NCBI GenBank assembly: GCA_964492935.1 | Contig: CAZBLF010000029.1 | Coordinates: 1-13,851, forward strand | Length of the DNA stretch: 13,851 nucleotides | Source of the DNA: an uncultured Methanosarcinales archaeon | GTDB lineage: Archaea > Nanobdellota > Nanobdellia > Woesearchaeales > JACPBV01 | Reading direction: 5' to 3' | Shown: piece after piece, positions 1 through 13,851 of the stretch | How positions within the stretch are numbered: the stretch's first letter is position 1 | Layout: the number at the start of each line of letters is the position of its first letter | Notes under the pieces: model-generated | Seen by the model: only the letters and a program-made list of their open reading frames with translations | What the model was told of the DNA's origin: nothing | The model's database searches: none | Made by a program: the position numbers and the translations under genes

Positions 1-86
1 AAGACCATGTCTCTTCTCGCTTTAAACCACCAGTGCTTTGCCTCTAGCATATGGTACTTTTTCTCGAATTGAGGCTGCATTTCCAT
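1..86 (-). CDS. Partial CDS (first 28 codons; runs off the window start): probable class I SAM-dependent methyltransferase
   Basis: Not in the ORF track because it is truncated. My minus-strand translation from the ATG at 86..84 reads MEMQPQFEKKYHMLEAKHWWFKARRDMV with no stop before the window edge. The HWWF-x-RR motif is typical of N-termini of Methyltransf_11/23-type enzymes in polysaccharide clusters. A palindromic TTTATAAA box lies at 109-116, 30 nt upstream of the ATG. Confidence 0.35.
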   Translation of the reverse strand, partial: MEMQPQFEKKYHMLEAKHWWFKARRDMV

Positions 87-108
87 GTGCTTTTAGAGTG
101 AACCTTAC

Positions 109-116
109 TTTATAAA
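109..116 (-). promoter_or_regulatory. Archaeal-type TATA box (TTTATAAA, perfectly palindromic) for the leftward methyltransferase gene
   Basis: Its 5' T at 116 is 30 nt upstream of the ATG at 86, the same spacing as at three other units in this window. An AAAAG BRE-like flank precedes it on the minus strand. Being palindromic, it could also fire rightward. Confidence 0.45.
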
Positions 117-168
117 CTTTTGTGGAGGGAAGATGTGTGTGATTCTTGATGTGACCCTACTGAGGCAC

Positions 169-205
169 GGAGCACTTATGAGCTTCCCTTGGAATCTCAT
201 GCTCC
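169..205. other. Imperfect extended hairpin or palindrome in the 212-nt divergent intergenic region
   Basis: GGAGCA(169-174) cttA TGAG(179-182) c TTCC(184-187) ctt GGAA(191-194) t CTCA(196-199) TGCTCC(200-205). This gives 14 possible base pairs with one 4-nt bulge and one 1x1 mismatch. It lies between the two divergent TATA boxes. Confidence 0.3.
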
Positions 206-258
206 TCGATGGGCGTCAGTAGGGTTACTGTAGGTTGAAACGTAAACAATAGCAAAAG

Positions 259-266
259 TTTATATA
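259..266 (+). promoter_or_regulatory. Archaeal-type TATA box (TTTATATA) for the DegT-GT2-cupin operon
   Basis: Preceded by AAAAG (BRE-like) and 40 nt upstream of the ATG at 299. It is part of a 26-nt block (259-284) nearly identical to 4191-4217. Confidence 0.5.
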
Positions 267-298
267 AACAGTTCCGTTTTTCAGAATCGATAAATACG

Positions 299-1417
299 AT
301 GATTCCCGTCTGTGAACCTGCTTTTTTTGGCAAGGAAAAAGAATATGTCCAGGAATGTATGGACACTAATTGGATCTCTTCTCTAGGTAGATTTGTACCC
401 TTATTTGAGAAAGCATTTTCTGGTTTTATTGGAACGAAACATGGTATTGCATGTAGTAATGGAACTTCAGCCTTGTATTTGGCGTATGCTTCACTCGGCA
501 TTGGACCGGGTGATGAGGTTATTATTCCTAATTTGAGTAATATTGCTTCAGCTAACTCGGTTATTTTATCGGGAGCGAAGCCGGTGCTTGTGGATATTGA
601 GGAACCTTCGATGGGGATTGATGCGAGTAAGATTGAGGAGAAGATAACCAGTAAGACTAAGGCAATCTTAGTGGTGCATTTGTATGGGCATCCTTGTGAT
701 ATGGACGCAATTCTGGAAATTACTAAAAAACATAACCTGTTGTTAGTTGAGGATTGTGCTGAGGCACATGGTGCTTCGTATAAGGGTAAGAAGGTGGGTA
801 GTTTTGGAGATGCTAGCGCATGGTCCTTTTATTCTAACAAGATTTTGATGACGGGAGAGGGTGGCATGGTGCTGACGGATAGTGCGGATGTTGAAAAGGA
901 AGCTCGCCTGATTCGTGATTTGGGTTTTACGGAGCCTCGGTTCCATCATTCTGTTCTTGGATTTAATTATCGTATGACTAATATTCAGGCTGCGATTGGA
1001 TATGCGCAAGTGGAATGTGTTGATGCGATCTTAGCAAAGAAAAAGGCGCTTAAAGCGTTGTATGATGGTCTACTTGCTGATGTGCCTGGTATTAGGGTGC
1101 AGGGTGCGGCGGATTGGGCTGAACCTGTATTGTGGATGTATGTTATTTTTCTTGAAGATTCTTTTGGGATGACGCCTAAAGAACTAATGGGAGTGTTGAA
1201 AGAGAAGGGCATTGATTCACGTCCGTTATTTTTTCCTTTTCACAGACAGCCGTTGTATACTGAAGGTGGCGATGATCGGTATCCTAATTGTGAAGGTGAT
1301 TTTCCGGTTTCTGACAAGGTTTCGGAGACGGGATTGTACCTGCCTTCTGGAATTAACTTAACTGAGGAGCAGGTTGGTACGATTGTTGATGCGTTGAAGG
1401 AGGCTAGCAAGGCATGA
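299..1417 (+). CDS. PLP-dependent sugar aminotransferase, DegT/DnrJ/EryC1/StrS family
   Basis: 372 aa. The N-terminus PVCEPAFFGKEKEYVQECMDTNWIS is typical of the family, as are GTSALYLA, VEDCAEAHGA and the Schiff-base lysine context SFYSNKILMTGEGGMV. It overlaps the next gene by ATGA. Confidence 0.9.
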   Translation: MIPVCEPAFFGKEKEYVQECMDTNWISSLGRFVPLFEKAFSGFIGTKHGIACSNGTSALYLAYASLGIGPGDEVIIPNLSNIASANSVILSGAKPVLVDIEEPSMGIDASKIEEKITSKTKAILVVHLYGHPCDMDAILEITKKHNLLLVEDCAEAHGASYKGKKVGSFGDASAWSFYSNKILMTGEGGMVLTDSADVEKEARLIRDLGFTEPRFHHSVLGFNYRMTNIQAAIGYAQVECVDAILAKKKALKALYDGLLADVPGIRVQGAADWAEPVLWMYVIFLEDSFGMTPKELMGVLKEKGIDSRPLFFPFHRQPLYTEGGDDRYPNCEGDFPVSDKVSETGLYLPSGINLTEEQVGTIVDALKEASKA

Positions 1418-2112
1418 TTTCGATTATTCTTGCTACGTTTAACGAGAAAGAGAACATTCAGGATATGATTGATAGTTTGACGAAGGAAATTAAAGAACCT
1501 TTGGAGATTGTGGTGGTTGATGATAACAGTCCGGATGGAACTGCGGATTTAGTTGCTGGTTTGAAATATGATCACGTTACCTTGATTAGACGGAAGAAGA
1601 CGAAGGGTCTGGCTACTGCGTTTAATCGTGGTATTATCGAATCTAAAGGTGATATTGTGGGTTGGATGGATAGTGATATGTGTATGCCGCCTGCTTTAGT
1701 GCCTAAGATGATTTCTCTTTTGAAGGAATATGATGCGGTTGTTGGATCACGTTATGTGAAGGGTGCAAAAGATACGCGTGCTCCTATTCGAACGATTACG
1801 AGTACGATGATCAATGGATTGGCTGGCTTTGTGTTGGGATATGGGATTAAGGATTATGATAGTGGCTTTATTGTGTTGAAGCGATCGGTGTTTAACGAGG
1901 TTACACTGTATCCTAAGGGCTATGGTTCGTACTTTATTGAATTGTTGTTCGATATTCGCAAGAAGGGAATGACGGTGAAGGAGATTCCCTATACGTTTAA
2001 TGAGCGTTCGAAAGGAACATCGAAAAGCTTTTCTAGTTGGTTTAATTTGATTACTCTTGGAATGGAATATGTTATTCGGATTTTTAAAACTCGATTGAAG
2101 AGGACCCGATGA
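1414..2112 (+). CDS. Family 2 glycosyltransferase, dolichyl/polyprenyl-phosphate sugar synthase-like (DPM1/ArnC/AglD-like)
   Basis: 232 aa. ISIILATFNEKENI...VVVDDNSPDGT is the GT-A N-terminal signature, followed by a DSD acidic motif (WMDSDM). Size and layout match DPM1-type enzymes. ATGA overlaps occur on both sides. Confidence 0.85.
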   Translation: MISIILATFNEKENIQDMIDSLTKEIKEPLEIVVVDDNSPDGTADLVAGLKYDHVTLIRRKKTKGLATAFNRGIIESKGDIVGWMDSDMCMPPALVPKMISLLKEYDAVVGSRYVKGAKDTRAPIRTITSTMINGLAGFVLGYGIKDYDSGFIVLKRSVFNEVTLYPKGYGSYFIELLFDIRKKGMTVKEIPYTFNERSKGTSKSFSSWFNLITLGMEYVIRIFKTRLKRTR

Positions 2113-2483
2113 AGCTTGCGACTTTAGTAAAACCTTCGTTTACTCGTAAGGATGAACGTGGATTGTTTCAGGAAGTGCTGAATGGTGGCACGTGGAAGGT
2201 GTTGTTGCAAGGTAACATGAAACCGGGCGCCATTATGGGGAATCACTTTCATAAGAAGACTGATATTTTCTTCTTTTTGCCTTCTGGTACAGCAGATGTG
2301 TATTTGGAGCATTCTGAGACAGGAGAGAAAGAGGAATGTAAGCTAGAAGCTGAAGAGGGTATTCATATCAGTCGTCTTGTTTCTCACGCGATTAAATATA
2401 CTGCCGATAGTACCTTTATTTTGTTGAAAACTAATTTTGATGCGGACGATGAGGATCTGCACGAACATATTCTTGTAGAATAA
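2109..2483 (+). CDS. Small cupin-fold protein, FdtA/WxcM-like sugar ketoisomerase or epimerase candidate
   Basis: 124 aa. F-x-RKDERG-LFQE, then GNHFHKK followed by beta-strand-like segments (DIFFFLPSGTADVYLE), resembles the RG-x-HAHKK core of FdtA/WxcM-type cupins. It is translationally coupled to the GT2 and sits in an operon with a DegT aminotransferase. Confidence 0.55.
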   Translation: MKLATLVKPSFTRKDERGLFQEVLNGGTWKVLLQGNMKPGAIMGNHFHKKTDIFFFLPSGTADVYLEHSETGEKEECKLEAEEGIHISRLVSHAIKYTADSTFILLKTNFDADDEDLHEHILVE

Positions 2484-3158
2484 TTATTCTTTTACGGTTG
2501 AGAAGATTGTGTGTAGGTAAAATACTGTTCTTAACAGTTCTGTTGCGATGTTTAATGTATAGAACGCTAGGATGATCTGTACGTTTGCGAAGATGATGAA
2601 GGGAAATGCTACCTTGTTGAAGTCGATGAGCATGGTGAAGAGTCTTGCTGGACCTTTATTCTTTCCTTTTGCTTTCTCTAGGTTGGTTTCAGTCTTTTCG
2701 GTGTAATCGAAGACGCGTTCTCTCGCACTCGTTACTGCTAGAAGCGTTAGGGCTGCGATCAGGATGTAGATGCTGTTGAAATTGTTCCTGAAATGGAAGA
2801 ATAGACCTAGGGCTAGTGCTACATAGAAGATTCTATTTACTAGAAGATCTCCGATTGCATCGTACAGGAAGCCTTTCTTTGAGAATTTCTTGGTGATTCT
2901 CGCAATTGCGCCATCGGCACAGTCTAATAGGATACCTAGTTCGAATAGGATTACGGTTGGAAGTTTAAGGAACATGAATGCGGTTACAATGCTTGCTAGT
3001 TTTGCTAGAAGGTTTAAGGTGGTAACTTGGTTAGGGGTTGCTCTTAGTTTTAGGAGAACCCAGGTTAATGGTACTGAGAGATAGCGGTACATCATCTGGT
3101 GGATTAACTTGTAGTGCCACGGCTTCGCGCTTTTCTTTAAGATGTATTTGAAATTCAT
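2484..3158 (-). CDS. CDP-alcohol phosphotransferase family integral membrane protein (canonical motif)
   Basis: 224 aa and hydrophobic throughout. It carries the complete signature D-x2-DG-x2-AR-x8-G-x3-D-x3-D as LLDCADGAIARITKKFSKKGFLYDAIGD (nt 2847-2924). Confidence 0.85.
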   Translation of the reverse strand: MNFKYILKKSAKPWHYKLIHQMMYRYLSVPLTWVLLKLRATPNQVTTLNLLAKLASIVTAFMFLKLPTVILFELGILLDCADGAIARITKKFSKKGFLYDAIGDLLVNRIFYVALALGLFFHFRNNFNSIYILIAALTLLAVTSARERVFDYTEKTETNLEKAKGKNKGPARLFTMLIDFNKVAFPFIIFANVQIILAFYTLNIATELLRTVFYLHTIFSTVKE

Positions 3159-3181
3159 AGGTTACCTGGATTTGTGTGTTT

Positions 3182-4093
3182 TTATAAGGGTTTTCCTTCT
3201 AGCAGTGCGTTTATTGCCATGGCCCATCCTTCGGGACCGGTGCCATCTACTCTGATTATTGAAGAATTTTCTGGAAGTTCTACATGTCCTTTAGGCTTTG
3301 CCACTTGGTAGCCTTTGTCTGCCCATTCTTCCATGCCGTGATCGCTTTGGGAATCGCCTAGTCCAACGGTAAAAACTCCTTGAGGGTATTTGATTTCGTA
3401 CATTTGCTTGAGGGCTTTACACGCCTCTTCTTTTGAAACTTCATTGTTATCGCGTCCCTTACCGACTAAGTGGTAGCGGCCTCGACTCCATGTATATCCT
3501 GCATCCTCTAATTCCTGTTTGAATCGCGCTATTTTTTCTTCGTCATCGTCGAAGCCTCCGAATTCGGTTCCAATCTTTACGGGCAGATGATATTCTTTCA
3601 TTTGATCTAGCTTTGCTAGCTCTAGGTCATAGCCGACGTCTCTGCCTAGTTCTTGGGGAGACATCTCCGTATAAAGTCTGATTTCAAATGGGAGTTCTTT
3701 TTGTAGTTCATGTAGGAATCTCGTTGTTTCGTCGACTCCAATGTTGTATTCTAGAAGGTTGTATGTTGCATTATCTTCGACTCTCTCCTCATCGGCGAGC
3801 CAAGGTCTAAATTCTTCATGCTCTTCTAACTCACTACGACTTAGAAAATCTTCTGGGACGTAGATGACGCTTCCGTTTTCTGCTATTAATGGAAAGGGAT
3901 TATCTAATCTTCGAATGTCTAGGAGTGCGAGAGCTGCTGATTTGCCGGTAACGAAAGATATGGGGATTTCAGCTTCAATAGCTGCATCGTAGGCGTCTCG
4001 TGAGAGATCGTCTTTAGCGGTGCGATCGTCTATGTAGCAACCATCCATATCGGTAAGAATGATTGTTTGTTCAAGATCTTGGTCTGCATGCAT
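3182..4093 (-). CDS. HAD superfamily phosphatase, subclass IIB-like (MPGP/Cof-like), very acidic
   Basis: 303 aa. Motif I is ILTDMDGCYIDD, motif II FVTGKS and motif IV GLGDSQSDHGM, with a large cap insertion between motifs II and IV. A 23-nt gap separates it from the downstream CDP-alcohol transferase. Confidence 0.7.
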   Translation of the reverse strand: MHADQDLEQTIILTDMDGCYIDDRTAKDDLSRDAYDAAIEAEIPISFVTGKSAALALLDIRRLDNPFPLIAENGSVIYVPEDFLSRSELEEHEEFRPWLADEERVEDNATYNLLEYNIGVDETTRFLHELQKELPFEIRLYTEMSPQELGRDVGYDLELAKLDQMKEYHLPVKIGTEFGGFDDDEEKIARFKQELEDAGYTWSRGRYHLVGKGRDNNEVSKEEACKALKQMYEIKYPQGVFTVGLGDSQSDHGMEEWADKGYQVAKPKGHVELPENSSIIRVDGTGPEGWAMAINALLEGKPL

Positions 4094-4115
4094 GTAATTT
4101 ACACATGAAAAAGCC

Positions 4116-4123
4116 TATATAAA
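4116..4123 (-). promoter_or_regulatory. Archaeal-type TATA box (TTTATATA on the minus strand) for the HAD/CDP-alcohol-transferase operon
   Basis: Its 5' T at 4123 is exactly 30 nt upstream of the ATG at 4093. An AGAAAGA purine flank lies upstream on the minus strand. Confidence 0.5.
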
Positions 4124-4190
4124 TCTTTCTCTTTTTACTACTTGATAATGGTACTTATATTTCATAGTGCTCCTGTTATGTTTAGGTACA

Positions 4191-4198
4191 TTTATAAA
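4191..4198 (+). promoter_or_regulatory. Archaeal-type TATA box (TTTATAAA) for the nucleotidyltransferase/kinase-fusion/RLP operon
   Basis: Exactly 30 nt upstream of the ATG at 4221, which supports 4221 rather than 4167 as the start. It begins a block (4191-4217) nearly identical to 259-284. Confidence 0.55.
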
Positions 4199-4220
4199 AA
4201 CAGTTTTGTTCTTTCAGGGG

Positions 4221-4937
4221 ATGAAAGCGTTAATTTTAGCGGCTGGAATGGGAAGTCGATTGATGCCGTATACTGAGGAAACTCCGAAGTGTTTGTTGAA
4301 GGTGGGGGAGGTTCCGATGTTGGCTTTGCAGTTGAAGGCATTGCATGCTATTGGGATTCGCGATATTGTTGTGGTTACTGGTTATTTGAAAGAGAAAGTA
4401 GAGGAAGTTGTTGGAGATCAGGGGAAATGTATCTTTAATCCTGATTTTGAGACTCATGGGATTTTGCATTCGTTTTTAGCTGCTAAAGAAGAGGTGTATG
4501 GCGAGGAATTTTTGTATTTGGCAGGAGATATTGTGTATAATGCTAAGATTCCGTCTTTGATTGCTTCTGGTAAAGGAGATATTGCTATTGGTGTTGATCG
4601 GAAGCCTTGCAACGAGGAGCATTCAAAAGTGTTAGTTGAGAACGGCCAGGTTGTGGAGATGGCTAAGACGATTGTTTGTGGGGAAGCTACTGGTGAATTT
4701 GCTCATATTGCTAAGTTTTCTAAGGAAGGCAGTAAGGCGTTCTTTGATGTGATTGAGGAAACGCTTGCTGAGAAAGATGCGCGTGCGTATATGATGGATG
4801 CGTTGAACAAGGTTCGCGACAAGGGTTTGGTTATGCTTCCGGTGTACACTGACGGGTATGCTCGGATTGAAATTGATTTTATTGAGGATTTAGAGAAAGC
4901 CCGAAAGATGGTGTTTCATGAAACTGACGCTCGTTAG
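4221..4937 (+). CDS. Sugar- or alcohol-phosphate nucleotidyltransferase (LicC/IPCT/PntC-like)
   Basis: MKALILAAGMGSRLMPYTEETPKCLLKV is the G-x-G-(S/T)-R...PK nucleotide-binding signature. It is 238 aa from the ATG at 4221. The track ORF begins at 4167, but that extension would start upstream of the TATA box. It overlaps the next gene by 20 nt. Confidence 0.8.
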   Translation: MKALILAAGMGSRLMPYTEETPKCLLKVGEVPMLALQLKALHAIGIRDIVVVTGYLKEKVEEVVGDQGKCIFNPDFETHGILHSFLAAKEEVYGEEFLYLAGDIVYNAKIPSLIASGKGDIAIGVDRKPCNEEHSKVLVENGQVVEMAKTIVCGEATGEFAHIAKFSKEGSKAFFDVIEETLAEKDARAYMMDALNKVRDKGLVMLPVYTDGYARIEIDFIEDLEKARKMVFHETDAR

Positions 4938-6309
4938 ACACGGTCAGACTGAGGAAAATGCTTCTGGTATTATTCAGGGACAGAGTCGTGGAACGTTAAG
5001 TGAAAAGGGGAAGCTGCAGGCTGCGGAGCTTGGGGAGACTTTGAAGAATCATTCTTTCGATGTGATTATTTCTAGTAGTTCTAATCGTGCCAAGAATACG
5101 GCGTCGGTGATTGGTGAGGGGCATGATGTTGCATTGGAGTTGTCTGATGCAATTCGTGAGAGAAATTTGGGTGTTGCAGAGGGAACTGCTGTAGGGGCGG
5201 CACATGGGTTGATGAAGGAGACGCCGGAAGGTGGGGAATCGTTAGCTCAGGTTAGGGATCGTGCCGAGGCGTTTGCTCGAGAATTGCTTGCAAAAGAATA
5301 TTCTTCTTGTTTGATTGTATCGCATAATGGATTTCTTGCGCATTTGATGGGATTTTTTCAGGCAAAGGCAATTGATTCTTGTTTAGACTTTAAAATTGAA
5401 CATGGTGAAGTTTTGGAGATTGATATTTCTCTCGTTGATGTGGGGAATTTGAATTATGTATACAAGATTACGCTGAATGGAATTACTGGATATTTGAAGC
5501 AGGCTCTGACAGAGTATCGTAAATCGTTTCCTGGTGAGAAAGAGTTGCCGTTGAAAGAGGATCGATTGGCGAATGAGGTTGCTGCTCTGAAGCAATTGAA
5601 TGCTTTGGATGTTTCTGGTTTTACCTTTCCTTCGGTGTTGTCGTATGATGCTGCCCATAATCTAGTGTTGTTATCTGAAATTACGGGAAAAACATTGCTC
5701 TCTTATTTCTTGGAGGGTGTTTTTGATGAAGCGCATGCTTCTGCTGCGGGAGATGCTCTGGGATTGTTGCATGCGGTGGATGCTGCTGGCATTCGAAAGG
5801 ATGATGATGCTTTCTTTAAGGAGATTGTTCGGTTTCGAAGCGTGGTGAGTAGTCATGCGCTAGGTTCGGAGCATCAGAAATTGATTGCTGAACGGTTTGA
5901 TACTATTTTTGCTGATGGTTTTCCAAAATCTTTGTTGATTGGTGATTTTTCTCCTAAGCAGTTGTTGTTATCTGGAGGTTCTGTGGGTGTTGTGGACTTG
6001 GAATTTGCTTGTAAAGGTGATGCGGCATTCGATGTTGGCTTTTTCTTGGCGCACTATGTGCTGGAGGAGATGAAGGGTGCTGATTCTGGTGCGGTAGAGG
6101 GTGCTATGAAGGCCTTTATTGAGGCGTATGGGAAGCATGTTGCTATTGAAGGGATGAAATCAAGGATACTTTTTTATATGGGAGCGGGATTACTCAATAG
6201 AGTCGATGGCACGGTTCGGGGTGGCGATATCAATGAAGCAATTGTCGCTGCTATCAGGGAACGATCGATAAAAATTATTAGTGGGGAAGTAACCTATGGA
6301 ATGGGATAA
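4918..6309 (+). CDS. Bifunctional fusion: N-terminal histidine phosphatase (PGM/cofactor-dependent mutase family) plus C-terminal MtnK-like (APH/choline-kinase fold) kinase
   Basis: 463 aa. Residues 1-~168 carry LVRHGQTEEN (RHG motif), SSSSNRAKNTA (conserved Arg) and IVSHNGFL (second His). From residue ~175, VGNLNYVYKI and GYLKQAL match the MtnK GDGNLNYVF and IIKQAV motifs. IGDFSPKQLLL is the catalytic-loop Asp, VVDLEFACKGDAAFDVGFF the D-x-EF metal loop, and MGAGLLNRVDG matches the MtnK C-terminal helix. Confidence 0.8.
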   Translation: MKLTLVRHGQTEENASGIIQGQSRGTLSEKGKLQAAELGETLKNHSFDVIISSSSNRAKNTASVIGEGHDVALELSDAIRERNLGVAEGTAVGAAHGLMKETPEGGESLAQVRDRAEAFARELLAKEYSSCLIVSHNGFLAHLMGFFQAKAIDSCLDFKIEHGEVLEIDISLVDVGNLNYVYKITLNGITGYLKQALTEYRKSFPGEKELPLKEDRLANEVAALKQLNALDVSGFTFPSVLSYDAAHNLVLLSEITGKTLLSYFLEGVFDEAHASAAGDALGLLHAVDAAGIRKDDDAFFKEIVRFRSVVSSHALGSEHQKLIAERFDTIFADGFPKSLLIGDFSPKQLLLSGGSVGVVDLEFACKGDAAFDVGFFLAHYVLEEMKGADSGAVEGAMKAFIEAYGKHVAIEGMKSRILFYMGAGLLNRVDGTVRGGDINEAIVAAIRERSIKIISGEVTYGMG

Positions 6310-7495
6310 CGACATAACAATAACTTATTTTATCAAGAAGGCGATTGCCACGAAGAAATCGTTGCGCGAGGTTGTAGATACCATTGCAGCAGGGATTAGT
6401 ATTGGGACGCTACAGGTAGCATATGATGCTCATACCACTAAATGGCACGCGGATAAGGCTGCGAATCCTAATGCGTATAAGGCAGAGGTTGAGGAGTATA
6501 GCGTATTGCCGATGGATGAGAATTCTGCTGTTGTGAAAATTAAGGTTTGTAGTGATTTAATGGATTTGAAGCATTGTTCTTTCGCGACGTTGCTCTCTTT
6601 TATTGCTGGCGATGTTTTTGGGACGTCGTATGACGCGGAAGAGATTCGCGTTTTGGATATTGACTTTTCTGAAAAGGCATTGGCTCAGTTTAAGGGTCCT
6701 AAATTCGGAAGTGAAGGTATTCGGAAGATGCTTGGATTGGAGAATAGTGATCGGCCGTTGCAGGCTTTGATTTTGAAACCGAATACCGGTCAGCCAAGTT
6801 CTCATTACGCCGATATTGCTTACAAGGCTGCATTAGGTGGGATGGATTTCATCAAGGATGACGAATTAAACATTAATCCTACGTCGTGTCCGTTTGAGGA
6901 GCGTGTCAAGATGATTTGTGATGCGTTGAAAGAGGCTGAAAAGGAGACGGGCAAGAAAACTATCTATGCTCCAAATATTTCGTTCCGACCTGAATATATG
7001 AAGGAATATGCTCGAAAAGCTATTGCGGCTGGAGCTAGTGCATTGATGATGAATATTGTGTATGTGGGTATGACTGCGGTGCAGATGATTGCTGAGGATC
7101 CGGAATTTAATGTTCCTATTTACGTGCATCGAGCAGGACATGATTTCTTTACGAGAAATGAGGTAGGTATTGCGATGCCGGTTATGACTAAGTTTTTCCG
7201 ATTGTCGGGAGCTGACATTATGTCGGTGGGTCCGGTCTTTGGTGGTTTAGAGACGAAGGAAACGGTTAAGAAGACGTATGAAGCAGTTAATGCGGATATG
7301 TATGGCATTAACAAGTCTCTTGCTGTTGTTTCTCGATCAAGTAAGGATATTGTTCAGGGTACTGTGGATTGGTTGCAGACGAAGAATGTGATGTTCTTGG
7401 CGGATGGCGGAATTTACAACGGTCCTGAAGGTATTACTGCTACAACCAAAGAGATGAAAGAGACGATTGAGAAAGTTCAGATTCAATCTGCTTGA
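6296..7495 (+). CDS. RuBisCO large-subunit-like protein (form IV RLP), not a carboxylase
   Basis: 399 aa. DRPLQALILKPNTGQ...GGMDFIKDDELN aligns by eye to GRPLLGCTIKPKLGL...GGLDFTKDDENV. VHRAGH corresponds to IHRAMH, and RLSGADIMSVGPVFGGLE to MSGGDHIHSGTVVGKLE. The K334 and H327 equivalents are lost. It overlaps the upstream kinase fusion by 14 nt. Confidence 0.85.
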   Translation: MEWDNDITITYFIKKAIATKKSLREVVDTIAAGISIGTLQVAYDAHTTKWHADKAANPNAYKAEVEEYSVLPMDENSAVVKIKVCSDLMDLKHCSFATLLSFIAGDVFGTSYDAEEIRVLDIDFSEKALAQFKGPKFGSEGIRKMLGLENSDRPLQALILKPNTGQPSSHYADIAYKAALGGMDFIKDDELNINPTSCPFEERVKMICDALKEAEKETGKKTIYAPNISFRPEYMKEYARKAIAAGASALMMNIVYVGMTAVQMIAEDPEFNVPIYVHRAGHDFFTRNEVGIAMPVMTKFFRLSGADIMSVGPVFGGLETKETVKKTYEAVNADMYGINKSLAVVSRSSKDIVQGTVDWLQTKNVMFLADGGIYNGPEGITATTKEMKETIEKVQIQSA

Positions 7496-8313
7496 TTTTT
7501 TAATTTTTTATAGTTTTCTTCTGGAAGTAATTGGGATGCTAGGGTTGCGTCGCGTCCGTGGAAGTCGGAGCCGCCTGAAAGTAATAAGTTTAGTTTTTCT
7601 GCTTCCTTTTTTATGGTAGATGCGGAATATTTTTCGAATGCATCTGCACGATAGGGATAGAAGTGTTCTATTGCGTCTCCGCCTGCCTTTTTGAAATCGT
7701 GGATGAGTGTTTTGGCATCGGTATTGCTGTAGACGAGGGGATGTGCTAGTATTGCTAAGCCGCGAGCATTATGAATTGCATCGATTGCTTGTTTGAAGGT
7801 GGTTGTTTGCTTTCTGTTTTTGTAGGCAGGTTGTCCATTGCCGATGAGGGTATCAAATACCTGGTCAGGGGTTTCTAGTTGTTTGTTGTTTTTCATGAGG
7901 ATTGATGCGATGTGTGGGCGGCCGATCGTTCCTTTCGCTAGTTTGTGTACTTCCTCGTACGTTATCTTGTAGCCGAGCTTTTGTAATGCTTGTATCATGT
8001 CTTTCTTTTGTACTATTCTCGCTTTTTGGGCTTTGTCAACGATTTCTAGAATGTCTTTGTGGTTTGGGTCGATGAAGAGACCGAGAATGTGGATATCGGA
8101 GTGTTGTGGATGATCTGCGGTTATTTCGATGCCCGGAACTACGGTGAGTGTTGTGTTCTTGGCTGCTTTTTGTGCAGCTGCGATGCCTGCGGTGGTGTCG
8201 TGGTCGGTTATTCCGATGACATCTAGGCGTTCTTTTAGCGCTGCATCAATTAATTCTTTTGGAGAAAGCTTGCCGTCGGAGGCGGTGGTATGAGTATGGA
8301 GATCGATGCGCAT
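7483..8313 (-). CDS. PHP-domain metal-dependent phosphoesterase (TrpH/YciV-like); candidate 3',5'-bisphosphonucleotide (pAp) phosphatase
   Basis: 276 aa. MRIDLHTHTTASDG is the PHP His-x-His start, followed by ITDHDT, the ILAHP His and GGSDFHG. It is the last gene of the Sat-CysC operon, with only 3 nt between it and cysC. Confidence 0.75.
   Translation of the reverse strand: MRIDLHTHTTASDGKLSPKELIDAALKERLDVIGITDHDTTAGIAAAQKAAKNTTLTVVPGIEITADHPQHSDIHILGLFIDPNHKDILEIVDKAQKARIVQKKDMIQALQKLGYKITYEEVHKLAKGTIGRPHIASILMKNNKQLETPDQVFDTLIGNGQPAYKNRKQTTTFKQAIDAIHNARGLAILAHPLVYSNTDAKTLIHDFKKAGGDAIEHFYPYRADAFEKYSASTIKKEAEKLNLLLSGGSDFHGRDATLASQLLPEENYKKLKNQAD
7496..7510 (+). terminator. Oligo-T tract (TTTTTTAATTTTTTA), a candidate archaeal intrinsic terminator for the RLP operon
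   Basis: It follows the RLP stop codon (7493-7495) directly. The same bases on the other strand encode the Lys-rich C-terminus (KKLKN) of the convergent PHP gene. Confidence 0.35.
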
Positions 8314-8316
8314 GCC

Positions 8317-8832
8317 TTAACAAATTCCCTTGTCTTTTAAAGCTTGTCTTAGTTGTTGTGCTGCTTGTTCTGGTGTTGTGTTTTGGGTGTCTATTGTGAC
8401 TTCGGGTTGCTCAGGTTCCTCGTAAGGTACATTTAATCCTACGAAGTCTTTTATCTCTCCTGATCTGAATTTTTTATAGTGACCTTTGACATCTCGTTCC
8501 TCGCAAATTTCGATTGGGCATTTGATGTAGACTTCGATGAATTTTTTTATCTGATTTCTGGCATATTCTCTAATTGCCTTGGTGGGAGAGATGACGCAGG
8601 CTATGCTCAGGATGTGGTCGCTTGTTAAGAGTGCACAAATATCTGCTACTCTTGTGATGTGCTTGTCGCGATCTTCTTTTGTATAGCCGAGATCCTTAGA
8701 AATGGTTTTTCTGACGATATCTCCATCTAATAGAGCTACCTGGATGTTTTCTTTTCTTAATTGCTCTACTAATAGCTCGGCAATGGTGGATTTTCCTGCT
8801 CCGGAAAGCCCGGTAAACCAGATTGTGGTCAT
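8317..8832 (-). CDS. cysC: Adenylylsulfate (APS) kinase
   Basis: 171 aa. IWFTGLSGAGKSTIA is the P-loop, LDGDIVR the substrate motif, and SPTKAIRE follows. ATGA overlap with sat. Confidence 0.92.
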   Translation of the reverse strand: MTTIWFTGLSGAGKSTIAELLVEQLRKENIQVALLDGDIVRKTISKDLGYTKEDRDKHITRVADICALLTSDHILSIACVISPTKAIREYARNQIKKFIEVYIKCPIEICEERDVKGHYKKFRSGEIKDFVGLNVPYEEPEQPEVTIDTQNTTPEQAAQQLRQALKDKGIC

Positions 8833-9971
8833 ATGAGGACCTCGTGAGATAATTCTTGTGCAACTTCTTTGCGCATGAACTCTTTTGGTGGAATCTCTTT
8901 CTTAGACAACATGTCACGGATGAGTGTTCCAGAGATTTCGATTTGTTCCTCTACAGGATGCGGACACGTCTTTTCTGTTGCGATGGAATCACAGTGTTTG
9001 CAGAAGTAGGGTCCTTTTAGTTTGAGGATTTCAATGCCTAGATCATCGAATTTGTCGGTGAACTCCTGGGCTTCGTACTTTTTGTAAAATGAGCCTACAC
9101 CTGCGTGGTCGCGACCTACAATGAAATGGGTGCATCCGAAGTTTTTACGGATGATTGCGTGGAAGACGGCCTCTCGGGGTCCGGCATAACGCATCTGGGT
9201 AGTGAGTGCCGATAAGATTGCACTGTTTTTCGGATAATAGTGTTCGATTAAGGTTTTGTAGCCGTTGATGACGGCTTCTGGAGTGTAGTCGCCCTTCTTT
9301 TTCCAGCCGATTAGGGGATGGAGTAGGATTCCATCTGTTAATTCTAATGCTGCTTTTTGCAAATATTCGTGTGCACGGTGAGGTACGTTTCTTGTCTGGA
9401 AGCCGGTGATTGTTTTCCAGCCTCGCTTCTCGAACTCTGCTCGGGTTTGTTTAGGTGTTAGTTGTACGCCGGGTACAATTGGATCGGGTTCGCCAATCAT
9501 ATCGATTTCTCCTGCAAGCATGATATTGCCGGAATCGTGAAGCTTTTTTACTCCAGGATGGGTTAGATCTTGAGTTCCGAAAATGGCTTGGGATGCTTCG
9601 GTGAGATTAGCCGTATAGATTTGCTCGAGATGCATCTGGGCAATAAGCTTATCATTTTCGTCGAATAGATTGATGTCGTCGCCCTCCTTGACGTTTTCTG
9701 GTACCTTTTGCAGTGGACAGGTCACCGGAACGGTGAACGGGAGATTGTTTTCTAGTCTCGACTCGTGCAGAATGTTGAGAAAGTCGTTCTGAGTTACAAA
9801 TCCTTGTAGCGGTGAAAAAGCTCCTTGTGCAATATTTGCAATATCTAGGATCGTTTCTCGGCTGATGGTGATTTTGGGTAGTTCGTTTGCCTGTGCGATT
9901 GCCTTTTCTCTTCTTTCTCCGGTGAGTAATCGGTCAATTAATTCATTTCCATGTGGTTTATTTGCTTTCAT
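8829..9971 (-). CDS. sat: Sulfate adenylyltransferase (ATP sulfurylase), short homo-oligomeric type
   Basis: 380 aa. GFQTRNVPHRAHE corresponds to the QxRNPxHxxH motif, and HFIVGRDHAGVG is also present. A C-terminal C-x2-C-x8-C-x-H cluster (FCKHCDSIATEKTCPH) resembles the Cys/His zinc site of Thermus/archaeal-type enzymes. Confidence 0.92.
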   Translation of the reverse strand: MKANKPHGNELIDRLLTGERREKAIAQANELPKITISRETILDIANIAQGAFSPLQGFVTQNDFLNILHESRLENNLPFTVPVTCPLQKVPENVKEGDDINLFDENDKLIAQMHLEQIYTANLTEASQAIFGTQDLTHPGVKKLHDSGNIMLAGEIDMIGEPDPIVPGVQLTPKQTRAEFEKRGWKTITGFQTRNVPHRAHEYLQKAALELTDGILLHPLIGWKKKGDYTPEAVINGYKTLIEHYYPKNSAILSALTTQMRYAGPREAVFHAIIRKNFGCTHFIVGRDHAGVGSFYKKYEAQEFTDKFDDLGIEILKLKGPYFCKHCDSIATEKTCPHPVEEQIEISGTLIRDMLSKKEIPPKEFMRKEVAQELSHEVLI

Positions 9972-11646
9972 TTGTGCCCCCGTGTTGTTTGAAAAATCCT
10001 AGGAATTCATCTACCTTGTGGACTTCCACCATATTGATGATCTTTCGGTGATTAGGAAATACTGCTCCTGCGAGGACGATGGTGTCTTGCTCCTCGATTA
10101 ATTGATTCTTGATACAGGCCATGATTGCCTCCTTCTTTTGCTCGACGGATCCCGAATTATCTATTTCATGCTCGACTTGTAATGGGATGACTCCTCTTAG
10201 GAGTTTCAATCTTCTTACGATTTTTATGTTGCTTGTTAGTGCTATAATGGGGAATGAGCTATTGAATCTCGCTAGCATTCTCGCGGAAAAGCCGCCATGA
10301 GTGATACAGAGGAGCTTGTCGATATGCGTATGCTTTGAGAGATCGATAATCATCTTTGAGCAGGCGTCGCTGGGATCGGTGGACTCGTTATCATTCTCTA
10401 AATCGAGAATTGGCGTTTCCTCCTCGCATTCTTGAATGACTGTTGACATTACTTTGACTGCTTGTTCCGGGTTTGCGCCTATCGCCGTTTCACCGGAGAG
10501 CATGACTGCGGACGCGCCATCCATGACTGCGGACGCGATATCTGCTACCTCTGATTTCTTCGGTAGTGGTTGCGTTACCATCGAATGGAGCATTTCTGTA
10601 GCGACGATGACTGGCTTTGCTCTTTTATTTCCTTCTTCGATGATATGCTTCTGAAGCATAGGGACTTTTTGGAAGGAGACTTCGCTTCCTAGGTCTCCCC
10701 GATCGATCATGATGCCATAGGCTGCTTCGATGATGCCGGAAACATTTTTGATTGCTTCCTGATTCTCTACTTTTGCAATGATTTTGATTGTTGATCCCTC
10801 TAACTTTTTTTCTACCGTTCGAACTTCGTCTGCAGTATTGACGAATGATAGCCCGACGAAATCTACTTGTTCTTTTTTTGCGAATGCTATACACTTGTTT
10901 TCTTTTTCCTGTATAGATTCGCGGCTGAGGATCGCTCCGGGAATATTGACGCCTTTGCCTTCTTGTAGGACTGCATCATGCTGGACGAGGCAGGTTACGT
11001 TGTTTCCATCGATTGATTGTACGGTAATTGCGATTGAGCCGTCATCCATGAGCAACTCTTGCCGAGGTTTGACGTGTTTTGGGAATTCAGGTAGATCGAC
11101 ACCGATAGCATCTCCTTCTGGAGTGGTTGAGAGGATGATTGTGGAGTTGGCTTTGAGGATGCGAGGCTCTTTTAATCCGCGAACGCGTACTTTGGGGCCA
11201 GGGATGTCTAATAGAATAGGAATAGTTGCGTCTACTTCGCGTACTTTCTTGATGATGTCGCTATGTTGTTCGGGATTGCCGTGGGATGAATTTATTCTTG
11301 CTACATCCATCCCTGCATTCTTGAGTTTGGTGATTTCTTCAATGGAATTGGTTACAGGACCGATCGTTGCGATGATTTTTGTCTTCTTGATCATGATTTG
11401 CCTTGTAGATCCGATTTCGGCGAGAATTTCTTTAGTTGTGGCAGACTCGTGATTGAGAACATAGAAGATTGCGTTTCCTAAGGACTCTGCTTTGACTACG
11501 GACTCGTCTTCCAGTTCCTTGAGAATTTTGTGGGCACTTCCTACGCTGATGGAAAGAGTTTTGGCGATTTGATTAATCGTTAATCGGCGAGATGCATTTC
11601 TATCTAGAAACGAAATGATCTTTTGGGTGTTTTTGGAGACTGCCAT
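9958..11646 (-). CDS. Fusion of an N-terminal winged helix-turn-helix domain (~aa 1-80) to a full-length pyruvate kinase (A, B and C domains)
   Basis: 562 aa. The wHTH is LTINQIAKTLSISVGSAHKILKELEDESVVKAESLGNAIFYVL. The PK motifs are KTKIIATIGP, ARINSSHG, DIPGPKVRV, KIIAKVENQEA, IMIDRGDLGSEV, VIVATEMLHSM and VMLSGETAIG, with a C-domain ITHGGFSARMLARF...PIIALT. An internal Met85 (nt 11394-11392) sits at the domain junction. It is the first gene of the sat-cysC-PHP operon, with a 14-nt overlap with sat. Confidence 0.85.
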   Translation of the reverse strand: MAVSKNTQKIISFLDRNASRRLTINQIAKTLSISVGSAHKILKELEDESVVKAESLGNAIFYVLNHESATTKEILAEIGSTRQIMIKKTKIIATIGPVTNSIEEITKLKNAGMDVARINSSHGNPEQHSDIIKKVREVDATIPILLDIPGPKVRVRGLKEPRILKANSTIILSTTPEGDAIGVDLPEFPKHVKPRQELLMDDGSIAITVQSIDGNNVTCLVQHDAVLQEGKGVNIPGAILSRESIQEKENKCIAFAKKEQVDFVGLSFVNTADEVRTVEKKLEGSTIKIIAKVENQEAIKNVSGIIEAAYGIMIDRGDLGSEVSFQKVPMLQKHIIEEGNKRAKPVIVATEMLHSMVTQPLPKKSEVADIASAVMDGASAVMLSGETAIGANPEQAVKVMSTVIQECEEETPILDLENDNESTDPSDACSKMIIDLSKHTHIDKLLCITHGGFSARMLARFNSSFPIIALTSNIKIVRRLKLLRGVIPLQVEHEIDNSGSVEQKKEAIMACIKNQLIEEQDTIVLAGAVFPNHRKIINMVEVHKVDEFLGFFKQHGGTNESK

Positions 11647-11647
11647 A

Positions 11648-11669
11648 TTAGTGAATGATTATTCACTTA
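11648..11669. promoter_or_regulatory. Inverted repeat (candidate operator) directly upstream of the HTH-PK start codon
   Basis: TTAGTGAAT (11648-11656), a gatt spacer, then ATTCACTTA (11661-11669). The core AGTGAAT/ATTCACT is a perfect 7-nt inverted repeat. It lies between the minus-strand TATA (11681-11688) and the ATG (11646). Confidence 0.5.
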
Positions 11670-11680
11670 ATTTGTGCTTG

Positions 11681-11688
11681 TTTATAAA
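11681..11688 (-). promoter_or_regulatory. Archaeal-type TATA box (TTTATAAA, palindromic) for the HTH-PK/sat/cysC/PHP operon
   Basis: 42 nt upstream of the ATG at 11646. The implied ~10-15 nt leader contains the inverted repeat. Confidence 0.45.
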
Positions 11689-11714
11689 GACATCGCTTTT
11701 TGAGACGTTATATC

Positions 11715-11723
11715 ATTCACTTA
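11715..11723 (+). promoter_or_regulatory. Third copy of the 9-mer ATTCACTTA, upstream of the rightward promoter
   Basis: An exact direct repeat of 11661-11669, 54 nt away. It ends 16 nt upstream of the TATA at 11739. Confidence 0.4.
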
Positions 11724-11738
11724 CTATTTTCCCATATG

Positions 11739-11746
11739 TTTATATA
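11739..11746 (+). promoter_or_regulatory. Archaeal-type TATA box (TTTATATA) for the CDP-alcohol-transferase-like/GT4 operon
   Basis: 29 nt upstream of the ATG at 11768. This supports 11768 rather than 11615 as the start. Confidence 0.5.
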
Positions 11747-11767
11747 GCGTGTGCTGCTCATAGGGGT

Positions 11768-12436
11768 ATGGTTAAGATTCCTGCTAAGTATGATCGAAGT
11801 GTGGTGATGCGTGTTTTCGCGCGTCCGGTAGGGAATTTGATGATTCCTCTTTTTATGAAGCTCGGTATTACAGGAAATCAACTTTCGATCTTCAATATCT
11901 TTTTTACGTTGTTTAGTTTTCTGTTGATTGGGACTGATAGTTTAGTCATTGGTGCTTTGTTGTTGCAATTTACTATTATTTTTGATACGATGGATGGTAC
12001 TTTGTCTAAAATGAGAAAGCAGAAGTCGCTGTATGGGCGGTATCTAGAAAAGATTTGGCATAATGCGATTGTTCCTTTCTTGTTCGTTGCGCTTGGATGT
12101 AATGTGACTTTGAACAACGGAGATAGTATGTATTGTTTGATTGGATTCTTCATTACGGGATCGATCTTGGTCGTTAATCTTATTGAATTTATTCGTCGGT
12201 ATACGTTTCAGGTTGCTCCTAAGGCACTGGATGCTGATCAGACGGTGAAATCTGAGAAATCGTTGTTGCAGATTGTGGTGCGAGCTATCGGAGATACTTC
12301 GTACATCTTCATGTACGTGTTGGTGTTTGGATATGCTGGTTACCTGGATATGCTGGTGTTGTTTTACGGAGTCTTTTACGGATTGTTGTTTGTTGTCAAA
12401 TTCTTTCAGTTTCTTGGAAAACCAAAGGGTTTTTAA
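11768..12436 (+). CDS. CDP-alcohol phosphotransferase-like integral membrane protein with a degenerate signature motif
   Basis: 222 aa from the ATG at 11768; the track start at 11615 would overlap the PK gene and both promoters. It is hydrophobic throughout. The motif DTMDGTLSKMRKQKSLYGRYLEKIWH (nt 11984-12061) reads D-x2-DG-x2-SK-x8-G-x3-E-x3-H, so AR is replaced by SK, the third Asp by Glu and the fourth Asp by His. Confidence 0.6.
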   Translation: MVKIPAKYDRSVVMRVFARPVGNLMIPLFMKLGITGNQLSIFNIFFTLFSFLLIGTDSLVIGALLLQFTIIFDTMDGTLSKMRKQKSLYGRYLEKIWHNAIVPFLFVALGCNVTLNNGDSMYCLIGFFITGSILVVNLIEFIRRYTFQVAPKALDADQTVKSEKSLLQIVVRAIGDTSYIFMYVLVFGYAGYLDMLVLFYGVFYGLLFVVKFFQFLGKPKGF

Positions 12437-12459
12437 TGGTTTGAGGACTTTAACGACGT

Positions 12460-13482
12460 ATGGTCAAGATTGGTTTAGTTAGTCCGTTTTTACCGGAACA
12501 GGATGGTATTGCTGTGTATAGCGATAATCTGTATGTTGGTGCGGGTAAGAAAAACATTGTTCGTATTGGTCGGGTGAAGGGTGACTGTGAGTATGTGGTT
12601 GATTTTACTTCTTTTAGTTTACGGAGCAAGCTGGAGCATATTATTGCTAAGGAGAAATTGGATGTGGTGCACTTTCAGTATGTTGCCTCTCTTTTTGGGA
12701 AACGTAATTTGAATCTTGCATTTATTCGGGCGCTCTCGTTGTCGGTTCCGGTTGTGGTGACATTACACGAGGTGCAGTATGGTCAGGGGGGGATGCGGAA
12801 TAGGTTATTGTCGATGTTGGAAAAGAAGATTATTTCTCGTGCGGCTCTGGTTATTGTACATACCCCTGAACAACGAACGTTCTTGGAGAAAAAATATGGT
12901 GCTTCGAACATTCGGTGCATCTATCACGGGTTGTGGAGCAAGTCTGGTGGGGTTGGAGATGCTAAAAGTGTGTTGTTCTTTGGGATGATTTCTGAAGCGA
13001 AGGGTGTTCCCTCCTTAATTGGTGCGATGGATTATCTGGGTGATTATTCTTTGACTATTGCTGGAAGGTTTGTGGATGATGCTAGTGAGAAGTCTGTGAG
13101 AGATGCTCTGAAAAAGAGTGCGGCAAAGATTACTACTGATTTTGGATGGATTGACGAGAAAAAGAAGGAATTATTGTTTCGGAAGGCTGCTGTTTGTGTT
13201 TTACCGTATACGTGGGCACCGTATCAGTCTGGGATTTTGCATAATGCGTTGTCGTTTCAGGTTCCGGTTGTGGTTACTGATGTTGGTGCTTTGCCGGAGA
13301 TTGTTTCTTCGTTTCATTGTGGCGAGGTTGTTAACACTGATGCAAAATCGCTTGCTGCAGGTATTGAAAAGGTGGTGCGACAACCAGGTAGGTATCGTAC
13401 GGGAATTACTAGTTATCAAAAGAAGGCTGACTGGAAGGTTGTTGCTGAAGAACATATGACCTTGTATGGTGGCTTGAAGTAA
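12460..13482 (+). CDS. GT-B fold glycosyltransferase, family 4-like
   Basis: 340 aa. It has the MVKIGLVSPFLP N-terminus, LFFGMISEAKGV, and a C-terminal LPY...SGILHNALSFQVPVVVTDVGALPEIV block homologous to the GT4 donor-binding region. The usual E-x7-E acidic residues are not obviously conserved. Confidence 0.75.
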   Translation: MVKIGLVSPFLPEQDGIAVYSDNLYVGAGKKNIVRIGRVKGDCEYVVDFTSFSLRSKLEHIIAKEKLDVVHFQYVASLFGKRNLNLAFIRALSLSVPVVVTLHEVQYGQGGMRNRLLSMLEKKIISRAALVIVHTPEQRTFLEKKYGASNIRCIYHGLWSKSGGVGDAKSVLFFGMISEAKGVPSLIGAMDYLGDYSLTIAGRFVDDASEKSVRDALKKSAAKITTDFGWIDEKKKELLFRKAAVCVLPYTWAPYQSGILHNALSFQVPVVVTDVGALPEIVSSFHCGEVVNTDAKSLAAGIEKVVRQPGRYRTGITSYQKKADWKVVAEEHMTLYGGLK

Positions 13483-13487
13483 AGGTT

Positions 13488-13495
13488 TTTAAAAA
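13488..13495 (+). promoter_or_regulatory. TATA-like box (TTTTAAAA) upstream of the phosphonopyruvate decarboxylase gene
   Basis: 28 nt upstream of the ATG at 13516. It is followed by AACAATTG, which resembles the AAACAGTT that follows the TATA boxes at 259 and 4191. Confidence 0.4.
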
Positions 13496-13515
13496 CAATT
13501 GCATTCGATAGGACT

Positions 13516-13851
13516 ATGTTATCGTGTAAGGCATTTTTCGAATTACTCGTCAAGGATGTAGGTTTCTTTACAGGTGTTCCTGATTCTTTGCTGAAAGATT
13601 TTTGTGGTTATGTTGCTGATCACGCAGAGAAGCATGTGATTGCTGCGAATGAGGGTAATGCTGTTGGTATTGCAGCCGGATATCATCTTGCTTCGGGTAA
13701 GGTGCCCTTAGTGTATATGCAGAATTCTGGTCAGGGAAACGCGGTGAATCCGTTGTTATCGTTGGCAGATCCGAAAGTGTATGGTATTCCTATGCTCTTG
13801 CTTGTTGGGTGGAGAGGCGAACATGGTGTTGCAGATGAAACTCAACATGTT
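13516..13851 (+). CDS. ppd: Partial CDS (N-terminal 112 codons; runs off the window end): thiamine-diphosphate-dependent phosphonopyruvate decarboxylase
   Basis: Not in the ORF track because it has no stop. My translation is [154 protein letters not shown] and NPLLSLADP are the hallmarks I recognise from Ppd/AepY N-terminal TPP pyrimidine-binding domains. Confidence 0.72.

What the first reader, a model, noticed from the sequence alone, without database searches (positions are those of the whole stretch)
4221..7495. Candidate undescribed pathway: nucleotidyltransferase, phosphatase::MtnK-like kinase fusion and RuBisCO-like protein in one translationally coupled operon
Seen in sequence: three plus-strand genes share one TATA box (4191) and overlap by 20 nt (4918-4937) and 14 nt (6296-6309), so they are almost certainly co-expressed. 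Established: MtnK (5-methylthioribose kinase, APH fold) and an RLP (MtnW enolase) are partners in Bacillus methionine salvage. That pathway also needs MtnA isomerase, MtnB dehydratase and MtnD dioxygenase, and none of these is present here. Instead the partners are a sugar/alcohol-phosphate nucleotidyltransferase and a histidine phosphatase domain, set in an island of glycosyltransferases and CDP-alcohol transferases. Inference: the kinase may phosphorylate an anomeric or primary OH, as MtnK does. The fused phosphatase may then remove a second, distal phosphate, following the HddA/GmhB/HddC logic of heptose activation. The nucleotidyltransferase would make the NDP/CDP-activated product, and the RLP would isomerise or enolise a phospho-ketose precursor. 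As far as I know, no RLP has been linked to nucleotide-sugar or head-group biosynthesis.
Basis: partly seen in the sequence, partly recalled or inferred. Interest (0 to 1): 0.88.

Follow-up and report, generated by a model that had tools for sequence, protein, structure and literature searches.

The report
RuBisCO-like protein in CDP-precursor operon
A marine archaeal operon couples a rare, non-carboxylating RuBisCO-like protein to a kinase, a phosphatase and a cytidylyltransferase-type enzyme, and the same four activities recur at related loci even when built from unrelated enzymes, which points to an undescribed biosynthetic role for the RuBisCO family in making an activated cell-envelope building block.

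Summary
Genes 4221-4937 (LicC-like nucleotidyltransferase, NT), 4918-6309 (histidine phosphatase::MtnK-like kinase) and 6296-7495 (RuBisCO-like protein, RLP) overlap by 20 and 14 nt behind one archaeal TATA box.

The RLP keeps the metal and enolisation residues. It lacks the carboxylation residues: K334G, E60G, K177N, N123D. It belongs to a rare clade outside the MtnW, DeepYkr-like, OiaX-like, form III and phage RLP groups.

The adjacency is conserved. Six lineages carry RLP + NT + phosphatase + kinase. In some lineages the phosphatase is HAD instead of His_Phos, and the kinase is 2-phosphoglycerate-kinase-like instead of MtnK-like. That is displacement by unrelated folds, so the functions rather than the genes are conserved.

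CDP-alcohol phosphotransferases or LicD/TagF-like enzymes flank the module. None of these partners occurs at 157 other RuBisCO/RLP loci, apart from one NT.

Best reading: the RLP isomerises a keto-sugar phosphate, kinase and phosphatase reposition the phosphate, the NT makes a CDP-activated product, and a CDP-alcohol phosphotransferase transfers it. The substrate and the step order are inferred, not shown. I found no literature precedent for an anabolic RLP.

The parts
4191..4198 (+). TATA box (TTTATAAA) of the NT-fusion-RLP operon, 23-30 nt upstream of ATG 4221
   Evidence: TTTATAWA is 7-fold over-represented and confined to promoter positions
4221..4937 (+). LicC-like nucleotidyltransferase (238 aa), probably a cytidylyltransferase
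   Evidence: PF00483/PF12804. Best solved relative is LicC 1JYK (E 6e-17), then MurU and IPCT. Full-length match to the IPCT half of IPCT/DIPPS. Orthologues at 37-52% identity lie at L001, L006, L010 and L017.
4918..5427 (+). Histidine-phosphatase (His_Phos_1) domain of the fusion, aa 1-170, with RHG at aa 7 and SHNG at aa 135
   Evidence: PF00300 at 122 bits. Best NCBIfam match is CobC alpha-ribazole phosphatase (92.7 bits, cut-off 162.9). It is a separate 169-170 aa gene in L001 and L006.
5428..6309 (+). MtnK-like (APH-fold) kinase domain of the fusion, aa 171-463
   Evidence: PF01636 at 54 bits. TIGR01767 MTRK E 2e-12, but 46.9 bits against a cut-off of 275. MtnK-type motifs are present: GNLNYVY, YLKQAL..YRKSFPG..LPL, GD(x16)DLEF..FDVG. 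It is a separate 297-298 aa gene in L001 and L006.
6296..7495 (+). RuBisCO-like protein (399 aa) of a rare clade, not a carboxylase
   Evidence: PF00016 and PF02788. No NCBIfam equivalog cut-off is reached. Residue table. AF2 pLDDT 92.7 with TM 0.88 to RuBisCO/RLP structures. Clade bootstrap 76%. dN/dS 0.029.
4116..4123 (-). TATA box of the divergent two-gene operon
3182..4093 (-). HAD-IIB phosphatase, mannosyl-3-phosphoglycerate-phosphatase-like. Candidate to remove a phosphate from the transfer product.
   Evidence: TIGR01484 at 46.6 bits, above its cut-off of 41.8. MPGP models score about 96 bits, below cut-off. It shares the divergent promoter region with the RLP operon.
2484..3158 (-). 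CDP-alcohol phosphotransferase with an intact catalytic motif
   Evidence: PF01066. Motif DCADGAIAR-x8-G-x3-D-x3-D. Matches the DIPPS half of IPCT/DIPPS and archaetidylinositol-phosphate synthase.
11768..12436 (+). Second CDP-alcohol-phosphotransferase-family protein (ORF from 11615, likely start 11768 behind TATA 11739). It has a variant motif ending E-x3-H.
   Evidence: PF01066. The variant motif is shared with the transferases beside the RLP modules in L006 and L017. Its blastp match to the L017 copy is E 8e-18.

Best explanation
This is a leaderless archaeal operon that, together with a neighbouring CDP-alcohol phosphotransferase, makes and transfers a CDP-activated sugar-like or polyol-like phosphate ('CDP-X'). 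CDP-X would go into an envelope glycan, a lipid head group or a phosphodiester.

Proposed steps:
1. The RLP uses its carbamylated-Lys/Asp/Glu Mg2+ site and its K175/H294 acid-base residues to enolise and isomerise a keto-sugar phosphate. It holds the substrate by the distal phosphate, and no CO2 is added.
2. The MtnK-like kinase adds a second phosphate.
3. The fused histidine phosphatase removes the original phosphate. Steps 2 and 3 together move the phosphate at the cost of ATP.
4. The LicC-like NT condenses the monophosphate with CTP.
5. A CDP-alcohol phosphotransferase (2484-3158 and/or 11768-12436) transfers X-phosphate to an acceptor. The HAD-IIB phosphatase may trim the product.

Shown: gene structure, domain families, loss of the carboxylase residues, the separate clade, the conserved four-function association, and the specific co-occurrence with CDP-alcohol transferases.

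Inferred: the identity of X, the use of CTP, and the order of steps.
For: Operon structure.

RLP residues. Kept: K175, K201, D203, E204, H294, R295, H298. Changed: E60G, N123D, K177N, H327S, K334G, G380R, G381S, G403D. MtnW references show the reverse pattern: R295P, H298A/S and H327L, with G381, G403 and G404 kept.

A four-function module was found in six lineages:
- window (with its close relative L012), L001 and L006: NT + His_Phos + MtnK-like kinase + RLP
- L002, L010 and L219: RLP + NT + HAD_2 + P-loop kinase

The P-loop kinases form one family (blastp E 1e-14 to 1e-38). All six members hit '2-phosphoglycerate kinase' and 'mevalonate-3-phosphate 5-kinase' models (best E 6e-55, below cut-off). 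By my own knowledge, both named activities phosphorylate an already phosphorylated substrate.

Fusions: phosphatase::kinase here, NT::HAD in L017.

CDP-OH_P_transf lies beside the module in the window, L006, L010, L219 and L017. LicD and a TagF-like gene lie beside it in L001.

Specificity control, clade loci against other cellular RuBisCO/RLP loci:
- 2PGK-like kinase: 11/24 vs 0/157
- NT: 13/24 vs 1/157
- CDP-OH_P_transf: 10/24 vs 0/157

Purifying selection.
Against: - No enzyme was assayed.
- The kinase and phosphatase assignments are family-level only; every equivalog score is below cut-off.
- Four lineages of the extended clade lack an NT. L212-214 and L215 have RLP + P-loop kinase + PRTase or TCAD2, in mobile or defence-like surroundings. 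L217 has only a sugar-isomerase-type TIM barrel. The clade may therefore not have a single function.
- L017 shows no kinase.
- The order kinase then phosphatase is not distinguishable from phosphatase then kinase.
- The tree is neighbour-joining with 76% support, not maximum likelihood.
- The nearest CDP-alcohol transferase is in a separate transcription unit.
Confidence: 0.55

Rival explanations
1. Same module, different order (MupP/AmgK/MurU logic). The RLP makes a sugar omega-phosphate. The fused phosphatase removes that phosphate to give the free sugar. The MtnK-like kinase then phosphorylates the anomeric OH, and the NT makes an NDP-sugar.
For: The characterised APH-fold sugar kinases (MtnK, AmgK, NahK) are anomeric kinases (own knowledge). 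The kinase carries MtnK-type motifs. The NT hits MurU (67.6 bits; PDB 8HHD E 3e-11). The HAD of L219 weakly hits MupP. The phosphatase::kinase fusion fits consecutive steps.
Against: The NT::HAD fusion in L017 argues that phosphatase and NT act consecutively. The alternative kinase family (2PGK-like) has named members that act on phosphorylated substrates. CDP-alcohol phosphotransferases are not known to use NDP-sugars with an anomeric phosphate (own knowledge).
Confidence: 0.2
2. Kinase first. The kinase makes a RuBP-like bisphosphate, the RLP isomerises the bisphosphate, the phosphatase removes one phosphate, and the NT activates the other.
For: All characterised RLP and RuBisCO substrates carry a phosphate next to the reacting carbonyl (review PMC10176493). 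R295 and H298 are retained, and a new invariant Arg at position 380 could bind a second phosphate. The 2PGK-like partner points to bisphosphate formation. HADs weakly hit RuBP 5-phosphatase.
Against: G403D puts an acidic residue in the classical C1-phosphate site. The phosphatase::kinase fusion would then join non-consecutive steps.
Confidence: 0.15
3. The destination is a soluble DIP-like phosphodiester (a compatible solute) rather than a glycan or lipid. The NT makes CDP-X. The CDP-alcohol transferase condenses it with a phosphorylated acceptor, and the MPGP-like phosphatase removes the remaining phosphate.
For: The NT and the 2484-3158 transferase match the two halves of IPCT/DIPPS (73.8 and 47.4 bits). 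An MPGP-family phosphatase sits in the same divergent gene pair.
Against: Relatives sit in polysaccharide or teichoic-type contexts: LicD, Glyphos_transf, Wzx/Wzy, GTs. The window is itself a glycan island with a flippase, GTs, and sulfation and phosphonate genes. The samples are cold mesopelagic water.
Confidence: 0.2
4. A variant of methionine or 5-deoxyribose salvage: MtnK-like kinase, MtnW-like enolase and MtnX-like phosphatase.
For: The best named hit of the kinase is MTR kinase, and MtnW is among the RLP hits. A kinase + RLP + phosphatase trio resembles MtnK/MtnW/MtnX.
Against: The RLP is far below the MtnW cut-offs and lacks the MtnW signature (K at 123, P at 295, intact G381/G403/G404). 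It lies outside the MtnW and DeepYkr-like groups. No MtnA, MtnB or MtnD is present in about 25 kb. The conserved coupling to an NT and to CDP-alcohol transferases has no role in salvage.
Confidence: 0.04
5. A true form III RuBisCO working in nucleotide/AMP salvage.
For: The best NCBIfam hit is rubisco_III (198 bits). The closest structure is P. horikoshii form III.
Against: The score is far below the cut-off of 497. K334, E60, K177, N123 and H327 are all replaced. No AMP phosphorylase or R15P isomerase is nearby.
Confidence: 0.01

Closest known systems
GmhA / HddA / GmhB / HddC (GDP-D-glycero-alpha-D-manno-heptose synthesis)
   Same: The logic matches: isomerase acting on a keto-sugar phosphate, kinase to a bisphosphate, phosphatase removing the distal phosphate, then nucleotidyltransferase. 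All four functions are encoded together.
   Different: None of the enzymes is homologous except the NT fold. Here the isomerase role falls to a RuBisCO-like protein, the kinase is MtnK-like or 2PGK-like (not GHMP), and the phosphatase is His_Phos_1 or HAD_2. The likely product is a CDP-alcohol-type donor, not a GDP-heptose.
Bacillus methionine salvage MtnK / MtnW / MtnX
   Same: It has a kinase of the MtnK type, a RuBisCO-like protein and a phosphatase, and the RLP retains the enolisation machinery.
   Different: The RLP belongs to another clade with the opposite phosphate-site pattern. There is no MtnA, MtnB or MtnD nearby. It is coupled to an NT and to CDP-alcohol transferases. The context is anabolic rather than salvage.
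MupP / AmgK / MurU (UDP-MurNAc recycling)
   Same: It combines a phosphatase, an APH-fold sugar kinase and a LicC/MurU-type NT. Together these move a phosphate to the position needed for nucleotide activation.
   Different: There is no RLP in that pathway. Its substrate is MurNAc and its product is a UDP-sugar for peptidoglycan.
IPCT/DIPPS plus phosphatase (di-myo-inositol phosphate) and LicA/LicC/LicD (phosphocholine decoration)
   Same: An NT of the same subfamily makes a CDP-alcohol. A CDP-alcohol phosphotransferase or LicD then passes it on. In the DIP case a phosphatase finishes the product.
   Different: The alcohol phosphate there comes from MIPS or from choline kinase. Here it would come from an RLP plus a kinase/phosphatase pair.
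Characterised RLPs: MtnW enolase, R. rubrum isomerase, OiaX decarboxylase and the transcarboxylase/hydrolase, hamamelose-pathway oxygenase
   Same: The fold is the same (TM 0.84-0.88), as are the carbamylated Lys, D203, E204, K175 and H294.
   Different: Identity is 25-29%. The residue signature differs: G60, D123, N177, R380, D403 and Y407. All characterised RLPs act in catabolism or salvage (reviews read).

Membership tests
RuBisCO large-subunit superfamily (fold) | N-terminal alpha/beta domain plus C-terminal TIM barrel, matching PF02788 and PF00016 | tested here: met
   PF00016 at 127.6 bits (cut-off 30.1) and PF02788 at 24.7 bits (cut-off 20.7). AF2 pLDDT 92.7. Foldseek TM 0.88 to 2D69 and 0.86-0.87 to 1TEL and 2QYG.
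RuBisCO large-subunit superfamily (fold) | Metal site: carbamylatable K201, D203, E204 | tested here: met
   K187, D189 and E190 lie in DFIKDDE and are invariant in the clade.
Carboxylating RuBisCO (forms I-III) | Carboxylation and hydration residues E60, N123, K177, H327 and K334 (loop 6) | tested here: not met
   The residues are G33, D106, N163, S310 and G317. There is no conserved Lys in loop 6 anywhere in the clade.
Carboxylating RuBisCO (forms I-III) | Curated model score (TIGR03326 rubisco_III, cut-off 497) | tested here: not met
   198.2 bits
MtnW / YkrW enolase | Curated model score (TIGR03332 cut-off 513.6; PRK09549 cut-off 409) | tested here: not met
   151.3 and 179.5 bits
MtnW / YkrW enolase | Active-site pattern: Lys at position 123, C1-phosphate site (G381, G403, G404) kept, distal site lost (R295, H298, H327 replaced) | tested here: not met
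   The window has D at 123, R295 and H298 kept, and G381S and G403D. The named MtnW references P0074 and P0101 show K123, P295 and G381/G403/G404.
MtnW / YkrW enolase | Genomic partners MtnA, MtnB, MtnD | tested here: inconclusive
   They are absent from about 25 kb around the operon in two strains. The rest of the genome is not available.
OiaX-type RLP (3-oxo-isoapionate-4-phosphate decarboxylase) | Curated model score (NF042437, cut-off 700) | tested here: not met
   136.2 bits. OiaX-like references form a different signature group.
IV-GOS clade of Tabita et al. 2007 | Clustering with the Global Ocean Sampling RLP sequences that define the clade | not testable with these tools
   The clade is mentioned in PMC10173188. 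The defining paper and its sequences are not held. A marine origin would be compatible.
Phage 'form IV-like' RLPs (Jaffe et al. 2019) | Shared residue signature and clustering with viral RLPs | tested here: not met
   38 viral contigs carry RLPs at 25-29% identity with Q294, K295 and D298, and they lack R380 and D403.
MtnK (5-methylthioribose kinase) | Curated model score (TIGR01767, cut-off 275) | tested here: not met
   46.9 bits, E 2e-12, N-lobe only. The split gene of L001 scores 52.3 bits.
MtnK (5-methylthioribose kinase) | Family motifs: GNLN glycine loop, KQALPY..R..G..WP, GD..DxEF..G..FDxG | tested here: inconclusive
   GNLNYVY, YLKQAL..YRKSFPG..LPL, GDFSPKQ and DLEF..GDAAFDVG are present and invariant in four homologues. 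This is similarity by eye to two solved MtnKs, at E 0.04-0.08.
Histidine phosphatase superfamily, branch 1 | PF00300 score and the RHG / second-His motifs | tested here: met
   122.1 bits (cut-off 21.7). RHG at aa 7 and SHNG at aa 135. No equivalog is reached: CobC scores 92.7 against 162.9.
CDP-alcohol phosphotransferase | Motif D-x2-D-G-x2-A-R-x7-8-G-x3-D-x3-D | tested here: met
   The 2484-3158 protein has DCADGAIARITKKFSKKGFLYDAIGD. The 11768-12436 protein has a variant, DTMDGTLSK...G-x3-E-x3-H, shared with the L006 and L017 copies.
2-phosphoglycerate kinase family (partner kinase at L002, L010, L212, L214, L215, L219; not in the window) | Curated model score (PRK04220, cut-off 343) | tested here: not met
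   All six members hit, with best E 6e-55. L002 scores 152.8 bits. They are relatives, not equivalogs.

The most novel reading that the evidence does not exclude
This RLP clade performs the skeleton-defining step in the synthesis of a previously unknown CDP-activated sugar, ketose or cyclitol phosphate. That product would be attached to archaeal and bacterial envelope glycans or lipids. It would be the first anabolic, non-CO2-fixing role for the RuBisCO superfamily, and possibly a new reaction type for it.
Probability: 0.4. Interest if true: 0.85.

Novelty: new variant of a known kind. Interest (0 to 1): 0.72.

Why it matters
The characterised RuBisCO-like proteins covered in the reviews read here act in salvage or catabolism. 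This clade's gene partners say that it feeds a nucleotide-activation and transfer route, which would widen the known chemistry and physiology of the RuBisCO superfamily.

It would also define a new envelope building block in uncultivated marine archaea, with relatives in bacterial polysaccharide loci.

The hypothesis is compact and directly testable, needing three soluble proteins plus ATP and CTP. The replacement of the kinase and the phosphatase by unrelated folds gives unusually strong comparative-genomic support for a pathway whose product is unknown.

Tried and rejected
1. AlphaFold of the fusion protein with only four homologues gave pLDDT 43. It was not used for fold comparison.

2. The scan of one genome per GTDB species found no close relative. 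The best hit was 38% over part of the protein, in a Bathyarchaeia MAG. The organism therefore could not be named. An archaeal, possibly DPANN, origin is inferred from four things:
- the TATA boxes
- archaeal best family hits
- the neighbouring RLP group in a Nanoarchaeota MAG
- a TARA 0.1-0.22 um sample label

3. I tested whether the clade equals the phage 'form IV-like' RLPs. It does not; the residue signature differs.

4. I considered that the RLP might substitute for PEP mutase, because a genuine phosphonopyruvate decarboxylase lies downstream without an adjacent PepM. This was rejected. A CTP_transf_like::PEP_mutase gene lies about 2.5 kb beyond the window end in the same strain (L220 15995-17296). 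PepM and Ppd are also absent from the other clade loci.

5. I considered that the LicC-like NT is the phosphonate cytidylyltransferase. This is less likely, because PepM is fused to its own cytidylyltransferase domain.

6. Tabita et al. 2007/2008 could not be read, so identity with IV-GOS remains open.

7. The tRNA, Rfam and sigma-70 promoter / intrinsic-terminator scans were uninformative.

8. One literature query was badly framed and returned only glycan papers.

Full report
**The observation**

Three plus-strand ORFs occupy 4167/4221-4937, 4918-6309 and 6296-7495. The sensible start of the first is ATG 4221 (MKALILAAGMGSRL). The junctions overlap by 20 nt and 14 nt.

TTTATAAA lies at 4191-4198. 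The octamer TTTATAWA occurs at six distinct places in the window, each 22-42 nt upstream of the first gene of a transcription unit. That is 10 matches on both strands against 1.4 +/- 1.6 expected, reached by none of 200 shuffles. None lies inside the three genes. This is the pattern of archaeal promoters with short or absent leaders, and it supports a single transcript.

A second strain (L012, a 63-kb TARA contig) is colinear with the whole window at 84% nucleotide identity. Between the two strains dN/dS is 0.029 for the RLP, 0.116 for the NT and 0.145 for the fusion. The exact proteins occur on 9-22 independent contigs from several projects. The genes are real, expressed-looking and under selection.

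**What the three proteins are**

- *The NT.* It matches PF00483 and PF12804. Its closest solved relative is LicC, the CTP:phosphocholine cytidylyltransferase (E 6e-17), followed by MurU and the inositol-1-phosphate cytidylyltransferase. It aligns end to end with the IPCT half of the bifunctional IPCT/DIPPS model.
- *The fusion, N-terminal half.* This is a branch-1 histidine phosphatase (122 bits; RHG and SHNG motifs present). Its best named model is CobC alpha-ribazole phosphatase, below cut-off.
- *The fusion, C-terminal half.* This is an APH-fold kinase. Its best kinase hit, and for the split L001 gene its only hit, is 5-methylthioribose kinase. The score is 47-52 bits against a cut-off of 275. 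It shares the MtnK-type glycine loop, the KQAL..R..G..P motif and the DxEF..FDxG motif. It is therefore an MtnK-like kinase of unknown specificity, not an MtnK.
- *The RLP.* It has both RuBisCO large-chain domains. The AlphaFold model is confident (pLDDT 92.7). It superposes equally well on form III RuBisCO and on RLPs of three types, at TM 0.84-0.88 and 25-29% identity.

**The RLP is not a carboxylase and not MtnW**

On a 271-sequence alignment the metal ligands and acid-base residues are kept: K175, K201, D203, E204 and H294.

The residues that hold and hydrate the carboxylated intermediate are replaced: E60G, N123D, K177N, H327S and K334G. No member of the clade has a loop-6 lysine.

The distal-phosphate residues R295 and H298 are kept, and H327 is kept in most relatives. 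The C1-phosphate site is rebuilt: G380R, G381S and G403D, with R380, D403 and Y407 invariant in the clade.

Named MtnW sequences show the reverse pattern: K123, P295, and intact G381, G403 and G404.

All curated models are missed by a wide margin: rubisco_III 198/497, MtnW 151/514 and 180/409, OiaX 136/700.

**How rare the clade is, and where it sits**

A profile search of 1.84 billion representative proteins found 1,698 superfamily members. Only about six representatives scored above 290 bits. One genome per GTDB species yielded nothing closer than 38%, and the metagenome scan added one short contig.

Fifteen representatives share the G60/D123/N177/S379-R380/D403 signature. They form a clade with 76% bootstrap in a neighbour-joining tree of 166 sequences, and the two inner groups each have 100% support.

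The following all fall outside: sequences labelled by NCBIfam as MtnW, MtnW-related or OiaX-related, the canonical form III sequences, and the phage 'form IV-like' RLPs.

Whether this is the 'IV-GOS' clade of Tabita et al. could not be tested.

**Conservation of the gene association**

In L001 and L006 (RLP 68-69% identical) the order is NT, His_Phos, MtnK-like kinase, RLP. The phosphatase and kinase are separate, overlapping or abutting genes there, so the fusion is specific to the window lineage.

Arrangements in the more distant members:

| Locus | RLP identity | Gene order |
|---|---|---|
| L002 | about 40% | RLP, NT-like, HAD_2 phosphatase, P-loop kinase-like |
| L010 | about 40% | RLP, P-loop kinase-like, (NT5C on the other strand), NT, HAD_2, CDP-OH_P_transf |
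| L219 | 36% | HAD_2, RLP, P-loop kinase-like, NT, CDP-OH_P_transf |

The P-loop proteins of all these loci are one family (E 1e-14 to 1e-38). All six hit the '2-phosphoglycerate kinase' and 'mevalonate-3-phosphate 5-kinase' models, below cut-off.

So the same four functions recur while two of them are supplied by unrelated folds. That is hard to explain unless the functions belong to one pathway.

The NTs of the window, L001, L006, L010 and L017 are mutually 34-52% identical.

A neighbouring RLP group in a Nanoarchaeota MAG (L017) sits between two CDP-alcohol phosphotransferases, an NT::HAD fusion, a second NT and two B12-radical-SAM enzymes.

As a control I searched all 219 fetched loci:

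| Partner | Clade loci | Other cellular RuBisCO/RLP loci | Viral loci |
|---|---|---|---|
| 2PGK-like kinase | 11 of 24 | 0 of 157 | 0 of 38 |
| LicC-like NT | 13 of 24 | 1 of 157 | 0 of 38 |
| CDP-alcohol phosphotransferase | 10 of 24 | 0 of 157 | 0 of 38 |

The clade loci are on average shorter than the others, so the contrast is not an effect of locus length.

**Exceptions**

Four lineages of the extended clade lack an NT.
- L212-214 have RLP, the P-loop kinase and a phosphoribosyltransferase. In L212 these lie next to a type I restriction system and a TIR-domain gene.
- L215 has the kinase, the RLP and a TCAD2-domain gene beside transposases.
- L217 has a sugar-isomerase-type TIM barrel and the RLP.

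The kinase is thus the most constant partner, present in 9 of 11 informative lineages. The clade may contain more than one function.

**Destination of the product**

CDP-alcohol phosphotransferases use CDP-linked donors (own knowledge). Their presence beside the module in five lineages, and of LicD and a TagF-like enzyme in L001, argues that the NT makes a CDP-alcohol-type donor.

In the window the 2484-3158 enzyme has the complete catalytic motif. It shares a divergent promoter region with the RLP operon, together with an MPGP-family HAD-IIB phosphatase.

The 11768-12436 protein carries a variant motif ending in His. The transferases next to the RLP modules of L006 and L017 share this variant.

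The surrounding island in the same strain (L220) also encodes:
- a LegC/PseC-like aminotransferase, GT2 and GT4 enzymes, a Wzx-type flippase and an epimerase
- sulfate adenylyltransferase, APS kinase and a pAp phosphatase
- a complete 2-hydroxyethylphosphonate branch: a Fom1-like cytidylyltransferase::PEP mutase, phosphonopyruvate decarboxylase scoring 495 bits against a cut-off of 312 (measured on the 88%-identical L012 orthologue), and an Fe-ADH
- two sulfatase-family proteins

This is an envelope-glycan island. The phosphonate branch has its own cytidylyltransferase, so the LicD-partner-type role of the LicC-like NT is left free for the RLP branch.

**Mechanism proposed, and its status**

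*Shown:*
- the operon structure
- the domain families
- retention of the enolisation machinery and loss of the carboxylation machinery
- the phosphate-site pattern
- the conserved four-function association
- the specific link to CDP-alcohol transferases

*Inferred:* the RLP isomerises a keto-sugar phosphate held by its distal phosphate. The kinase then makes a bisphosphate and the phosphatase removes the original phosphate. The NT makes CDP-X with CTP, and a CDP-alcohol phosphotransferase transfers X-phosphate.

The phosphatase::kinase fusion (window, L012) and the NT::HAD fusion (L017) are most simply read as joining consecutive steps.

The alternative orders cannot be excluded. These are phosphatase before kinase, as in MupP/AmgK/MurU, or kinase before the RLP, acting on a RuBP-like bisphosphate. 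A soluble DIP-like phosphodiester as the end product also cannot be excluded.

Weak, recurrent hints point to pentose phosphates or small phospho-hydroxy-acids, but they do not identify X. The hints are the CobC-like phosphatase, the MtnK-like kinase, HADs resembling phosphoglycolate phosphatase and RuBP 5-phosphatase, the 2PGK-like kinase, the MPGP-like phosphatase and the PRTase partner.

**Novelty**

Reviews list RLP activities as enolase, isomerase, decarboxylase/transcarboxylase and oxygenase. All of these act in salvage or catabolism. Full-text searches that required 'RuBisCO-like' together with each of the following found nothing relevant:
- nucleotidyltransferase
- polysaccharide / gene cluster
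- form IV / polysaccharide biosynthesis
- phosphonate
- 2-phosphoglycerate kinase

The enzyme families are all known, and so is the logic of making a nucleotide-activated precursor. What is new is a RuBisCO-superfamily member as the conserved core of such a route, in a clade with its own active-site signature.

Noticed in passing
window 13516-13851 (+), continuing in L220 11057-17296: The window ends inside a phosphonopyruvate decarboxylase gene. In the same strain it is followed by an Fe-ADH (PsrA-like), two sulfatase-family genes and, on the other strand, a Fom1-like CTP_transf_like::PEP_mutase fusion. Together these form a complete 2-hydroxyethylphosphonate / CMP-phosphonate branch in the same glycan island.
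   Followed up: partly
window 7483-9971 (-): A PHP-type pAp phosphatase, APS kinase and sulfate adenylyltransferase form an operon convergent on the RLP, and its last gene overlaps the RLP 3' end by 13 nt. An APS kinase also lies next to the RLP module in L006 (45% identity). No sulfotransferase was recognised. The link between PAPS supply and the RLP module is unexplained.
   Followed up: partly
window 9958-11646 (-): Pyruvate kinase (TIGR01064 at 417 bits, above cut-off) carries an N-terminal winged-helix (HTH_24 / S25e-like) domain of about 85 aa, which is an unusual architecture. In L012 the gene is present at 94% identity, but the public gene calls there replace it with three short plus-strand ORFs.
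   Followed up: partly
window 11615-12436 (+); L006 3810-4667; L017 8791-9486: These form a subfamily of CDP-alcohol phosphotransferases in which the last Asp of the catalytic motif is His and the penultimate Asp is sometimes Glu. It is found beside RLP modules in three lineages. The annotated ORF start 11615 is probably wrong. ATG 11768 sits 22-29 nt downstream of a TATA box at 11739.
   Followed up: partly
window 3182-6309 compared with L012 8257-11401: Divergence between the two strains is mosaic. The RLP, SAT, APS kinase, DegT and GT2 are 96-98% identical in protein. The NT is 80%, the fusion 85% and the MPGP-like phosphatase only 59%. The stretch around the divergent promoter may have been exchanged by recombination.
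   Followed up: no
L174-L211 (38 IMG/VR contigs): Large phage contigs carry a full-length RLP of a different clade (G60, K175, K177, K201/D203/E204, Q294, K295, D298, H327). This is presumably the 'form IV-like' phage RLPs of Jaffe et al. None has the NT, the 2PGK-like kinase or a CDP-alcohol transferase nearby.
   Followed up: partly
L212 258-11684; L214; L215 6119-9278: Distant members of the RLP clade are paired with the 2PGK-like kinase plus a phosphoribosyltransferase. In L212 this lies directly after a type I restriction-modification system, a TIR_2 gene and a YaaC gene. In L215 the partners are the kinase and a TCAD2-domain gene beside transposases. This may be a conflict or defence-related use of the RLP-kinase pair.
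   Followed up: no
L001 5260-6741 and L017 1493-2995, 7218-8768: B12-binding radical SAM enzymes lie next to the RLP modules in two lineages. The L001 copy is most similar to the Sden_1168 P-methyltransferase family, at 322 bits against a cut-off of 575. The NT::HAD fusion of L017 weakly hits the Sden_1164 family.
   Followed up: no
window 10778-11452 (+), 13118-13459 (+): These are long ORFs antisense to, or out of frame within, the pyruvate kinase and GT4 genes. Their composition is Arg/Leu/Ser-rich and low in complexity. They are most likely not genes.
   Followed up: no
whole window: The sense strand of the genes shows strong G-over-C skew (GC skew about +0.3 to +0.4 across plus-strand genes) with T over A. 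It is an unusual compositional signature that might help binning.
   Followed up: no

What the first reader, a model, noticed from the sequence alone, without database searches (positions are those of the whole stretch)
4918..6309. Histidine phosphatase fused head-to-tail to an MtnK-like kinase
Seen in sequence: one 463-aa ORF carries a complete histidine-phosphatase catalytic set (RHG, the conserved Arg in SNRAKNT, and SHNGF). With almost no linker (~aa 168-175), this leads into a kinase domain whose first recognisable element is the MtnK glycine-rich motif GNLNYVY. The usual ~30-aa MtnK N-terminal segment therefore seems to be replaced by the phosphatase. The kinase catalytic Asp (GDFSPKQ), the D-x-E metal loop (DLEF) and the ATP lysine (YLKQA) are all present, so both halves look active. 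Established: the only widely known histidine-phosphatase/kinase fusion is PFK-2/FBPase-2, which has the opposite domain order and an unrelated kinase fold. Inference: the fusion either acts on two different positions of one metabolite, giving a net phosphate relocation, or forms a futile-cycle-type regulatory pair.
Basis: partly seen in the sequence, partly recalled or inferred. Interest (0 to 1): 0.72.

Follow-up and report, generated by a model that had tools for sequence, protein, structure and literature searches.

The report
Phosphatase-kinase fusion beside a RuBisCO-like gene
A tiny marine archaeon has welded a phosphatase and a sugar-type kinase into one enzyme, and its gene sits between a nucleotide-activating enzyme and a RuBisCO-like protein, which points to an undescribed route for making an activated building block for the cell surface.

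Summary
ORF 4918-6309 (463 aa) is an intact fusion of a branch-1 histidine phosphatase (aa 1-~167, catalytic set complete) and a ~295-aa kinase. By sequence profile and predicted fold, the kinase's closest solved relatives are methylthioribose kinase (MtnK) and PsiK. It is not an MtnK orthologue.

It is not an artefact. The fusion is intact in a 99.5%-identical contig and in an 84%-identical marine lineage, with dN/dS about 0.15 in both halves. More distant relatives carry the two halves as adjacent separate genes, so the fusion arose by loss of a stop and a start codon. No other His_Phos+APH protein turned up.

The main result is the context. The fusion is the middle gene of an overlapping operon: NTP-transferase, then phosphatase-kinase, then a RuBisCO-like protein that lacks the carboxylation residues. 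Twelve related cassettes keep a kinase next to an RLP. At least eleven also have an NTP-transferase and nine a phosphatase, even where the kinase is a P-loop type and the phosphatase a HAD type. They lie in glycan or head-group loci beside enzymes that use CDP-alcohols.

Best reading: ATP-driven relocation of a phosphate on a pentose-type intermediate handled by the RLP, followed by nucleotide activation. The substrate is unknown.

The parts
4918..6309 (+). Fusion ORF, 463 aa: histidine phosphatase plus MtnK/PsiK-clade kinase
   Evidence: AF2 model has mean pLDDT 90.5 and pTM 0.79. Intact in L039, L001 and L002.
4918..5418 (+). His_Phos_1 domain (aa 1-~167): RHG at 4936-4944, Arg in SNRAKNT at 5080-5100, Glu in RERNLG at 5155-5172, second His in SHNGF at 5320-5334
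   Evidence: Pfam 3e-35. Closest NCBIfam model is alpha-ribazole phosphatase CobC, 92.7 bits, below its cutoff. PDB relatives are TIGAR, CobC, PhoE, PspA and GpgP. Motif coordinates.
5374..5442 (+). Fusion junction (aa 153-175): the only low-confidence stretch of the model (aa 153-163), followed by EVLEIDISLVDV running straight into the kinase G-loop
   Evidence: In split orthologues the stop and start fall here: L031 reads ...EIKIYNL* / MEMKLVDIGN.
5419..6306 (+). Kinase domain (aa 168-463): G-loop GNLNYVY at 5443-5463, ATP Lys in YLKQA at 5491-5505, catalytic loop GDFSPKQ at 5941-5961, metal loop DLEF at 5995-6006, GDAAFDVGFF at 6016-6045
4221..4937 (+). NTP-transferase (sugar- or alcohol-phosphate nucleotidylyltransferase). 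The listed ORF starts at GTG 4167, but the probable start is ATG 4221. It overlaps the fusion ORF by 20 nt.
   Evidence: Pfam NTP_transf_3 and NTP_transferase at about 1e-14. NCBIfam best hits are AglF, archaeal GlmU N-domain, IPCT and MurU, all below cutoff. L001 calls a 238-aa gene here.
6296..7495 (+). RuBisCO-like protein (399 aa), overlapping the fusion ORF by 14 nt. Keeps K175, K201, D203, E204, H294, R295, H298, S379, G403 and G404. Lacks K177 (N), H327 (S), K334 (G), E60 (G), W66 (L), N123 (D) and G380/G381 (R, S).
2484..3158 (-). CDP-alcohol phosphotransferase a. Co-varies with the cassette: only 42% identical in L005, where the flanking genes are 88-92% identical.
3182..4093 (-). HAD-IIB phosphatase (mannosyl-3-phosphoglycerate-phosphatase family), transcribed divergently from the operon
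11615..12436 (+). CDP-alcohol phosphotransferase b, 41% identical in L005

Best explanation
The ORF encodes a genuine bifunctional enzyme. It formed when the stop and start codons between two adjacent genes were lost. It is the middle gene of a translationally coupled operon: NTP-transferase, then phosphatase-kinase, then RuBisCO-like protein (RLP). The operon forms the variable cassette of a cell-surface glycan or head-group locus in a marine Nanoarchaeota (DPANN) archaeon.

Proposed mechanism. The MtnK-like kinase adds a second phosphate to a pentose-type sugar phosphate. The RLP isomerises the sugar by enolisation, either before the kinase step or at the bisphosphate stage. The histidine phosphatase then removes the original phosphate. 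The net effect is an ATP-driven, irreversible move of the phosphate to the position the NTP-transferase needs. This is the logic of heptose 7-P to 1,7-bisP to 1-P to NDP-heptose. The NTP-transferase makes a CDP- or other NDP-linked donor. The neighbouring CDP-alcohol phosphotransferases install it as a phosphodiester-linked group; in relatives this role falls to LicD or a TagF-like enzyme.

Most specific guess: Ru5P/R5P to a pentulose or pentose 1,5-bisphosphate, to the 1-phosphate, to CDP-pentose or CDP-pentulose.

Shown: the fusion, intact catalytic residues, the family affinities, the conserved gene neighbourhood, and the loss of carboxylase residues in the RLP. Inferred: substrate identity, order of steps, and which nucleotide is used.
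For: The fusion is real and under selection. The split state, NTP-transferase / His_Phos / kinase / RLP as separate genes, occurs in L003 and in L031-33/L040.

Every kinase at least 32% identical to the window's, found without reference to RLPs, sits next to an RLP: L001, L003, L004, L005, L040, L041, L043, L051. So does L038 at 27%, where the kinase is fused to the NTP-transferase (P0070).

The closest RLP relatives, found without reference to kinases (L029, L034; 40-41% identity), are flanked by an NTP-transferase, a HAD_2 phosphatase and a P-loop kinase resembling 2-phosphoglycerate kinase. That kinase family phosphorylates substrates that already carry a phosphate. In L005, L043 and L051 a HAD hydrolase takes the His_Phos position. 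The kinase, phosphatase and NTP-transferase functions therefore recur beside the RLP despite non-homologous replacement of both kinase and phosphatase.

The kinase is MtnK-like, and MtnK phosphorylates C1-OH of a 5-substituted ribofuranose. The phosphatase scores best against CobC, a 5'-phosphatase acting on a 1-substituted ribofuranose, and against TIGAR, a sugar bisphosphatase. RpiB is present in sister cassettes. The window RLP keeps the enolisation residues and both phosphate sites, R295/H298 and G403/G404.

Adjacent transferases all use CDP-alcohol donors: CDP-OH_P_transf in the window, L001, L005, L031 and L034; LicD in L003 and L051; Glyphos_transf in L003. The NTP-transferase and CDPOH_a together match the two halves of the bifunctional IPCT/DIPPS model NF041135. 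Archaeal pentose-bisphosphate chemistry has precedent, including a HAD RuBP 5-phosphatase that yields ribulose-1-P (PMC9700705).
Against: There is no biochemistry and the substrate is unknown. The L041/L049 group has only RLP, kinase and RpiB, with no NTP-transferase or phosphatase within reach. The kinase-RLP pair may therefore be an older salvage-type core. The more distant kinases in phosphonate clusters (L036/L037) have an NTP-transferase and a HAD but no RLP. Type-B RLPs lack R295, so a bisphosphate substrate is not a given for all cassettes. The nucleotide used (C, U, G or A) could not be read from the sequence.
Confidence: 0.55

Rival explanations
1. Salvage or catabolic pathway of the methionine-salvage or 5-deoxyribose type. 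The kinase phosphorylates a free 5-modified ribose (MTR, 5-deoxyribose), the RLP acts as an enolase or 1,3-isomerase as MtnW or the R. rubrum RLP does, and the phosphatase plays the part of MtnX.
For: MtnK-like kinase. The window RLP scores 179 bits on the MtnW model NF007095. Kinase plus RLP plus phosphatase is the known MtnK/MtnW/MtnX trio (established knowledge). The L041 group has only RLP, kinase and RpiB. Radical-SAM genes lie near some cassettes.
Against: No MtnA, MtnB or MtnD homologue is present in any cassette. An NTP-transferase is present in at least 11 of 12 cassettes and is once fused to the kinase, which a salvage route does not need. The cassettes sit in glycan or head-group loci with CDP-alcohol transferases. 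The scores are far below the MtnK and MtnW cutoffs.
Confidence: 0.12
2. The histidine-phosphatase domain is really a phosphomutase, as dPGM is. The fused kinase only supplies the bisphosphate primer or intermediate, so the relocation is catalytic rather than consuming ATP stoichiometrically.
For: His_Phos_1 contains the cofactor-dependent mutases. The HAD_2 family that replaces it in sister cassettes contains beta-phosphoglucomutase. Both mutase types work through bisphosphate intermediates (established knowledge).
Against: The domain is short (~167 aa) and lacks the C-terminal tail that caps dPGM active sites. Its best matches are phosphatases (CobC, TIGAR, PhoE, PspA, GpgP), while the dPGM models score lower. 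A full-size dedicated kinase in every cassette is more than a primer supply would need.
Confidence: 0.15
3. A regulatory bifunctional enzyme like PFK-2/FBPase-2. It would set the level of a bisphosphate effector, for example an RLP ligand, through opposing activities on the same position.
For: A kinase plus a His_Phos in one chain is the PFK-2/FBPase-2 theme. TIGAR is the top solved relative of the phosphatase half.
Against: The gene sits in an operon with overlapping reading frames alongside biosynthetic enzymes. The function is kept when the kinase and phosphatase are swapped for unrelated folds, and when the kinase is fused to the NTP-transferase. No regulatory domain is present.
Confidence: 0.07
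4. Assembly, frameshift or chimera artefact that joined two separate genes.
For: Relatives do carry two separate genes.
Against: The ORF is intact in three independent assemblies at 99.5% and 84% nt identity. dN/dS is 0.035 across the junction. The junction peptide is conserved.
Confidence: 0.01

Closest known systems
NDP-heptose pathway (GmhA isomerase, HddA/HldE kinase, GmhB phosphatase, HddC/HldE nucleotidyltransferase)
   Same: It has the same four functions: isomerase, kinase that makes a bisphosphate, phosphatase that removes the original phosphate, and nucleotidyltransferase. Its enzymes also occur as fusions (HldE). It is the best functional analogue.
   Different: All four enzymes come from other folds (SIS, GHMP or PfkB, HAD). 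Here the parts are an RLP, an APH-fold MtnK-like kinase and a histidine phosphatase. The substrate is probably C5 rather than C7, and the neighbouring transferases point to CDP-alcohol-type transfer.
PFK-2/FBPase-2 (6-phosphofructo-2-kinase/fructose-2,6-bisphosphatase)
   Same: A kinase and a branch-1 histidine phosphatase share one polypeptide and act on a sugar phosphate.
   Different: Opposite domain order, a P-loop kinase fold, both activities on the same position, and a regulatory role. It is eukaryotic.
Methylthioribose kinase MtnK, 5-deoxyribose kinase and PsiK clade
   Same: These are the closest solved relatives by profile and by fold. They share the GNLN G-loop, the catalytic Asp loop and the DxE metal loop.
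   Different: 17-19% identity in the structural alignments. The score is far below the MtnK equivalog cutoff. The kinase is shorter (~295 aa against ~400) and has a different gene neighbourhood.
MtnK/MtnW/MtnX of Bacillus methionine salvage
   Same: An MtnK-type kinase, a RuBisCO-like protein and a phosphatase work in one pathway.
   Different: No MtnA, MtnB or MtnD is present. An NTP-transferase is integral to the cassette. The phosphatase is His_Phos rather than HAD. The RLP keeps R295 and H298, unlike MtnW.
IPCT/DIPPS (CDP-inositol and di-myo-inositol-phosphate synthesis), followed by a phosphatase
   Same: An NTP_transferase-fold cytidylyltransferase works with a small CDP-alcohol phosphotransferase and a phosphatase. 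The window's NTP-transferase and CDPOH_a match the two halves of NF041135.
   Different: The scores are far below cutoff (73 and 47 bits against 580). There is no inositol-phosphate synthase. The substrate supply comes from the RLP, kinase and phosphatase instead.
Archaeal pentose-bisphosphate pathways (R1P kinase, R15P isomerase, RuBisCO or RuBP 5-phosphatase)
   Same: An archaeal route through pentose 1,5-bisphosphates that includes a RuBisCO-family enzyme or a phosphatase yielding a pentulose 1-phosphate (PMC9700705).
   Different: Those pathways are catabolic. They use RbsK-type or ADP-dependent kinases and an e2b2 isomerase, have no NTP-transferase, and use a true carboxylase.
AmgK-MurU and LicA-LicC pairs
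   Same: An APH-fold small-molecule kinase is paired with an NTP_transferase-fold enzyme to make an NDP-linked donor. Compare the NTP-transferase-kinase fusion P0070.
   Different: No phosphatase or RLP is involved, and the kinases belong to other APH subfamilies.

Membership tests
Histidine phosphatase superfamily, branch 1 (PF00300) | Profile score above the Pfam gathering threshold | tested here: met
   122.1 bits against 21.7, aa 3-170
Histidine phosphatase superfamily, branch 1 (PF00300) | Catalytic quartet: RHG nucleophile His, second Arg, acid/base Glu, second His | tested here: met
   R7-H8-G9, R57 (SNRAKNT), E81 (RERNLG) and H136 (SHNGF). They match the consensus of 59 aligned relatives.
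Cofactor-dependent phosphoglycerate mutase or alpha-ribazole phosphatase CobC (equivalogs) | Score above the NCBIfam equivalog cutoff | tested here: not met
   CobC TIGR03162 scores 92.7 against 162.9. The dPGM models score 56 bits or less against cutoffs of 225 or more.
S-methyl-5-thioribose kinase MtnK (TIGR01767) | Score above the equivalog cutoff | tested here: not met
   46.9 bits against 275. Only profile positions 30-119 match.
S-methyl-5-thioribose kinase MtnK (TIGR01767) | MtnK-type G-loop (G-x-G-N-L-N-x-V), catalytic Asp loop and DxE metal loop | tested here: met
   VDVGNLNYVY, GDFSPKQ and DLEF, aligned to 2olc
S-methyl-5-thioribose kinase MtnK (TIGR01767) | Closest solved fold is MtnK rather than a generic APH | tested here: met
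   Profile search: MtnK 1e-16 against APH(3') 1.6e-3. Foldseek: PsiK and MtnK at E of about 6e-12 and TM of about 0.6, ahead of the APHs.
S-methyl-5-thioribose kinase MtnK (TIGR01767) | Methionine-salvage neighbourhood (MtnA, MtnB, MtnD) or activity on MTR | tested here: not met
   None of these genes is present in the window or in any related cassette. Activity cannot be tested here.
PFK-2/FBPase-2 | N-terminal P-loop 6PF2K domain followed by a C-terminal His_Phos domain | tested here: not met
   The order is reversed and the kinase has an APH fold.
Bona fide RuBisCO, form III (the neighbouring gene 6296-7495) | Full carboxylase residue set including K334, E60, N123, K177 and H327 | tested here: not met
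   K334G, E60G, N123D, K177N and H327S, read from the alignment to 2cwx and within the clade. TIGR03326 scores 198 against 497.
RuBisCO-like proteins (form IV in the broad sense) | RuBisCO_large fold that keeps K175, carbamate K201 and Mg ligands D203/E204 | tested here: met
   LKPN and FIKDDE are conserved. The protein falls in no named RLP equivalog (MtnW 179 against 409, OiaX 136 against 700).
Kinase, phosphatase and nucleotidyltransferase phosphate-relocation module (NDP-heptose logic) | Co-located kinase, phosphatase and NTP-transferase, conserved across relatives | tested here: met
   Twelve non-redundant cassettes. At least 11 have an NTP-transferase and 9 a phosphatase.
Kinase, phosphatase and nucleotidyltransferase phosphate-relocation module (NDP-heptose logic) | The kinase makes a bisphosphate and the phosphatase removes the other phosphate | not testable with these tools
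   Needs enzymology.

The most novel reading that the evidence does not exclude
RuBisCO-like proteins have an unrecognised biosynthetic role. Together with a kinase, a phosphatase and a nucleotidyltransferase, they would make a nucleotide-activated (probably CDP-linked) pentose, pentulose or related phospho-sugar. This would be installed as a phosphodiester decoration on the surface glycans or lipids of DPANN archaea and other uncultivated microbes. The fused phosphatase-kinase would be the ATP-driven 'mutase' of this pathway.
Probability: 0.45. Interest if true: 0.85.

Novelty: new variant of a known kind. Interest (0 to 1): 0.68.

Why it matters
The known roles of RuBisCO-like proteins are salvage or catabolic: methionine salvage, the MTA-isoprenoid shunt, and apiose or related sugar-acid catabolism. 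A conserved cassette tying an RLP to a kinase, a phosphatase and a nucleotidyltransferase inside glycan or head-group loci would be a new functional class for the RuBisCO superfamily. It would also be a new nucleotide-sugar-type pathway. The cassette varies between otherwise ~90%-identical Nanoarchaeota loci, so it may contribute to surface diversity in host-dependent DPANN archaea. The fusion is a clean Rosetta-stone link, which makes the pathway directly testable by reconstituting three genes.

Tried and rejected
1. Word-indexed homologue search with the whole fusion gave only 3 hits. The exhaustive representative search was needed.

2. The search for related loci with the 15-sequence alignment failed because it had no conserved stretch. 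The 7-sequence alignment worked.

3. The genome scan mostly returned distant kinases (23-31% identity) in Planctomycetota, Bacteroidota and others. None had an RLP, NTP-transferase or His_Phos neighbour, so they are uninformative for this subfamily.

4. The viral contig scan found nothing. A link to the phage 'form IV-like' RLPs of Jaffe et al. (PMC6389311) was considered and not supported.

5. The two-stretch ~400-aa hits in the representative search were checked as possible hidden His_Phos+APH fusions. All are tandem His_Phos proteins, or HAD plus His_Phos.

6. phmmer of the fusion against PDB found no kinase hit at all. A family profile was needed.

7. Literature searches for an RLP with a nucleotidyl- or cytidylyltransferase, with a capsule, or with MtnK plus a nucleotidyltransferase found nothing relevant.

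8. A bona fide form III RuBisCO role in the AMP pathway was considered and rejected, because K334 and E60 are lost and no DeoA or e2b2 gene is present.

9. The possibility that the NTP-transferase serves the nearby phosphonate genes (PntC-like) rather than the kinase and RLP was considered. It is judged less likely because of the overlapping ORFs and the NTP-transferase-kinase fusion P0070, but it is not excluded.

10. A phosphoglycerate-type substrate was considered. The hints are the 2PGK-like kinases, the MPGP-like HAD-IIB and the PGM-family phosphatase. It is kept as an open alternative to the pentose guess.
Full report
**1. Observation**

The window has an uninterrupted ATG-initiated ORF at 4918-6309 on the + strand, encoding 463 aa. 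Pfam places His_Phos_1 at aa 3-170 (E 3e-35) and APH at aa 212-381 (E 2.7e-14), both well above the gathering scores.

The phosphatase set is R7/H8/G9, R57, E81 and H136. The kinase set is the G-loop GNLNYVY, the ATP Lys in YLKQA, the catalytic loop GDFSPKQ and the metal loop DLEF. These kinase positions are invariant or nearly so in an alignment of 15 family members.

**2. The fusion is not an artefact**

- A JGI contig (L039) is 99.5% identical over 5559 nt, with no gaps, and carries the same ORF.
- Two TARA assemblies (L001, L002) are about 84% identical at the DNA level. They carry an 85%-identical 466-aa fusion in the same operon.
- Between window and L001, dS is about 0.64. dN/dS is 0.148 for the phosphatase half, 0.144 for the kinase half and 0.035 for the junction. 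Both halves and the join are therefore under purifying selection.

**3. Origin of the fusion**

In more distant relatives the two halves are adjacent but separate genes. This holds for L003 (kinase 42% identical) and for L031-33/L040 (43%). The order there is NTP-transferase, His_Phos (169-170 aa), kinase (297-298 aa), RLP.

The junction aligns as '...EIKIYNL* / MEMKLVDIGN' in the split form (L031) against '...EVLEIDISLVDVGN' in the fusion. The fusion is thus a simple loss of stop and start with no linker added.

The split kinases already lack the ~25-aa N-terminal extension seen in other family members. The phosphatase therefore did not replace that extension.

The AF2 model is confident overall (pLDDT 90.5, pTM 0.79). 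It is uncertain only at aa 153-163, just before the join.

**4. Rarity**

An exhaustive HMMER search of 1.84 billion representative proteins listed its 150 best hits. None outside the query's own cluster combined His_Phos with this kinase. The multi-stretch hits were checked and are tandem His_Phos proteins, tandem APH proteins, a HAD-His_Phos protein or aminoacyl-tRNA-synthetase insertions. A profile search of the 5.8-billion-protein set found PF00300+PF01636 only in P0001. Unrelated His_Phos+APH fusions scoring below those lists cannot be excluded.

**5. What kind of kinase**

The NCBIfam MtnK equivalog is hit only weakly, at 46.9 bits against a cutoff of 275. It is not an MtnK orthologue.

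A profile of the family nevertheless finds B. subtilis MtnK at 1e-16, PsiK at 5e-15 and A. thaliana MtnK at 5e-13. APH(3') appears only at about 1e-3. Foldseek on the model ranks PsiK and MtnK first, at E of about 6e-12 and TM of about 0.6. 'MtnK-like' is therefore correct at clade level.

The phosphatase half is closest to sugar- and nucleotide-phosphate phosphatases: the CobC model at 92.7 bits, and TIGAR, PhoE, PspA, GpgP and the riboflavin-pathway histidine phosphatase among solved structures. It does not reach any equivalog cutoff.

**6. Context in the window**

The fusion ORF overlaps the upstream NTP-transferase by 20 nt and the downstream RuBisCO-large homologue by 14 nt. The NTP-transferase probably starts at ATG 4221, preceded by a TATA-like tttataaaa.

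The downstream protein keeps K175, K201, D203, E204, H294, R295, H298, S379, G403 and G404. It has K177N, H327S, K334G, E60G, W66L and N123D. It is therefore an RLP and not a carboxylase, and both phosphate-binding regions are largely retained. It has only four close relatives in the 5.8-billion-protein set, at 40-69% identity.

Around the operon lie:
- two CDP-alcohol phosphotransferases;
- a HAD-IIB phosphatase of the mannosyl-3-phosphoglycerate-phosphatase family;
- glycosyltransferases, a DegT aminotransferase and an FdtA-like cupin;
- PAPS-synthesis genes;
- a pyruvate kinase with an N-terminal HTH domain.

**7. Source organism and cassette nature**

L005 is a Nanoarchaeota MAG from the Caspian Sea. 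It shares the flanking DegT, GT2 and cupin genes at 88-92% aa identity and GT4 at 74%. Between them its cassette is only 26-42% identical, with the order CDPOH_a, NTP-transferase, HAD hydrolase, RLP, kinase, CDPOH_b.

The window therefore comes from a related marine DPANN archaeon. The operon and its CDP-alcohol transferases form a swappable cassette within a conserved surface-glycan or head-group locus.

**8. The conserved module**

The non-redundant cassettes found are listed below.

| Group | Loci | Composition |
|---|---|---|
| Fused | window/L039; L001/L002 | NTP-transferase, phosphatase-kinase fusion, RLP |
| Split | L003; L031-33/L040 | NTP-transferase, His_Phos, kinase, RLP as separate genes |
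| HAD in the His_Phos position | L005; L043; L051 | NTP-transferase, HAD, RLP, kinase |
| RpiB-containing | L004 | RLP, kinase, RpiB, NTP-transferase |
| RpiB-containing | L041/42/49/50 | RLP, kinase, RpiB only |
| Kinase fused to NTP-transferase | L038 | RLP divergent from an NTP-transferase-kinase fusion |
| P-loop kinase | L029/30 | SDR, RLP, NTP-transferase-like, HAD_2, P-loop kinase |
| P-loop kinase | L034/35 | RLP, P-loop kinase, NTP-transferase, HAD_2 |

Sources.

The P-loop kinases resemble 2-phosphoglycerate kinase and mevalonate-3-phosphate 5-kinase, scoring 153 and 137 bits. Those enzymes phosphorylate substrates that already carry a phosphate.

A kinase, a phosphatase and an NTP-transferase thus recur around an RLP even when the kinase and phosphatase folds are replaced. 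This is strong comparative evidence that they act in one pathway.

The adjacent transferases are CDP-OH_P_transf, LicD or TagF-like. All three families use CDP-alcohol donors (established knowledge). The window's NTP-transferase and CDPOH_a match the N- and C-terminal halves of the IPCT/DIPPS model.

**9. Mechanistic reading**

The best analogue is the NDP-heptose route. There an isomerase, an anomeric kinase, a phosphatase and a nucleotidyltransferase move a phosphate from the distal to the activatable position at the cost of ATP.

Here the RLP supplies the enolisation and isomerisation step. The MtnK-like kinase and the histidine phosphatase do the relocation, and the NTP-transferase does the activation.

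Several lines point to pentose chemistry, although none of them is a test:
- MtnK phosphorylates C1 of 5-substituted ribose.
- CobC and TIGAR act on the 5'-phosphate of a ribofuranoside and on a sugar bisphosphate.
- RpiB occurs in sister cassettes.
- The RLP is the kind of enzyme that handles pentulose phosphates.
- HAD_2 proteins of two related loci match the haloarchaeal RuBP 5-phosphatase model weakly (L029, 46 bits; L037, 36 bits).
- Pentose-bisphosphate metabolism is documented in archaea (PMC9700705).

My most specific guess is Ru5P/R5P to a 1,5-bisphosphate, isomerised by the RLP before or at this stage, then to the 1-phosphate, then to a CDP-linked donor.

A phosphoglycerate-type acid is an open alternative. 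It is hinted at by the 2PGK-like kinases, the MPGP-like HAD-IIB and the PGM-family phosphatase.

The order of steps and the substrate are inferred, not shown.

**10. Rivals**

- *Methionine-salvage-like route.* The MtnK/MtnW/MtnX trio is the nearest known kinase, RLP and phosphatase combination. It does not explain the near-universal NTP-transferase, the NTP-transferase-kinase fusion or the missing MtnA, MtnB and MtnD. The RLP-kinase-RpiB-only loci keep it alive as a possible ancestral state.
- *Kinase-primed mutase.* This is a variant of relocation and cannot be excluded by sequence.
- *PFK-2/FBPase-2-style regulatory pair.* Nothing supports this beyond the domain types.
- *Artefact.* Excluded.

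**11. Novelty and literature**

Full-text searches found no paper linking RLPs to nucleotidyl- or cytidylyltransferases or to capsule or glycan synthesis. The DPANN/CPR RuBisCO survey reports only one DPANN RLP and does not describe such a cassette (PMC6389311).

The fusion is a new architecture built from known families, and it follows a known pathway logic. The RLP-centred activation cassette may be a new pathway, but its chemistry is unproven.

Noticed in passing
window 9958-11646 (-): Pyruvate kinase with an N-terminal winged-HTH (HTH_24/MarR_2, aa 5-57) ahead of the PK barrel. This is an unusual architecture. L005 has a cytidylyltransferase-PEP-mutase fusion in the corresponding part of the locus.
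   Followed up: no
window 10778-11452 (+); L001 15216-16886: Long antisense ORFs lie inside the pyruvate kinase gene. In L001 the gene caller annotated three + strand ORFs there, although the - strand PK is intact (94% identity, single HSP).
   Followed up: partly
window 3182-4093 (-): The MPGP-like HAD-IIB phosphatase is only 59% identical to its L001 counterpart, while the neighbouring genes are 80-98% identical. This is a local hypervariable gene next to the cassette.
   Followed up: no
window 7483-9971 (-): A complete PAPS module is present: ATP sulfurylase, APS kinase and a PHP-type 3',5'-bisphosphate nucleotidase. No recognisable sulfotransferase is in the window, so a sulfated surface component is implied.
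   Followed up: no
L005 10847-12184 (-); L043 15668-16855; L051 14222-14948; L001 18719-20955: Phosphonate-type genes accompany the cassette in related loci: cytidylyltransferase-PEP mutase fusions, a TPP decarboxylase and an Fe-ADH. The island seems to combine several phospho-, phosphono- and sulfo-decorations.
   Followed up: partly
L041/L042/L049/L050 (e.g. L049 3508-4813): The RLP next to the kinase and RpiB is split into separate N-domain and C-domain ORFs. The split appears in contigs from two different sources (JGI and ENA). It is either a real two-gene RLP or a shared frameshift.
   Followed up: partly
proteins P0007, P0032, P0046 (representative search): Class I aminoacyl-tRNA synthetases of 1056-1419 aa carry two to four His_Phos_1 domains inserted in or appended to the catalytic domain. 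They are unrelated to this locus but odd.
   Followed up: no
L029 12083-12886; L034 1796-2557: P-loop kinases resembling 2-phosphoglycerate kinase and mevalonate-3-phosphate 5-kinase replace the MtnK-like kinase next to the closest RLP relatives.
   Followed up: partly
window, whole length: G exceeds C on the + strand throughout. GC skew is +0.02 to +0.40 and stays positive even where genes are on the - strand.
   Followed up: no

What the first reader, a model, noticed from the sequence alone, without database searches (positions are those of the whole stretch)
6296..7495. RLP active-site pattern keeps the metal/carbamate core but lacks the carboxylation residues
This rests on by-eye alignment to spinach RbcL numbering. 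Retained residues are T65, K175 (K161 here, nt 6776-6778), K201-D203-E204 as KDDE (K187-E190, nt 6854-6865), and H294-R295-H298 as HRAGH (H278-H282, from nt 7127). Replaced residues are E60->G, N123->D (GDVFG), K177->N (KPN), H327->S, K334->G (FGGLE) and S379->D (ADGGIY). Loss of K334 and H327 argues against CO2 fixation. Retention of the carbamylatable Lys and its acidic ligands argues for Mg-dependent enolisation or isomerisation chemistry. I do not recognise the N123->D plus K177->N combination from the characterised MtnW (N123->K) type, though I cannot verify this without an alignment.
Basis: partly seen in the sequence, partly recalled or inferred. Interest (0 to 1): 0.7.

Follow-up and report, generated by a model that had tools for sequence, protein, structure and literature searches.

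The report
New RuBisCO-like enzyme, sugar-activation operon
This gene encodes a rare, non-CO2-fixing relative of RuBisCO with a previously untabulated active-site pattern that always sits beside a kinase, and usually beside a phosphatase and a nucleotidyltransferase, so it probably makes an unusual activated sugar phosphate for the cell surface rather than fixing carbon.

Summary
The ORF at 6296-7495 (+) is a real RuBisCO-like protein (RLP) under strong purifying selection. Kept: T65, K175, K201/D203/E204, H294/R295/H298. Changed: E60G, N123D, K177N, H327S, K334G. One call is wrong. 'ADGGIY' is the G403/G404 loop (G403D), not S379. S379 is retained, followed by a clade-invariant Arg (G380R).

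The protein belongs to a rare monophyletic clade of about 13 clusters among 1.84 billion representatives. Its signature matched no other sequence among about 270 nearest relatives, no curated NCBIfam family, and no solved RLP whose residues I could read (C. tepidum only).

In the 9 genomic settings of clade members that I read, and in one of two sister-group loci, the RLP lies next to a kinase. The kinases belong to three unrelated families. A phosphatase is usually present (two unrelated families), as is a nucleotidyltransferase, and often a CDP-alcohol phosphotransferase or LicD. These settings are surface-glycan or phosphonate islands of a probable marine Nanoarchaeota genome, other metagenomic contigs and one phage-like contig.

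Best reading: a Mg2+/carbamate-dependent enolising isomerase or epimerase feeding a nucleotide-activated sugar-phosphate pathway. The function is inferred, not shown. I rate it a new variant of a known kind.

The parts
6296..7495 (+). RuBisCO-like protein, 399 aa, member of a rare clade. Signature: G60, T65, D123, K175, N177, K201, D203, E204, H294, R295, H298, D299, non-K334, S379, R380, D403, Y407.
   Evidence: Pfam PF00016 E 7.8e-37. AF2 model with pLDDT 92.2 and pTM 0.91. Foldseek TM 0.87 to form III 2CWX. dN/dS 0.029 against the L207 orthologue. Signature.
6854..6865 (+). KDDE: K187 (= K201, carbamylatable Lys), D189 (= D203) and E190 (= E204), the Mg2+ ligands.
   Evidence: K187, D189 and E190 are invariant in all 13 clade representatives.
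6776..6784 (+). K161-P162-N163: K175 retained, K177->N.
6611..6613 (+). D106 at the N123 position (GDVFG). Invariant in the clade. This is the position where MtnW carries Lys.
6392..6409 (+). G33 (E60->G) to T38 (T65 retained) in 'AGISIGT'.
7127..7144 (+). HRAGHD: H278 (= H294), R279 (= R295), H282 (= H298), and D283, a clade-invariant Asp at position 299. In RuBisCO, R295 and H298 are the distal (P2) phosphate site.
7223..7246 (+). S310 (H327->S, this subclade only) to G317 (K334->G) in 'SVGPVFGG', followed by L318 (= L335).
   Evidence: Ungapped alignment to 8DHT..
7331..7339 (+). S346-R347-S348 = S379 retained, G380->R (clade-invariant Arg), G381->S.
   Evidence: Strand E342-348 in the model.
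7403..7417 (+). D370-G371-G372-I373-Y374 = G403->D (clade-invariant), G404 kept, L407->Y (clade-invariant).
4918..6309 (+). Fusion of a histidine phosphatase (His_Phos_1, RHG at residue 7) with an MtnK-like kinase (GNLNYV at residue 176, GDFSPK at 342, DLEF at 360). It overlaps the RLP start by 14 nt. The two domains are separate adjacent genes in L001 and L086.
   Evidence: Pfam E 3e-35 and 2.7e-14. TIGR01767 MTRK E 2e-12. A kinase profile hits B. subtilis MTR kinase 2OLC at E 5.4e-7. Orthologues are 42-45% identical. Motifs.
4167..4937 (+). Sugar-phosphate or alcohol-phosphate nucleotidyltransferase (NTP_transferase / NTP_transf_3). Overlaps the next gene by 20 nt.
   Evidence: It is 48% identical to the gene at the same position in L001 and L086.
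3182..4093 (-). HAD-IIB phosphatase, mannosyl-3-phosphoglycerate-phosphatase-like.
2484..3158 (-). CDP-alcohol phosphatidyltransferase family membrane protein.
   Evidence: Pfam E 1e-10. Resembles the DIPPS part of NF041135 and archaetidylinositol phosphate synthase.
11615..12436 (+). Second CDP-alcohol phosphatidyltransferase family protein. The true start is probably further downstream: gene callers give 222-261 aa.
13516..13851 (+). 5' part of a phosphonopyruvate decarboxylase gene. It begins the adjacent phosphonate module (context, not part of the RLP operon).

Best explanation
The gene encodes a non-carboxylating RuBisCO-superfamily enzyme.

Proposed mechanism (inferred):
1. K187 is carbamylated and, with D189 and E190, holds Mg2+.
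2. A phosphorylated ketose, most simply a pentulose phosphate or bisphosphate, binds with one phosphate in the retained R279/H282 site. Its other end sits in a remodelled pocket formed by T38 of the partner subunit, R347, D370 and Y374.
3. A proton next to the carbonyl is removed, giving a Mg2+-stabilised enediolate.
4. E60 and K334 are missing, so the enediolate is not carboxylated. It is reprotonated to give an isomer or epimer.

Proposed pathway (inferred from gene context): the enzyme is one step of a short operon-encoded route. An anomeric MtnK-like kinase and a histidine phosphatase, fused here into one protein, reposition the phosphate. A nucleotidyltransferase then makes the nucleotide-activated product, probably CDP-linked. 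CDP-alcohol phosphotransferases or glycosyltransferases of the same island put it on a surface glycan or lipid.

The logic is that of NDP-heptose synthesis (isomerase, kinase, phosphatase, nucleotidyltransferase) or of MupP/AmgK/MurU.

Shown: fold, residue pattern, purifying selection, gene neighbourhoods. Inferred: carbamylation, substrate class, reaction type, order of steps.
For: Fold and family:
- Pfam match.
- AF2 model with pLDDT 92.
- Foldseek TM 0.87 to form III RuBisCO and 0.86 to the C. tepidum RLP.

Residues:
- K175, K201, D203, E204, H294 and R295 are invariant in 13 clade representatives.
- E60 and K334 are absent in all of them.
- D123, D299, R380, D403 and Y407 are clade-invariant novelties.

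Selection: dN/dS = 0.029 at dS 0.63.

Operon: the nucleotidyltransferase, phosphatase-kinase and RLP genes overlap by 20 and 14 nt. The same four functions appear in the same order in L001 and L086, at 42-69% identity.

Non-orthologous replacement in other clade members:
- L002: RLP, NTP_transferase-like, HAD, P-loop kinase.
- L215: HAD, RLP, P-loop kinase, NTP_transferase, CDP-OH_P_transf.
- L085, phage-like: RLP, P-loop kinase, CTP_transf_like.
- Sister group L218: thymidylate-kinase-like, RLP, NTP_transferase.
- Sister group L008: NTP_transferase-HAD fusion and two CDP-OH_P_transf.

Kinase: its nearest solved relative is MTR kinase, an anomeric C1 kinase.

The surrounding island encodes glycosyltransferases, a Wzx flippase and a phosphonate-tailoring module.

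Established knowledge, from my memory: R. rubrum RuBisCO mutants at K329 (= K334) and E48 (= E60) lose carboxylation but keep RuBP enolisation.
Against: - No biochemical data exist for any clade member.
- The substrate is unknown, and no reductase, aldolase or other partner is conserved that would narrow it down.
- D370 places a carboxylate where RuBisCO binds the C1 phosphate. I could not inspect coordinates, so I do not know whether R347 and D370 pair or bind ligand.
- Three clade members (P0122, P0138, P0129) have a kinase but no visible nucleotidyltransferase. They sit beside DUF5919, TCAD2 or a PRTase on short contigs. This may mean a different use of the kinase-RLP pair.
- Several kinase and nucleotidyltransferase assignments in other loci rest on weak Pfam hits (E 1e-3 to 1e-6).
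- Nucleotide specificity (CTP or UTP) is not determined.
Confidence: 0.5

Rival explanations
1. It is a variant of methionine or 5'-deoxyadenosine salvage. The MtnK-like kinase would phosphorylate 5-methylthioribose or 5-deoxyribose. The RLP would act like MtnW (enolase) or the R. rubrum RLP (isomerase). The phosphatase would play the MtnX role.
For: - The kinase domain is MtnK-like: TIGR01767 E 2e-12, PDB 2OLC E 5.4e-7 with the GNLNYV motif, and JGI names a cluster member '5-methylthioribose kinase'.
- Kinase, RLP and phosphatase all occur in the Bacillus pathway (established knowledge).
- B12-radical SAM genes, which produce 5'-deoxyadenosine, lie nearby in L001 and L008.
Against: - No MtnA, MtnB, MtnD or MtnP was seen in any locus shown.
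- The RLP has D, not K, at position 123. It keeps R295/H298, which MtnW has lost, and has lost the G381/G403 phosphate loop that MtnW keeps.
- MtnW models score far below their cut-offs.
- Other clade members use unrelated P-loop kinases.
- The co-conserved nucleotidyltransferase has no role in salvage.
Confidence: 0.15
2. It acts inside the neighbouring phosphonate pathway, for example on a phosphonate analogue of a sugar or keto-acid phosphate. This would parallel the glycolysis-like enzymes of phosphinothricin biosynthesis.
For: - The same genome has, 6-10 kb downstream, phosphonopyruvate decarboxylase (its orthologue in the related contig L207 scores 494.8 bits on TIGR03297, cut-off 312.5), Fe-ADH, and a CyTase-PEP mutase fusion with the EDKxxxxxNS motif.
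- L001 has Fe-ADH and a B12-rSAM whose best hit is a P-methyltransferase family.
- Nucleotidyl activation is typical of phosphonate tailoring (PMC6697681).
Against: - The phosphonate module (Ppm, Ppd, Fe-ADH, CyTase) is complete for CMP-hydroxyethylphosphonate without an RLP.
- No phosphonate genes appear in L002, L085, L215 or L218.
- The RLP operon has its own nucleotidyltransferase.
Confidence: 0.1
3. It has a sulfur-metabolism role like that proposed for the C. tepidum IV-Photo RLP, linked to the adjacent sulfate-activation genes.
For: - ATP sulfurylase, APS kinase and a PHP-type pAp phosphatase lie immediately downstream on the opposite strand.
- An APS kinase is also next to the module in L086.
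- K177->N is shared with IV-Photo.
Against: - The PAPS genes are transcribed convergently.
- They are absent from L001, L002, L085, L215 and L218.
- Every other diagnostic position differs from IV-Photo: 123 is D against E, 295/298/327 are R/H/S against F/I/I, and 334 is G against R.
- PAPS genes are common in islands for sulfated glycans.
Confidence: 0.07
4. It is a genuine form III RuBisCO of the archaeal nucleoside/AMP pathway, and the substitutions are alignment artefacts.
For: - Its closest solved folds and several of its best sequence hits outside the clade are form III enzymes.
- It keeps R295/H298 as form III does.
- The host is probably a DPANN archaeon, a group known for form III-type RuBisCO (PMC6389311).
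Against: - K334->G, E60->G, N123->D and K177->N are reproduced in four independent alignments and an ungapped HMMER alignment. K334, E60 and N123 are changed in every clade member, with N123->D invariant; position 177 is N or D.
- rubisco_III scores 198 bits against a cut-off of 497.
- No AMP phosphorylase or R15P isomerase lies within 10 kb.
Confidence: 0.02

Closest known systems
Form III RuBisCO (Thermococcus kodakarensis 1GEH/3A12, Pyrococcus horikoshii 2CWX, 8DHT)
   Same: - Best structural match, TM 0.87, and best PDB sequence match, 8DHT at E 3e-38.
- Same K175, K201/D203/E204, H294, R295, H298 and S379.
   Different: - Lacks E60, N123, K177 and K334. This protein also lacks H327.
- The C1-phosphate loop is changed: G380R, G381S, G403D.
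- No AMP-pathway genes nearby.
- 26-29% identity in the Foldseek structural alignments; 34-38% to metagenomic form III-type homologues.
MtnW / YkrW 2,3-diketo-5-methylthiopentyl-1-phosphate enolase (Geobacillus 2OEK, B. subtilis 2ZVI)
   Same: - RLP that enolises instead of carboxylating.
- E60->G in both.
- Works with an MtnK kinase and a phosphatase. An MtnK-like kinase is fused or adjacent here.
   Different: - MtnW has K at 123 (D here) and V/M at 177 (N here).
- MtnW has lost R295/H298/H327 (P, A/S, L) but keeps G381/G403/G404, the reverse of this clade.
- The NCBIfam MtnW models score 151 and 180 bits against cut-offs of 514 and 409.
IV-Photo RLP (Chlorobium tepidum 1TEL/1YKW, R. palustris RLP2 2QYG)
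   Same: - K177->N, the K175/K201/D203/E204/H294 core, and G381->S.
- Similar structural score, TM 0.86.
   Different: IV-Photo has E at 123, F/I/I at 295/298/327, R at 334, G at 379, and G/R at 403/404.
Other characterised RLPs: R. rubrum DeepYkr 5-methylthioribulose-1-P isomerase; apiose-pathway OiaX
   Same: Same superfamily, and enolate chemistry on a phosphorylated keto-sugar or keto-acid.
   Different: - OiaX model: 136 bits against a cut-off of 700.
- The DeepYkr residue pattern could not be tabulated here because its sequence and papers were not available.
- Neither is known to sit with nucleotidyltransferases.
Phage 'form IV-like' RLPs (Jaffe et al. 2019, PMC6389311)
   Same: These are RLPs on viral contigs. 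One member of the present clade (P0121) also lies on a phage-like contig.
   Different: The 38 IMG/VR viral RLPs found here have another signature: G123, K177, Q294, K295, D298, Y334, G403. They are only 24-27% identical to the window protein.
Pathway analogues: NDP-heptose route (GmhA, HddA/HldE, GmhB, HddC/HldC) and MupP/AmgK/MurU
   Same: Same set of activities in one operon: isomerase, anomeric kinase, phosphatase and nucleotidyltransferase. AmgK is an APH-family anomeric kinase paired with a MurU-type nucleotidyltransferase. The window's nucleotidyltransferase hits the MurU model at E 1.6e-18.
   Different: The isomerase role would be played by an RLP rather than a SIS-domain enzyme. None of the proteins reaches the family cut-offs. 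The comparison concerns logic, not homology.

Membership tests
RuBisCO large-subunit superfamily | C-terminal alpha/beta-barrel domain plus N-terminal domain (Pfam PF00016 and PF02788) | tested here: met
   PF00016 scores 127.6 bits (cut-off 30.1). PF02788 scores 24.7 bits (cut-off 20.7). The AF2 model matches 2CWX at TM 0.87.
RuBisCO large-subunit superfamily | Carbamylatable Lys and acidic Mg2+ ligands (K201, D203, E204), with K175 and H294 | tested here: met
   K187, D189, E190, K161 and H278. Carbamylation itself was not tested.
Bona fide RuBisCO (forms I-III) | K334 and its partner E60, needed for CO2 addition | tested here: not met
   G317 and G33. Both residues are absent in all 13 clade representatives.
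Bona fide RuBisCO (forms I-III) | N123, K177 and H327 | tested here: not met
   D106, N163 and S310. H327 is kept in the other subclades.
Bona fide RuBisCO (forms I-III) | C1-phosphate loop G380/G381 and G403/G404 | tested here: not met
   R347, S348, D370 and G371.
Bona fide RuBisCO (forms I-III) | Score above the curated family cut-off (TIGR03326 rubisco_III, NF003252) | tested here: not met
   198.2 bits against 497.45, and 193 against 438.
Bona fide RuBisCO (forms I-III) | Neighbouring PRK, or AMP phosphorylase plus R15P isomerase | tested here: not met
   None within 10 kb either side in the window or in L207, L212 and L213. The rest of the genome was not seen.
MtnW (IV-YkrW) DK-MTP-1-P enolase | Lys at position 123 (the catalytic base, from memory of Imker et al. 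2007), with the P/A/L pattern at 295/298/327 | tested here: not met
   D106, and R279/H282/S310. Named MtnW homologues P0074, P0086 and P0101 show K and P/A-S/L.
MtnW (IV-YkrW) DK-MTP-1-P enolase | Score above the curated cut-off (TIGR03332, NF007095) | tested here: not met
   151.3 bits against 513.6, and 179.5 against 409.
MtnW (IV-YkrW) DK-MTP-1-P enolase | Genomic association with mtnK, mtnA, mtnB, mtnX and mtnD | tested here: inconclusive
   An MtnK-like kinase and a phosphatase are adjacent. No MtnA, MtnB or MtnD was seen in the loci shown.
IV-Photo RLP (C. tepidum type) | Pattern E123, N177, F295, I298, I327, R334, G379, S381, R404 | tested here: not met
   Only N177 and S381 are shared.
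OiaX 3-oxo-isoapionate-4-phosphate decarboxylase | Score above the NF042437 cut-off | tested here: not met
   136.2 bits against 700.
Phage 'form IV-like' RLPs | Sequence signature of the viral clade (Q294, K295, D298, Y334, G123) | tested here: not met
IV-DeepYkr, IV-NonPhoto, IV-AMC, IV-GOS and IV-Aful clades of Tabita et al. 2007 | Clade-specific substitution tables in that review | not testable with these tools
   The review and its follow-up are not held, nor is Erb 2012. IV-GOS is environmental-only, marine, and of unknown function, so it could overlap with this clade. The GOS paper says only that N123, K177, H327 and G404 vary among GOS homologues.

The most novel reading that the evidence does not exclude
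The clade is the committed-step enzyme of an undescribed pathway in which RuBisCO's enediolate chemistry is used anabolically. A common pentulose (bis)phosphate would be turned into a rare sugar phosphate. After kinase/phosphatase repositioning of the phosphate, this sugar is CDP-activated and attached to surface glycans or lipids of DPANN archaea and marine bacteria, and the pathway is carried by at least one phage. If so, this would be, as far as my literature searches show, the first biosynthetic (glycoconjugate) role for the RuBisCO superfamily. The physiological reaction would resemble what are 'misfire' side reactions in RuBisCO, namely epimerisation or carbonyl migration of the enediolate.
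Probability: 0.4. Interest if true: 0.75.

Novelty: new variant of a known kind. Interest (0 to 1): 0.6.

Why it matters
Only a handful of RuBisCO-like protein functions are known: methionine salvage enolase, MTRu-1-P isomerase and apiose catabolism. Each has informed how carboxylation evolved from enolate chemistry.

This clade is unusual among the RLPs tabulated here because it keeps RuBisCO's distal phosphate site (R295/H298). It lacks the CO2-addition pair (E60/K334) and the C1-phosphate loop is rebuilt. That makes it a natural 'enolisation-only' version close to form III.

Its conserved partners (kinase, phosphatase, nucleotidyltransferase, CDP-alcohol transferase) give a concrete, cheap reconstitution experiment. 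They also point to an unknown activated sugar on the surfaces of DPANN archaea, whose envelope biochemistry is largely unexplored.

Tried and rejected
- **GTDB species-genome scan.** The best hit was 38% identical and no clade member was among the 80 loci kept. Absence from cultured or binned genomes is therefore not proven.
- **Metagenome scan.** Also truncated. Only L127 (= P0122) belonged to the clade.
- **Viral scan.** It returned 38 RLPs, all from a different clade.
- **Papers not held.** Tabita 2007 and 2008 and Erb 2012 could not be read. The published substitution tables for DeepYkr, NonPhoto, AMC, GOS and Aful were therefore not compared.
- **Literature searches.** Searches pairing RuBisCO-like proteins with polysaccharide biosynthesis, cytidylyltransferase, phosphonate or genome-neighbourhood terms found nothing relevant. 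Broader RLP searches were mostly noise about plant receptor-like proteins.
- **Single-sequence PDB search of the phosphatase-kinase fusion.** It found only the phosphatase half. A four-sequence kinase profile was needed.
- **Walking along contig L207.** The window's own GT4 gene was used instead.
- **PADLOC and PHROGs.** No match for the RLPs or their odd neighbours.
- **PEP mutase replacement idea.** I considered that the RLP might replace PEP mutase in phosphonate synthesis. I rejected this once a bona fide Ppm with the EDKxxxxxNS motif was found 8.5 kb downstream.
- **Pyruvate kinase in L207.** I considered that the HTH-pyruvate kinase was missing there. It is present at 94% identity and was simply not called.
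- **Model coordinates.** They are not exposed, so R347-D370 geometry could not be measured.

Full report
**1. The observation**

The window has an ORF at 6296-7495 (+) of 399 aa. It matches Pfam RuBisCO_large (E 7.8e-37) and, just above threshold, RuBisCO_large_N.

All 22 canonical residues fell at their textbook positions, and the sequence is 100% identical to PDB 8RUC/1IR1. I then ran MAFFT L-INS-i alignments with four sets:
- the 120 nearest homologues;
- 150 cluster representatives;
- viral homologues;
- metagenomic homologues.

All four give the same mapping, and the codons were verified.

| Spinach residue | Window residue | Status |
|---|---|---|
| E60 | G33 | changed |
| T65 | T38 | kept |
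| N123 | D106 | changed |
| T173 | I159 | changed |
| K175 | K161 | kept |
| K177 | N163 | changed |
| K201 / D203 / E204 | K187 / D189 / E190 | kept |
| H294 / R295 / H298 | H278 / R279 / H282 | kept |
| H327 | S310 | changed |
| K334 | G317 | changed |
| L335 | L318 | kept |
| S379 | S346 | kept |
| G380 | R347 | changed |
| G381 | S348 | changed |
| G403 | D370 | changed |
| G404 | G371 | kept |

The HMMER alignment to the form III enzyme 8DHT is ungapped through positions 123-334 and agrees.

'ADGGIY' is the beta-8 'FGGGTL' loop (G403/G404), not S379. S379 is actually retained.

**2. Is it a working gene?**

A 63-kb Tara contig carries an orthologue (L207). It is 89.5% identical in DNA but 98% identical in protein, giving dN/dS = 0.029 at dS = 0.63. 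That is strong purifying selection.

AlphaFold2 with a 77-sequence alignment gives pLDDT 92.2 and pTM 0.91. Foldseek places the model on P. horikoshii form III RuBisCO (TM 0.87) and on the C. tepidum RLP (TM 0.86).

**3. Which family?**

No curated model accepts the protein:

| NCBIfam model | Score (bits) | Cut-off (bits) |
|---|---|---|
| rubisco_III | 198 | 497 |
| MtnW (TIGR03332) | 151 | 514 |
| MtnW (NF007095) | 180 | 409 |
| OiaX | 136 | 700 |

Among 5.8 billion proteins, only an identical fragment and four relatives reach 40% identity or more. A profile search of 1.84 billion cluster representatives finds 1695 superfamily members. Only about 13 of these, plus fragments, share the signature.

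The clade signature is: G60, T65, D123, K175, N/D177, K201, D203, E204, H294, R295, H/F/Y298, D299, non-K334, S379, R380, D403, Y407.

These 13 are monophyletic in a neighbour-joining tree, with 83 of 100 bootstraps. The nearest neighbours (P0133, P0140, P0209) share D123, N177, D299, R380 and Y407 but have C at 403. A looser assemblage of D123 proteins that keep R295/H298/H327 lies around them. Deeper nodes are unsupported.

None of the other ~250 sequences tabulated has the clade pattern. The table contrasts it with the two RLP types I could read.

| Position(s) | This clade | MtnW-type | C. tepidum IV-Photo type |
|---|---|---|---|
| 123 | D | K | E |
| 177 | N/D | V/M | N |
| 295 / 298 / 327 | R / H,F,Y / H (S or A in the window subclade) | P / A,S / L | F / I / I |
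| 334 | not K (G in the window) | S | R |
| 403 | D | G | G |

MtnW-type proteins have lost the 295/298/327 site and keep G381/G403/G404. This clade does the reverse. H327->S/A occurs only in the window's own subclade.

**4. What the residues suggest**

All residues that RuBisCO uses to bind Mg2+ and make the enediolate are invariant: K175, carbamate K201, D203, E204 and H294. The pair needed to add CO2 (K334 with E60) is absent throughout the clade. From memory of the RuBisCO mutagenesis literature, K329 and E48 mutants of the R. rubrum enzyme lose carboxylation but keep enolisation.

The distal phosphate site (R295, H298, and usually H327) is kept. So is T65, whose role in RuBisCO (from memory) is to bind the C1 phosphate. 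The C1-phosphate loop, however, now carries an invariant Arg (380) and Asp (403).

The substrate is therefore a phosphorylated compound. It may still be a bisphosphate held differently at one end. I could not obtain model coordinates, so the R347/D370 geometry is unknown.

**5. Genomic context**

In the window, three genes overlap by 20 and 14 nt and so form an operon:
- a nucleotidyltransferase (4167-4937);
- a fusion of a histidine phosphatase with an APH-family kinase (4918-6309);
- the RLP (6296-7495).

The kinase carries the MtnK motif GNLNYV. A profile of four orthologues finds B. subtilis methylthioribose kinase as the best solved relative (E 5.4e-7). The NCBIfam MTRK model gives E 2e-12. 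MtnK phosphorylates the anomeric C1 hydroxyl of a furanose (established knowledge).

The same four activities appear in the same order, with phosphatase and kinase as separate genes, on two other marine contigs at 42-69% identity:
- L001 also carries LicD, a CDP-glycerol-type phosphotransferase and a B12-radical SAM enzyme.
- L086 also carries a TylF-type methyltransferase, a CDP-alcohol phosphatidyltransferase and an APS kinase.

More distant clade members have the same functions supplied by unrelated proteins.

| Locus (RLP) | Gene content around the RLP |
|---|---|
| L002 (P0005) | RLP, NTP_transferase-like, HAD phosphatase, P-loop kinase; inside a Wzx/Wzy polysaccharide cluster |
| L215 (P0125) | HAD, RLP, P-loop kinase, NTP_transferase, CDP-alcohol phosphatidyltransferase |
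| L085 (P0121) | 45-kb phage-like contig: NeuB, RLP, P-loop kinase, CTP_transf_like, acetyltransferase |
| L218 (P0140, sister group) | thymidylate-kinase-like protein, RLP, NTP_transferase |
| L008 (P0133, sister group, Nanoarchaeota MAG) | NTP_transferase-HAD fusion, second NTP_transferase, two CDP-alcohol phosphatidyltransferases, two B12-radical SAM enzymes |

In total there are three kinase families, two phosphatase families and two nucleotidyltransferase families around one RLP clade. That is the pattern expected of a conserved pathway with non-orthologous displacement. Several of the remote assignments rest on weak Pfam hits.

The logic matches NDP-heptose synthesis (isomerase, anomeric kinase, phosphatase, nucleotidyltransferase) and MupP/AmgK/MurU (established knowledge). 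The frequent CDP-alcohol transferases, LicD and CTP_transf_like point to a CDP-linked product.

**6. Exceptions**

P0122 and P0138 lie next to DUF5919, with a P-loop kinase upstream of P0122 and a possible one downstream of P0138. P0122 is followed by TCAD2, and the region carries IS elements. P0129 lies beside a P-loop protein and a phosphoribosyltransferase. No nucleotidyltransferase is visible on these short contigs.

The kinase-RLP pair is thus the most constant unit. It may be used in more than one setting. PADLOC has no match.

**7. Wider island and host**

Contigs 99.8% identical to the window continue downstream (L212/L213) with:
- a phosphonopyruvate decarboxylase, whose orthologue in the related contig L207 scores 494.8 bits on TIGR03297 against a cut-off of 312.5 (its first 112 codons are window 13516-13851);
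- an Fe-alcohol dehydrogenase;
- two sulfatase-family proteins;
- a cytidylyltransferase-PEP mutase fusion with the Ppm motif EDKVGLKKNS;
- a Wzx flippase and more glycosyltransferases.

This is a Fom1-like hydroxyethylphosphonate tailoring module of the kind described by Rice et al. 2019 (PMC6697681). It is complete without the RLP.

Upstream lie a LegC/DegT aminotransferase, a GT2 and an FdtA-like cupin. Opposite lie ATP sulfurylase, APS kinase and a PHP-type phosphatase.

The RLP gene is recorded from Tara station 137, mesopelagic. The window's GT2 shares a 90% cluster with a protein of a Nanoarchaeota MAG. Together with the Nanoarchaeota sister RLP (L008), this suggests a marine DPANN host. 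The assignment rests on MAG binning.

**8. Literature**

Jaffe et al. 2019 surveyed RuBisCO in CPR and DPANN organisms. They found only one DPANN RLP, which was IV-Photo-like, plus a divergent phage 'form IV-like' clade. The 38 IMG/VR RLPs I found fit that phage clade and differ from the present one.

Searches pairing RuBisCO-like proteins with polysaccharide biosynthesis, cytidylyltransferase or phosphonate found nothing relevant. The Tabita reviews with clade-wise substitution tables are not held. I therefore cannot exclude that the marine subclade corresponds to their function-unknown 'IV-GOS' group. The GOS paper notes only that N123, K177, H327 and G404 vary among ocean homologues.

**9. 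Verdict**

The added result is the conserved pathway context. It makes a specific, testable proposal: an enolising isomerase or epimerase in the synthesis of a nucleotide-activated sugar phosphate for surface decoration (confidence about 0.5).

Rival readings and their confidences:
- methionine or 5'-deoxyadenosine salvage, 0.15;
- a role in the phosphonate pathway, 0.10;
- a sulfur-metabolism role, 0.07;
- true form III RuBisCO, 0.02.

I class it as a new variant of a known kind, with interest 0.6.

Noticed in passing
window 13516-13851 (+), continuing in L212 11057-17296: The window ends inside a phosphonopyruvate decarboxylase gene. The same genome continues with Fe-ADH, two sulfatase-family genes and a cytidylyltransferase-PEP mutase fusion carrying the Ppm motif EDKVGLKKNS. 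This is a Fom1-like hydroxyethylphosphonate surface-tailoring module in a probable DPANN archaeon.
   Followed up: partly
L089-L126 (38 IMG/VR viral contigs, 10.8-334 kb): These contigs carry a homogeneous viral RLP clade with a different signature: G123, K175, K177, K201/D203/E204, Q294, K295, D298, H327, Y334, and an intact G381/G403/G404 loop. They are 75-82% identical to each other and 24-27% identical to the window RLP. They are probably the phage 'form IV-like' proteins of Jaffe et al. 2019. Their function is unknown.
   Followed up: partly
L085 (45-kb contig, RLP at 10001-11260): Clade member P0121 lies on a phage-like contig (HNH, holin, AAA_24, ERCC4, sigma-70 region 4). Its neighbours are NeuB, a metallo-beta-lactamase-fold protein, a P-loop kinase, a CTP_transf_like cytidylyltransferase and a GNAT. 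This looks like a phage-borne sugar-activation module.
   Followed up: partly
L209 6119-9278; L216; L217: Clade members P0122 and P0138 sit beside DUF5919 and a P-loop kinase. P0122 also sits beside TCAD2, near IS elements. P0129 sits beside a P-loop protein and a phosphoribosyltransferase. This context differs from the glycan islands and may be a conflict system. PADLOC gives no hit.
   Followed up: partly
window 9958-11646 (-): A pyruvate kinase with an N-terminal winged-helix (HTH_24/MarR-like) domain overlaps the ATP sulfurylase gene. It is conserved at 94% identity in L207, where the gene caller missed it.
   Followed up: partly
window 7483-9971 (-): A complete PAPS module is present: ATP sulfurylase, APS kinase and a PHP-family 3',5'-bisphosphate nucleotidase-like protein. 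No recognisable sulfotransferase lies in the window or within 10 kb. An APS kinase also neighbours the RLP module in L086.
   Followed up: no
window 4918-6309 (+): The histidine phosphatase and MtnK-like kinase are fused in this lineage and in L207/L212-L214. They are separate adjacent genes in L001 and L086. The fusion suggests consecutive steps.
   Followed up: yes
P0126, P0132, P0150, P0154, P0204, P0232, P0247: A wider, loosely related set of uncharacterised RLPs has E60, D123, S177, an intact R295/H298/H327 site, H at 335, an intact G381/G403 loop and no K334. The only context seen was uninformative, on 3-kb contigs.
   Followed up: no
window 1-13851: GC skew is positive along the whole window whatever the coding strand: 0.02-0.15 over minus-strand genes and 0.3-0.4 over plus-strand genes.
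   Followed up: no

What the first reader, a model, noticed from the sequence alone, without database searches (positions are those of the whole stretch)
7483..11646. Self-contained PAPS-supply operon led by a pyruvate kinase, with no PAPS consumer in view
Seen in sequence: four minus-strand genes are spaced at -14, -4 and +3 nt, in the order wHTH::pyruvate kinase, ATP sulfurylase, APS kinase and PHP phosphoesterase. Established: Sat plus CysC make PAPS, and sulfotransferases release pAp, which must be hydrolysed. Neither PAPS/APS reductase, sulfite reductase nor any protein with sulfotransferase PAPS-binding motifs is present in the 13.9 kb. The setting (GTs, lipid head-group enzymes) points to sulfation rather than assimilation. 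Inference: the pyruvate kinase could regenerate ATP from the ADP made by CysC at the expense of PEP, pulling the unfavourable sulfurylase reaction. I have not seen that arrangement described as an operon. The sulfotransferase is either outside the window or is one of the unassigned or divergent proteins here.
Basis: partly seen in the sequence, partly recalled or inferred. Interest (0 to 1): 0.68.

Follow-up and report, generated by a model that had tools for sequence, protein, structure and literature searches.

The report
Pyruvate-kinase-led sulfate activation operon
A tiny symbiotic-type (DPANN) archaeon keeps a pyruvate kinase carrying a DNA-binding domain in one operon with the enzymes that make the sulfate donor PAPS. 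Unrelated microbes pair, and even fuse, a pyruvate kinase with the same enzymes, which suggests a natural ATP-recycling trick for sulfation that I could not find described.

Summary
Four minus-strand genes (wHTH::pyruvate kinase, ATP sulfurylase, APS kinase, PHP phosphoesterase) sit at spacings -14/-4/+3. No PAPS reductase, sulfite reductase or Pfam sulfotransferase lies in the window or within about 10 kb on other contigs. The source is probably a marine DPANN archaeon (Woesearchaeota/Nanoarchaeota).

The arrangement is conserved in all 8 wHTH::PK lineages whose context I could read (41-51% PK identity).

A separate clade of short, barrel-only PKs sits beside CysC and Sat in 4 of 4 contexts from other taxa. 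At least 22 protein clusters are PK/APS-kinase fusions, in both domain orders. One fusion lies directly after a canonical sulfotransferase. Catalytic PK residues are invariant throughout.

New findings:
- A perfect palindrome, TGAAT-N4-ATTCA, lies between a TATA box and the PK start in five lineages. It is probably the operator of the fused wHTH.
- An atypical CDP-alcohol phosphotransferase-like gene travels with the operon.
- A Fom1-like phosphonate cluster adjoins it.

The PAPS consumer remains unidentified.

The parts
11681..11688 (-). TATA-box-like element (TTTATAAA) of the PK operon promoter
   Evidence: Sequence read. TTTATAAA or TTTATATA lies at the same relative place upstream of the PK gene in L007, L008, L009, L099 and L102. 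Promoter function is inferred.
11652..11665 (.). Perfect palindrome TGAAT-N4-ATTCA (extended form GTGAAT..ATTCAC, 11651-11666), 5-19 nt upstream of the PK ATG. It is the candidate operator of the fused wHTH.
   Evidence: It is the only copy in the window. There is exactly one exact copy in each of L001, L007, L008, L015 and L099, always immediately 5' of the wHTH coding start, with no other exact copy in 141 kb. About 0.42-0.46 copies are expected. A 1-mismatch version sits at -28 in L102. Binding was not tested. The same sequence could also fold as an RNA hairpin (-9.6 kcal/mol, z -3.3).
9958..11646 (-). wHTH::pyruvate kinase, 562 aa. wHTH covers residues ~5-78 (about 11413-11634), the linker 80-84, the PK barrel 87-397 (10456-11388) and PK_C 427-543 (10018-10368).
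   Evidence: Searches give the family assignments. Catalytic residues are invariant. The AF2 model has pLDDT 83.4 with a helix-helix-helix-hairpin-helix N-terminal domain and a flexible linker. The wHTH profile best matches ArsR/SmtB, IclR and MarR repressors.
8829..9971 (-). ATP sulfurylase (Sat); overlaps the PK gene by 14 nt
   Evidence: The HRAH and GRDHAG motifs are present. It is 64-67% identical to the Sat of L007, L008 and L015.
8317..8832 (-). APS kinase (CysC); overlaps sat by 4 nt
   Evidence: The P-loop GLSGAGKS and the LDGD motif are present.
7483..8313 (-). PHP-family phosphoesterase, the probable pAp (3',5'-bisphosphate nucleotide) phosphatase
   Evidence: PF02811. NCBIfam matches to RNase RNM (185 bits) and 3',5'-nucleoside bisphosphate phosphatase (177 bits) are both below cut-off. 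PDB relatives are 9etk, 7ug9 (5'-3' exoribonuclease) and 2yb1 (E 7e-26). In Sulfurimonas (L105) the same position holds an Inositol_P-family (CysQ-like) protein.
11768..12436 (+). Atypical CDP-alcohol phosphotransferase-like membrane protein, divergently transcribed from the PK operon (the mechanical ORF starts at 11615). It is a conserved companion of the operon.
   Evidence: PF01066. Homologues lie directly after PHP in L007, L008 and L099, between CysC and PHP in L015, and nearby in L009. The signature motif has His in place of the 4th Asp; in the window copy AR is also changed to SK and the 3rd Asp to Glu. A TTTATATA element lies at 11739-11746.

Best explanation
This is an archaeal (DPANN) operon that supplies PAPS for sulfating a cell-surface glycan or lipid.

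Proposed mechanism:
1. Sat makes APS from ATP and sulfate.
2. CysC phosphorylates APS to PAPS and releases ADP.
3. The co-translated pyruvate kinase immediately converts that ADP back to ATP at the expense of PEP. The net step is APS + PEP -> PAPS + pyruvate. This removes the ADP that traps APS kinase in a dead-end enzyme-ADP-APS complex and pulls the unfavourable sulfurylase equilibrium.
4. The PHP enzyme hydrolyses the inhibitory by-product pAp left after sulfo-transfer.
5. The wHTH fused to the PK probably binds the TGAAT-N4-ATTCA palindrome that lies between the TATA box and the start codon, so that the enzyme represses or tunes its own operon.

Shown here: gene identities, order, conservation, fusions, intact catalytic residues, and the conserved palindrome.

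Inferred: ATP recycling, pAp hydrolysis, DNA binding, and sulfation as the end use.
For: Synteny of wHTH::PK-Sat-CysC-PHP:
- All four genes are present in the window lineage/L001-L006, L007, L008, L015, L099/L100, L101 and L102/L103.
- L009/L010 show PK-Sat before the contig ends.
- That is 8 of 8 lineages examined, at 41-51% PK identity.

Specificity:
- Of 79 other close Sat relatives in GTDB representative genomes, only L068 has a PK within 10 kb.
- An independent clade of short PKs lacking PK_C (NJ tree) sits beside CysC and Sat in L068, L104, L105 and L106.

Fusions: at least 22 clusters are PK/APS-kinase fusions, in both orders.

Sulfation context:
- In L104 the fusion directly follows a Sulfotransfer_1/3 gene.
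- In L106 a weak Sulfotransfer_3 match (E 0.03) sits beside PHP.
- PHP is replaced by a CysQ-like Inositol_P protein in L105.

Other support:
- PK catalytic residues are invariant in both clades.
- PAPS synthesis in vitro needs PK/PEP because of the enzyme-ADP-APS dead-end complex (PMC9885120).
- Operator.
- wHTH fold.
Against: - No sulfotransferase homologue was found in any DPANN locus (Pfam lists; phmmer), so the end use is unproven.
- I could not establish whether these genomes have another PK, so the enzyme may also be the housekeeping PK.
- PEP-consuming enzymes are frequent neighbours (PEP mutase in L001, L008, L015 and L099; NeuB in L099, L104 and L106). The PK could therefore relate to PEP balance instead.
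- A PK::NTP-transferase fusion (P0243) hints at a more general role in recharging nucleoside diphosphates.
- No pyrophosphatase is in the operon.
- The palindrome could act as an RNA hairpin or bind a different regulator.
- Only 4 short-PK contexts could be read.
Confidence: 0.6

Rival explanations
1. The PK is simply the organism's general glycolytic pyruvate kinase. It happens to be co-transcribed with sat-cysC-PHP in this lineage and has no specific kinetic role in PAPS synthesis.
For: It is a full-length, catalytically intact PK that passes the TIGR01064 equivalog cut-off. In the NJ tree it groups with ordinary PKs. A survey reports PK in only 75% of hydrothermal-vent DPANN MAGs, so it is usually at most single-copy (PMC8091004). 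I could not look for a second PK in these genomes.
Against: All 8 wHTH::PK lineages examined have Sat immediately downstream. No member was seen in another context. An unrelated PK clade and at least 22 PK/CysC fusions show the same association. That pattern is hard to explain by chance co-location.
Confidence: 0.13
2. The wHTH::PK is mainly a metabolite-sensing regulator (a trigger enzyme). It reads PEP/ADP/ATP status and gates expression of an expensive surface-decoration cluster whose pathways draw on PEP (PEP mutase, NeuB) and ATP. ATP recycling for CysC is secondary.
For: There is a fused wHTH, with best matches to ArsR/SmtB, IclR and MarR. A conserved palindrome overlaps the expected transcription start. 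The operator lies in a divergent intergenic region shared with the CDP-OH_P_transf/GT4/Ppd genes in the window. PEP mutase or NeuB lies next door in L001, L008, L015, L099, L104 and L106.
Against: Short PKs and PK/CysC fusions have no wHTH yet keep the Sat/CysC linkage, so the association does not depend on regulation. All catalytic residues are retained. This reading is compatible with the main one rather than exclusive of it.
Confidence: 0.12
3. The PK is a general recharger of nucleoside diphosphates for the whole cluster. It would turn CDP, UDP or GDP released by transferases back into the NTPs used by the several nucleotidyltransferases. It would not be specifically a partner of CysC.
For: NTP_transferase genes are the next most widely shared family in these loci (7 lineages). 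P0243 is a PK::NTP_transferase fusion. From general knowledge, PKs accept several NDPs.
Against: Fusions are overwhelmingly with APS kinase (22 against 1 in the lists). The tightest adjacency and overlaps are with CysC and Sat.
Confidence: 0.08
4. The operon serves assimilatory sulfate reduction, with the reductases encoded elsewhere.
For: Sat, CysC and a pAp phosphatase are also the first steps of the PAPS-dependent assimilation route described for Methanothermococcus thermolithotrophicus (PMC10322725, seen).
Against: No PAPS reductase or sulfite reductase domain occurs in the window or within about 10 kb in any of the related loci. All contexts are glycan/lipid clusters. L104 carries a sulfotransferase.
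Confidence: 0.03

Closest known systems
Bacterial and archaeal PAPS-supply gene sets: sat/cysDN-cysC-cysQ, NodPQ with the NodH sulfotransferase, and bifunctional PAPS synthases (Sat-CysC fusions)
   Same: Sat plus CysC make PAPS, and a phosphatase removes pAp. In Nod-factor and glycan systems the genes sit in a biosynthetic cluster for a sulfated surface or secreted molecule.
   Different: A dedicated pyruvate kinase leads the operon. The phosphatase is PHP-type, not CysQ-type. The PK carries a DNA-binding domain. No sulfotransferase is recognisable nearby.
Engineered in-vitro PAPS synthesis cascades with PK/PEP ATP regeneration (for example PMC9885120)
   Same: The enzyme set and logic are the same: ATP sulfurylase, APS kinase and pyruvate kinase. 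PK removes ADP and relieves the enzyme-ADP-APS dead-end inhibition.
   Different: Those cascades are man-made mixtures that also include added pyrophosphatase. Here the combination is genetically hard-wired, and in other taxa it is fused.
COG0613 PHP phosphoesterases: PDB 2yb1, 7ug9 (5'-3' exoribonuclease) and 9etk, corresponding to the NCBIfam 3',5'-nucleoside bisphosphate phosphatase and RNase RNM families
   Same: Full-length sequence similarity (E 7e-26 to 2e-39) and the N-terminal HTHT metal motif.
   Different: Scores are below both NCBIfam equivalog cut-offs. Substrate is untested. The protein could have nuclease activity as well.
Trigger enzymes and enzyme-repressor fusions (BirA, PutA, NadR). 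This comparison is from general knowledge.
   Same: A catalytically intact enzyme is fused to a DNA-binding domain, with a palindromic site in its own promoter.
   Different: I found no report of a pyruvate kinase in this role. DNA binding and the effector are untested.
Fom1/Fom2/FomC-type phosphonate (hydroxyethylphosphonate-CMP) clusters for cell-surface tailoring (PMC6697681, PMC8942020)
   Same: CTP_transf_like::PEP_mutase, phosphonopyruvate decarboxylase and Fe-ADH lie next to the operon in 4 lineages, often with B12-radical SAM enzymes.
   Different: Neither paper mentions PK, Sat or CysC in phosphonate neighbourhoods. The link between phosphonate and sulfate chemistry here is unknown.

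Membership tests
Pyruvate kinase (TIGR01064 / PF00224+PF02887) | Full-length match above the curated cut-off | tested here: met
   TIGR01064 scores 417.5 bits against a cut-off of 306.4. PF00224 scores 296.5 and PF02887 70.7.
Pyruvate kinase (TIGR01064 / PF00224+PF02887) | Catalytic and metal-binding residues. Equivalents of rabbit R73, N75, D113, K270, E272, D296, T328, S362 and E364; the numbering map is from memory. | tested here: met
   R117, N119, D147, K292, E294, D318, T350, S384 and E386 are invariant in 10/10 fusion-clade and 39/39 short PKs. Lys at the position I mapped, from memory, to rabbit E117 (the K+-dependence switch) suggests a K+-independent type.
Pyruvate kinase (TIGR01064 / PF00224+PF02887) | PEP + ADP -> pyruvate + ATP activity | not testable with these tools
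   Needs an enzyme assay.
ATP sulfurylase (Sat) | Match above cut-off, plus the HxxH and GRDHAG motifs | tested here: met
   NF003166 scores 483.5 against 387 and TIGR00339 385.6 against 322.95. HRAH is at residue 198 and GRDHAG at 286. The QxRNP motif reads QTRNVP.
APS kinase (CysC) | Match above cut-off, plus the P-loop and DGD motif | tested here: met
   TIGR00455 scores 201.4 against 138.7. GLSGAGKS and LDGD are present.
3',5'-nucleoside bisphosphate (pAp) phosphatase of the PHP family (NF041577; PDB 2yb1) | Equivalog-level sequence match | tested here: inconclusive
   176.6 bits against a cut-off of 400. RNase RNM scores 185.4 against 375. PDB 2yb1 matches at E 7e-26 over the full length. 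A CysQ-like protein takes the same position in L105, which supports the role.
Assimilatory sulfate reduction operon | PAPS/APS reductase and sulfite reductase in the same unit or neighbourhood | tested here: not met
   None is present in the window or within about 10 kb in L001, L007, L008, L015, L099 or L102.
Complete sulfation cluster (PAPS supply plus sulfotransferase) | A recognisable PAPS-dependent sulfotransferase nearby | tested here: not met
   There is no Pfam sulfotransferase in any DPANN locus, and phmmer with the L104 and L106 sulfotransferases finds nothing. The feature is met only in the non-DPANN loci: L104 clearly, L106 weakly.
wHTH transcription regulator (HTH_24 / MarR / ArsR-like) | Winged-helix fold with a recognition helix | tested here: met
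   HTH_24 scores 27.2 against 21.9. AF2 topology is H5-16, H24-30, H35-47, E51-56, E59-64. The profile matches ArsR/SmtB at E 0.0014.
wHTH transcription regulator (HTH_24 / MarR / ArsR-like) | Specific DNA binding to an operator | not testable with these tools
   A candidate operator was found. EMSA or footprinting is needed.
CDP-alcohol phosphotransferase (PF01066), for the companion gene 11768-12436 | Signature DxxDGxxARx8GxxxDxxxD with all four Asp residues | tested here: not met
   The 4th Asp is His in all operon-linked copies. In the window copy the 3rd Asp is Glu and AR is SK. The Pfam match is weak (30.8 bits). This is a family-like fold with a non-canonical active site.

The most novel reading that the evidence does not exclude
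The missing PAPS (or APS) consumer is the atypical CDP-alcohol-phosphotransferase-like membrane protein that travels with, and in L015 sits inside, the operon. The phosphosulfate of APS/PAPS mimics the diphosphate of a CDP-alcohol. With His replacing the catalytic fourth Asp, the protein would transfer sulfate to a lipid or glycan hydroxyl. That would make it a new, membrane-embedded family of sulfotransferases. The wHTH::PK would act as both ATP recycler and autorepressor of the system.
Probability: 0.1. Interest if true: 0.85.

Novelty: new variant of a known kind. Interest (0 to 1): 0.66.

Why it matters
PAPS synthesis is thermodynamically and kinetically awkward. The sulfurylase equilibrium is very unfavourable, and APS kinase is trapped by ADP plus APS. 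Enzymologists solve this in vitro with pyruvate kinase and PEP.

The data suggest that nature has hard-wired the same solution at least twice: a DPANN wHTH::PK operon, and a widespread short-PK clade with many PK/CysC fusions. Eight full-text literature searches, including three for PK together with APS/adenylylsulfate kinase (operon, gene cluster, fusion), found no description of it.

If this is confirmed, it would:
- give a function to a large set of proteins now annotated simply as 'pyruvate kinase', which inflate glycolysis calls in MAG metabolic reconstructions;
- offer compact natural PAPS-regeneration modules for biocatalytic sulfation;
- mark glycan and lipid clusters likely to make sulfated surface molecules in uncultured archaea and bacteria;
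- add a candidate enzyme-repressor with a defined operator to the very small set of known DPANN regulators.

Tried and rejected
- Exact look-up of the DegT protein failed. Contigs found through the GT2 protein were too short to extend the left flank.
- The metagenome scan with the PK found only one more identical contig plus distant ordinary PKs.
- The viral-contig scan with a short-PK profile found nothing.
- tblastn of a short PK against plasmids found only ordinary PKs below 30% identity.
- PADLOC gave only generic domain hits, so this is not a defence system.
- phmmer with the two sulfotransferases from L104 and L106, plus a PSB-loop-like motif search, found no candidate in the DPANN loci. 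The P-loop-like 206-aa protein of L007 and the unknown 441-, 268- and 295-aa proteins of L102 are not conserved between loci.
- The sulfatase-family pair next to the window occurs only in the window lineage. It therefore cannot be the general consumer.
- I considered that the PK runs backwards to feed PEP mutase. I rejected this on thermodynamic grounds (general knowledge) and because the PK/CysC linkage persists where no PEP mutase is present.
- I considered that Sat/CysC act on phosphonates rather than sulfate. I rejected this because both pass equivalog cut-offs and keep their motifs.
- Literature searches for the arrangement found no prior description (papers read).

Full report
**Observation**

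The window holds four consecutive minus-strand ORFs at 9958-11646, 8829-9971, 8317-8832 and 7483-8313.

Family assignments:
- The first product has an N-terminal HTH_24 winged helix (27.2 bits, cut-off 21.9), then a complete pyruvate kinase barrel and C-domain. TIGR01064 scores 417.5 against 306.4.
- The second is ATP sulfurylase (NF003166, 483.5 against 387).
- The third is APS kinase (TIGR00455, 201.4 against 138.7).
- The fourth is a PHP phosphoesterase. Its best NCBIfam matches are RNase RNM and 3',5'-nucleoside bisphosphate phosphatase, both below cut-off. Its best solved relatives are 9etk, 7ug9 and 2yb1.

Sat keeps HRAH and GRDHAG. CysC keeps its P-loop and DGD motif.

All other ORFs in the window have Pfam assignments. 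They are a DegT aminotransferase, GT2, an FdtA-like cupin, two CDP-alcohol phosphotransferase-like proteins, a HAD-IIB phosphatase, an NTP transferase, a His_Phos_1::APH fusion, a RuBisCO-like protein and GT4. None is a sulfotransferase, PAPS reductase or sulfite reductase.

**Source and surroundings**

The identical PK is on eight metagenome contigs. Its nearest named relatives are a 'Candidatus Woesearchaeota' PK and, for Sat, a marine 'Nanoarchaeota' MAG at 67% identity. TATA-like promoter elements fit an archaeon. The source is therefore probably a DPANN archaeon.

Just beyond the right end of the window lie a phosphonopyruvate decarboxylase (its first 112 codons are in the window from 13516), an Fe-ADH, two sulfatase-family proteins, a Fom1-like CTP_transf::PEP mutase, a flippase and another GT4. 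The operon thus sits in a surface glycan/lipid decoration cluster that also makes a phosphonate.

**Conservation**

A search of 5.8 billion proteins shows the wHTH::PK is a small clade: 8 clusters at 42-51% identity, about 560 aa. Scores then drop sharply to ordinary ~475-aa bacterial PKs at 38% or less.

Every lineage whose context I could read has Sat-CysC-PHP directly downstream:
- L007
- L008
- L015
- L099/L100
- L101
- L102/L103
- L009/L010, where PK-Sat is followed by the contig end

By contrast, of 79 other close Sat relatives in GTDB representative genomes (Thermoproteota and many bacteria), only one (L068) has any PK within 10 kb. No flank contains assimilatory reductases.

**A second, independent PK lineage shows the same linkage**

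L068 carries a 326-aa PK with the barrel only and no C-domain. It overlaps CysC, which overlaps Sat.

This 'short PK' belongs to a large family found in Omnitrophica, Deltaproteobacteria, Marinimicrobia, Lentisphaerae, a CPR bacterium, Sulfurimonas, Ruminococcus and Methanomicrobiales.

All three further contexts I could fetch again pair it with CysC and Sat:
- L105 (Sulfurimonas): CysC-Sat-PK, followed by a CysQ-like Inositol_P protein.
- L106 (Methanomicrobiales): PK-CysC-Sat, divergent from a PHP gene and a protein with a weak Sulfotransfer_3 match.
- L104: a canonical Sulfotransfer_1/3 gene overlapping a CysC::PK fusion, with Sat a few genes on, in a nonulosonic-acid cluster.

At least 22 distinct clusters among the best 120 hits are PK/APS-kinase fusions, and they occur in both domain orders.

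In an NJ tree of the barrel domain the short PKs form their own clade, while the DPANN fusion clade sits among ordinary full-length PKs. PK therefore appears to have been recruited to PAPS synthesis at least twice.

The catalytic residues are invariant in both groups.

**Mechanism**

The comparative pattern is what one expects if PK works with APS kinase. That pattern comprises conserved adjacency, fusion specifically with the ADP-producing enzyme, and replacement of PHP by CysQ at the same position.

Biochemically, PK plus PEP converts the kinase's ADP back to ATP. A published cascade shows that without this, PAPS is 'practically missing', because APS kinase forms a dead-end enzyme-ADP-APS complex (PMC9885120).

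The PHP protein is most likely the pAp phosphatase.

**The fused wHTH and its probable operator**

AF2 models residues 5-78 as a discrete three-helix, beta-hairpin, helix domain joined by a low-confidence linker to the PK. Its profile best matches ArsR/SmtB, IclR and MarR repressors.

In a 1.84-billion-protein library the domain mostly hits stand-alone 77-220-aa wHTH proteins. Among the ten hits whose architecture I checked, three were PK fusions, plus P0003 already known.

The perfect palindrome TGAAT-N4-ATTCA lies 5-19 nt upstream of the PK ATG (window 11652-11665) and downstream of TTTATAAA (11681-11688).

Exactly one exact copy occurs in each of L001, L007, L008, L015 and L099, always at the same place, and nowhere else in 141 kb. 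About 0.42-0.46 copies are expected. L102 has a one-mismatch version.

The position, between the TATA box and the start codon, is typical of archaeal repressor sites. That comparison is from general knowledge.

The same sequence would also fold as an RNA hairpin. However, the strict sequence conservation in otherwise diverged intergenic DNA favours a protein-binding site. Autoregulation by the wHTH::PK is thus a reasonable inference, but it is untested.

**What consumes the PAPS**

This remains unknown for the DPANN loci. No sulfotransferase homologue was found (Pfam lists). The sulfatase-like pair is lineage-specific.

The only further gene that travels with the operon is an atypical CDP-alcohol phosphotransferase-like membrane protein. 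It lies after PHP in L007, L008 and L099, between CysC and PHP in L015, and divergent from the PK gene in the window and in L009. Its signature has His in place of the fourth Asp.

The sober reading is that it installs a phospho- or phosphono-alcohol head group, for example from CMP-hydroxyethylphosphonate. The bold reading is that it is itself the sulfo-transferase.

**Comparison with what is known, and novelty**

Sat-CysC-phosphatase sets and Sat-CysC fusions are textbook. PHP-type pAp phosphatases are known. PK/PEP regeneration for PAPS is standard in vitro.

What appears undescribed is a genetically dedicated PK in PAPS supply, whether as an operon leader, a neighbour or a fusion partner, and a PK fused to a DNA-binding domain with a conserved operator. 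Literature searches found no description, and the two phosphonate-neighbourhood surveys do not mention PK or Sat.

I class it as a new variant of a known kind.

**Limits**

- No biochemistry was done.
- Only four short-PK contexts were read.
- I could not test whether the DPANN genomes carry another PK.
- Organism identity rests on the nearest relatives.

Noticed in passing
window 13516-13851 and beyond (L001 1892-8131): A Fom1-like phosphonate cluster adjoins the operon: CTP_transf_like::PEP mutase, phosphonopyruvate decarboxylase, Fe-ADH and two sulfatase-family proteins. The same PEP mutase and decarboxylase are adjacent in L008, L015 and L099, often with several B12-radical SAM genes. Phosphonate and sulfate chemistry may act on the same surface molecule.
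   Followed up: partly
window 6296-7495 (+), with 4918-6309 and 4167-4937: A RuBisCO-like protein scores far below the form III cut-off (198 against 497 bits). It has KPN in place of the KPK motif but keeps FIKDDE and HRAGH. It overlaps a His_Phos_1::APH-kinase fusion and follows an NTP transferase. This is an unassigned sugar-phosphate pathway in a DPANN glycan cluster.
   Followed up: partly
window 11768-12436 (+); L007 14258-15001; L008 14262-15074; L015 11746-12564; L099 8982-9776: These CDP-alcohol phosphotransferase-like proteins have His in place of the fourth signature Asp. In the window copy AR is also changed to SK and the third Asp to Glu. The other window copy (2484-3158) is canonical.
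   Followed up: partly
window 11715-11720 and 11739-11746: An extra ATTCAC half-site and a second TATA-like element (TTTATATA, + strand) lie in the ~120-bp divergent intergenic region, about 22 nt before the likely true start (ATG 11768) of the CDP-OH_P_transf-like gene. The same regulator might control both divergent units.
   Followed up: no
L008, L015, L099, L068, L105, L106: B12-binding radical SAM genes recur in PK-Sat-CysC loci of both the DPANN and the short-PK type (6 lineages). The reason is unknown.
   Followed up: no
P0243 (476 aa): This is a PK::NTP_transferase fusion that groups near the DPANN PK clade in the NJ tree. It hints that PKs are also coupled to nucleotide-sugar activation.
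   Followed up: no
L102 14919-19635: In the groundwater Woesearchaeota locus the operon is followed by an unknown 441-aa protein, a radical SAM/SPASM protein, an unknown 268-aa protein and a HIT-family protein. There is no CDP-OH_P_transf-like gene and no phosphonate gene.
   Followed up: partly
L068 2934-3638: A stand-alone HTH_24 protein (234 aa, weak PglD_N match) directly follows the bacterial short PK-CysC-Sat genes. This echoes the wHTH fused to the DPANN PK, although the two show no detectable sequence similarity.
   Followed up: no
window 1-13851: GC skew is positive and AT skew negative along the whole + strand regardless of gene orientation. This is a strong strand-compositional bias. 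The first ~298 bases carry no ORF in the three forward frames that I translated (reverse frames were not checked beyond the ORF list), and several assemblies break near the left end.
   Followed up: no

What the first reader, a model, noticed from the sequence alone, without database searches (positions are those of the whole stretch)
9958..11646. Winged-HTH DNA-binding domain fused to a complete pyruvate kinase
Seen in sequence: about 80 N-terminal residues form a typical wHTH, with recognition helix SVGSAHKILKEL and wing VVKAESLGNAIFYVL. An apparently catalytically intact PK follows, with the K/E of KVENQE, the D of DRGDLG, the T of ATEML and SGETA all present. The PRPTRAE segment is changed to PLPKKSE, and the B-domain hinge DTKGPEIR to DIPGPKVR. 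An in-frame Met85 sits exactly at the junction (nt 11394-11392), so an HTH-less isoform is conceivable. Inference: this may be a trigger enzyme or one-component regulator that reads the PEP/ADP/effector state and controls its own sulfate-activation operon and the divergent operon. PEP is also the precursor of the phosphonate branch encoded at the other end of the island, so a PEP-sensing regulator would make sense.
Basis: partly seen in the sequence, partly recalled or inferred. Interest (0 to 1): 0.7.

Follow-up and report, generated by a model that had tools for sequence, protein, structure and literature searches.

The report
DNA-binding pyruvate kinase heading sulfate-activation operon
A tiny marine archaeon has joined a DNA-binding domain to an apparently working pyruvate kinase that leads a sulfate-activation operon, and a conserved palindrome over the operon's promoter suggests the enzyme switches off its own operon.

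Summary
ORF 9958-11646(-) is an uninterrupted 562-aa protein with a winged-HTH (1-64), a linker and a complete pyruvate kinase (PK + PK_C). The same sequence occurs on contigs from several independent metagenomes. Relatives at 41-51% identity occur almost only in MAGs labelled as DPANN archaea (Woesearchaeota/Nanoarchaeota).

- **Operator.** An exact TGAAT-N4-ATTCA palindrome (window 11652-11665) lies 23-25 nt after the TATA box, over the predicted transcription start. It follows this wHTH subfamily whatever the fused partner: 64 of 76 metagenome loci carry it upstream, with none in 302 kb of flanks. A second half-site about 54 nt upstream is specific to the PK fusions.
- **PK role.** The PK belongs to a K+-independent subfamily that sits next to sat/cysC in 14 bacterial loci too. 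In one bacterial operon a different-fold candidate PAP phosphatase follows. One contig encodes a PK-Sat fusion.
The "odd" PK motifs are subfamily traits. Met85 is not conserved.

Best reading: a bifunctional enzyme that regenerates ATP for PAPS synthesis and represses its own operon. Ligand sensing and control of the divergent operon are untested. I rate it a new variant of the known enzyme-repressor ("trigger enzyme") kind.

The parts
9958..11646 (-). wHTH-pyruvate kinase fusion gene (562 aa)
   Evidence: Intact ORF. Pfam HTH_24, PK and PK_C. TIGR01064 above its cutoff. Identical protein on contigs from several independent metagenomes.
11455..11646 (-). Winged-HTH domain, residues 1-64; recognition helix at residues 35-47
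   Evidence: HTH_24 at 27.2 bits against a cutoff of 21.9. AF2 model pLDDT 88.6 with canonical H-H-H-wing topology. Foldseek best matches are MarR, MepR, SmtB and small archaeal wHTH proteins.
11389..11454 (-). Linker, residues 65-86: a helix (69-78 in the full-length model) followed by a flexible segment (80-84). It contains Met85 (11392-11394).
   Evidence: The full-length AF2 model has pLDDT below 50 at residues 80-84. Met85 is conserved only in P0001-P0003.
9958..11388 (-). Pyruvate kinase proper (A/B barrel 87-397, C domain 427-543) of the K+-independent type (I148-P149-K152-V155)
   Evidence: K117 signature literature: PMC8835810, PMC4284704.
11652..11665 (.). Operator O1: perfect palindrome TGAATAATCATTCA, ending 5 nt before the start codon and beginning 23 nt after the TATA start. 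This places it over the predicted transcription start.
   Evidence: It is exact in most PK-fusion promoters and in 64 of 76 promoters of wHTH relatives, with no exact copy in 302 kb of flanking DNA.
11681..11688 (-). TATA-like box TTTATAAA of the wHTH-PK operon promoter, preceded by a purine-rich BRE-like stretch
   Evidence: Conserved position in the anchored promoter alignment. That it works as a promoter element is inferred.
11714..11719 (-). Auxiliary site O2: half-site TGAATG, 54 nt upstream of O1 (about 5 helical turns), lying between the two divergent TATA boxes
   Evidence: Present at 53-55 nt in 9 of 13 distinct PK-fusion promoters, against 3 of 63 wHTH-nucleotidyltransferase promoters.
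8829..9971 (-). sat, ATP sulfurylase; overlaps the PK stop by 14 nt
   Evidence: Pfam ATP-sulfurylase and PUA_2. TIGR00339 above its cutoff. Follows the PK in every fusion locus.
8317..8832 (-). cysC, APS kinase; overlaps sat by 4 nt
   Evidence: Pfam APS_kinase. TIGR00455 above its cutoff.
7483..8313 (-). PHP-family phosphoesterase, a probable 3',5'-bisphosphate nucleotide (PAP) phosphatase
   Evidence: Pfam PHP. NF041577 at 176.6 bits and RNase RNM at 185 bits, both below their cutoffs. PDB 2yb1 at 7e-26. Conserved after cysC in L007, L008, L009 and L012, and present further downstream in L013.
11768..12436 (+). Divergent CDP-alcohol phosphatidyltransferase-family gene. Its own TATA-like box lies at 11739-11746, 29 nt before the ATG.
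   Evidence: Pfam CDP-OH_P_transf. The 222-aa gene call is from L002. It is a recurrent neighbour of the module. Whether the wHTH-PK regulates it is unknown.

Best explanation
The gene encodes a bifunctional protein of an ultra-small (DPANN, Woesearchaeota-like) marine archaeon.

**Enzyme role.** The C-terminal 475 residues are a catalytically competent, K+-independent pyruvate kinase. It belongs to a subfamily that works with ATP sulfurylase, APS kinase and a PAP phosphatase as a PAPS-supply module. By converting PEP + ADP to pyruvate + ATP, it would recycle the ADP made by APS kinase and keep ATP available for both ATP-consuming steps. This is the same job PK does in in-vitro PAPS synthesis.

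**Regulator role.** The N-terminal 64 residues are a winged-HTH. The domain comes from a DPANN-specific family that normally heads wHTH-nucleotidyltransferase (MNT/HEPN-type) modules. It recognises the palindrome TGAAT-N4-ATTCA. In this operon the palindrome (O1) lies over the predicted transcription start, 23-25 nt after the TATA box. A PK-fusion-specific half-site (O2) lies about 54 bp upstream, on the other side of the TATA box. The oligomeric PK would present at least two wHTH pairs. Binding at O1, perhaps bridged to O2, would block RNA polymerase recruitment and repress wHTH-PK-sat-cysC-PHP.

**Status of each step**
- Shown here: the fusion, domain integrity, operon conservation, and the co-occurrence and geometry of the operator.
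- Inferred: DNA binding, repression, PK activity and ATP recycling.
- Speculative: that the substrate or effector state of the PK changes DNA binding.
For: **Fusion and domains**
-.
- All ten catalytic positions are invariant in the 9 fusion, 14 sat-linked bacterial and 61 other PKs compared. They align to solved PKs.
- I/L113, P114 and K117 match the K+-independent class (abstracts of PMC8835810, PMC4284704 and PMC5501398).

**Operon conservation**
- sat follows the PK in all 13 distinct fusion loci.
- cysC, and the PHP gene in most loci, follow wherever the contig is long enough.

**The PK is a partner of sulfate activation**
- 15 of 76 unfused PK loci have sat directly adjacent, and 10 of these also have cysC. 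Of these, 14 are bacterial MAGs (labels include Parcubacteria, Elusimicrobia, Acidobacteria, Omnitrophota, Chloroflexia and Planctomycetota). The fifteenth, L070, is an archaeal PK that lacks the wHTH.
- The 14 bacterial sat-linked PKs all fall in the sister group of the monophyletic fusion clade.
- The Elusimicrobia operon reads cysC-sat-PK followed by an Inositol_P-family gene. That is the fold of CysQ-type PAP phosphatases, so the same four functions recur with a phosphatase of a different fold.
- P0139 is a single PK-PK_C-PUA_2-ATP-sulfurylase polypeptide followed by cysC.
- In vitro, PAPS synthesis nearly fails without PK/PEP, because ADP traps APS kinase in a dead-end complex (PMC9885120).

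**Operator**
- The exact palindrome occurs once per locus, just after the TATA box, in the window, L008, L009, L013 and L014, and nowhere else in about 1 Mb of loci.
- The expected chance of one in the 60 nt upstream is about 1-3e-4 per locus.
- In an independent metagenome sample of wHTH relatives, 64 of 76 loci have it within 150 nt upstream. There are 0 exact copies in the other 302 kb. It is present in 14 of 15 clusters at 70% identity.
- The recognition helix ISVGSAxKILKELE is nearly invariant across the PK-fused, NTase-fused and stand-alone forms.
- TATA-to-O1 spacing is 23-25 nt in 7 PK-fusion loci.
- O2 lies at 53-55 nt in 9 of 13 PK-fusion promoters, against 3 of 63 NTase promoters.
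- Several relatives have SD-like GGAGG/GAGG motifs between O1 and the start codon, which fits a transcription start at O1.
Against: - No experiment supports any step. DNA binding, repression and PK activity are all inferred from sequence.
- Taken alone, the palindrome in this window is not statistically remarkable: 1 hit at up to 1 mismatch against 1.03 expected. The case rests entirely on cross-locus conservation.
- Two fusion loci (L010, L015) lack the palindrome and carry direct CATTCA repeats instead. L007 and L012 have degenerate copies.
- Paralogous wHTH-MNT proteins with the same recognition helix could be the true binders of O1, or compete for it.
- No sulfotransferase or other PAPS consumer was recognised in any archaeal locus.
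- The PK could also be the cell's only housekeeping PK; whole genomes could not be inspected.
- The PK-Sat fusion rests on a single contig. PK and sat abut or overlap in this family, so a one-base indel could create it.
- The tetramer/looping idea depends on the positions of the N-termini in a PK tetramer, which these tools could not model.
Confidence: 0.6

Rival explanations
1. The PK domain is mainly a ligand-sensing and oligomerisation module of a one-component regulator, as in enzyme-derived sensors such as BzdR or GfcR. Its catalysis would be irrelevant or lost.
For: Enzyme-derived sensor domains fused to HTHs are well documented (PMC3602430 and PMC10838023). The fusion clade also has clade-specific C-domain motifs, such as DNSxSVEQKK and GAVFPNxRKIxNM. 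These could form a new effector pocket.
Against: All ten catalytic positions are invariant across the fusion clade, and the protein passes the PK equivalog cutoff. Unfused orthologues sit in the same sat/cysC operons in bacteria, where they cannot be regulators. That points to an enzymatic role.
Confidence: 0.12
2. The PK is simply the organism's housekeeping glycolytic PK. It sits beside sat/cysC by chance, and the wHTH gives plain negative autoregulation with no link to sulfate activation or to metabolite state.
For: A 2026 preprint finds PK in only a minority of Nanobdellota genomes. In Pacearchaeales and Maxwellarchaeales it occurs without most of upstream glycolysis (10.64898/2026.05.13.725050). 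A single PK per genome is therefore plausible. No PAPS consumer was found nearby.
Against: PK-sat adjacency holds in all 13 distinct fusion loci and in 14 bacterial loci with many different phylum labels. It persists when the PAP phosphatase is replaced by one of a different fold, and one contig encodes a PK-Sat fusion. Genes overlap by 14 and 4 nt in the window. Conservation on this scale is not expected by chance.
Confidence: 0.15
3. The palindrome is bound by other proteins, for example the paralogous wHTH-MNT antitoxin-like proteins. The wHTH of the PK fusion would be vestigial or would act in protein-protein contacts.
For: Relatives with a near-identical recognition helix are far more common as wHTH-MNT proteins (70 of 80 sampled loci), and they carry the same palindrome.
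Against: The wHTH of the PK fusion is conserved, with invariant recognition-helix residues, across 41-51% overall identity. The palindrome occupies the same promoter position in nearly all fusion loci. A PK-specific second site has evolved. It is not known whether wHTH-MNT genes share a genome with the fusion.
Confidence: 0.08
4. Two isoforms are made: the full-length regulator-enzyme, and an HTH-less PK translated from Met85.
For: An in-frame ATG sits exactly at the ancestral PK N-terminus (M-I-K-K-T-K-I), at 11394-11392.
Against: Met85 is present only in P0001-P0003. The other fusion proteins in the alignment have F, L or I there. No conserved ribosome-binding or promoter element was noted upstream. 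The simplest reading is a relic of the pre-fusion start codon.
Confidence: 0.1

Closest known systems
Bifunctional enzyme-repressors ('trigger enzymes' with their own DNA-binding domain): BirA (wHTH + biotin-protein ligase), NadR, PutA (from my own knowledge of these families)
   Same: An N-terminal (w)HTH is fused to a catalytically intact metabolic enzyme. The protein is predicted to repress the operon of the pathway it serves by binding a palindromic operator at the promoter.
   Different: The enzyme is a pyruvate kinase, and I found no report of such a fusion. The promoter is archaeal (TATA/BRE). No co-repressor ligand is known. Regulation is inferred, not shown.
Enzyme-derived one-component regulators: BzdR (HTH + shikimate-kinase-like; PMC3602430) and archaeal GfcR (HTH + PRTase-like; PMC10838023)
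   Same: An enzyme fold has recruited a DNA-binding domain. GfcR is an archaeal example.
   Different: As I recall those cases, the enzyme-like domain acts as an effector sensor. Here every PK catalytic residue is retained, and unfused orthologues act in the same operon context.
K+-independent (Lys117, PykA-like) pyruvate kinases (PMC8835810, PMC4284704, PMC5501398)
   Same: PK barrel plus PK_C. It has K117 with a hydrophobic residue at 113 and V at 120. It passes the TIGR01064 cutoff.
   Different: It carries an 86-residue wHTH-plus-linker extension. It has P114 rather than the usual Q114. It belongs to a sat/cysC-linked subfamily that also shares R341K.
wHTH-MNT / HEPN (toxin-antitoxin-like) modules of DPANN archaea found here (e.g. 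L133 2998-4039)
   Same: They have the same wHTH subfamily (40-55% identity, near-identical recognition helix). The same TGAAT-N4-ATTCA palindrome sits just downstream of the TATA box.
   Different: The partner domain is a minimal nucleotidyltransferase with a HEPN neighbour, not PK. They lack the O2 site 54 nt upstream.
Sulfate-activating complexes that couple an energy-providing subunit to ATP sulfurylase (CysD/CysN GTPase with CysC; from my own knowledge)
   Same: The idea is the same: an extra nucleotide-handling enzyme is genetically and physically tied to ATP sulfurylase and APS kinase to drive an unfavourable reaction.
   Different: Here the sulfurylase is the homo-oligomeric Sat type, and the partner is a PEP-dependent kinase rather than a GTPase. 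Coupling is inferred only from gene order and one fusion.

Membership tests
Pyruvate kinase (EC 2.7.1.40; Pfam PK + PK_C; TIGR01064) | PK barrel (A/B) domain and C-terminal alpha/beta domain present at family thresholds | tested here: met
   PF00224 at 296.5 bits, PF02887 at 70.7 bits. TIGR01064 at 417.5 bits against a cutoff of 306.4.
Pyruvate kinase (EC 2.7.1.40; Pfam PK + PK_C; TIGR01064) | Catalytic and metal/substrate residues (rabbit numbering R73, N75, D113, R119/120, K269/270, E271/272, D295/296, T327/328, S361/362, E363/364) | tested here: met
   All are present in the window protein and invariant in the 9 fusion loci. They align to 2e28 and 8edt.
Pyruvate kinase (EC 2.7.1.40; Pfam PK + PK_C; TIGR01064) | PEP + ADP -> pyruvate + ATP activity | not testable with these tools
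   Needs an enzyme assay.
K+-independent pyruvate kinase class | Lys at position 117, hydrophobic residue at 113, L/I/V at 120 (PMC8835810, PMC4284704) | tested here: met
   I148 (113), K152 (117) and V155 (120). Position 114 is P rather than the usual Q.
Winged helix-turn-helix DNA-binding domain | Sequence match above the family threshold and H1-H2-H3-wing topology | tested here: met
   HTH_24 at 27.2 bits against a cutoff of 21.9. AF2 model pLDDT 88.6. Foldseek to MarR, MepR and SmtB with TM 0.66-0.83.
Winged helix-turn-helix DNA-binding domain | Sequence-specific DNA binding | not testable with these tools
   There is only indirect support: the palindrome co-occurs with the wHTH subfamily in 64 of 76 loci.
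MarR family proper | Family-level sequence match, and the N- and C-terminal dimerisation helices that flank the wHTH (a protein of about 140 aa) | tested here: not met
   MarR_2 at 25.0 bits is below its cutoff of 27, and MarR at 11.6 is below 24.6. The domain is only about 85 aa and covers roughly half of MarR-family targets (TMt 0.4-0.5). It is MarR-like in fold only.
Trigger enzyme (an active enzyme that also controls gene expression according to its substrate or effector state) | Catalytically active enzyme | tested here: inconclusive
   Sequence predicts activity. No assay was done.
Trigger enzyme (an active enzyme that also controls gene expression according to its substrate or effector state) | Direct control of gene expression | tested here: inconclusive
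   A conserved operator lies over the predicted TSS of its own operon. Binding and repression are not demonstrated.
Trigger enzyme (an active enzyme that also controls gene expression according to its substrate or effector state) | Regulatory output depends on the metabolite state of the enzyme | not tested
   No computational handle exists. It needs EMSA or in-vitro transcription with and without PEP, ADP, ATP, AMP, PAP, APS and PAPS.
Sat/CysC-linked PK subfamily (defined here) | PK gene directly adjacent to sat (and usually cysC), placement with the other sat-linked PKs in the tree, and the I/L113-P114-K117 and K341 residues | tested here: met

The most novel reading that the evidence does not exclude
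This reading has two parts.

**A PEP-powered sulfate-activation module.** PK acts as the energising subunit, comparable in role to the CysN GTPase. The module exists across many bacterial phyla and in DPANN archaea.

**A true pyruvate-kinase trigger enzyme in the archaeal version.** The PK tetramer carries two wHTH pairs that clamp operators O1 and O2 on either side of the TATA box. The substrate or effector state of the kinase (PEP, ADP/ATP, or AMP/PAP from the PAPS cycle) changes the geometry of the tetramer and releases the DNA. PAPS synthesis would then be switched on only when PEP-derived energy is available.
Probability: 0.25. Interest if true: 0.8.

Novelty: new variant of a known kind. 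Interest (0 to 1): 0.62.

Why it matters
- **Testable regulator in uncultured archaea.** DPANN archaea are uncultured and their gene regulation is almost unknown. This result gives a regulator, its predicted operator (TGAAT-N4-ATTCA), the promoter geometry and a target operon. All can be tested with purified protein and short DNA.
- **New PK architecture.** PK joins the short list of central metabolic enzymes that carry their own DNA-binding domain. Public databases label these proteins only as "pyruvate kinase".
- **PK as part of PAPS supply.** The wider finding may be more useful than the fusion. A PK subfamily is genetically tied to ATP sulfurylase, APS kinase and a PAP phosphatase in many bacteria and archaea. 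This suggests that cells use PEP-driven ATP recycling to push the unfavourable sulfate-activation steps, as biochemists do in vitro (PMC9885120).
- **Orphan PKs.** It could explain why some reduced genomes keep an apparently orphan PK (10.64898/2026.05.13.725050).
- **Engineering.** It could guide the design of PAPS-regenerating pathways for enzymatic sulfation.

Tried and rejected
- **Bacterial promoter/terminator scan** of 7300-12000: no enrichment over shuffles, and not relevant to an archaeon.
- **Palindrome count in the window alone**: not significant (1 hit at up to 1 mismatch against 1.03 expected). I therefore relied on cross-locus conservation.
- **Split (two-gene) version of the fusion**: the stand-alone wHTH genes P0121 and P0124 are followed by membrane or secreted-protein genes, not by a PK.
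- **PAPS consumer**: no sulfotransferase or PAPS reductase was recognised in the window or the archaeal loci. The only hint is a weak, below-cutoff sulfotransferase match in the Elusimicrobia operon.
- **Literature**: searches for an HTH-PK fusion, a PK/sat/cysC cluster or a PK trigger enzyme returned nothing relevant. This covers only the open-access library that the tool holds.
- **Assembly chimera or frameshift**: rejected because of the identical ORF in independent assemblies and the continuous ORFs in divergent relatives.
- **MarR membership**: rejected (see the membership test).
- **The 'Methanosarcinales' label of L014**: I did not take it at face value. It is a 7.9-kb MAG contig whose PK and promoter are of the DPANN fusion type, so mis-binning is likely. 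I did not test this.
- **N-terminal positions in a PK tetramer**: could not be examined, because only monomer prediction is available and no coordinates could be fetched.

Full report

Yes. The minus-strand ORF 9958..11646 is uninterrupted and encodes 562 aa.
- Pfam finds HTH_24 at residues 5-52 (27.2 bits, cutoff 21.9), the PK barrel at 87-397 (296.5 bits) and PK_C at 427-543 (70.7 bits).
- The PK part passes NCBI's equivalog model TIGR01064 (417.5 bits against 306.4). It aligns end to end with solved PKs such as 2e28 and E. coli PykF. No solved PK covers residues 1-85.
- An AlphaFold model of residues 1-86 (pLDDT 88.6) is a canonical winged helix.
- Its best structural matches are MarR, MepR, SmtB/CzrA and small archaeal wHTH proteins, at 12-24% identity.
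- In the full-length model (pLDDT 83) the wHTH joins the PK barrel through a helix (69-78) and a low-confidence segment (80-84).
- The identical protein is carried by 8 contigs, and the six shown come from six different samples. One cluster member is a Tara Oceans 0.1-0.22 µm mesopelagic sequence. An assembly chimera is therefore excluded.

**2. How common is the fusion, and where does it occur?**

- A search of 5.8 billion proteins found seven other cluster representatives with 42-51% identity. Most are 560-564 aa. Scores then drop sharply to ordinary 475-aa PKs.
- An exhaustive HMMER pass over 1.84 billion cluster representatives found only three that cover the query from about residue 2-6 through to about 552-554 (P0003, P0133, P0134). 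More than 4,200 PK relatives score E ≤ 1e-30.
- In one genome per GTDB species, full-length matches occur in MAGs labelled Ca. Woesearchaeota or Nanoarchaeota. One further match is a 7.9-kb contig labelled Methanosarcinales, which I suspect is mis-binned.
- Public sources name all of these simply "pyruvate kinase".
- In a neighbour-joining tree of 84 PK domains, the nine fusion loci form one clade. This fits a single origin.
- With the metagenome loci added, there are 13 distinct fusion loci.

**3.

- DIPGPKVR and PLPKKSE are not peculiar to this protein. The closest unfused PKs have D-[IL]-P-G-x-K-x-R and P-x-P-T-K-[SA]-E.
- By group, I/L113, P114, K117 and K341 (rabbit numbering) are invariant in the 9 fusion PKs and in the 14 sat-linked bacterial PKs. 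Other PKs mostly have T113, K114, E117 and R341.
- Lys117 with a hydrophobic residue at 113 and L/I/V at 120 is the published signature of K+-independent PKs (abstracts of PMC8835810, PMC4284704 and PMC5501398).
- All ten canonical catalytic positions are invariant in every group.

**4. Met85**

- The codon is at 11394-11392, as stated.
- The Met is present only in P0001-P0003. The other fusion proteins in the alignment have F, L or I at that position.
- M-I-K-K-T-K-I mirrors the N-terminus of unfused PKs (for example MKKTKIV in PykF). I read it as a relic of the pre-fusion start codon. An HTH-less isoform is possible but has no comparative support.

**5. Operon context**

- In the window the gene overlaps sat by 14 nt. 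sat overlaps cysC by 4 nt, and a PHP-family phosphoesterase follows 3 nt later.
- sat and cysC pass their equivalog cutoffs.
- The PHP protein matches both 3',5'-nucleoside bisphosphate phosphatase (176.6 bits) and RNase RNM (185 bits), each below its cutoff. It also matches PDB 2yb1. A PAP phosphatase role is therefore probable, not proven.
- In all 13 distinct fusion loci the PK is followed by sat. cysC, and the PHP gene in most loci, follow wherever the contig is long enough.
- The islands also encode glycosyltransferases, flippases, nucleotidyltransferases and CDP-alcohol phosphatidyltransferase-family proteins. In two cases they hold a cytidylyltransferase-PEP mutase fusion plus phosphonopyruvate decarboxylase. 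The window's last 336 nt encode the N-terminus of that TPP enzyme.

**6. The PK is a partner of sulfate activation beyond the fusion**

- I ran tblastn with the window's proteins against all fetched loci. sat lies directly beside the PK in 15 of 76 unfused PK loci, and 10 of these also have cysC.
- Of these 15, 14 are bacterial MAGs. Their labels include Parcubacteria, Binatia, Elusimicrobia, Acidobacteria, Omnitrophota, Chloroflexia and Planctomycetota. The fifteenth, L070, is a Woesearchaeota PK without the wHTH.
- Twelve of the 15 are among the 17 best-ranked unfused matches.
- In the tree, the 14 bacterial sat-linked PKs all fall in the sister group of the fusion clade. None falls in the other large branch.
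- The Elusimicrobia operon (L019) reads cysC-sat-PK and then an Inositol_P-family gene. That is the fold of CysQ-type PAP phosphatases. Next come an ORF with weak, below-cutoff sulfotransferase similarity and genes for a nonulosonic acid (NeuB, CMP-sugar synthetase). The same four functions thus recur with a phosphatase of a different fold.
- One metagenome protein (P0139, 859 aa) joins PK, PK_C, PUA_2 and ATP-sulfurylase in a single chain and is followed by cysC. It rests on one contig. PK and sat abut in this family, so an indel artefact cannot be excluded.
- There is a biochemical rationale. In vitro, PAPS synthesis almost fails without a PK/PEP system, because ADP locks APS kinase in a dead-end APS-ADP complex (PMC9885120).
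- I infer that this PK recycles ADP to ATP for the two ATP-consuming steps of sulfate activation.

**7. The operator**

- Just upstream of the start codon lies the perfect palindrome TGAATAATCATTCA (11652-11665).
- On its own this is not significant: 1 hit at up to 1 mismatch against 1.03 expected.
- Across loci it is. The exact motif TGAAT-N4-ATTCA occurs once per locus, always between a TATA-like box and the fusion gene, in L008, L009, L013 and L014 as well as the window. It occurs nowhere else in the 91 loci (about 1 Mb) held at that point.
- The chance of one in the 60 nt upstream is about 1-3e-4 per locus.
- L007 and L012 have degenerate copies at the same place. L010 and L015 have two direct CATTCA repeats instead.

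**8. The motif follows the wHTH, not the PK**

- A profile of the wHTH alone finds short DPANN proteins with 40-55% identity and a near-identical recognition helix (ISVGSAxKILKELE).
- A metagenome scan found 214 relatives. Of the 80 loci fetched, 70 are wHTH fused to a minimal nucleotidyltransferase and 6 are PK fusions.
- In the one NTase locus I examined (L133), a HEPN gene follows. That is a toxin-antitoxin-like layout.
- Of the 76 loci with at least 100 nt of upstream sequence, 64 carry the exact palindrome within 150 nt upstream. There are 0 exact copies in the other 302 kb of those loci.
- The palindrome is present in 14 of 15 clusters at 70% identity, so redundancy does not explain the result.
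- This is strong comparative evidence that this wHTH recognises TGAAT-N4-ATTCA and that its genes are autoregulated.

**9. Promoter geometry**

- O1 starts 23-25 nt after the first T of a TTTATAWA box in seven PK-fusion loci. The anchored alignment of nine promoters shows the same layout, with a purine-rich BRE-like stretch before the box.
- Archaeal TATA boxes are centred about 26-27 nt upstream of the transcription start (my own knowledge). O1 should therefore straddle the start site.
- In relatives with longer leaders, SD-like GGAGG/GAGG motifs lie between O1 and the start codon, which fits this placement.
- Binding at that position is the classical way archaeal repressors block RNA polymerase recruitment (my own knowledge: MDR1, LrpA, Phr).
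- A second site, a TGAATR half-site, lies 53-55 nt upstream of O1 (about five helical turns, on the far side of the TATA box) in 9 of 13 PK-fusion promoters. It occurs at that spacing in only 3 of 63 NTase-fusion promoters. In the window it is at 11714-11719.
- PKs are normally tetramers, so the fusion could present two wHTH pairs and bridge O1 and O2. This is an inference and could not be modelled here.

**10. The divergent gene**

- The divergent CDP-OH_P_transf gene most likely starts at 11768 (the 222-aa call in L002). Its own TATA-like box is at 11739-11746, and O2 lies 20 nt upstream of that box.
- In L008 and L009 the upstream gene is co-directional. O2 is therefore a feature of the PK promoter, and control of a divergent operon is not a conserved property.

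**11. Verdict**

- The finding is real.
Its specifics need revision:
  - The PK oddities are subfamily traits.
  - Met85 is probably a relic.
  - Metabolite sensing is untested.
- The PK is primarily a working member of a widespread PAPS-supply module that had not been noted in the literature I could search.
- I rate it a new variant of a known kind (enzyme-repressor or "trigger enzyme"), with interest of about 0.6.

Noticed in passing
window 6296-7495 (+), with 4918-6309 (+) and 4167-4937 (+): A RuBisCO-like protein scores below the cutoff of every named RuBisCO/RLP family (type III 198 against 497 bits; MtnW 179.5 against 409). It sits next to a histidine-phosphatase + APH (methylthioribose-kinase-like) fusion and a nucleotidyltransferase, inside a glycan/lipid island. 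This is an unusual setting for an RLP.
   Followed up: partly
window 11768-12436 (+); also L008 12258-13001, L009 12262-13074, L010 5354-6761, L013 9524-9943, L015 5355-5711, L103 429-749, L176 208-975: A CDP-alcohol phosphatidyltransferase-family gene is a recurrent neighbour of the PK-sat-cysC module in archaeal loci. No sulfotransferase or other PAPS consumer was recognised in any of them. What the activated sulfate is used for remains unexplained.
   Followed up: partly
L176 1046-3625 (protein P0139): A single 859-aa polypeptide joins PK, PK_C, PUA_2 and ATP-sulfurylase, and is followed by cysC. It would be a Rosetta-stone link between PK and Sat, but it rests on one contig, so an indel artefact is possible.
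   Followed up: partly
L070 5992-7674 (Ca. Woesearchaeota MAG): A 560-aa protein has a PK barrel (residues 3-310), no wHTH and no PK_C. It has instead a hydrophobic C-terminal region of about 230 aa with no Pfam match. It is transcribed divergently from sat.
   Followed up: partly
L098-L175 (e.g. L133 2998-4039): The same wHTH subfamily is mostly fused to a minimal nucleotidyltransferase. In L133 a HEPN-domain gene overlaps it (a toxin-antitoxin-like pair). Nearly all of these loci carry the same TGAAT-N4-ATTCA palindrome just after a TATA box. This looks like an abundant autoregulated module family in DPANN archaea.
   Followed up: partly
L019 4348-12939 (Elusimicrobia MAG): A bacterial operon reads cysC-sat-PK-CysQ-like, then a weak sulfotransferase-like ORF, a GFO/IDH oxidoreductase, a CMP-sugar synthetase, an SDR and NeuB. 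It is probably a cluster for a sulfated nonulosonic-acid glycan with its own PK.
   Followed up: partly
protein P0190 (607 aa): A PK has an N-terminal extension of about 100 aa with a weak, below-cutoff response-regulator receiver match (20.1 against 30.2 bits). It could be another regulatory PK fusion.
   Followed up: no
L013 ~5995-6003, L111 ~542-550, L014 ~5990-6001: Several fusion genes appear to start at ATC or ATT, or have no canonical in-frame start. This probably explains the N-terminally truncated gene calls P0006 and P0008 (527-528 aa) in public data.
   Followed up: partly
window 13516-13851 (+) and beyond (L001 1892-8131): The window ends inside a TPP enzyme (TPP_enzyme_N, 57.4 bits). 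Beyond it, L001 carries an Fe-alcohol dehydrogenase, two sulfatase-family proteins and a cytidylyltransferase-PEP mutase fusion. This is a phosphonate-decoration branch that shares PEP with the PK.
   Followed up: partly

Follow-up and report, generated by a model that had tools for sequence, protein, structure and literature searches.

A predicted phosphonopyruvate decarboxylase gene in the surface-glycan island of a probable DPANN archaeon points to a 2-hydroxyethylphosphonate pathway

Gene content of the locus

The window, by which we mean the whole stretch of 13,851 nucleotides analysed here, carries the genes and features collected in Table 1. The wider context includes GT2, GT4, GT9 and PMT_2 genes, a flippase and a GDP-mannose dehydratase, and by these predicted functions the locus is a surface-glycan island. 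A sister locus from a Caspian 'Nanoarchaeota archaeon' metagenome-assembled genome (MAG) is collinear with it over more than 30 kb, at 62-95% amino acid identity. The sugar-modification genes at the start of the window are 88-92% identical in this sister lineage. Among public sequences the GT2 gene was found on short contigs only, and no exact-protein matches for the DegT aminotransferase or the canonical CDP-alcohol phosphotransferase are on record.

Two further operons separate these genes from the end of the window. The first, beginning with the LicC/PntC-like nucleotidyltransferase gene, is embedded in the island in both lineages and, as judged from its gene content, is a second, predicted head-group activation module. 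Its RuBisCO-like protein (RLP) scores 198 bits against a form III cut-off of 497, and about equally on RLP enolase models. We considered whether this protein, the His-phosphatase and the pyruvate kinase might supply phosphoenolpyruvate (PEP) to a PEP mutase, but this idea is unsupported, as an enolase gene is absent and pyruvate kinase consumes PEP. The second operon, which is absent from the sister lineage, appears to be an insertion, flanked by the RuBisCO-like gene and the gene of the variant CDP-alcohol transferase, and probably lies outside the C-P pathway discussed below.

Table 1. Coordinates of the features discussed (window positions unless a contig is named).
Feature	Position	Strand	Remarks
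Sugar-modification genes: DegT/LegC-type aminotransferase, GT2, small FdtA-like cupin	299..2483	+	same glycan island
Canonical CDP-alcohol phosphotransferase	2484..3158	-	DCADGAIAR..GFLYDAIGD; likely partner of the variant copy
LicC/PntC-like NTP transferase	4167-4937	+	operon 4167..7495
His-phosphatase and APH-type kinase fusion	4918-6309	+	operon 4167..7495
RuBisCO-like protein	6296-7495	+	operon 4167..7495
Operon of wHTH-pyruvate kinase, ATP sulfurylase, APS kinase and PHP-family 3',5'-bisphosphate nucleotidase-like genes	7483..11646	-	
His-variant CDP-alcohol phosphotransferase-family membrane protein	11615..12436	+	heads the co-directional run containing Ppd; public gene calls begin at 11651
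GT4-family glycosyltransferase	12460..13482	+	directly 5' of Ppd; neighbour kept in sister lineage, 74% identity
TATA-like box TTTTTAAAAA	13486..13495	+	21-30 nt 5' of the Ppd ATG
Phosphonopyruvate decarboxylase (Ppd), 5' third, 112 of 369 codons	13516..13851	+	gene cut by window end
Full-length Ppd	L001 11057-12166		same-population contig
Cytidylyltransferase-PEP mutase fusion (CyT-PepM)	L001 15995-17296	-	outside the window
MpnS of the sister lineage	L007 1690-3033		

The frame at the window end is the start of a predicted phosphonopyruvate decarboxylase gene

The earlier note on this DNA had reported an unlisted open frame at the edge of the window and assigned it, from motifs in its translation, to phosphonopyruvate decarboxylase. 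Translation of the window confirmed 112 codons without a stop from the ATG to the last base, and the quoted motifs occur in the peptide exactly as claimed. An in-frame TAA lies at 13480, the next start codon is the ATG at 13516, and gene callers chose the same start on six public contigs; the other five frames of this region contain 3-7 stops apiece. The frame was missing from the list of open reading frames because that list omits those running off the window end. The leader ahead of the ATG is too short for a typical Shine-Dalgarno sequence and, together with the TATA-like box, gives a predicted promoter layout of the archaeal leaderless type.

The 112-residue fragment matches Pfam TPP_enzyme_N and scores E = 1.1e-45 on the Ppd model TIGR03297, compared with 4.1e-20 on the sulfopyruvate decarboxylase alpha model, a match that by these models lies far above chance level. 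To follow the gene further, full-length Ppd and all downstream genes were taken from other assemblies of the same population, namely six public contigs that are 99.6-99.9% identical to the window, align with it without gaps and extend past its end. Over the last 4 kb the window differs from all six at two positions only, 13823 and 13840, both C to A (P102H and P108T); at 29 nt or less from the window end, these are probably contig-end errors.

The public contigs prolong the gene to 369 codons. The full-length protein scores 491 bits on TIGR03297 against a curated cut-off of 312.5, covering model positions 2-360 of 360, compared with 156 bits for the window fragment by itself, which lacks two thirds of the protein. 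It matches both TPP_enzyme_N and TPP_enzyme_C and has both hallmarks of a thiamine diphosphate (TPP) enzyme, which we defined as an N-terminal-domain Glu that activates the cofactor and, in the C-terminal domain, GDG(x)24-27NN: the Glu falls within the part covered by the window, in ANEG (residues 44-47), and the GDG..NN motif GDGAFIMHMGSAAVIGAQSCKNFKHIVINN begins at residue 253. On the strength of these models and motifs, the frame is taken to open a true phosphonopyruvate decarboxylase gene.

A grouping with sulfopyruvate decarboxylase or acetolactate-synthase-like enzymes, which the earlier note had named as grounds against its assignment, is not borne out by the model scores. Acetolactate-synthase models give the full-length protein about 30 bits, and it fails both ComD (TIGR03845, 92.2 bits against a cut-off of 147.95) and ComE (TIGR03846, 126.2 against 221.5). 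The neighbouring genes for PAPS synthesis, 2-5 kb 5' of Ppd, had raised the prospect of a ComDE-like enzyme working in a sulfonate pathway together with the ATP sulfurylase and APS kinase encoded alongside. Ppd and the ComDE of coenzyme M synthesis are indeed homologous TPP-dependent 2-oxoacid decarboxylases of similar size, and the fragment matches the ComD model at E = 4e-20. However, the protein exceeds the Ppd cut-off by 179 bits while missing both ComD and ComE cut-offs, the comA, comB and comC genes that would be its partners are not present, a true PEP mutase is encoded on the same contig instead, and the sister lineage keeps the same Ppd operon without the PAPS block. The curated models refute the sulfonate interpretation at the level of sequence, and we regard its probability as close to negligible.

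Genes for a PEP mutase fusion and an alcohol dehydrogenase lie downstream

The earlier note had expected a PEP mutase gene downstream or nearby, and had named its absence from the genome as a further ground against the assignment. The contig that completes Ppd carries such a gene, about 4.6 kb past the end of the window; wherever a contig is long enough, the distance to the Ppd stop codon is about 3.8 kb. Both checks set by the note speak for its assignment. The protein scores 406.2 bits on TIGR02320 (cut-off 319.55) and contains EDKVGLKKNS at residue 260, an instance of the EDKxxxxxNS motif that separates PEP mutases (Ppm) from the rest of the isocitrate-lyase superfamily. Its N-terminal part is a cytidylyltransferase (CyTase, PF01467) with the nucleotidyltransferase HxGH motif present as HTGH at residue 15. 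Residues 4-137 of this domain match the solved Fom1 CyTase (5x3d) with E = 5.9e-54 and 61% identity over 134 residues. Fom1 CyTase converts 2-hydroxyethylphosphonate (HEP) to CMP-HEP, according to the account in Rice 2019 (PMC6697681, citing Cho 2017), and the 61% identity suggests the same specificity here. The fused domain, rather than the LicC-like nucleotidyltransferase that had been put forward in the earlier note, is most probably the phosphonate-activating enzyme, the latter belonging to the separate kinase/RuBisCO-like module.

The alcohol dehydrogenase that the earlier note had also suggested looking for follows Ppd directly: the start of an iron-dependent enzyme (Fe-ADH) gene overlaps the Ppd stop by 4 nt, and the two are translationally coupled. 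Its best NCBIfam match is the phosphonate Fe-ADH model TIGR03405 (PhpC/FomC-like), at 170.8 bits, which is below the cut-off of 423.7 and barely above its scores for other Fe-ADH families; no solved phosphonoacetaldehyde reductase was found among its relatives. The same PepM-Ppd-FeADH triad accompanies homologous fusions in loci of Planctomycetes, Woesearchaeota, Akkermansia and Methanoculleus. We infer from this recurrence and from the overlap with Ppd that the Fe-ADH is a candidate phosphonoacetaldehyde reductase.

A predicted pathway to CMP-2-hydroxyethylphosphonate

These genes suggest the following route. The PEP mutase domain of the fusion would convert PEP to phosphonopyruvate, which Ppd would then decarboxylate irreversibly to phosphonoacetaldehyde, thereby pulling forward the unfavourable PEP mutase equilibrium. 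The Fe-ADH would reduce phosphonoacetaldehyde to HEP, and the Fom1-like CyTase domain would activate this as CMP-HEP. HEP might then be moved from CMP-HEP to a glycan or lipid acceptor, either by the membrane CDP-alcohol phosphotransferase-type proteins or by two alkaline-phosphatase-superfamily proteins with a Thr nucleophile, and the decorated product could be exported by the adjacent flippase. For the first two predicted steps, curated models together with motifs show the identities of the enzymes; the third and fourth are suggested by gene order and by close homology, and the transfer of HEP to an acceptor is put forward as a hypothesis. We put at roughly 80% the probability that Ppd is the second enzyme of an HEP pathway running to CMP-HEP within the surface-glycan island of a probable DPANN archaeon. 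The pathway itself is of an already known kind, and the HEP would probably decorate the cell surface.

Domain scans and tblastn found no MpnS, HepD or AEP transaminase (PhnW-type) gene in about 36 kb of this lineage, and the predicted product is therefore HEP, activated as CMP-HEP; an MpnS or a transaminase could be encoded elsewhere in the genome, beyond these 36 kb. The most common phosphonate product is 2-aminoethylphosphonate (AEP), with a share of 56% among ppm neighbourhoods (Li & Horsman 2022, PMC8942020). Were AEP also the product here, its transaminase would be encoded elsewhere and the Fe-ADH would serve some unrelated function, a view with which both the below-cut-off score of the Fe-ADH and the presence of a DegT aminotransferase inside the window are compatible. 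Yet LegC/PseC nucleotide-sugar aminotransferase models give the DegT protein its best scores, and it is encoded beside the GT2 and the FdtA-like cupin, a placement and score profile by which it is no AEP transaminase, while a class-V aminotransferase was not found in the 36 kb. Ppd and the Fe-ADH overlap at the Ppd stop and recur as a pair behind homologous PepM fusions across many phyla, and the fused CyTase is of the Fom1 (HEP) type, not the PF12804 PntC (AEP) type. AEP is accordingly a very improbable product.

The fosfomycin pathway also begins with these three enzymes, the CyTase-PepM fusion among them, which raises the question of whether the cluster makes a small-molecule antibiotic of that type, with CMP-HEP a transient intermediate only. 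Fom3 (radical-SAM methyltransferase), Fom4/HppE (epoxidase) and a FomD-like hydrolase were not found in the 36 kb, however, and the surrounding genes encode glycosyltransferases, a flippase and nucleotide-sugar enzymes, so that we hold an antibiotic cluster to be extremely doubtful.

The sister lineage carries a methylphosphonate cassette

HEP, the product predicted for the island, is also the substrate of methylphosphonate synthase (MpnS), and the head group could in principle be methylphosphonate, carried as esters as in Nitrosopumilus maritimus, if an MpnS were encoded elsewhere in the genome. The sister lineage lends this some substance. Exactly between the flippase and orf67/68 of its collinear locus lies a cassette of PntC-PepM, MpnS and PntC, the MpnS of which scores 531 bits on N. 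maritimus MpnS (6b9s) compared with 269 on HEPD (6b9r) and is 54-58% identical to thaumarchaeal MpnS. As marker residues of MpnS we take H148, Q152, H190, F162 and I184.

In the lineage of the window, however, the sister MpnS used as a tblastn query gave zero matches in 16 loci covering about 36 kb, and in at least eight independent contigs the syntenic site reads Flippase-CyT-PepM-orf67, which leaves the cassette no room. Among 5.8 billion proteins, the only close relatives of the sister MpnS are 84% and 65% identical to it, and they come from other lineages, since the adjoining Ppd genes are only 52-57% identical to that of the window. The closer one (P0122, on a Tara contig) was examined as a candidate MpnS of the window's lineage and rejected, its adjacent Ppd being just 52% identical. 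As MpnS is absent from the loci covered, the head group predicted for the window's lineage is HEP and not methylphosphonate, the latter being unlikely.

Taken together, the two loci may represent sister DPANN lineages that share one island and differ in the cassette at one site, with a Fom1-like CyT-PepM only in the marine lineage (HEP) and an additional PntC-PepM/MpnS/PntC in the Caspian one (methylphosphonate), transfer perhaps being carried out by cytoplasmic Thr-nucleophile alkaline-phosphatase-superfamily proteins acting on CMP-phosphonates. We advance this scenario tentatively.

Candidate transferases for the phosphonate head group

The earlier note had pointed to two CDP-alcohol-transferase-type proteins as a link to phosphonate chemistry. 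Two are present, both above the PF01066 Pfam threshold (42.7 and 30.8 bits, cut-off 22), but the full signature DxxDGxxAR...GxxxDxxxD occurs only in the canonical protein, the variant having DxxDGxxSK...GxxxExxxH, and the link itself is weakly supported. His is the fourth signature residue in 19 of 23 aligned sequences of the variant's subfamily. A word-indexed search with the variant returned only the query itself, while an exhaustive search recovered relatives, two of which (P0243 and P0244, from four loci) belong to glycan loci without pepM or ppd. The connection to phosphonate is weak because His-variant members occur in such phosphonate-free loci, which weakens the case that the variant is dedicated to phosphonate transfer; its place in the sister lineage is the kinase/RuBisCO-like operon and not beside Ppd. 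In two Planctomycetes loci, a canonical CDP-alcohol transferase gene lies 29 bp upstream of CyT-PepM-Ppd-FeADH.

The second candidates, Sulf1 and Sulf2, are encoded after the Fe-ADH in the same operon, outside the window, and in both lineages they are conserved together with Ppd-FeADH in one operon. Both match PF00884. Type I sulfatases of this family have a C/S-x-P-x-R motif that is converted to the catalytic formylglycine. At this position Sulf1 has Thr (TDHSR), and the Thr of Sulf2 aligns to the Cys of 6hr5; although annotated as sulfatases, the two proteins are, by these residues, not predicted to be sulfatases. To our knowledge, transfer from CMP-phosphonates by cytoplasmic Thr-nucleophile members of the alkaline-phosphatase superfamily has not yet been described as a reaction.

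Host and distribution

The host is likely archaeal, as the earlier note had proposed, and most likely a small DPANN archaeon, on the basis of MAG labels and promoter architecture. The nearest relatives are labelled as DPANN (Nanoarchaeota/Woesearchaeota), among them the collinear 'Nanoarchaeota archaeon' locus, and 9 of the 12 operon-leading genes of the locus have a TATA-like box at -40..-15, compared with a background of 5.9%, the boxes lying about 26 nt ahead of the start codons. A search for tRNA genes as taxonomic markers gave none in the window, L112, L116 or L007, and no marker gene was found.

The same sequence, at >99.6% identity, turns up across many metagenomes, in 20 contigs or more, and the Tara Oceans gene set also includes one protein of the locus. 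Contigs of this lineage include ERZ1030316 NODE_226 (36.8 kb) and JGI 3300048645 Ga0496646_0000410 (30 kb). When the epimerase served as query in a metagenome scan, 80 loci came up, at most 77% identical, none of them from the window's population, as this gene is too conserved.

Comparison with known phosphonate systems

A close parallel in enzymes is the early fosfomycin pathway of Streptomyces wedmorensis, whose Fom1 (CyTase-PEP mutase), Fom2 (Ppd) and FomC (Fe-ADH) have the same three counterparts here. The fusion architecture is that of Fom1, with the PF01467 CyTase N-terminal to PepM, and the early chemistry would be shared, running from PEP through phosphonopyruvate, phosphonoacetaldehyde and HEP to CMP-HEP. 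The present locus differs in the absence of Fom3, Fom4 and FomD, in its glycan/flippase setting and its probably archaeal host, and CMP-HEP, a transient intermediate in fosfomycin synthesis, is here the predicted donor.

The earlier note had likened the locus to thaumarchaeal methylphosphonate clusters, of which that of N. maritimus is an example (Metcalf 2012, via Lockwood 2022, PMC9381506; Li & Horsman 2022, PMC8942020). As far as these accounts describe it, the resemblance holds for the aquatic archaeal host, for PepM, Ppd and Fe-ADH making HEP, for the glycosyltransferase, nucleotidyltransferase and arylsulfatase-family neighbours, and for the phosphonate being thought to end as an exopolysaccharide ester. 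It fails in that the window's lineage has no MpnS in the 36 kb, its PepM is fused to a Fom1-type CyTase and its nearest relatives are labelled Nanoarchaeota/Woesearchaeota, not Thaumarchaeota.

HEP itself is the final glycan head group in the exopolysaccharide of Stackebrandtia nassauensis, a branch that likewise uses a PhpC-like Fe-ADH in the description given by Li & Horsman 2022 (PMC8942020); the host there is actinobacterial, and the likeness is to that description, not between gene clusters. PntC-type AEP clusters, including the 'Burkholderiales CDP-OH family', also combine Ppm-fused cytidylyl activation with adjacent CDP-alcohol/phospholipid-type transferases, and 23.6% of Ppm enzymes are fused to a PF01467 domain (Rice 2019, PMC6697681; Li & Horsman 2022, PMC8942020). 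Those clusters make AEP via a transaminase, mostly with PF12804 PntC domains, whereas the genes described here would follow the HEP branch and their CDP-alcohol transferases include the His-variant subfamily.

Phosphonates degraded by C-P lyase fuel the aerobic release of methane and ethylene, according to the summary in Lockwood 2022 (PMC9381506, citing Repeta 2016). The interest of the locus lies in its host and in marine sources of HEP and methylphosphonate: the population that bears it is cosmopolitan and most likely DPANN, and has a complete predicted HEP pathway but no MpnS in about 36 kb. We know of very few phosphonate producers, the archaeal ones so far being Thaumarchaeota and Crenarchaeota, and of no report to date of phosphonate production by DPANN. 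The window and sister loci form a concrete pair for testing what sets HEP versus methylphosphonate decoration, and are suited to finding the enzyme that moves the phosphonate from its CMP conjugate to the glycan. For annotation, the labels "sulfatase" and "HTH protein" are misleading in these clusters.

A phosphonopyruvate decarboxylase gene runs off the window edge

The open frame that the earlier note had placed at the 3' edge of the window is real and lies far above chance, because it is free of stops over 112 codons, its translation contains the three motifs that had been quoted, and the resulting 112-aa fragment matches the NCBIfam phosphonopyruvate decarboxylase (Ppd) model TIGR03297 with E = 1.1e-45 and 156 bits. 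On competing models the same fragment reaches 72 bits (sulfopyruvate decarboxylase alpha) and about 20 bits (acetolactate synthases). The remaining five frames over 13516-13851 hold 3-7 stops each. An in-frame TAA at 13480 is the stop codon of the upstream glycosyltransferase, and the ATG at 13516 is the earliest possible start after it. The frame is absent from the ORF list, as had been remarked, only because ORFs running off the window go unlisted.

An exact-protein look-up with the glycosyltransferase upstream of Ppd identified 22 public contigs, six of which were retrieved. These align to the window without gaps across 4-11 kb at 99.6-99.9% nucleotide identity, and thus represent the same population and may replace the sequence missing from the window. 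The frame carries on in all six, yielding a 369-aa protein that aligns end to end with TIGR03297 (491 bits; curated cut-off 312.5), falls below the cut-offs for the sulfopyruvate decarboxylase models ComD (92.2 vs 147.95) and ComE (126.2 vs 221.5), and has, besides a GDG..NN motif for thiamine diphosphate, the Glu of ANEG that activates the cofactor. The choice between Ppd and ComDE, on which the earlier note had staked its interpretation, is therefore settled for Ppd. Within 9892-13851 the window departs from all six other contigs solely at 13823 and 13840, where C to A changes produce P102H and P108T in the WRGEPG..DEPQH segment of Ppd; as both lie at most 29 nt from the window end and at conserved Pro codons, assembly or sequencing error at the contig end is their probable cause.

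Features of the window and of related loci
Feature	Sequence	Position	Strand	Remarks
DegT aminotransferase	window	299-1417		best score on LegC/PseC nucleotide-sugar aminotransferase models
CDP-alcohol phosphotransferase	window	2484-3158		canonical signature
LicC/PntC-like nucleotidyltransferase	window	4167-4937	+	in operon with His-phosphatase/APH-kinase fusion and RuBisCO-like protein
NTP transferase, APH-type kinase, RuBisCO-like module	window	4167-7495	+	
Same module, sister lineage	L007	12088-15783	-	
Pyruvate kinase (N-terminal winged-helix), ATP sulfurylase, APS kinase, PHP-family 3',5'-bisphosphate nucleotidase-like protein	window	7483-11646	-	
CDP-alcohol phosphotransferase, His-variant	window	11615-12436	+	DxxDGxxSK..GxxxExxxH
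Ppd TATA-like box	window	13486-13495		TTTTTAAAAA; -30 to -21 from ATG 13516
Ppd, 5' part	window	13516-13851	+	cut by window end
Sulf1, 'sulfatase' in Ppd operon	L001	13325-14707		Thr at formylglycine site, TDHSR
Sulf2, 'sulfatase' in Ppd operon	L001	14704-15798		Thr aligned to Cys of sulfatase 6hr5
447-aa MpnS	L007 (= L116)	1690-3033 (= 15466-16809)		JAQBWB010000006.1
Canonical CDP-alcohol transferase, Planctomycetes MAGs	L008; L009	1106-1897; 9175-9966		DCIDGNVAR..GAKLDDIAD

The downstream genes predict activated 2-hydroxyethylphosphonate

In the public contigs, Ppd is followed by an Fe-alcohol dehydrogenase (Fe-ADH), two sulfatase-family genes (Sulf1 and Sulf2), a 67-codon ORF (orf67) and, in opposite orientation, a gene for a 433-aa protein that joins a PF01467 cytidylyltransferase to PEP mutase (CyT-PepM). 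The PEP mutase gene, which had been expected just downstream or nearby and whose absence was to count against the interpretation, thus lies on the same contig, about 4.6 kb beyond the window end. Its mutase domain contains EDKVGLKKNS and, with 406 bits, exceeds the TIGR02320 cut-off of 319.55. The N-terminal domain contains an HTGH motif and is 61% identical over 134 residues to the Fom1 cytidylyltransferase (PDB 5x3d; E = 5.9e-54), an enzyme that converts 2-hydroxyethylphosphonate (HEP) to CMP-HEP according to Rice 2019 (PMC6697681), where PF01467 fusions are put at 23.6% of known PEP mutases (Ppm).

An alcohol dehydrogenase had likewise been suggested as a gene to look for downstream, and the Fe-ADH gene overlaps the Ppd stop codon, starting 4 nt ahead of it. 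The phosphonate Fe-ADH model gives this protein its top score, yet at 170.8 bits it is well under the cut-off of 423.7; what supports its putative role as phosphonoacetaldehyde reductase is translational coupling, together with the recurrence of Ppd and Fe-ADH 3' of homologous CyT-PepM fusions in loci of Planctomycetes, Woesearchaeota, Akkermansia and Methanoculleus. The testable core of the earlier interpretation, namely a Ppd gene, a pepM nearby and archaeal C-P chemistry tied to a glycan island, is supported, and its activating enzyme and its CDP-alcohol transferase link need correcting.

Reading from two anchors, the window glycosyltransferase and protein P0001, which matches exactly the final gene of L001, a public contig of the window's population, covered about 36 kb of the window's lineage. 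Among the genes called there we found neither of the proposed downstream partners, an MpnS/HepD-type oxygenase or a class-V 2-aminoethylphosphonate (AEP) transaminase, and no radical-SAM methyltransferase or HppE-type epoxidase; tblastn with a genuine methylphosphonate synthase (MpnS) returned zero matches in 16 loci of this lineage. The DegT aminotransferase is, by its best model scores, of the nucleotide-sugar type, with GT2 and FdtA-like cupin genes as neighbours. Given this DegT assignment and the lack of MpnS/HepD, AEP transaminase and Fom3/HppE-type genes, the predicted product is HEP, which would be activated as CMP-HEP.

The pathway is of a known kind, since its features have already been described around ppm: cytidylyl activation, fused cytidylyltransferase domains, CDP-OH-type neighbours and sulfatase-family genes. 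HEP-branch neighbourhoods, with a PhpC-like Fe-ADH, make up 8.5% of catalogued clusters and include those of N. maritimus and of Stackebrandtia nassauensis, which makes a HEP exopolysaccharide. What is new is the probable DPANN host, a natural pair of collinear loci, one predicted to be HEP-only and the other MpnS-containing, the recognition that the 'sulfatases' cannot be canonical ones, and a His-variant subfamily of CDP-alcohol transferases.

The host is probably a DPANN archaeon

The best-matching labelled sequences are from Nanoarchaeota and Woesearchaeota. Independently of taxonomic labels, the promoter layout is archaeal, with TATA boxes and leaderless genes: in 9 of 12 operon-leading genes of the window and L001, Ppd included, a TATA-like octamer made up of A and T only lies between -40 and -15 relative to the start codon, centred about 26 nt upstream and leaving no usable leader. 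Across all positions such octamers have a frequency of 5.9% (binomial P about 2e-9), an enrichment to be read with caution as this background is mostly coding and intergenic DNA is AT-richer. A tRNA scan of the window, L007, L112 and L116 found none, and these loci hold no marker gene for placement. We consider a DPANN host probable. In a global marine survey the archaeal phosphonate producers listed are Thaumarchaeota and Crenarchaeota only, and full-text search of a limited literature found no paper on DPANN phosphonate synthesis, which is absence of evidence.

A sister lineage carries a methylphosphonate synthase

The closest locus in representative genomes, L007 (L116 and L117 are on the same contig), comes from a Caspian Sea MAG labelled Nanoarchaeota archaeon and is collinear with the window's lineage across >30 kb, with protein identities of 75-95% for the glycan genes, 62-71% for Ppd-FeADH-Sulf1-Sulf2-orf67 and 79% for CyT-PepM. 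Between the flippase and orf67/68, the window's lineage holds CyT-PepM alone, whereas the Caspian lineage encodes at this site a 447-aa protein flanked by another PepM fusion, of the PntC type (329 bits on TIGR02320), and by a stand-alone PntC-like gene, its CyT-PepM being placed instead beside the Ppd operon. The 447-aa protein, which NCBI names merely 'helix-turn-helix domain-containing protein', matches N. maritimus MpnS (6b9s) with 531 bits and HEPD (6b9r) with 269, and in alignment retains the 6b9s residues at 148, 152, 190, 162 and 184, which we take to be MpnS marker residues. The sister lineages thus differ by a head-group cassette, which predicts HEP only in the window's lineage and HEP plus methylphosphonate in the Caspian one.

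Among 5.8 billion proteins, the Caspian MpnS has two close relatives (84% and 65%), followed by a large group of proteins at 54-58% in which every named member is thaumarchaeal. The Ppd genes adjoining the two close relatives are just 52-57% identical to that of the window, so these belong to other lineages. Our literature search found no report of MpnS in DPANN archaea.

Two further L007 genes have no counterpart at the corresponding positions of the window's lineage, which is readable as far as DegT. One, a 105-aa N-terminal Fe-ADH fragment between the canonical CDP-alcohol transferase and a cupin gene (16706-17023), looks like a remnant of rearrangement; the other, beside DegT (19319-20086), encodes a PhyH-family dioxygenase that weakly matches methylphosphonate hydroxylase (98 bits, cut-off 500).

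Accessory modules of the glycan island

The LicC-like nucleotidyltransferase had been proposed as the phosphonate activator; this is corrected here, as the activator is most probably the cytidylyltransferase domain of CyT-PepM and the LicC-like gene lies in a separate kinase/RuBisCO-like module. The LicC-like protein shares 32% identity with the PntC domain in the second PepM of the sister lineage. The APH-type kinase is fused to a His-phosphatase domain in the window copy, and the RuBisCO-like protein has comparable scores on the models for form III RuBisCO (198 bits, cut-off 497) and for MtnW-type enolase (179 bits). The module is 26-42% identical between lineages and its flanks 68-92%, which suggests that this glycan locus is hypervariable and that the module was replaced as a cassette. 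It appears to form a route of its own, from kinase through cytidylyltransferase to a CDP-alcohol.

The minus-strand block at 7483-11646 encodes PAPS synthesis and PAP removal along with the winged-helix pyruvate kinase (417 bits on TIGR01064), and is missing from the otherwise collinear sister lineage; no sulfotransferase was recognisable anywhere in the island.

Candidates for phosphonate transfer

CDP-alcohol transferases, or alternatively Sulf1 and Sulf2, are candidates for the putative transfer step. Sulf1 and Sulf2 are translationally coupled to each other, follow Fe-ADH in one operon and accompany Ppd-FeADH in each of the two lineages; a Kyte-Doolittle scan found no hydrophobic segments in either. 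In both, Thr replaces the Cys or Ser that becomes formylglycine in true sulfatases. Thr at this site marks those alkaline-phosphatase superfamily enzymes that transfer phosphoryl groups (NPP, LtaS, EptA). Judged by this residue they cannot be canonical sulfatases, and could be CMP-phosphonate phosphodiesterases or transferases.

For the CDP-alcohol transferases, the link to phosphonate drawn in the earlier note is scaled back. In its favour, two Planctomycetes loci have a canonical enzyme encoded 29 bp upstream of, and co-directionally with, CyT-PepM-Ppd-FeADH, where this family is thus found independently alongside the HEP/CMP-HEP pathway, and the window's His-variant leads a co-directional run that includes Ppd. 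Against it, the His-variant of the sister lineage belongs to the kinase/RuBisCO-like operon, and two other members lie in glycan loci, where each adjoins another CDP-alcohol transferase and the surrounding 8 kb hold no phosphonate gene.

Exhaustive search with the His-variant protein returned only 28 representatives at E <= 1e-10, the closest 22 of which were aligned. In this subfamily, which takes in relatives P0242-P0273, 19/23 aligned sequences have His in place of the catalytic Asp usual at the fourth signature position (DxxDGxxAR..Gxxx[D/E]xxxH), so it is a conserved variant and not a decayed copy. In glycan loci (L121-L124), members often adjoin another CDP-alcohol transferase, about 224-243 aa long, whose canonical motif was confirmed for the window and L007 copies only; this pairing hints at a heteromeric pair. 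Two of these His-variant loci also carry a 701-aa GDP-mannose dehydratase-type gene with an intein-like LAGLIDADG insertion (L123 504-2609; L124 1637-3742).
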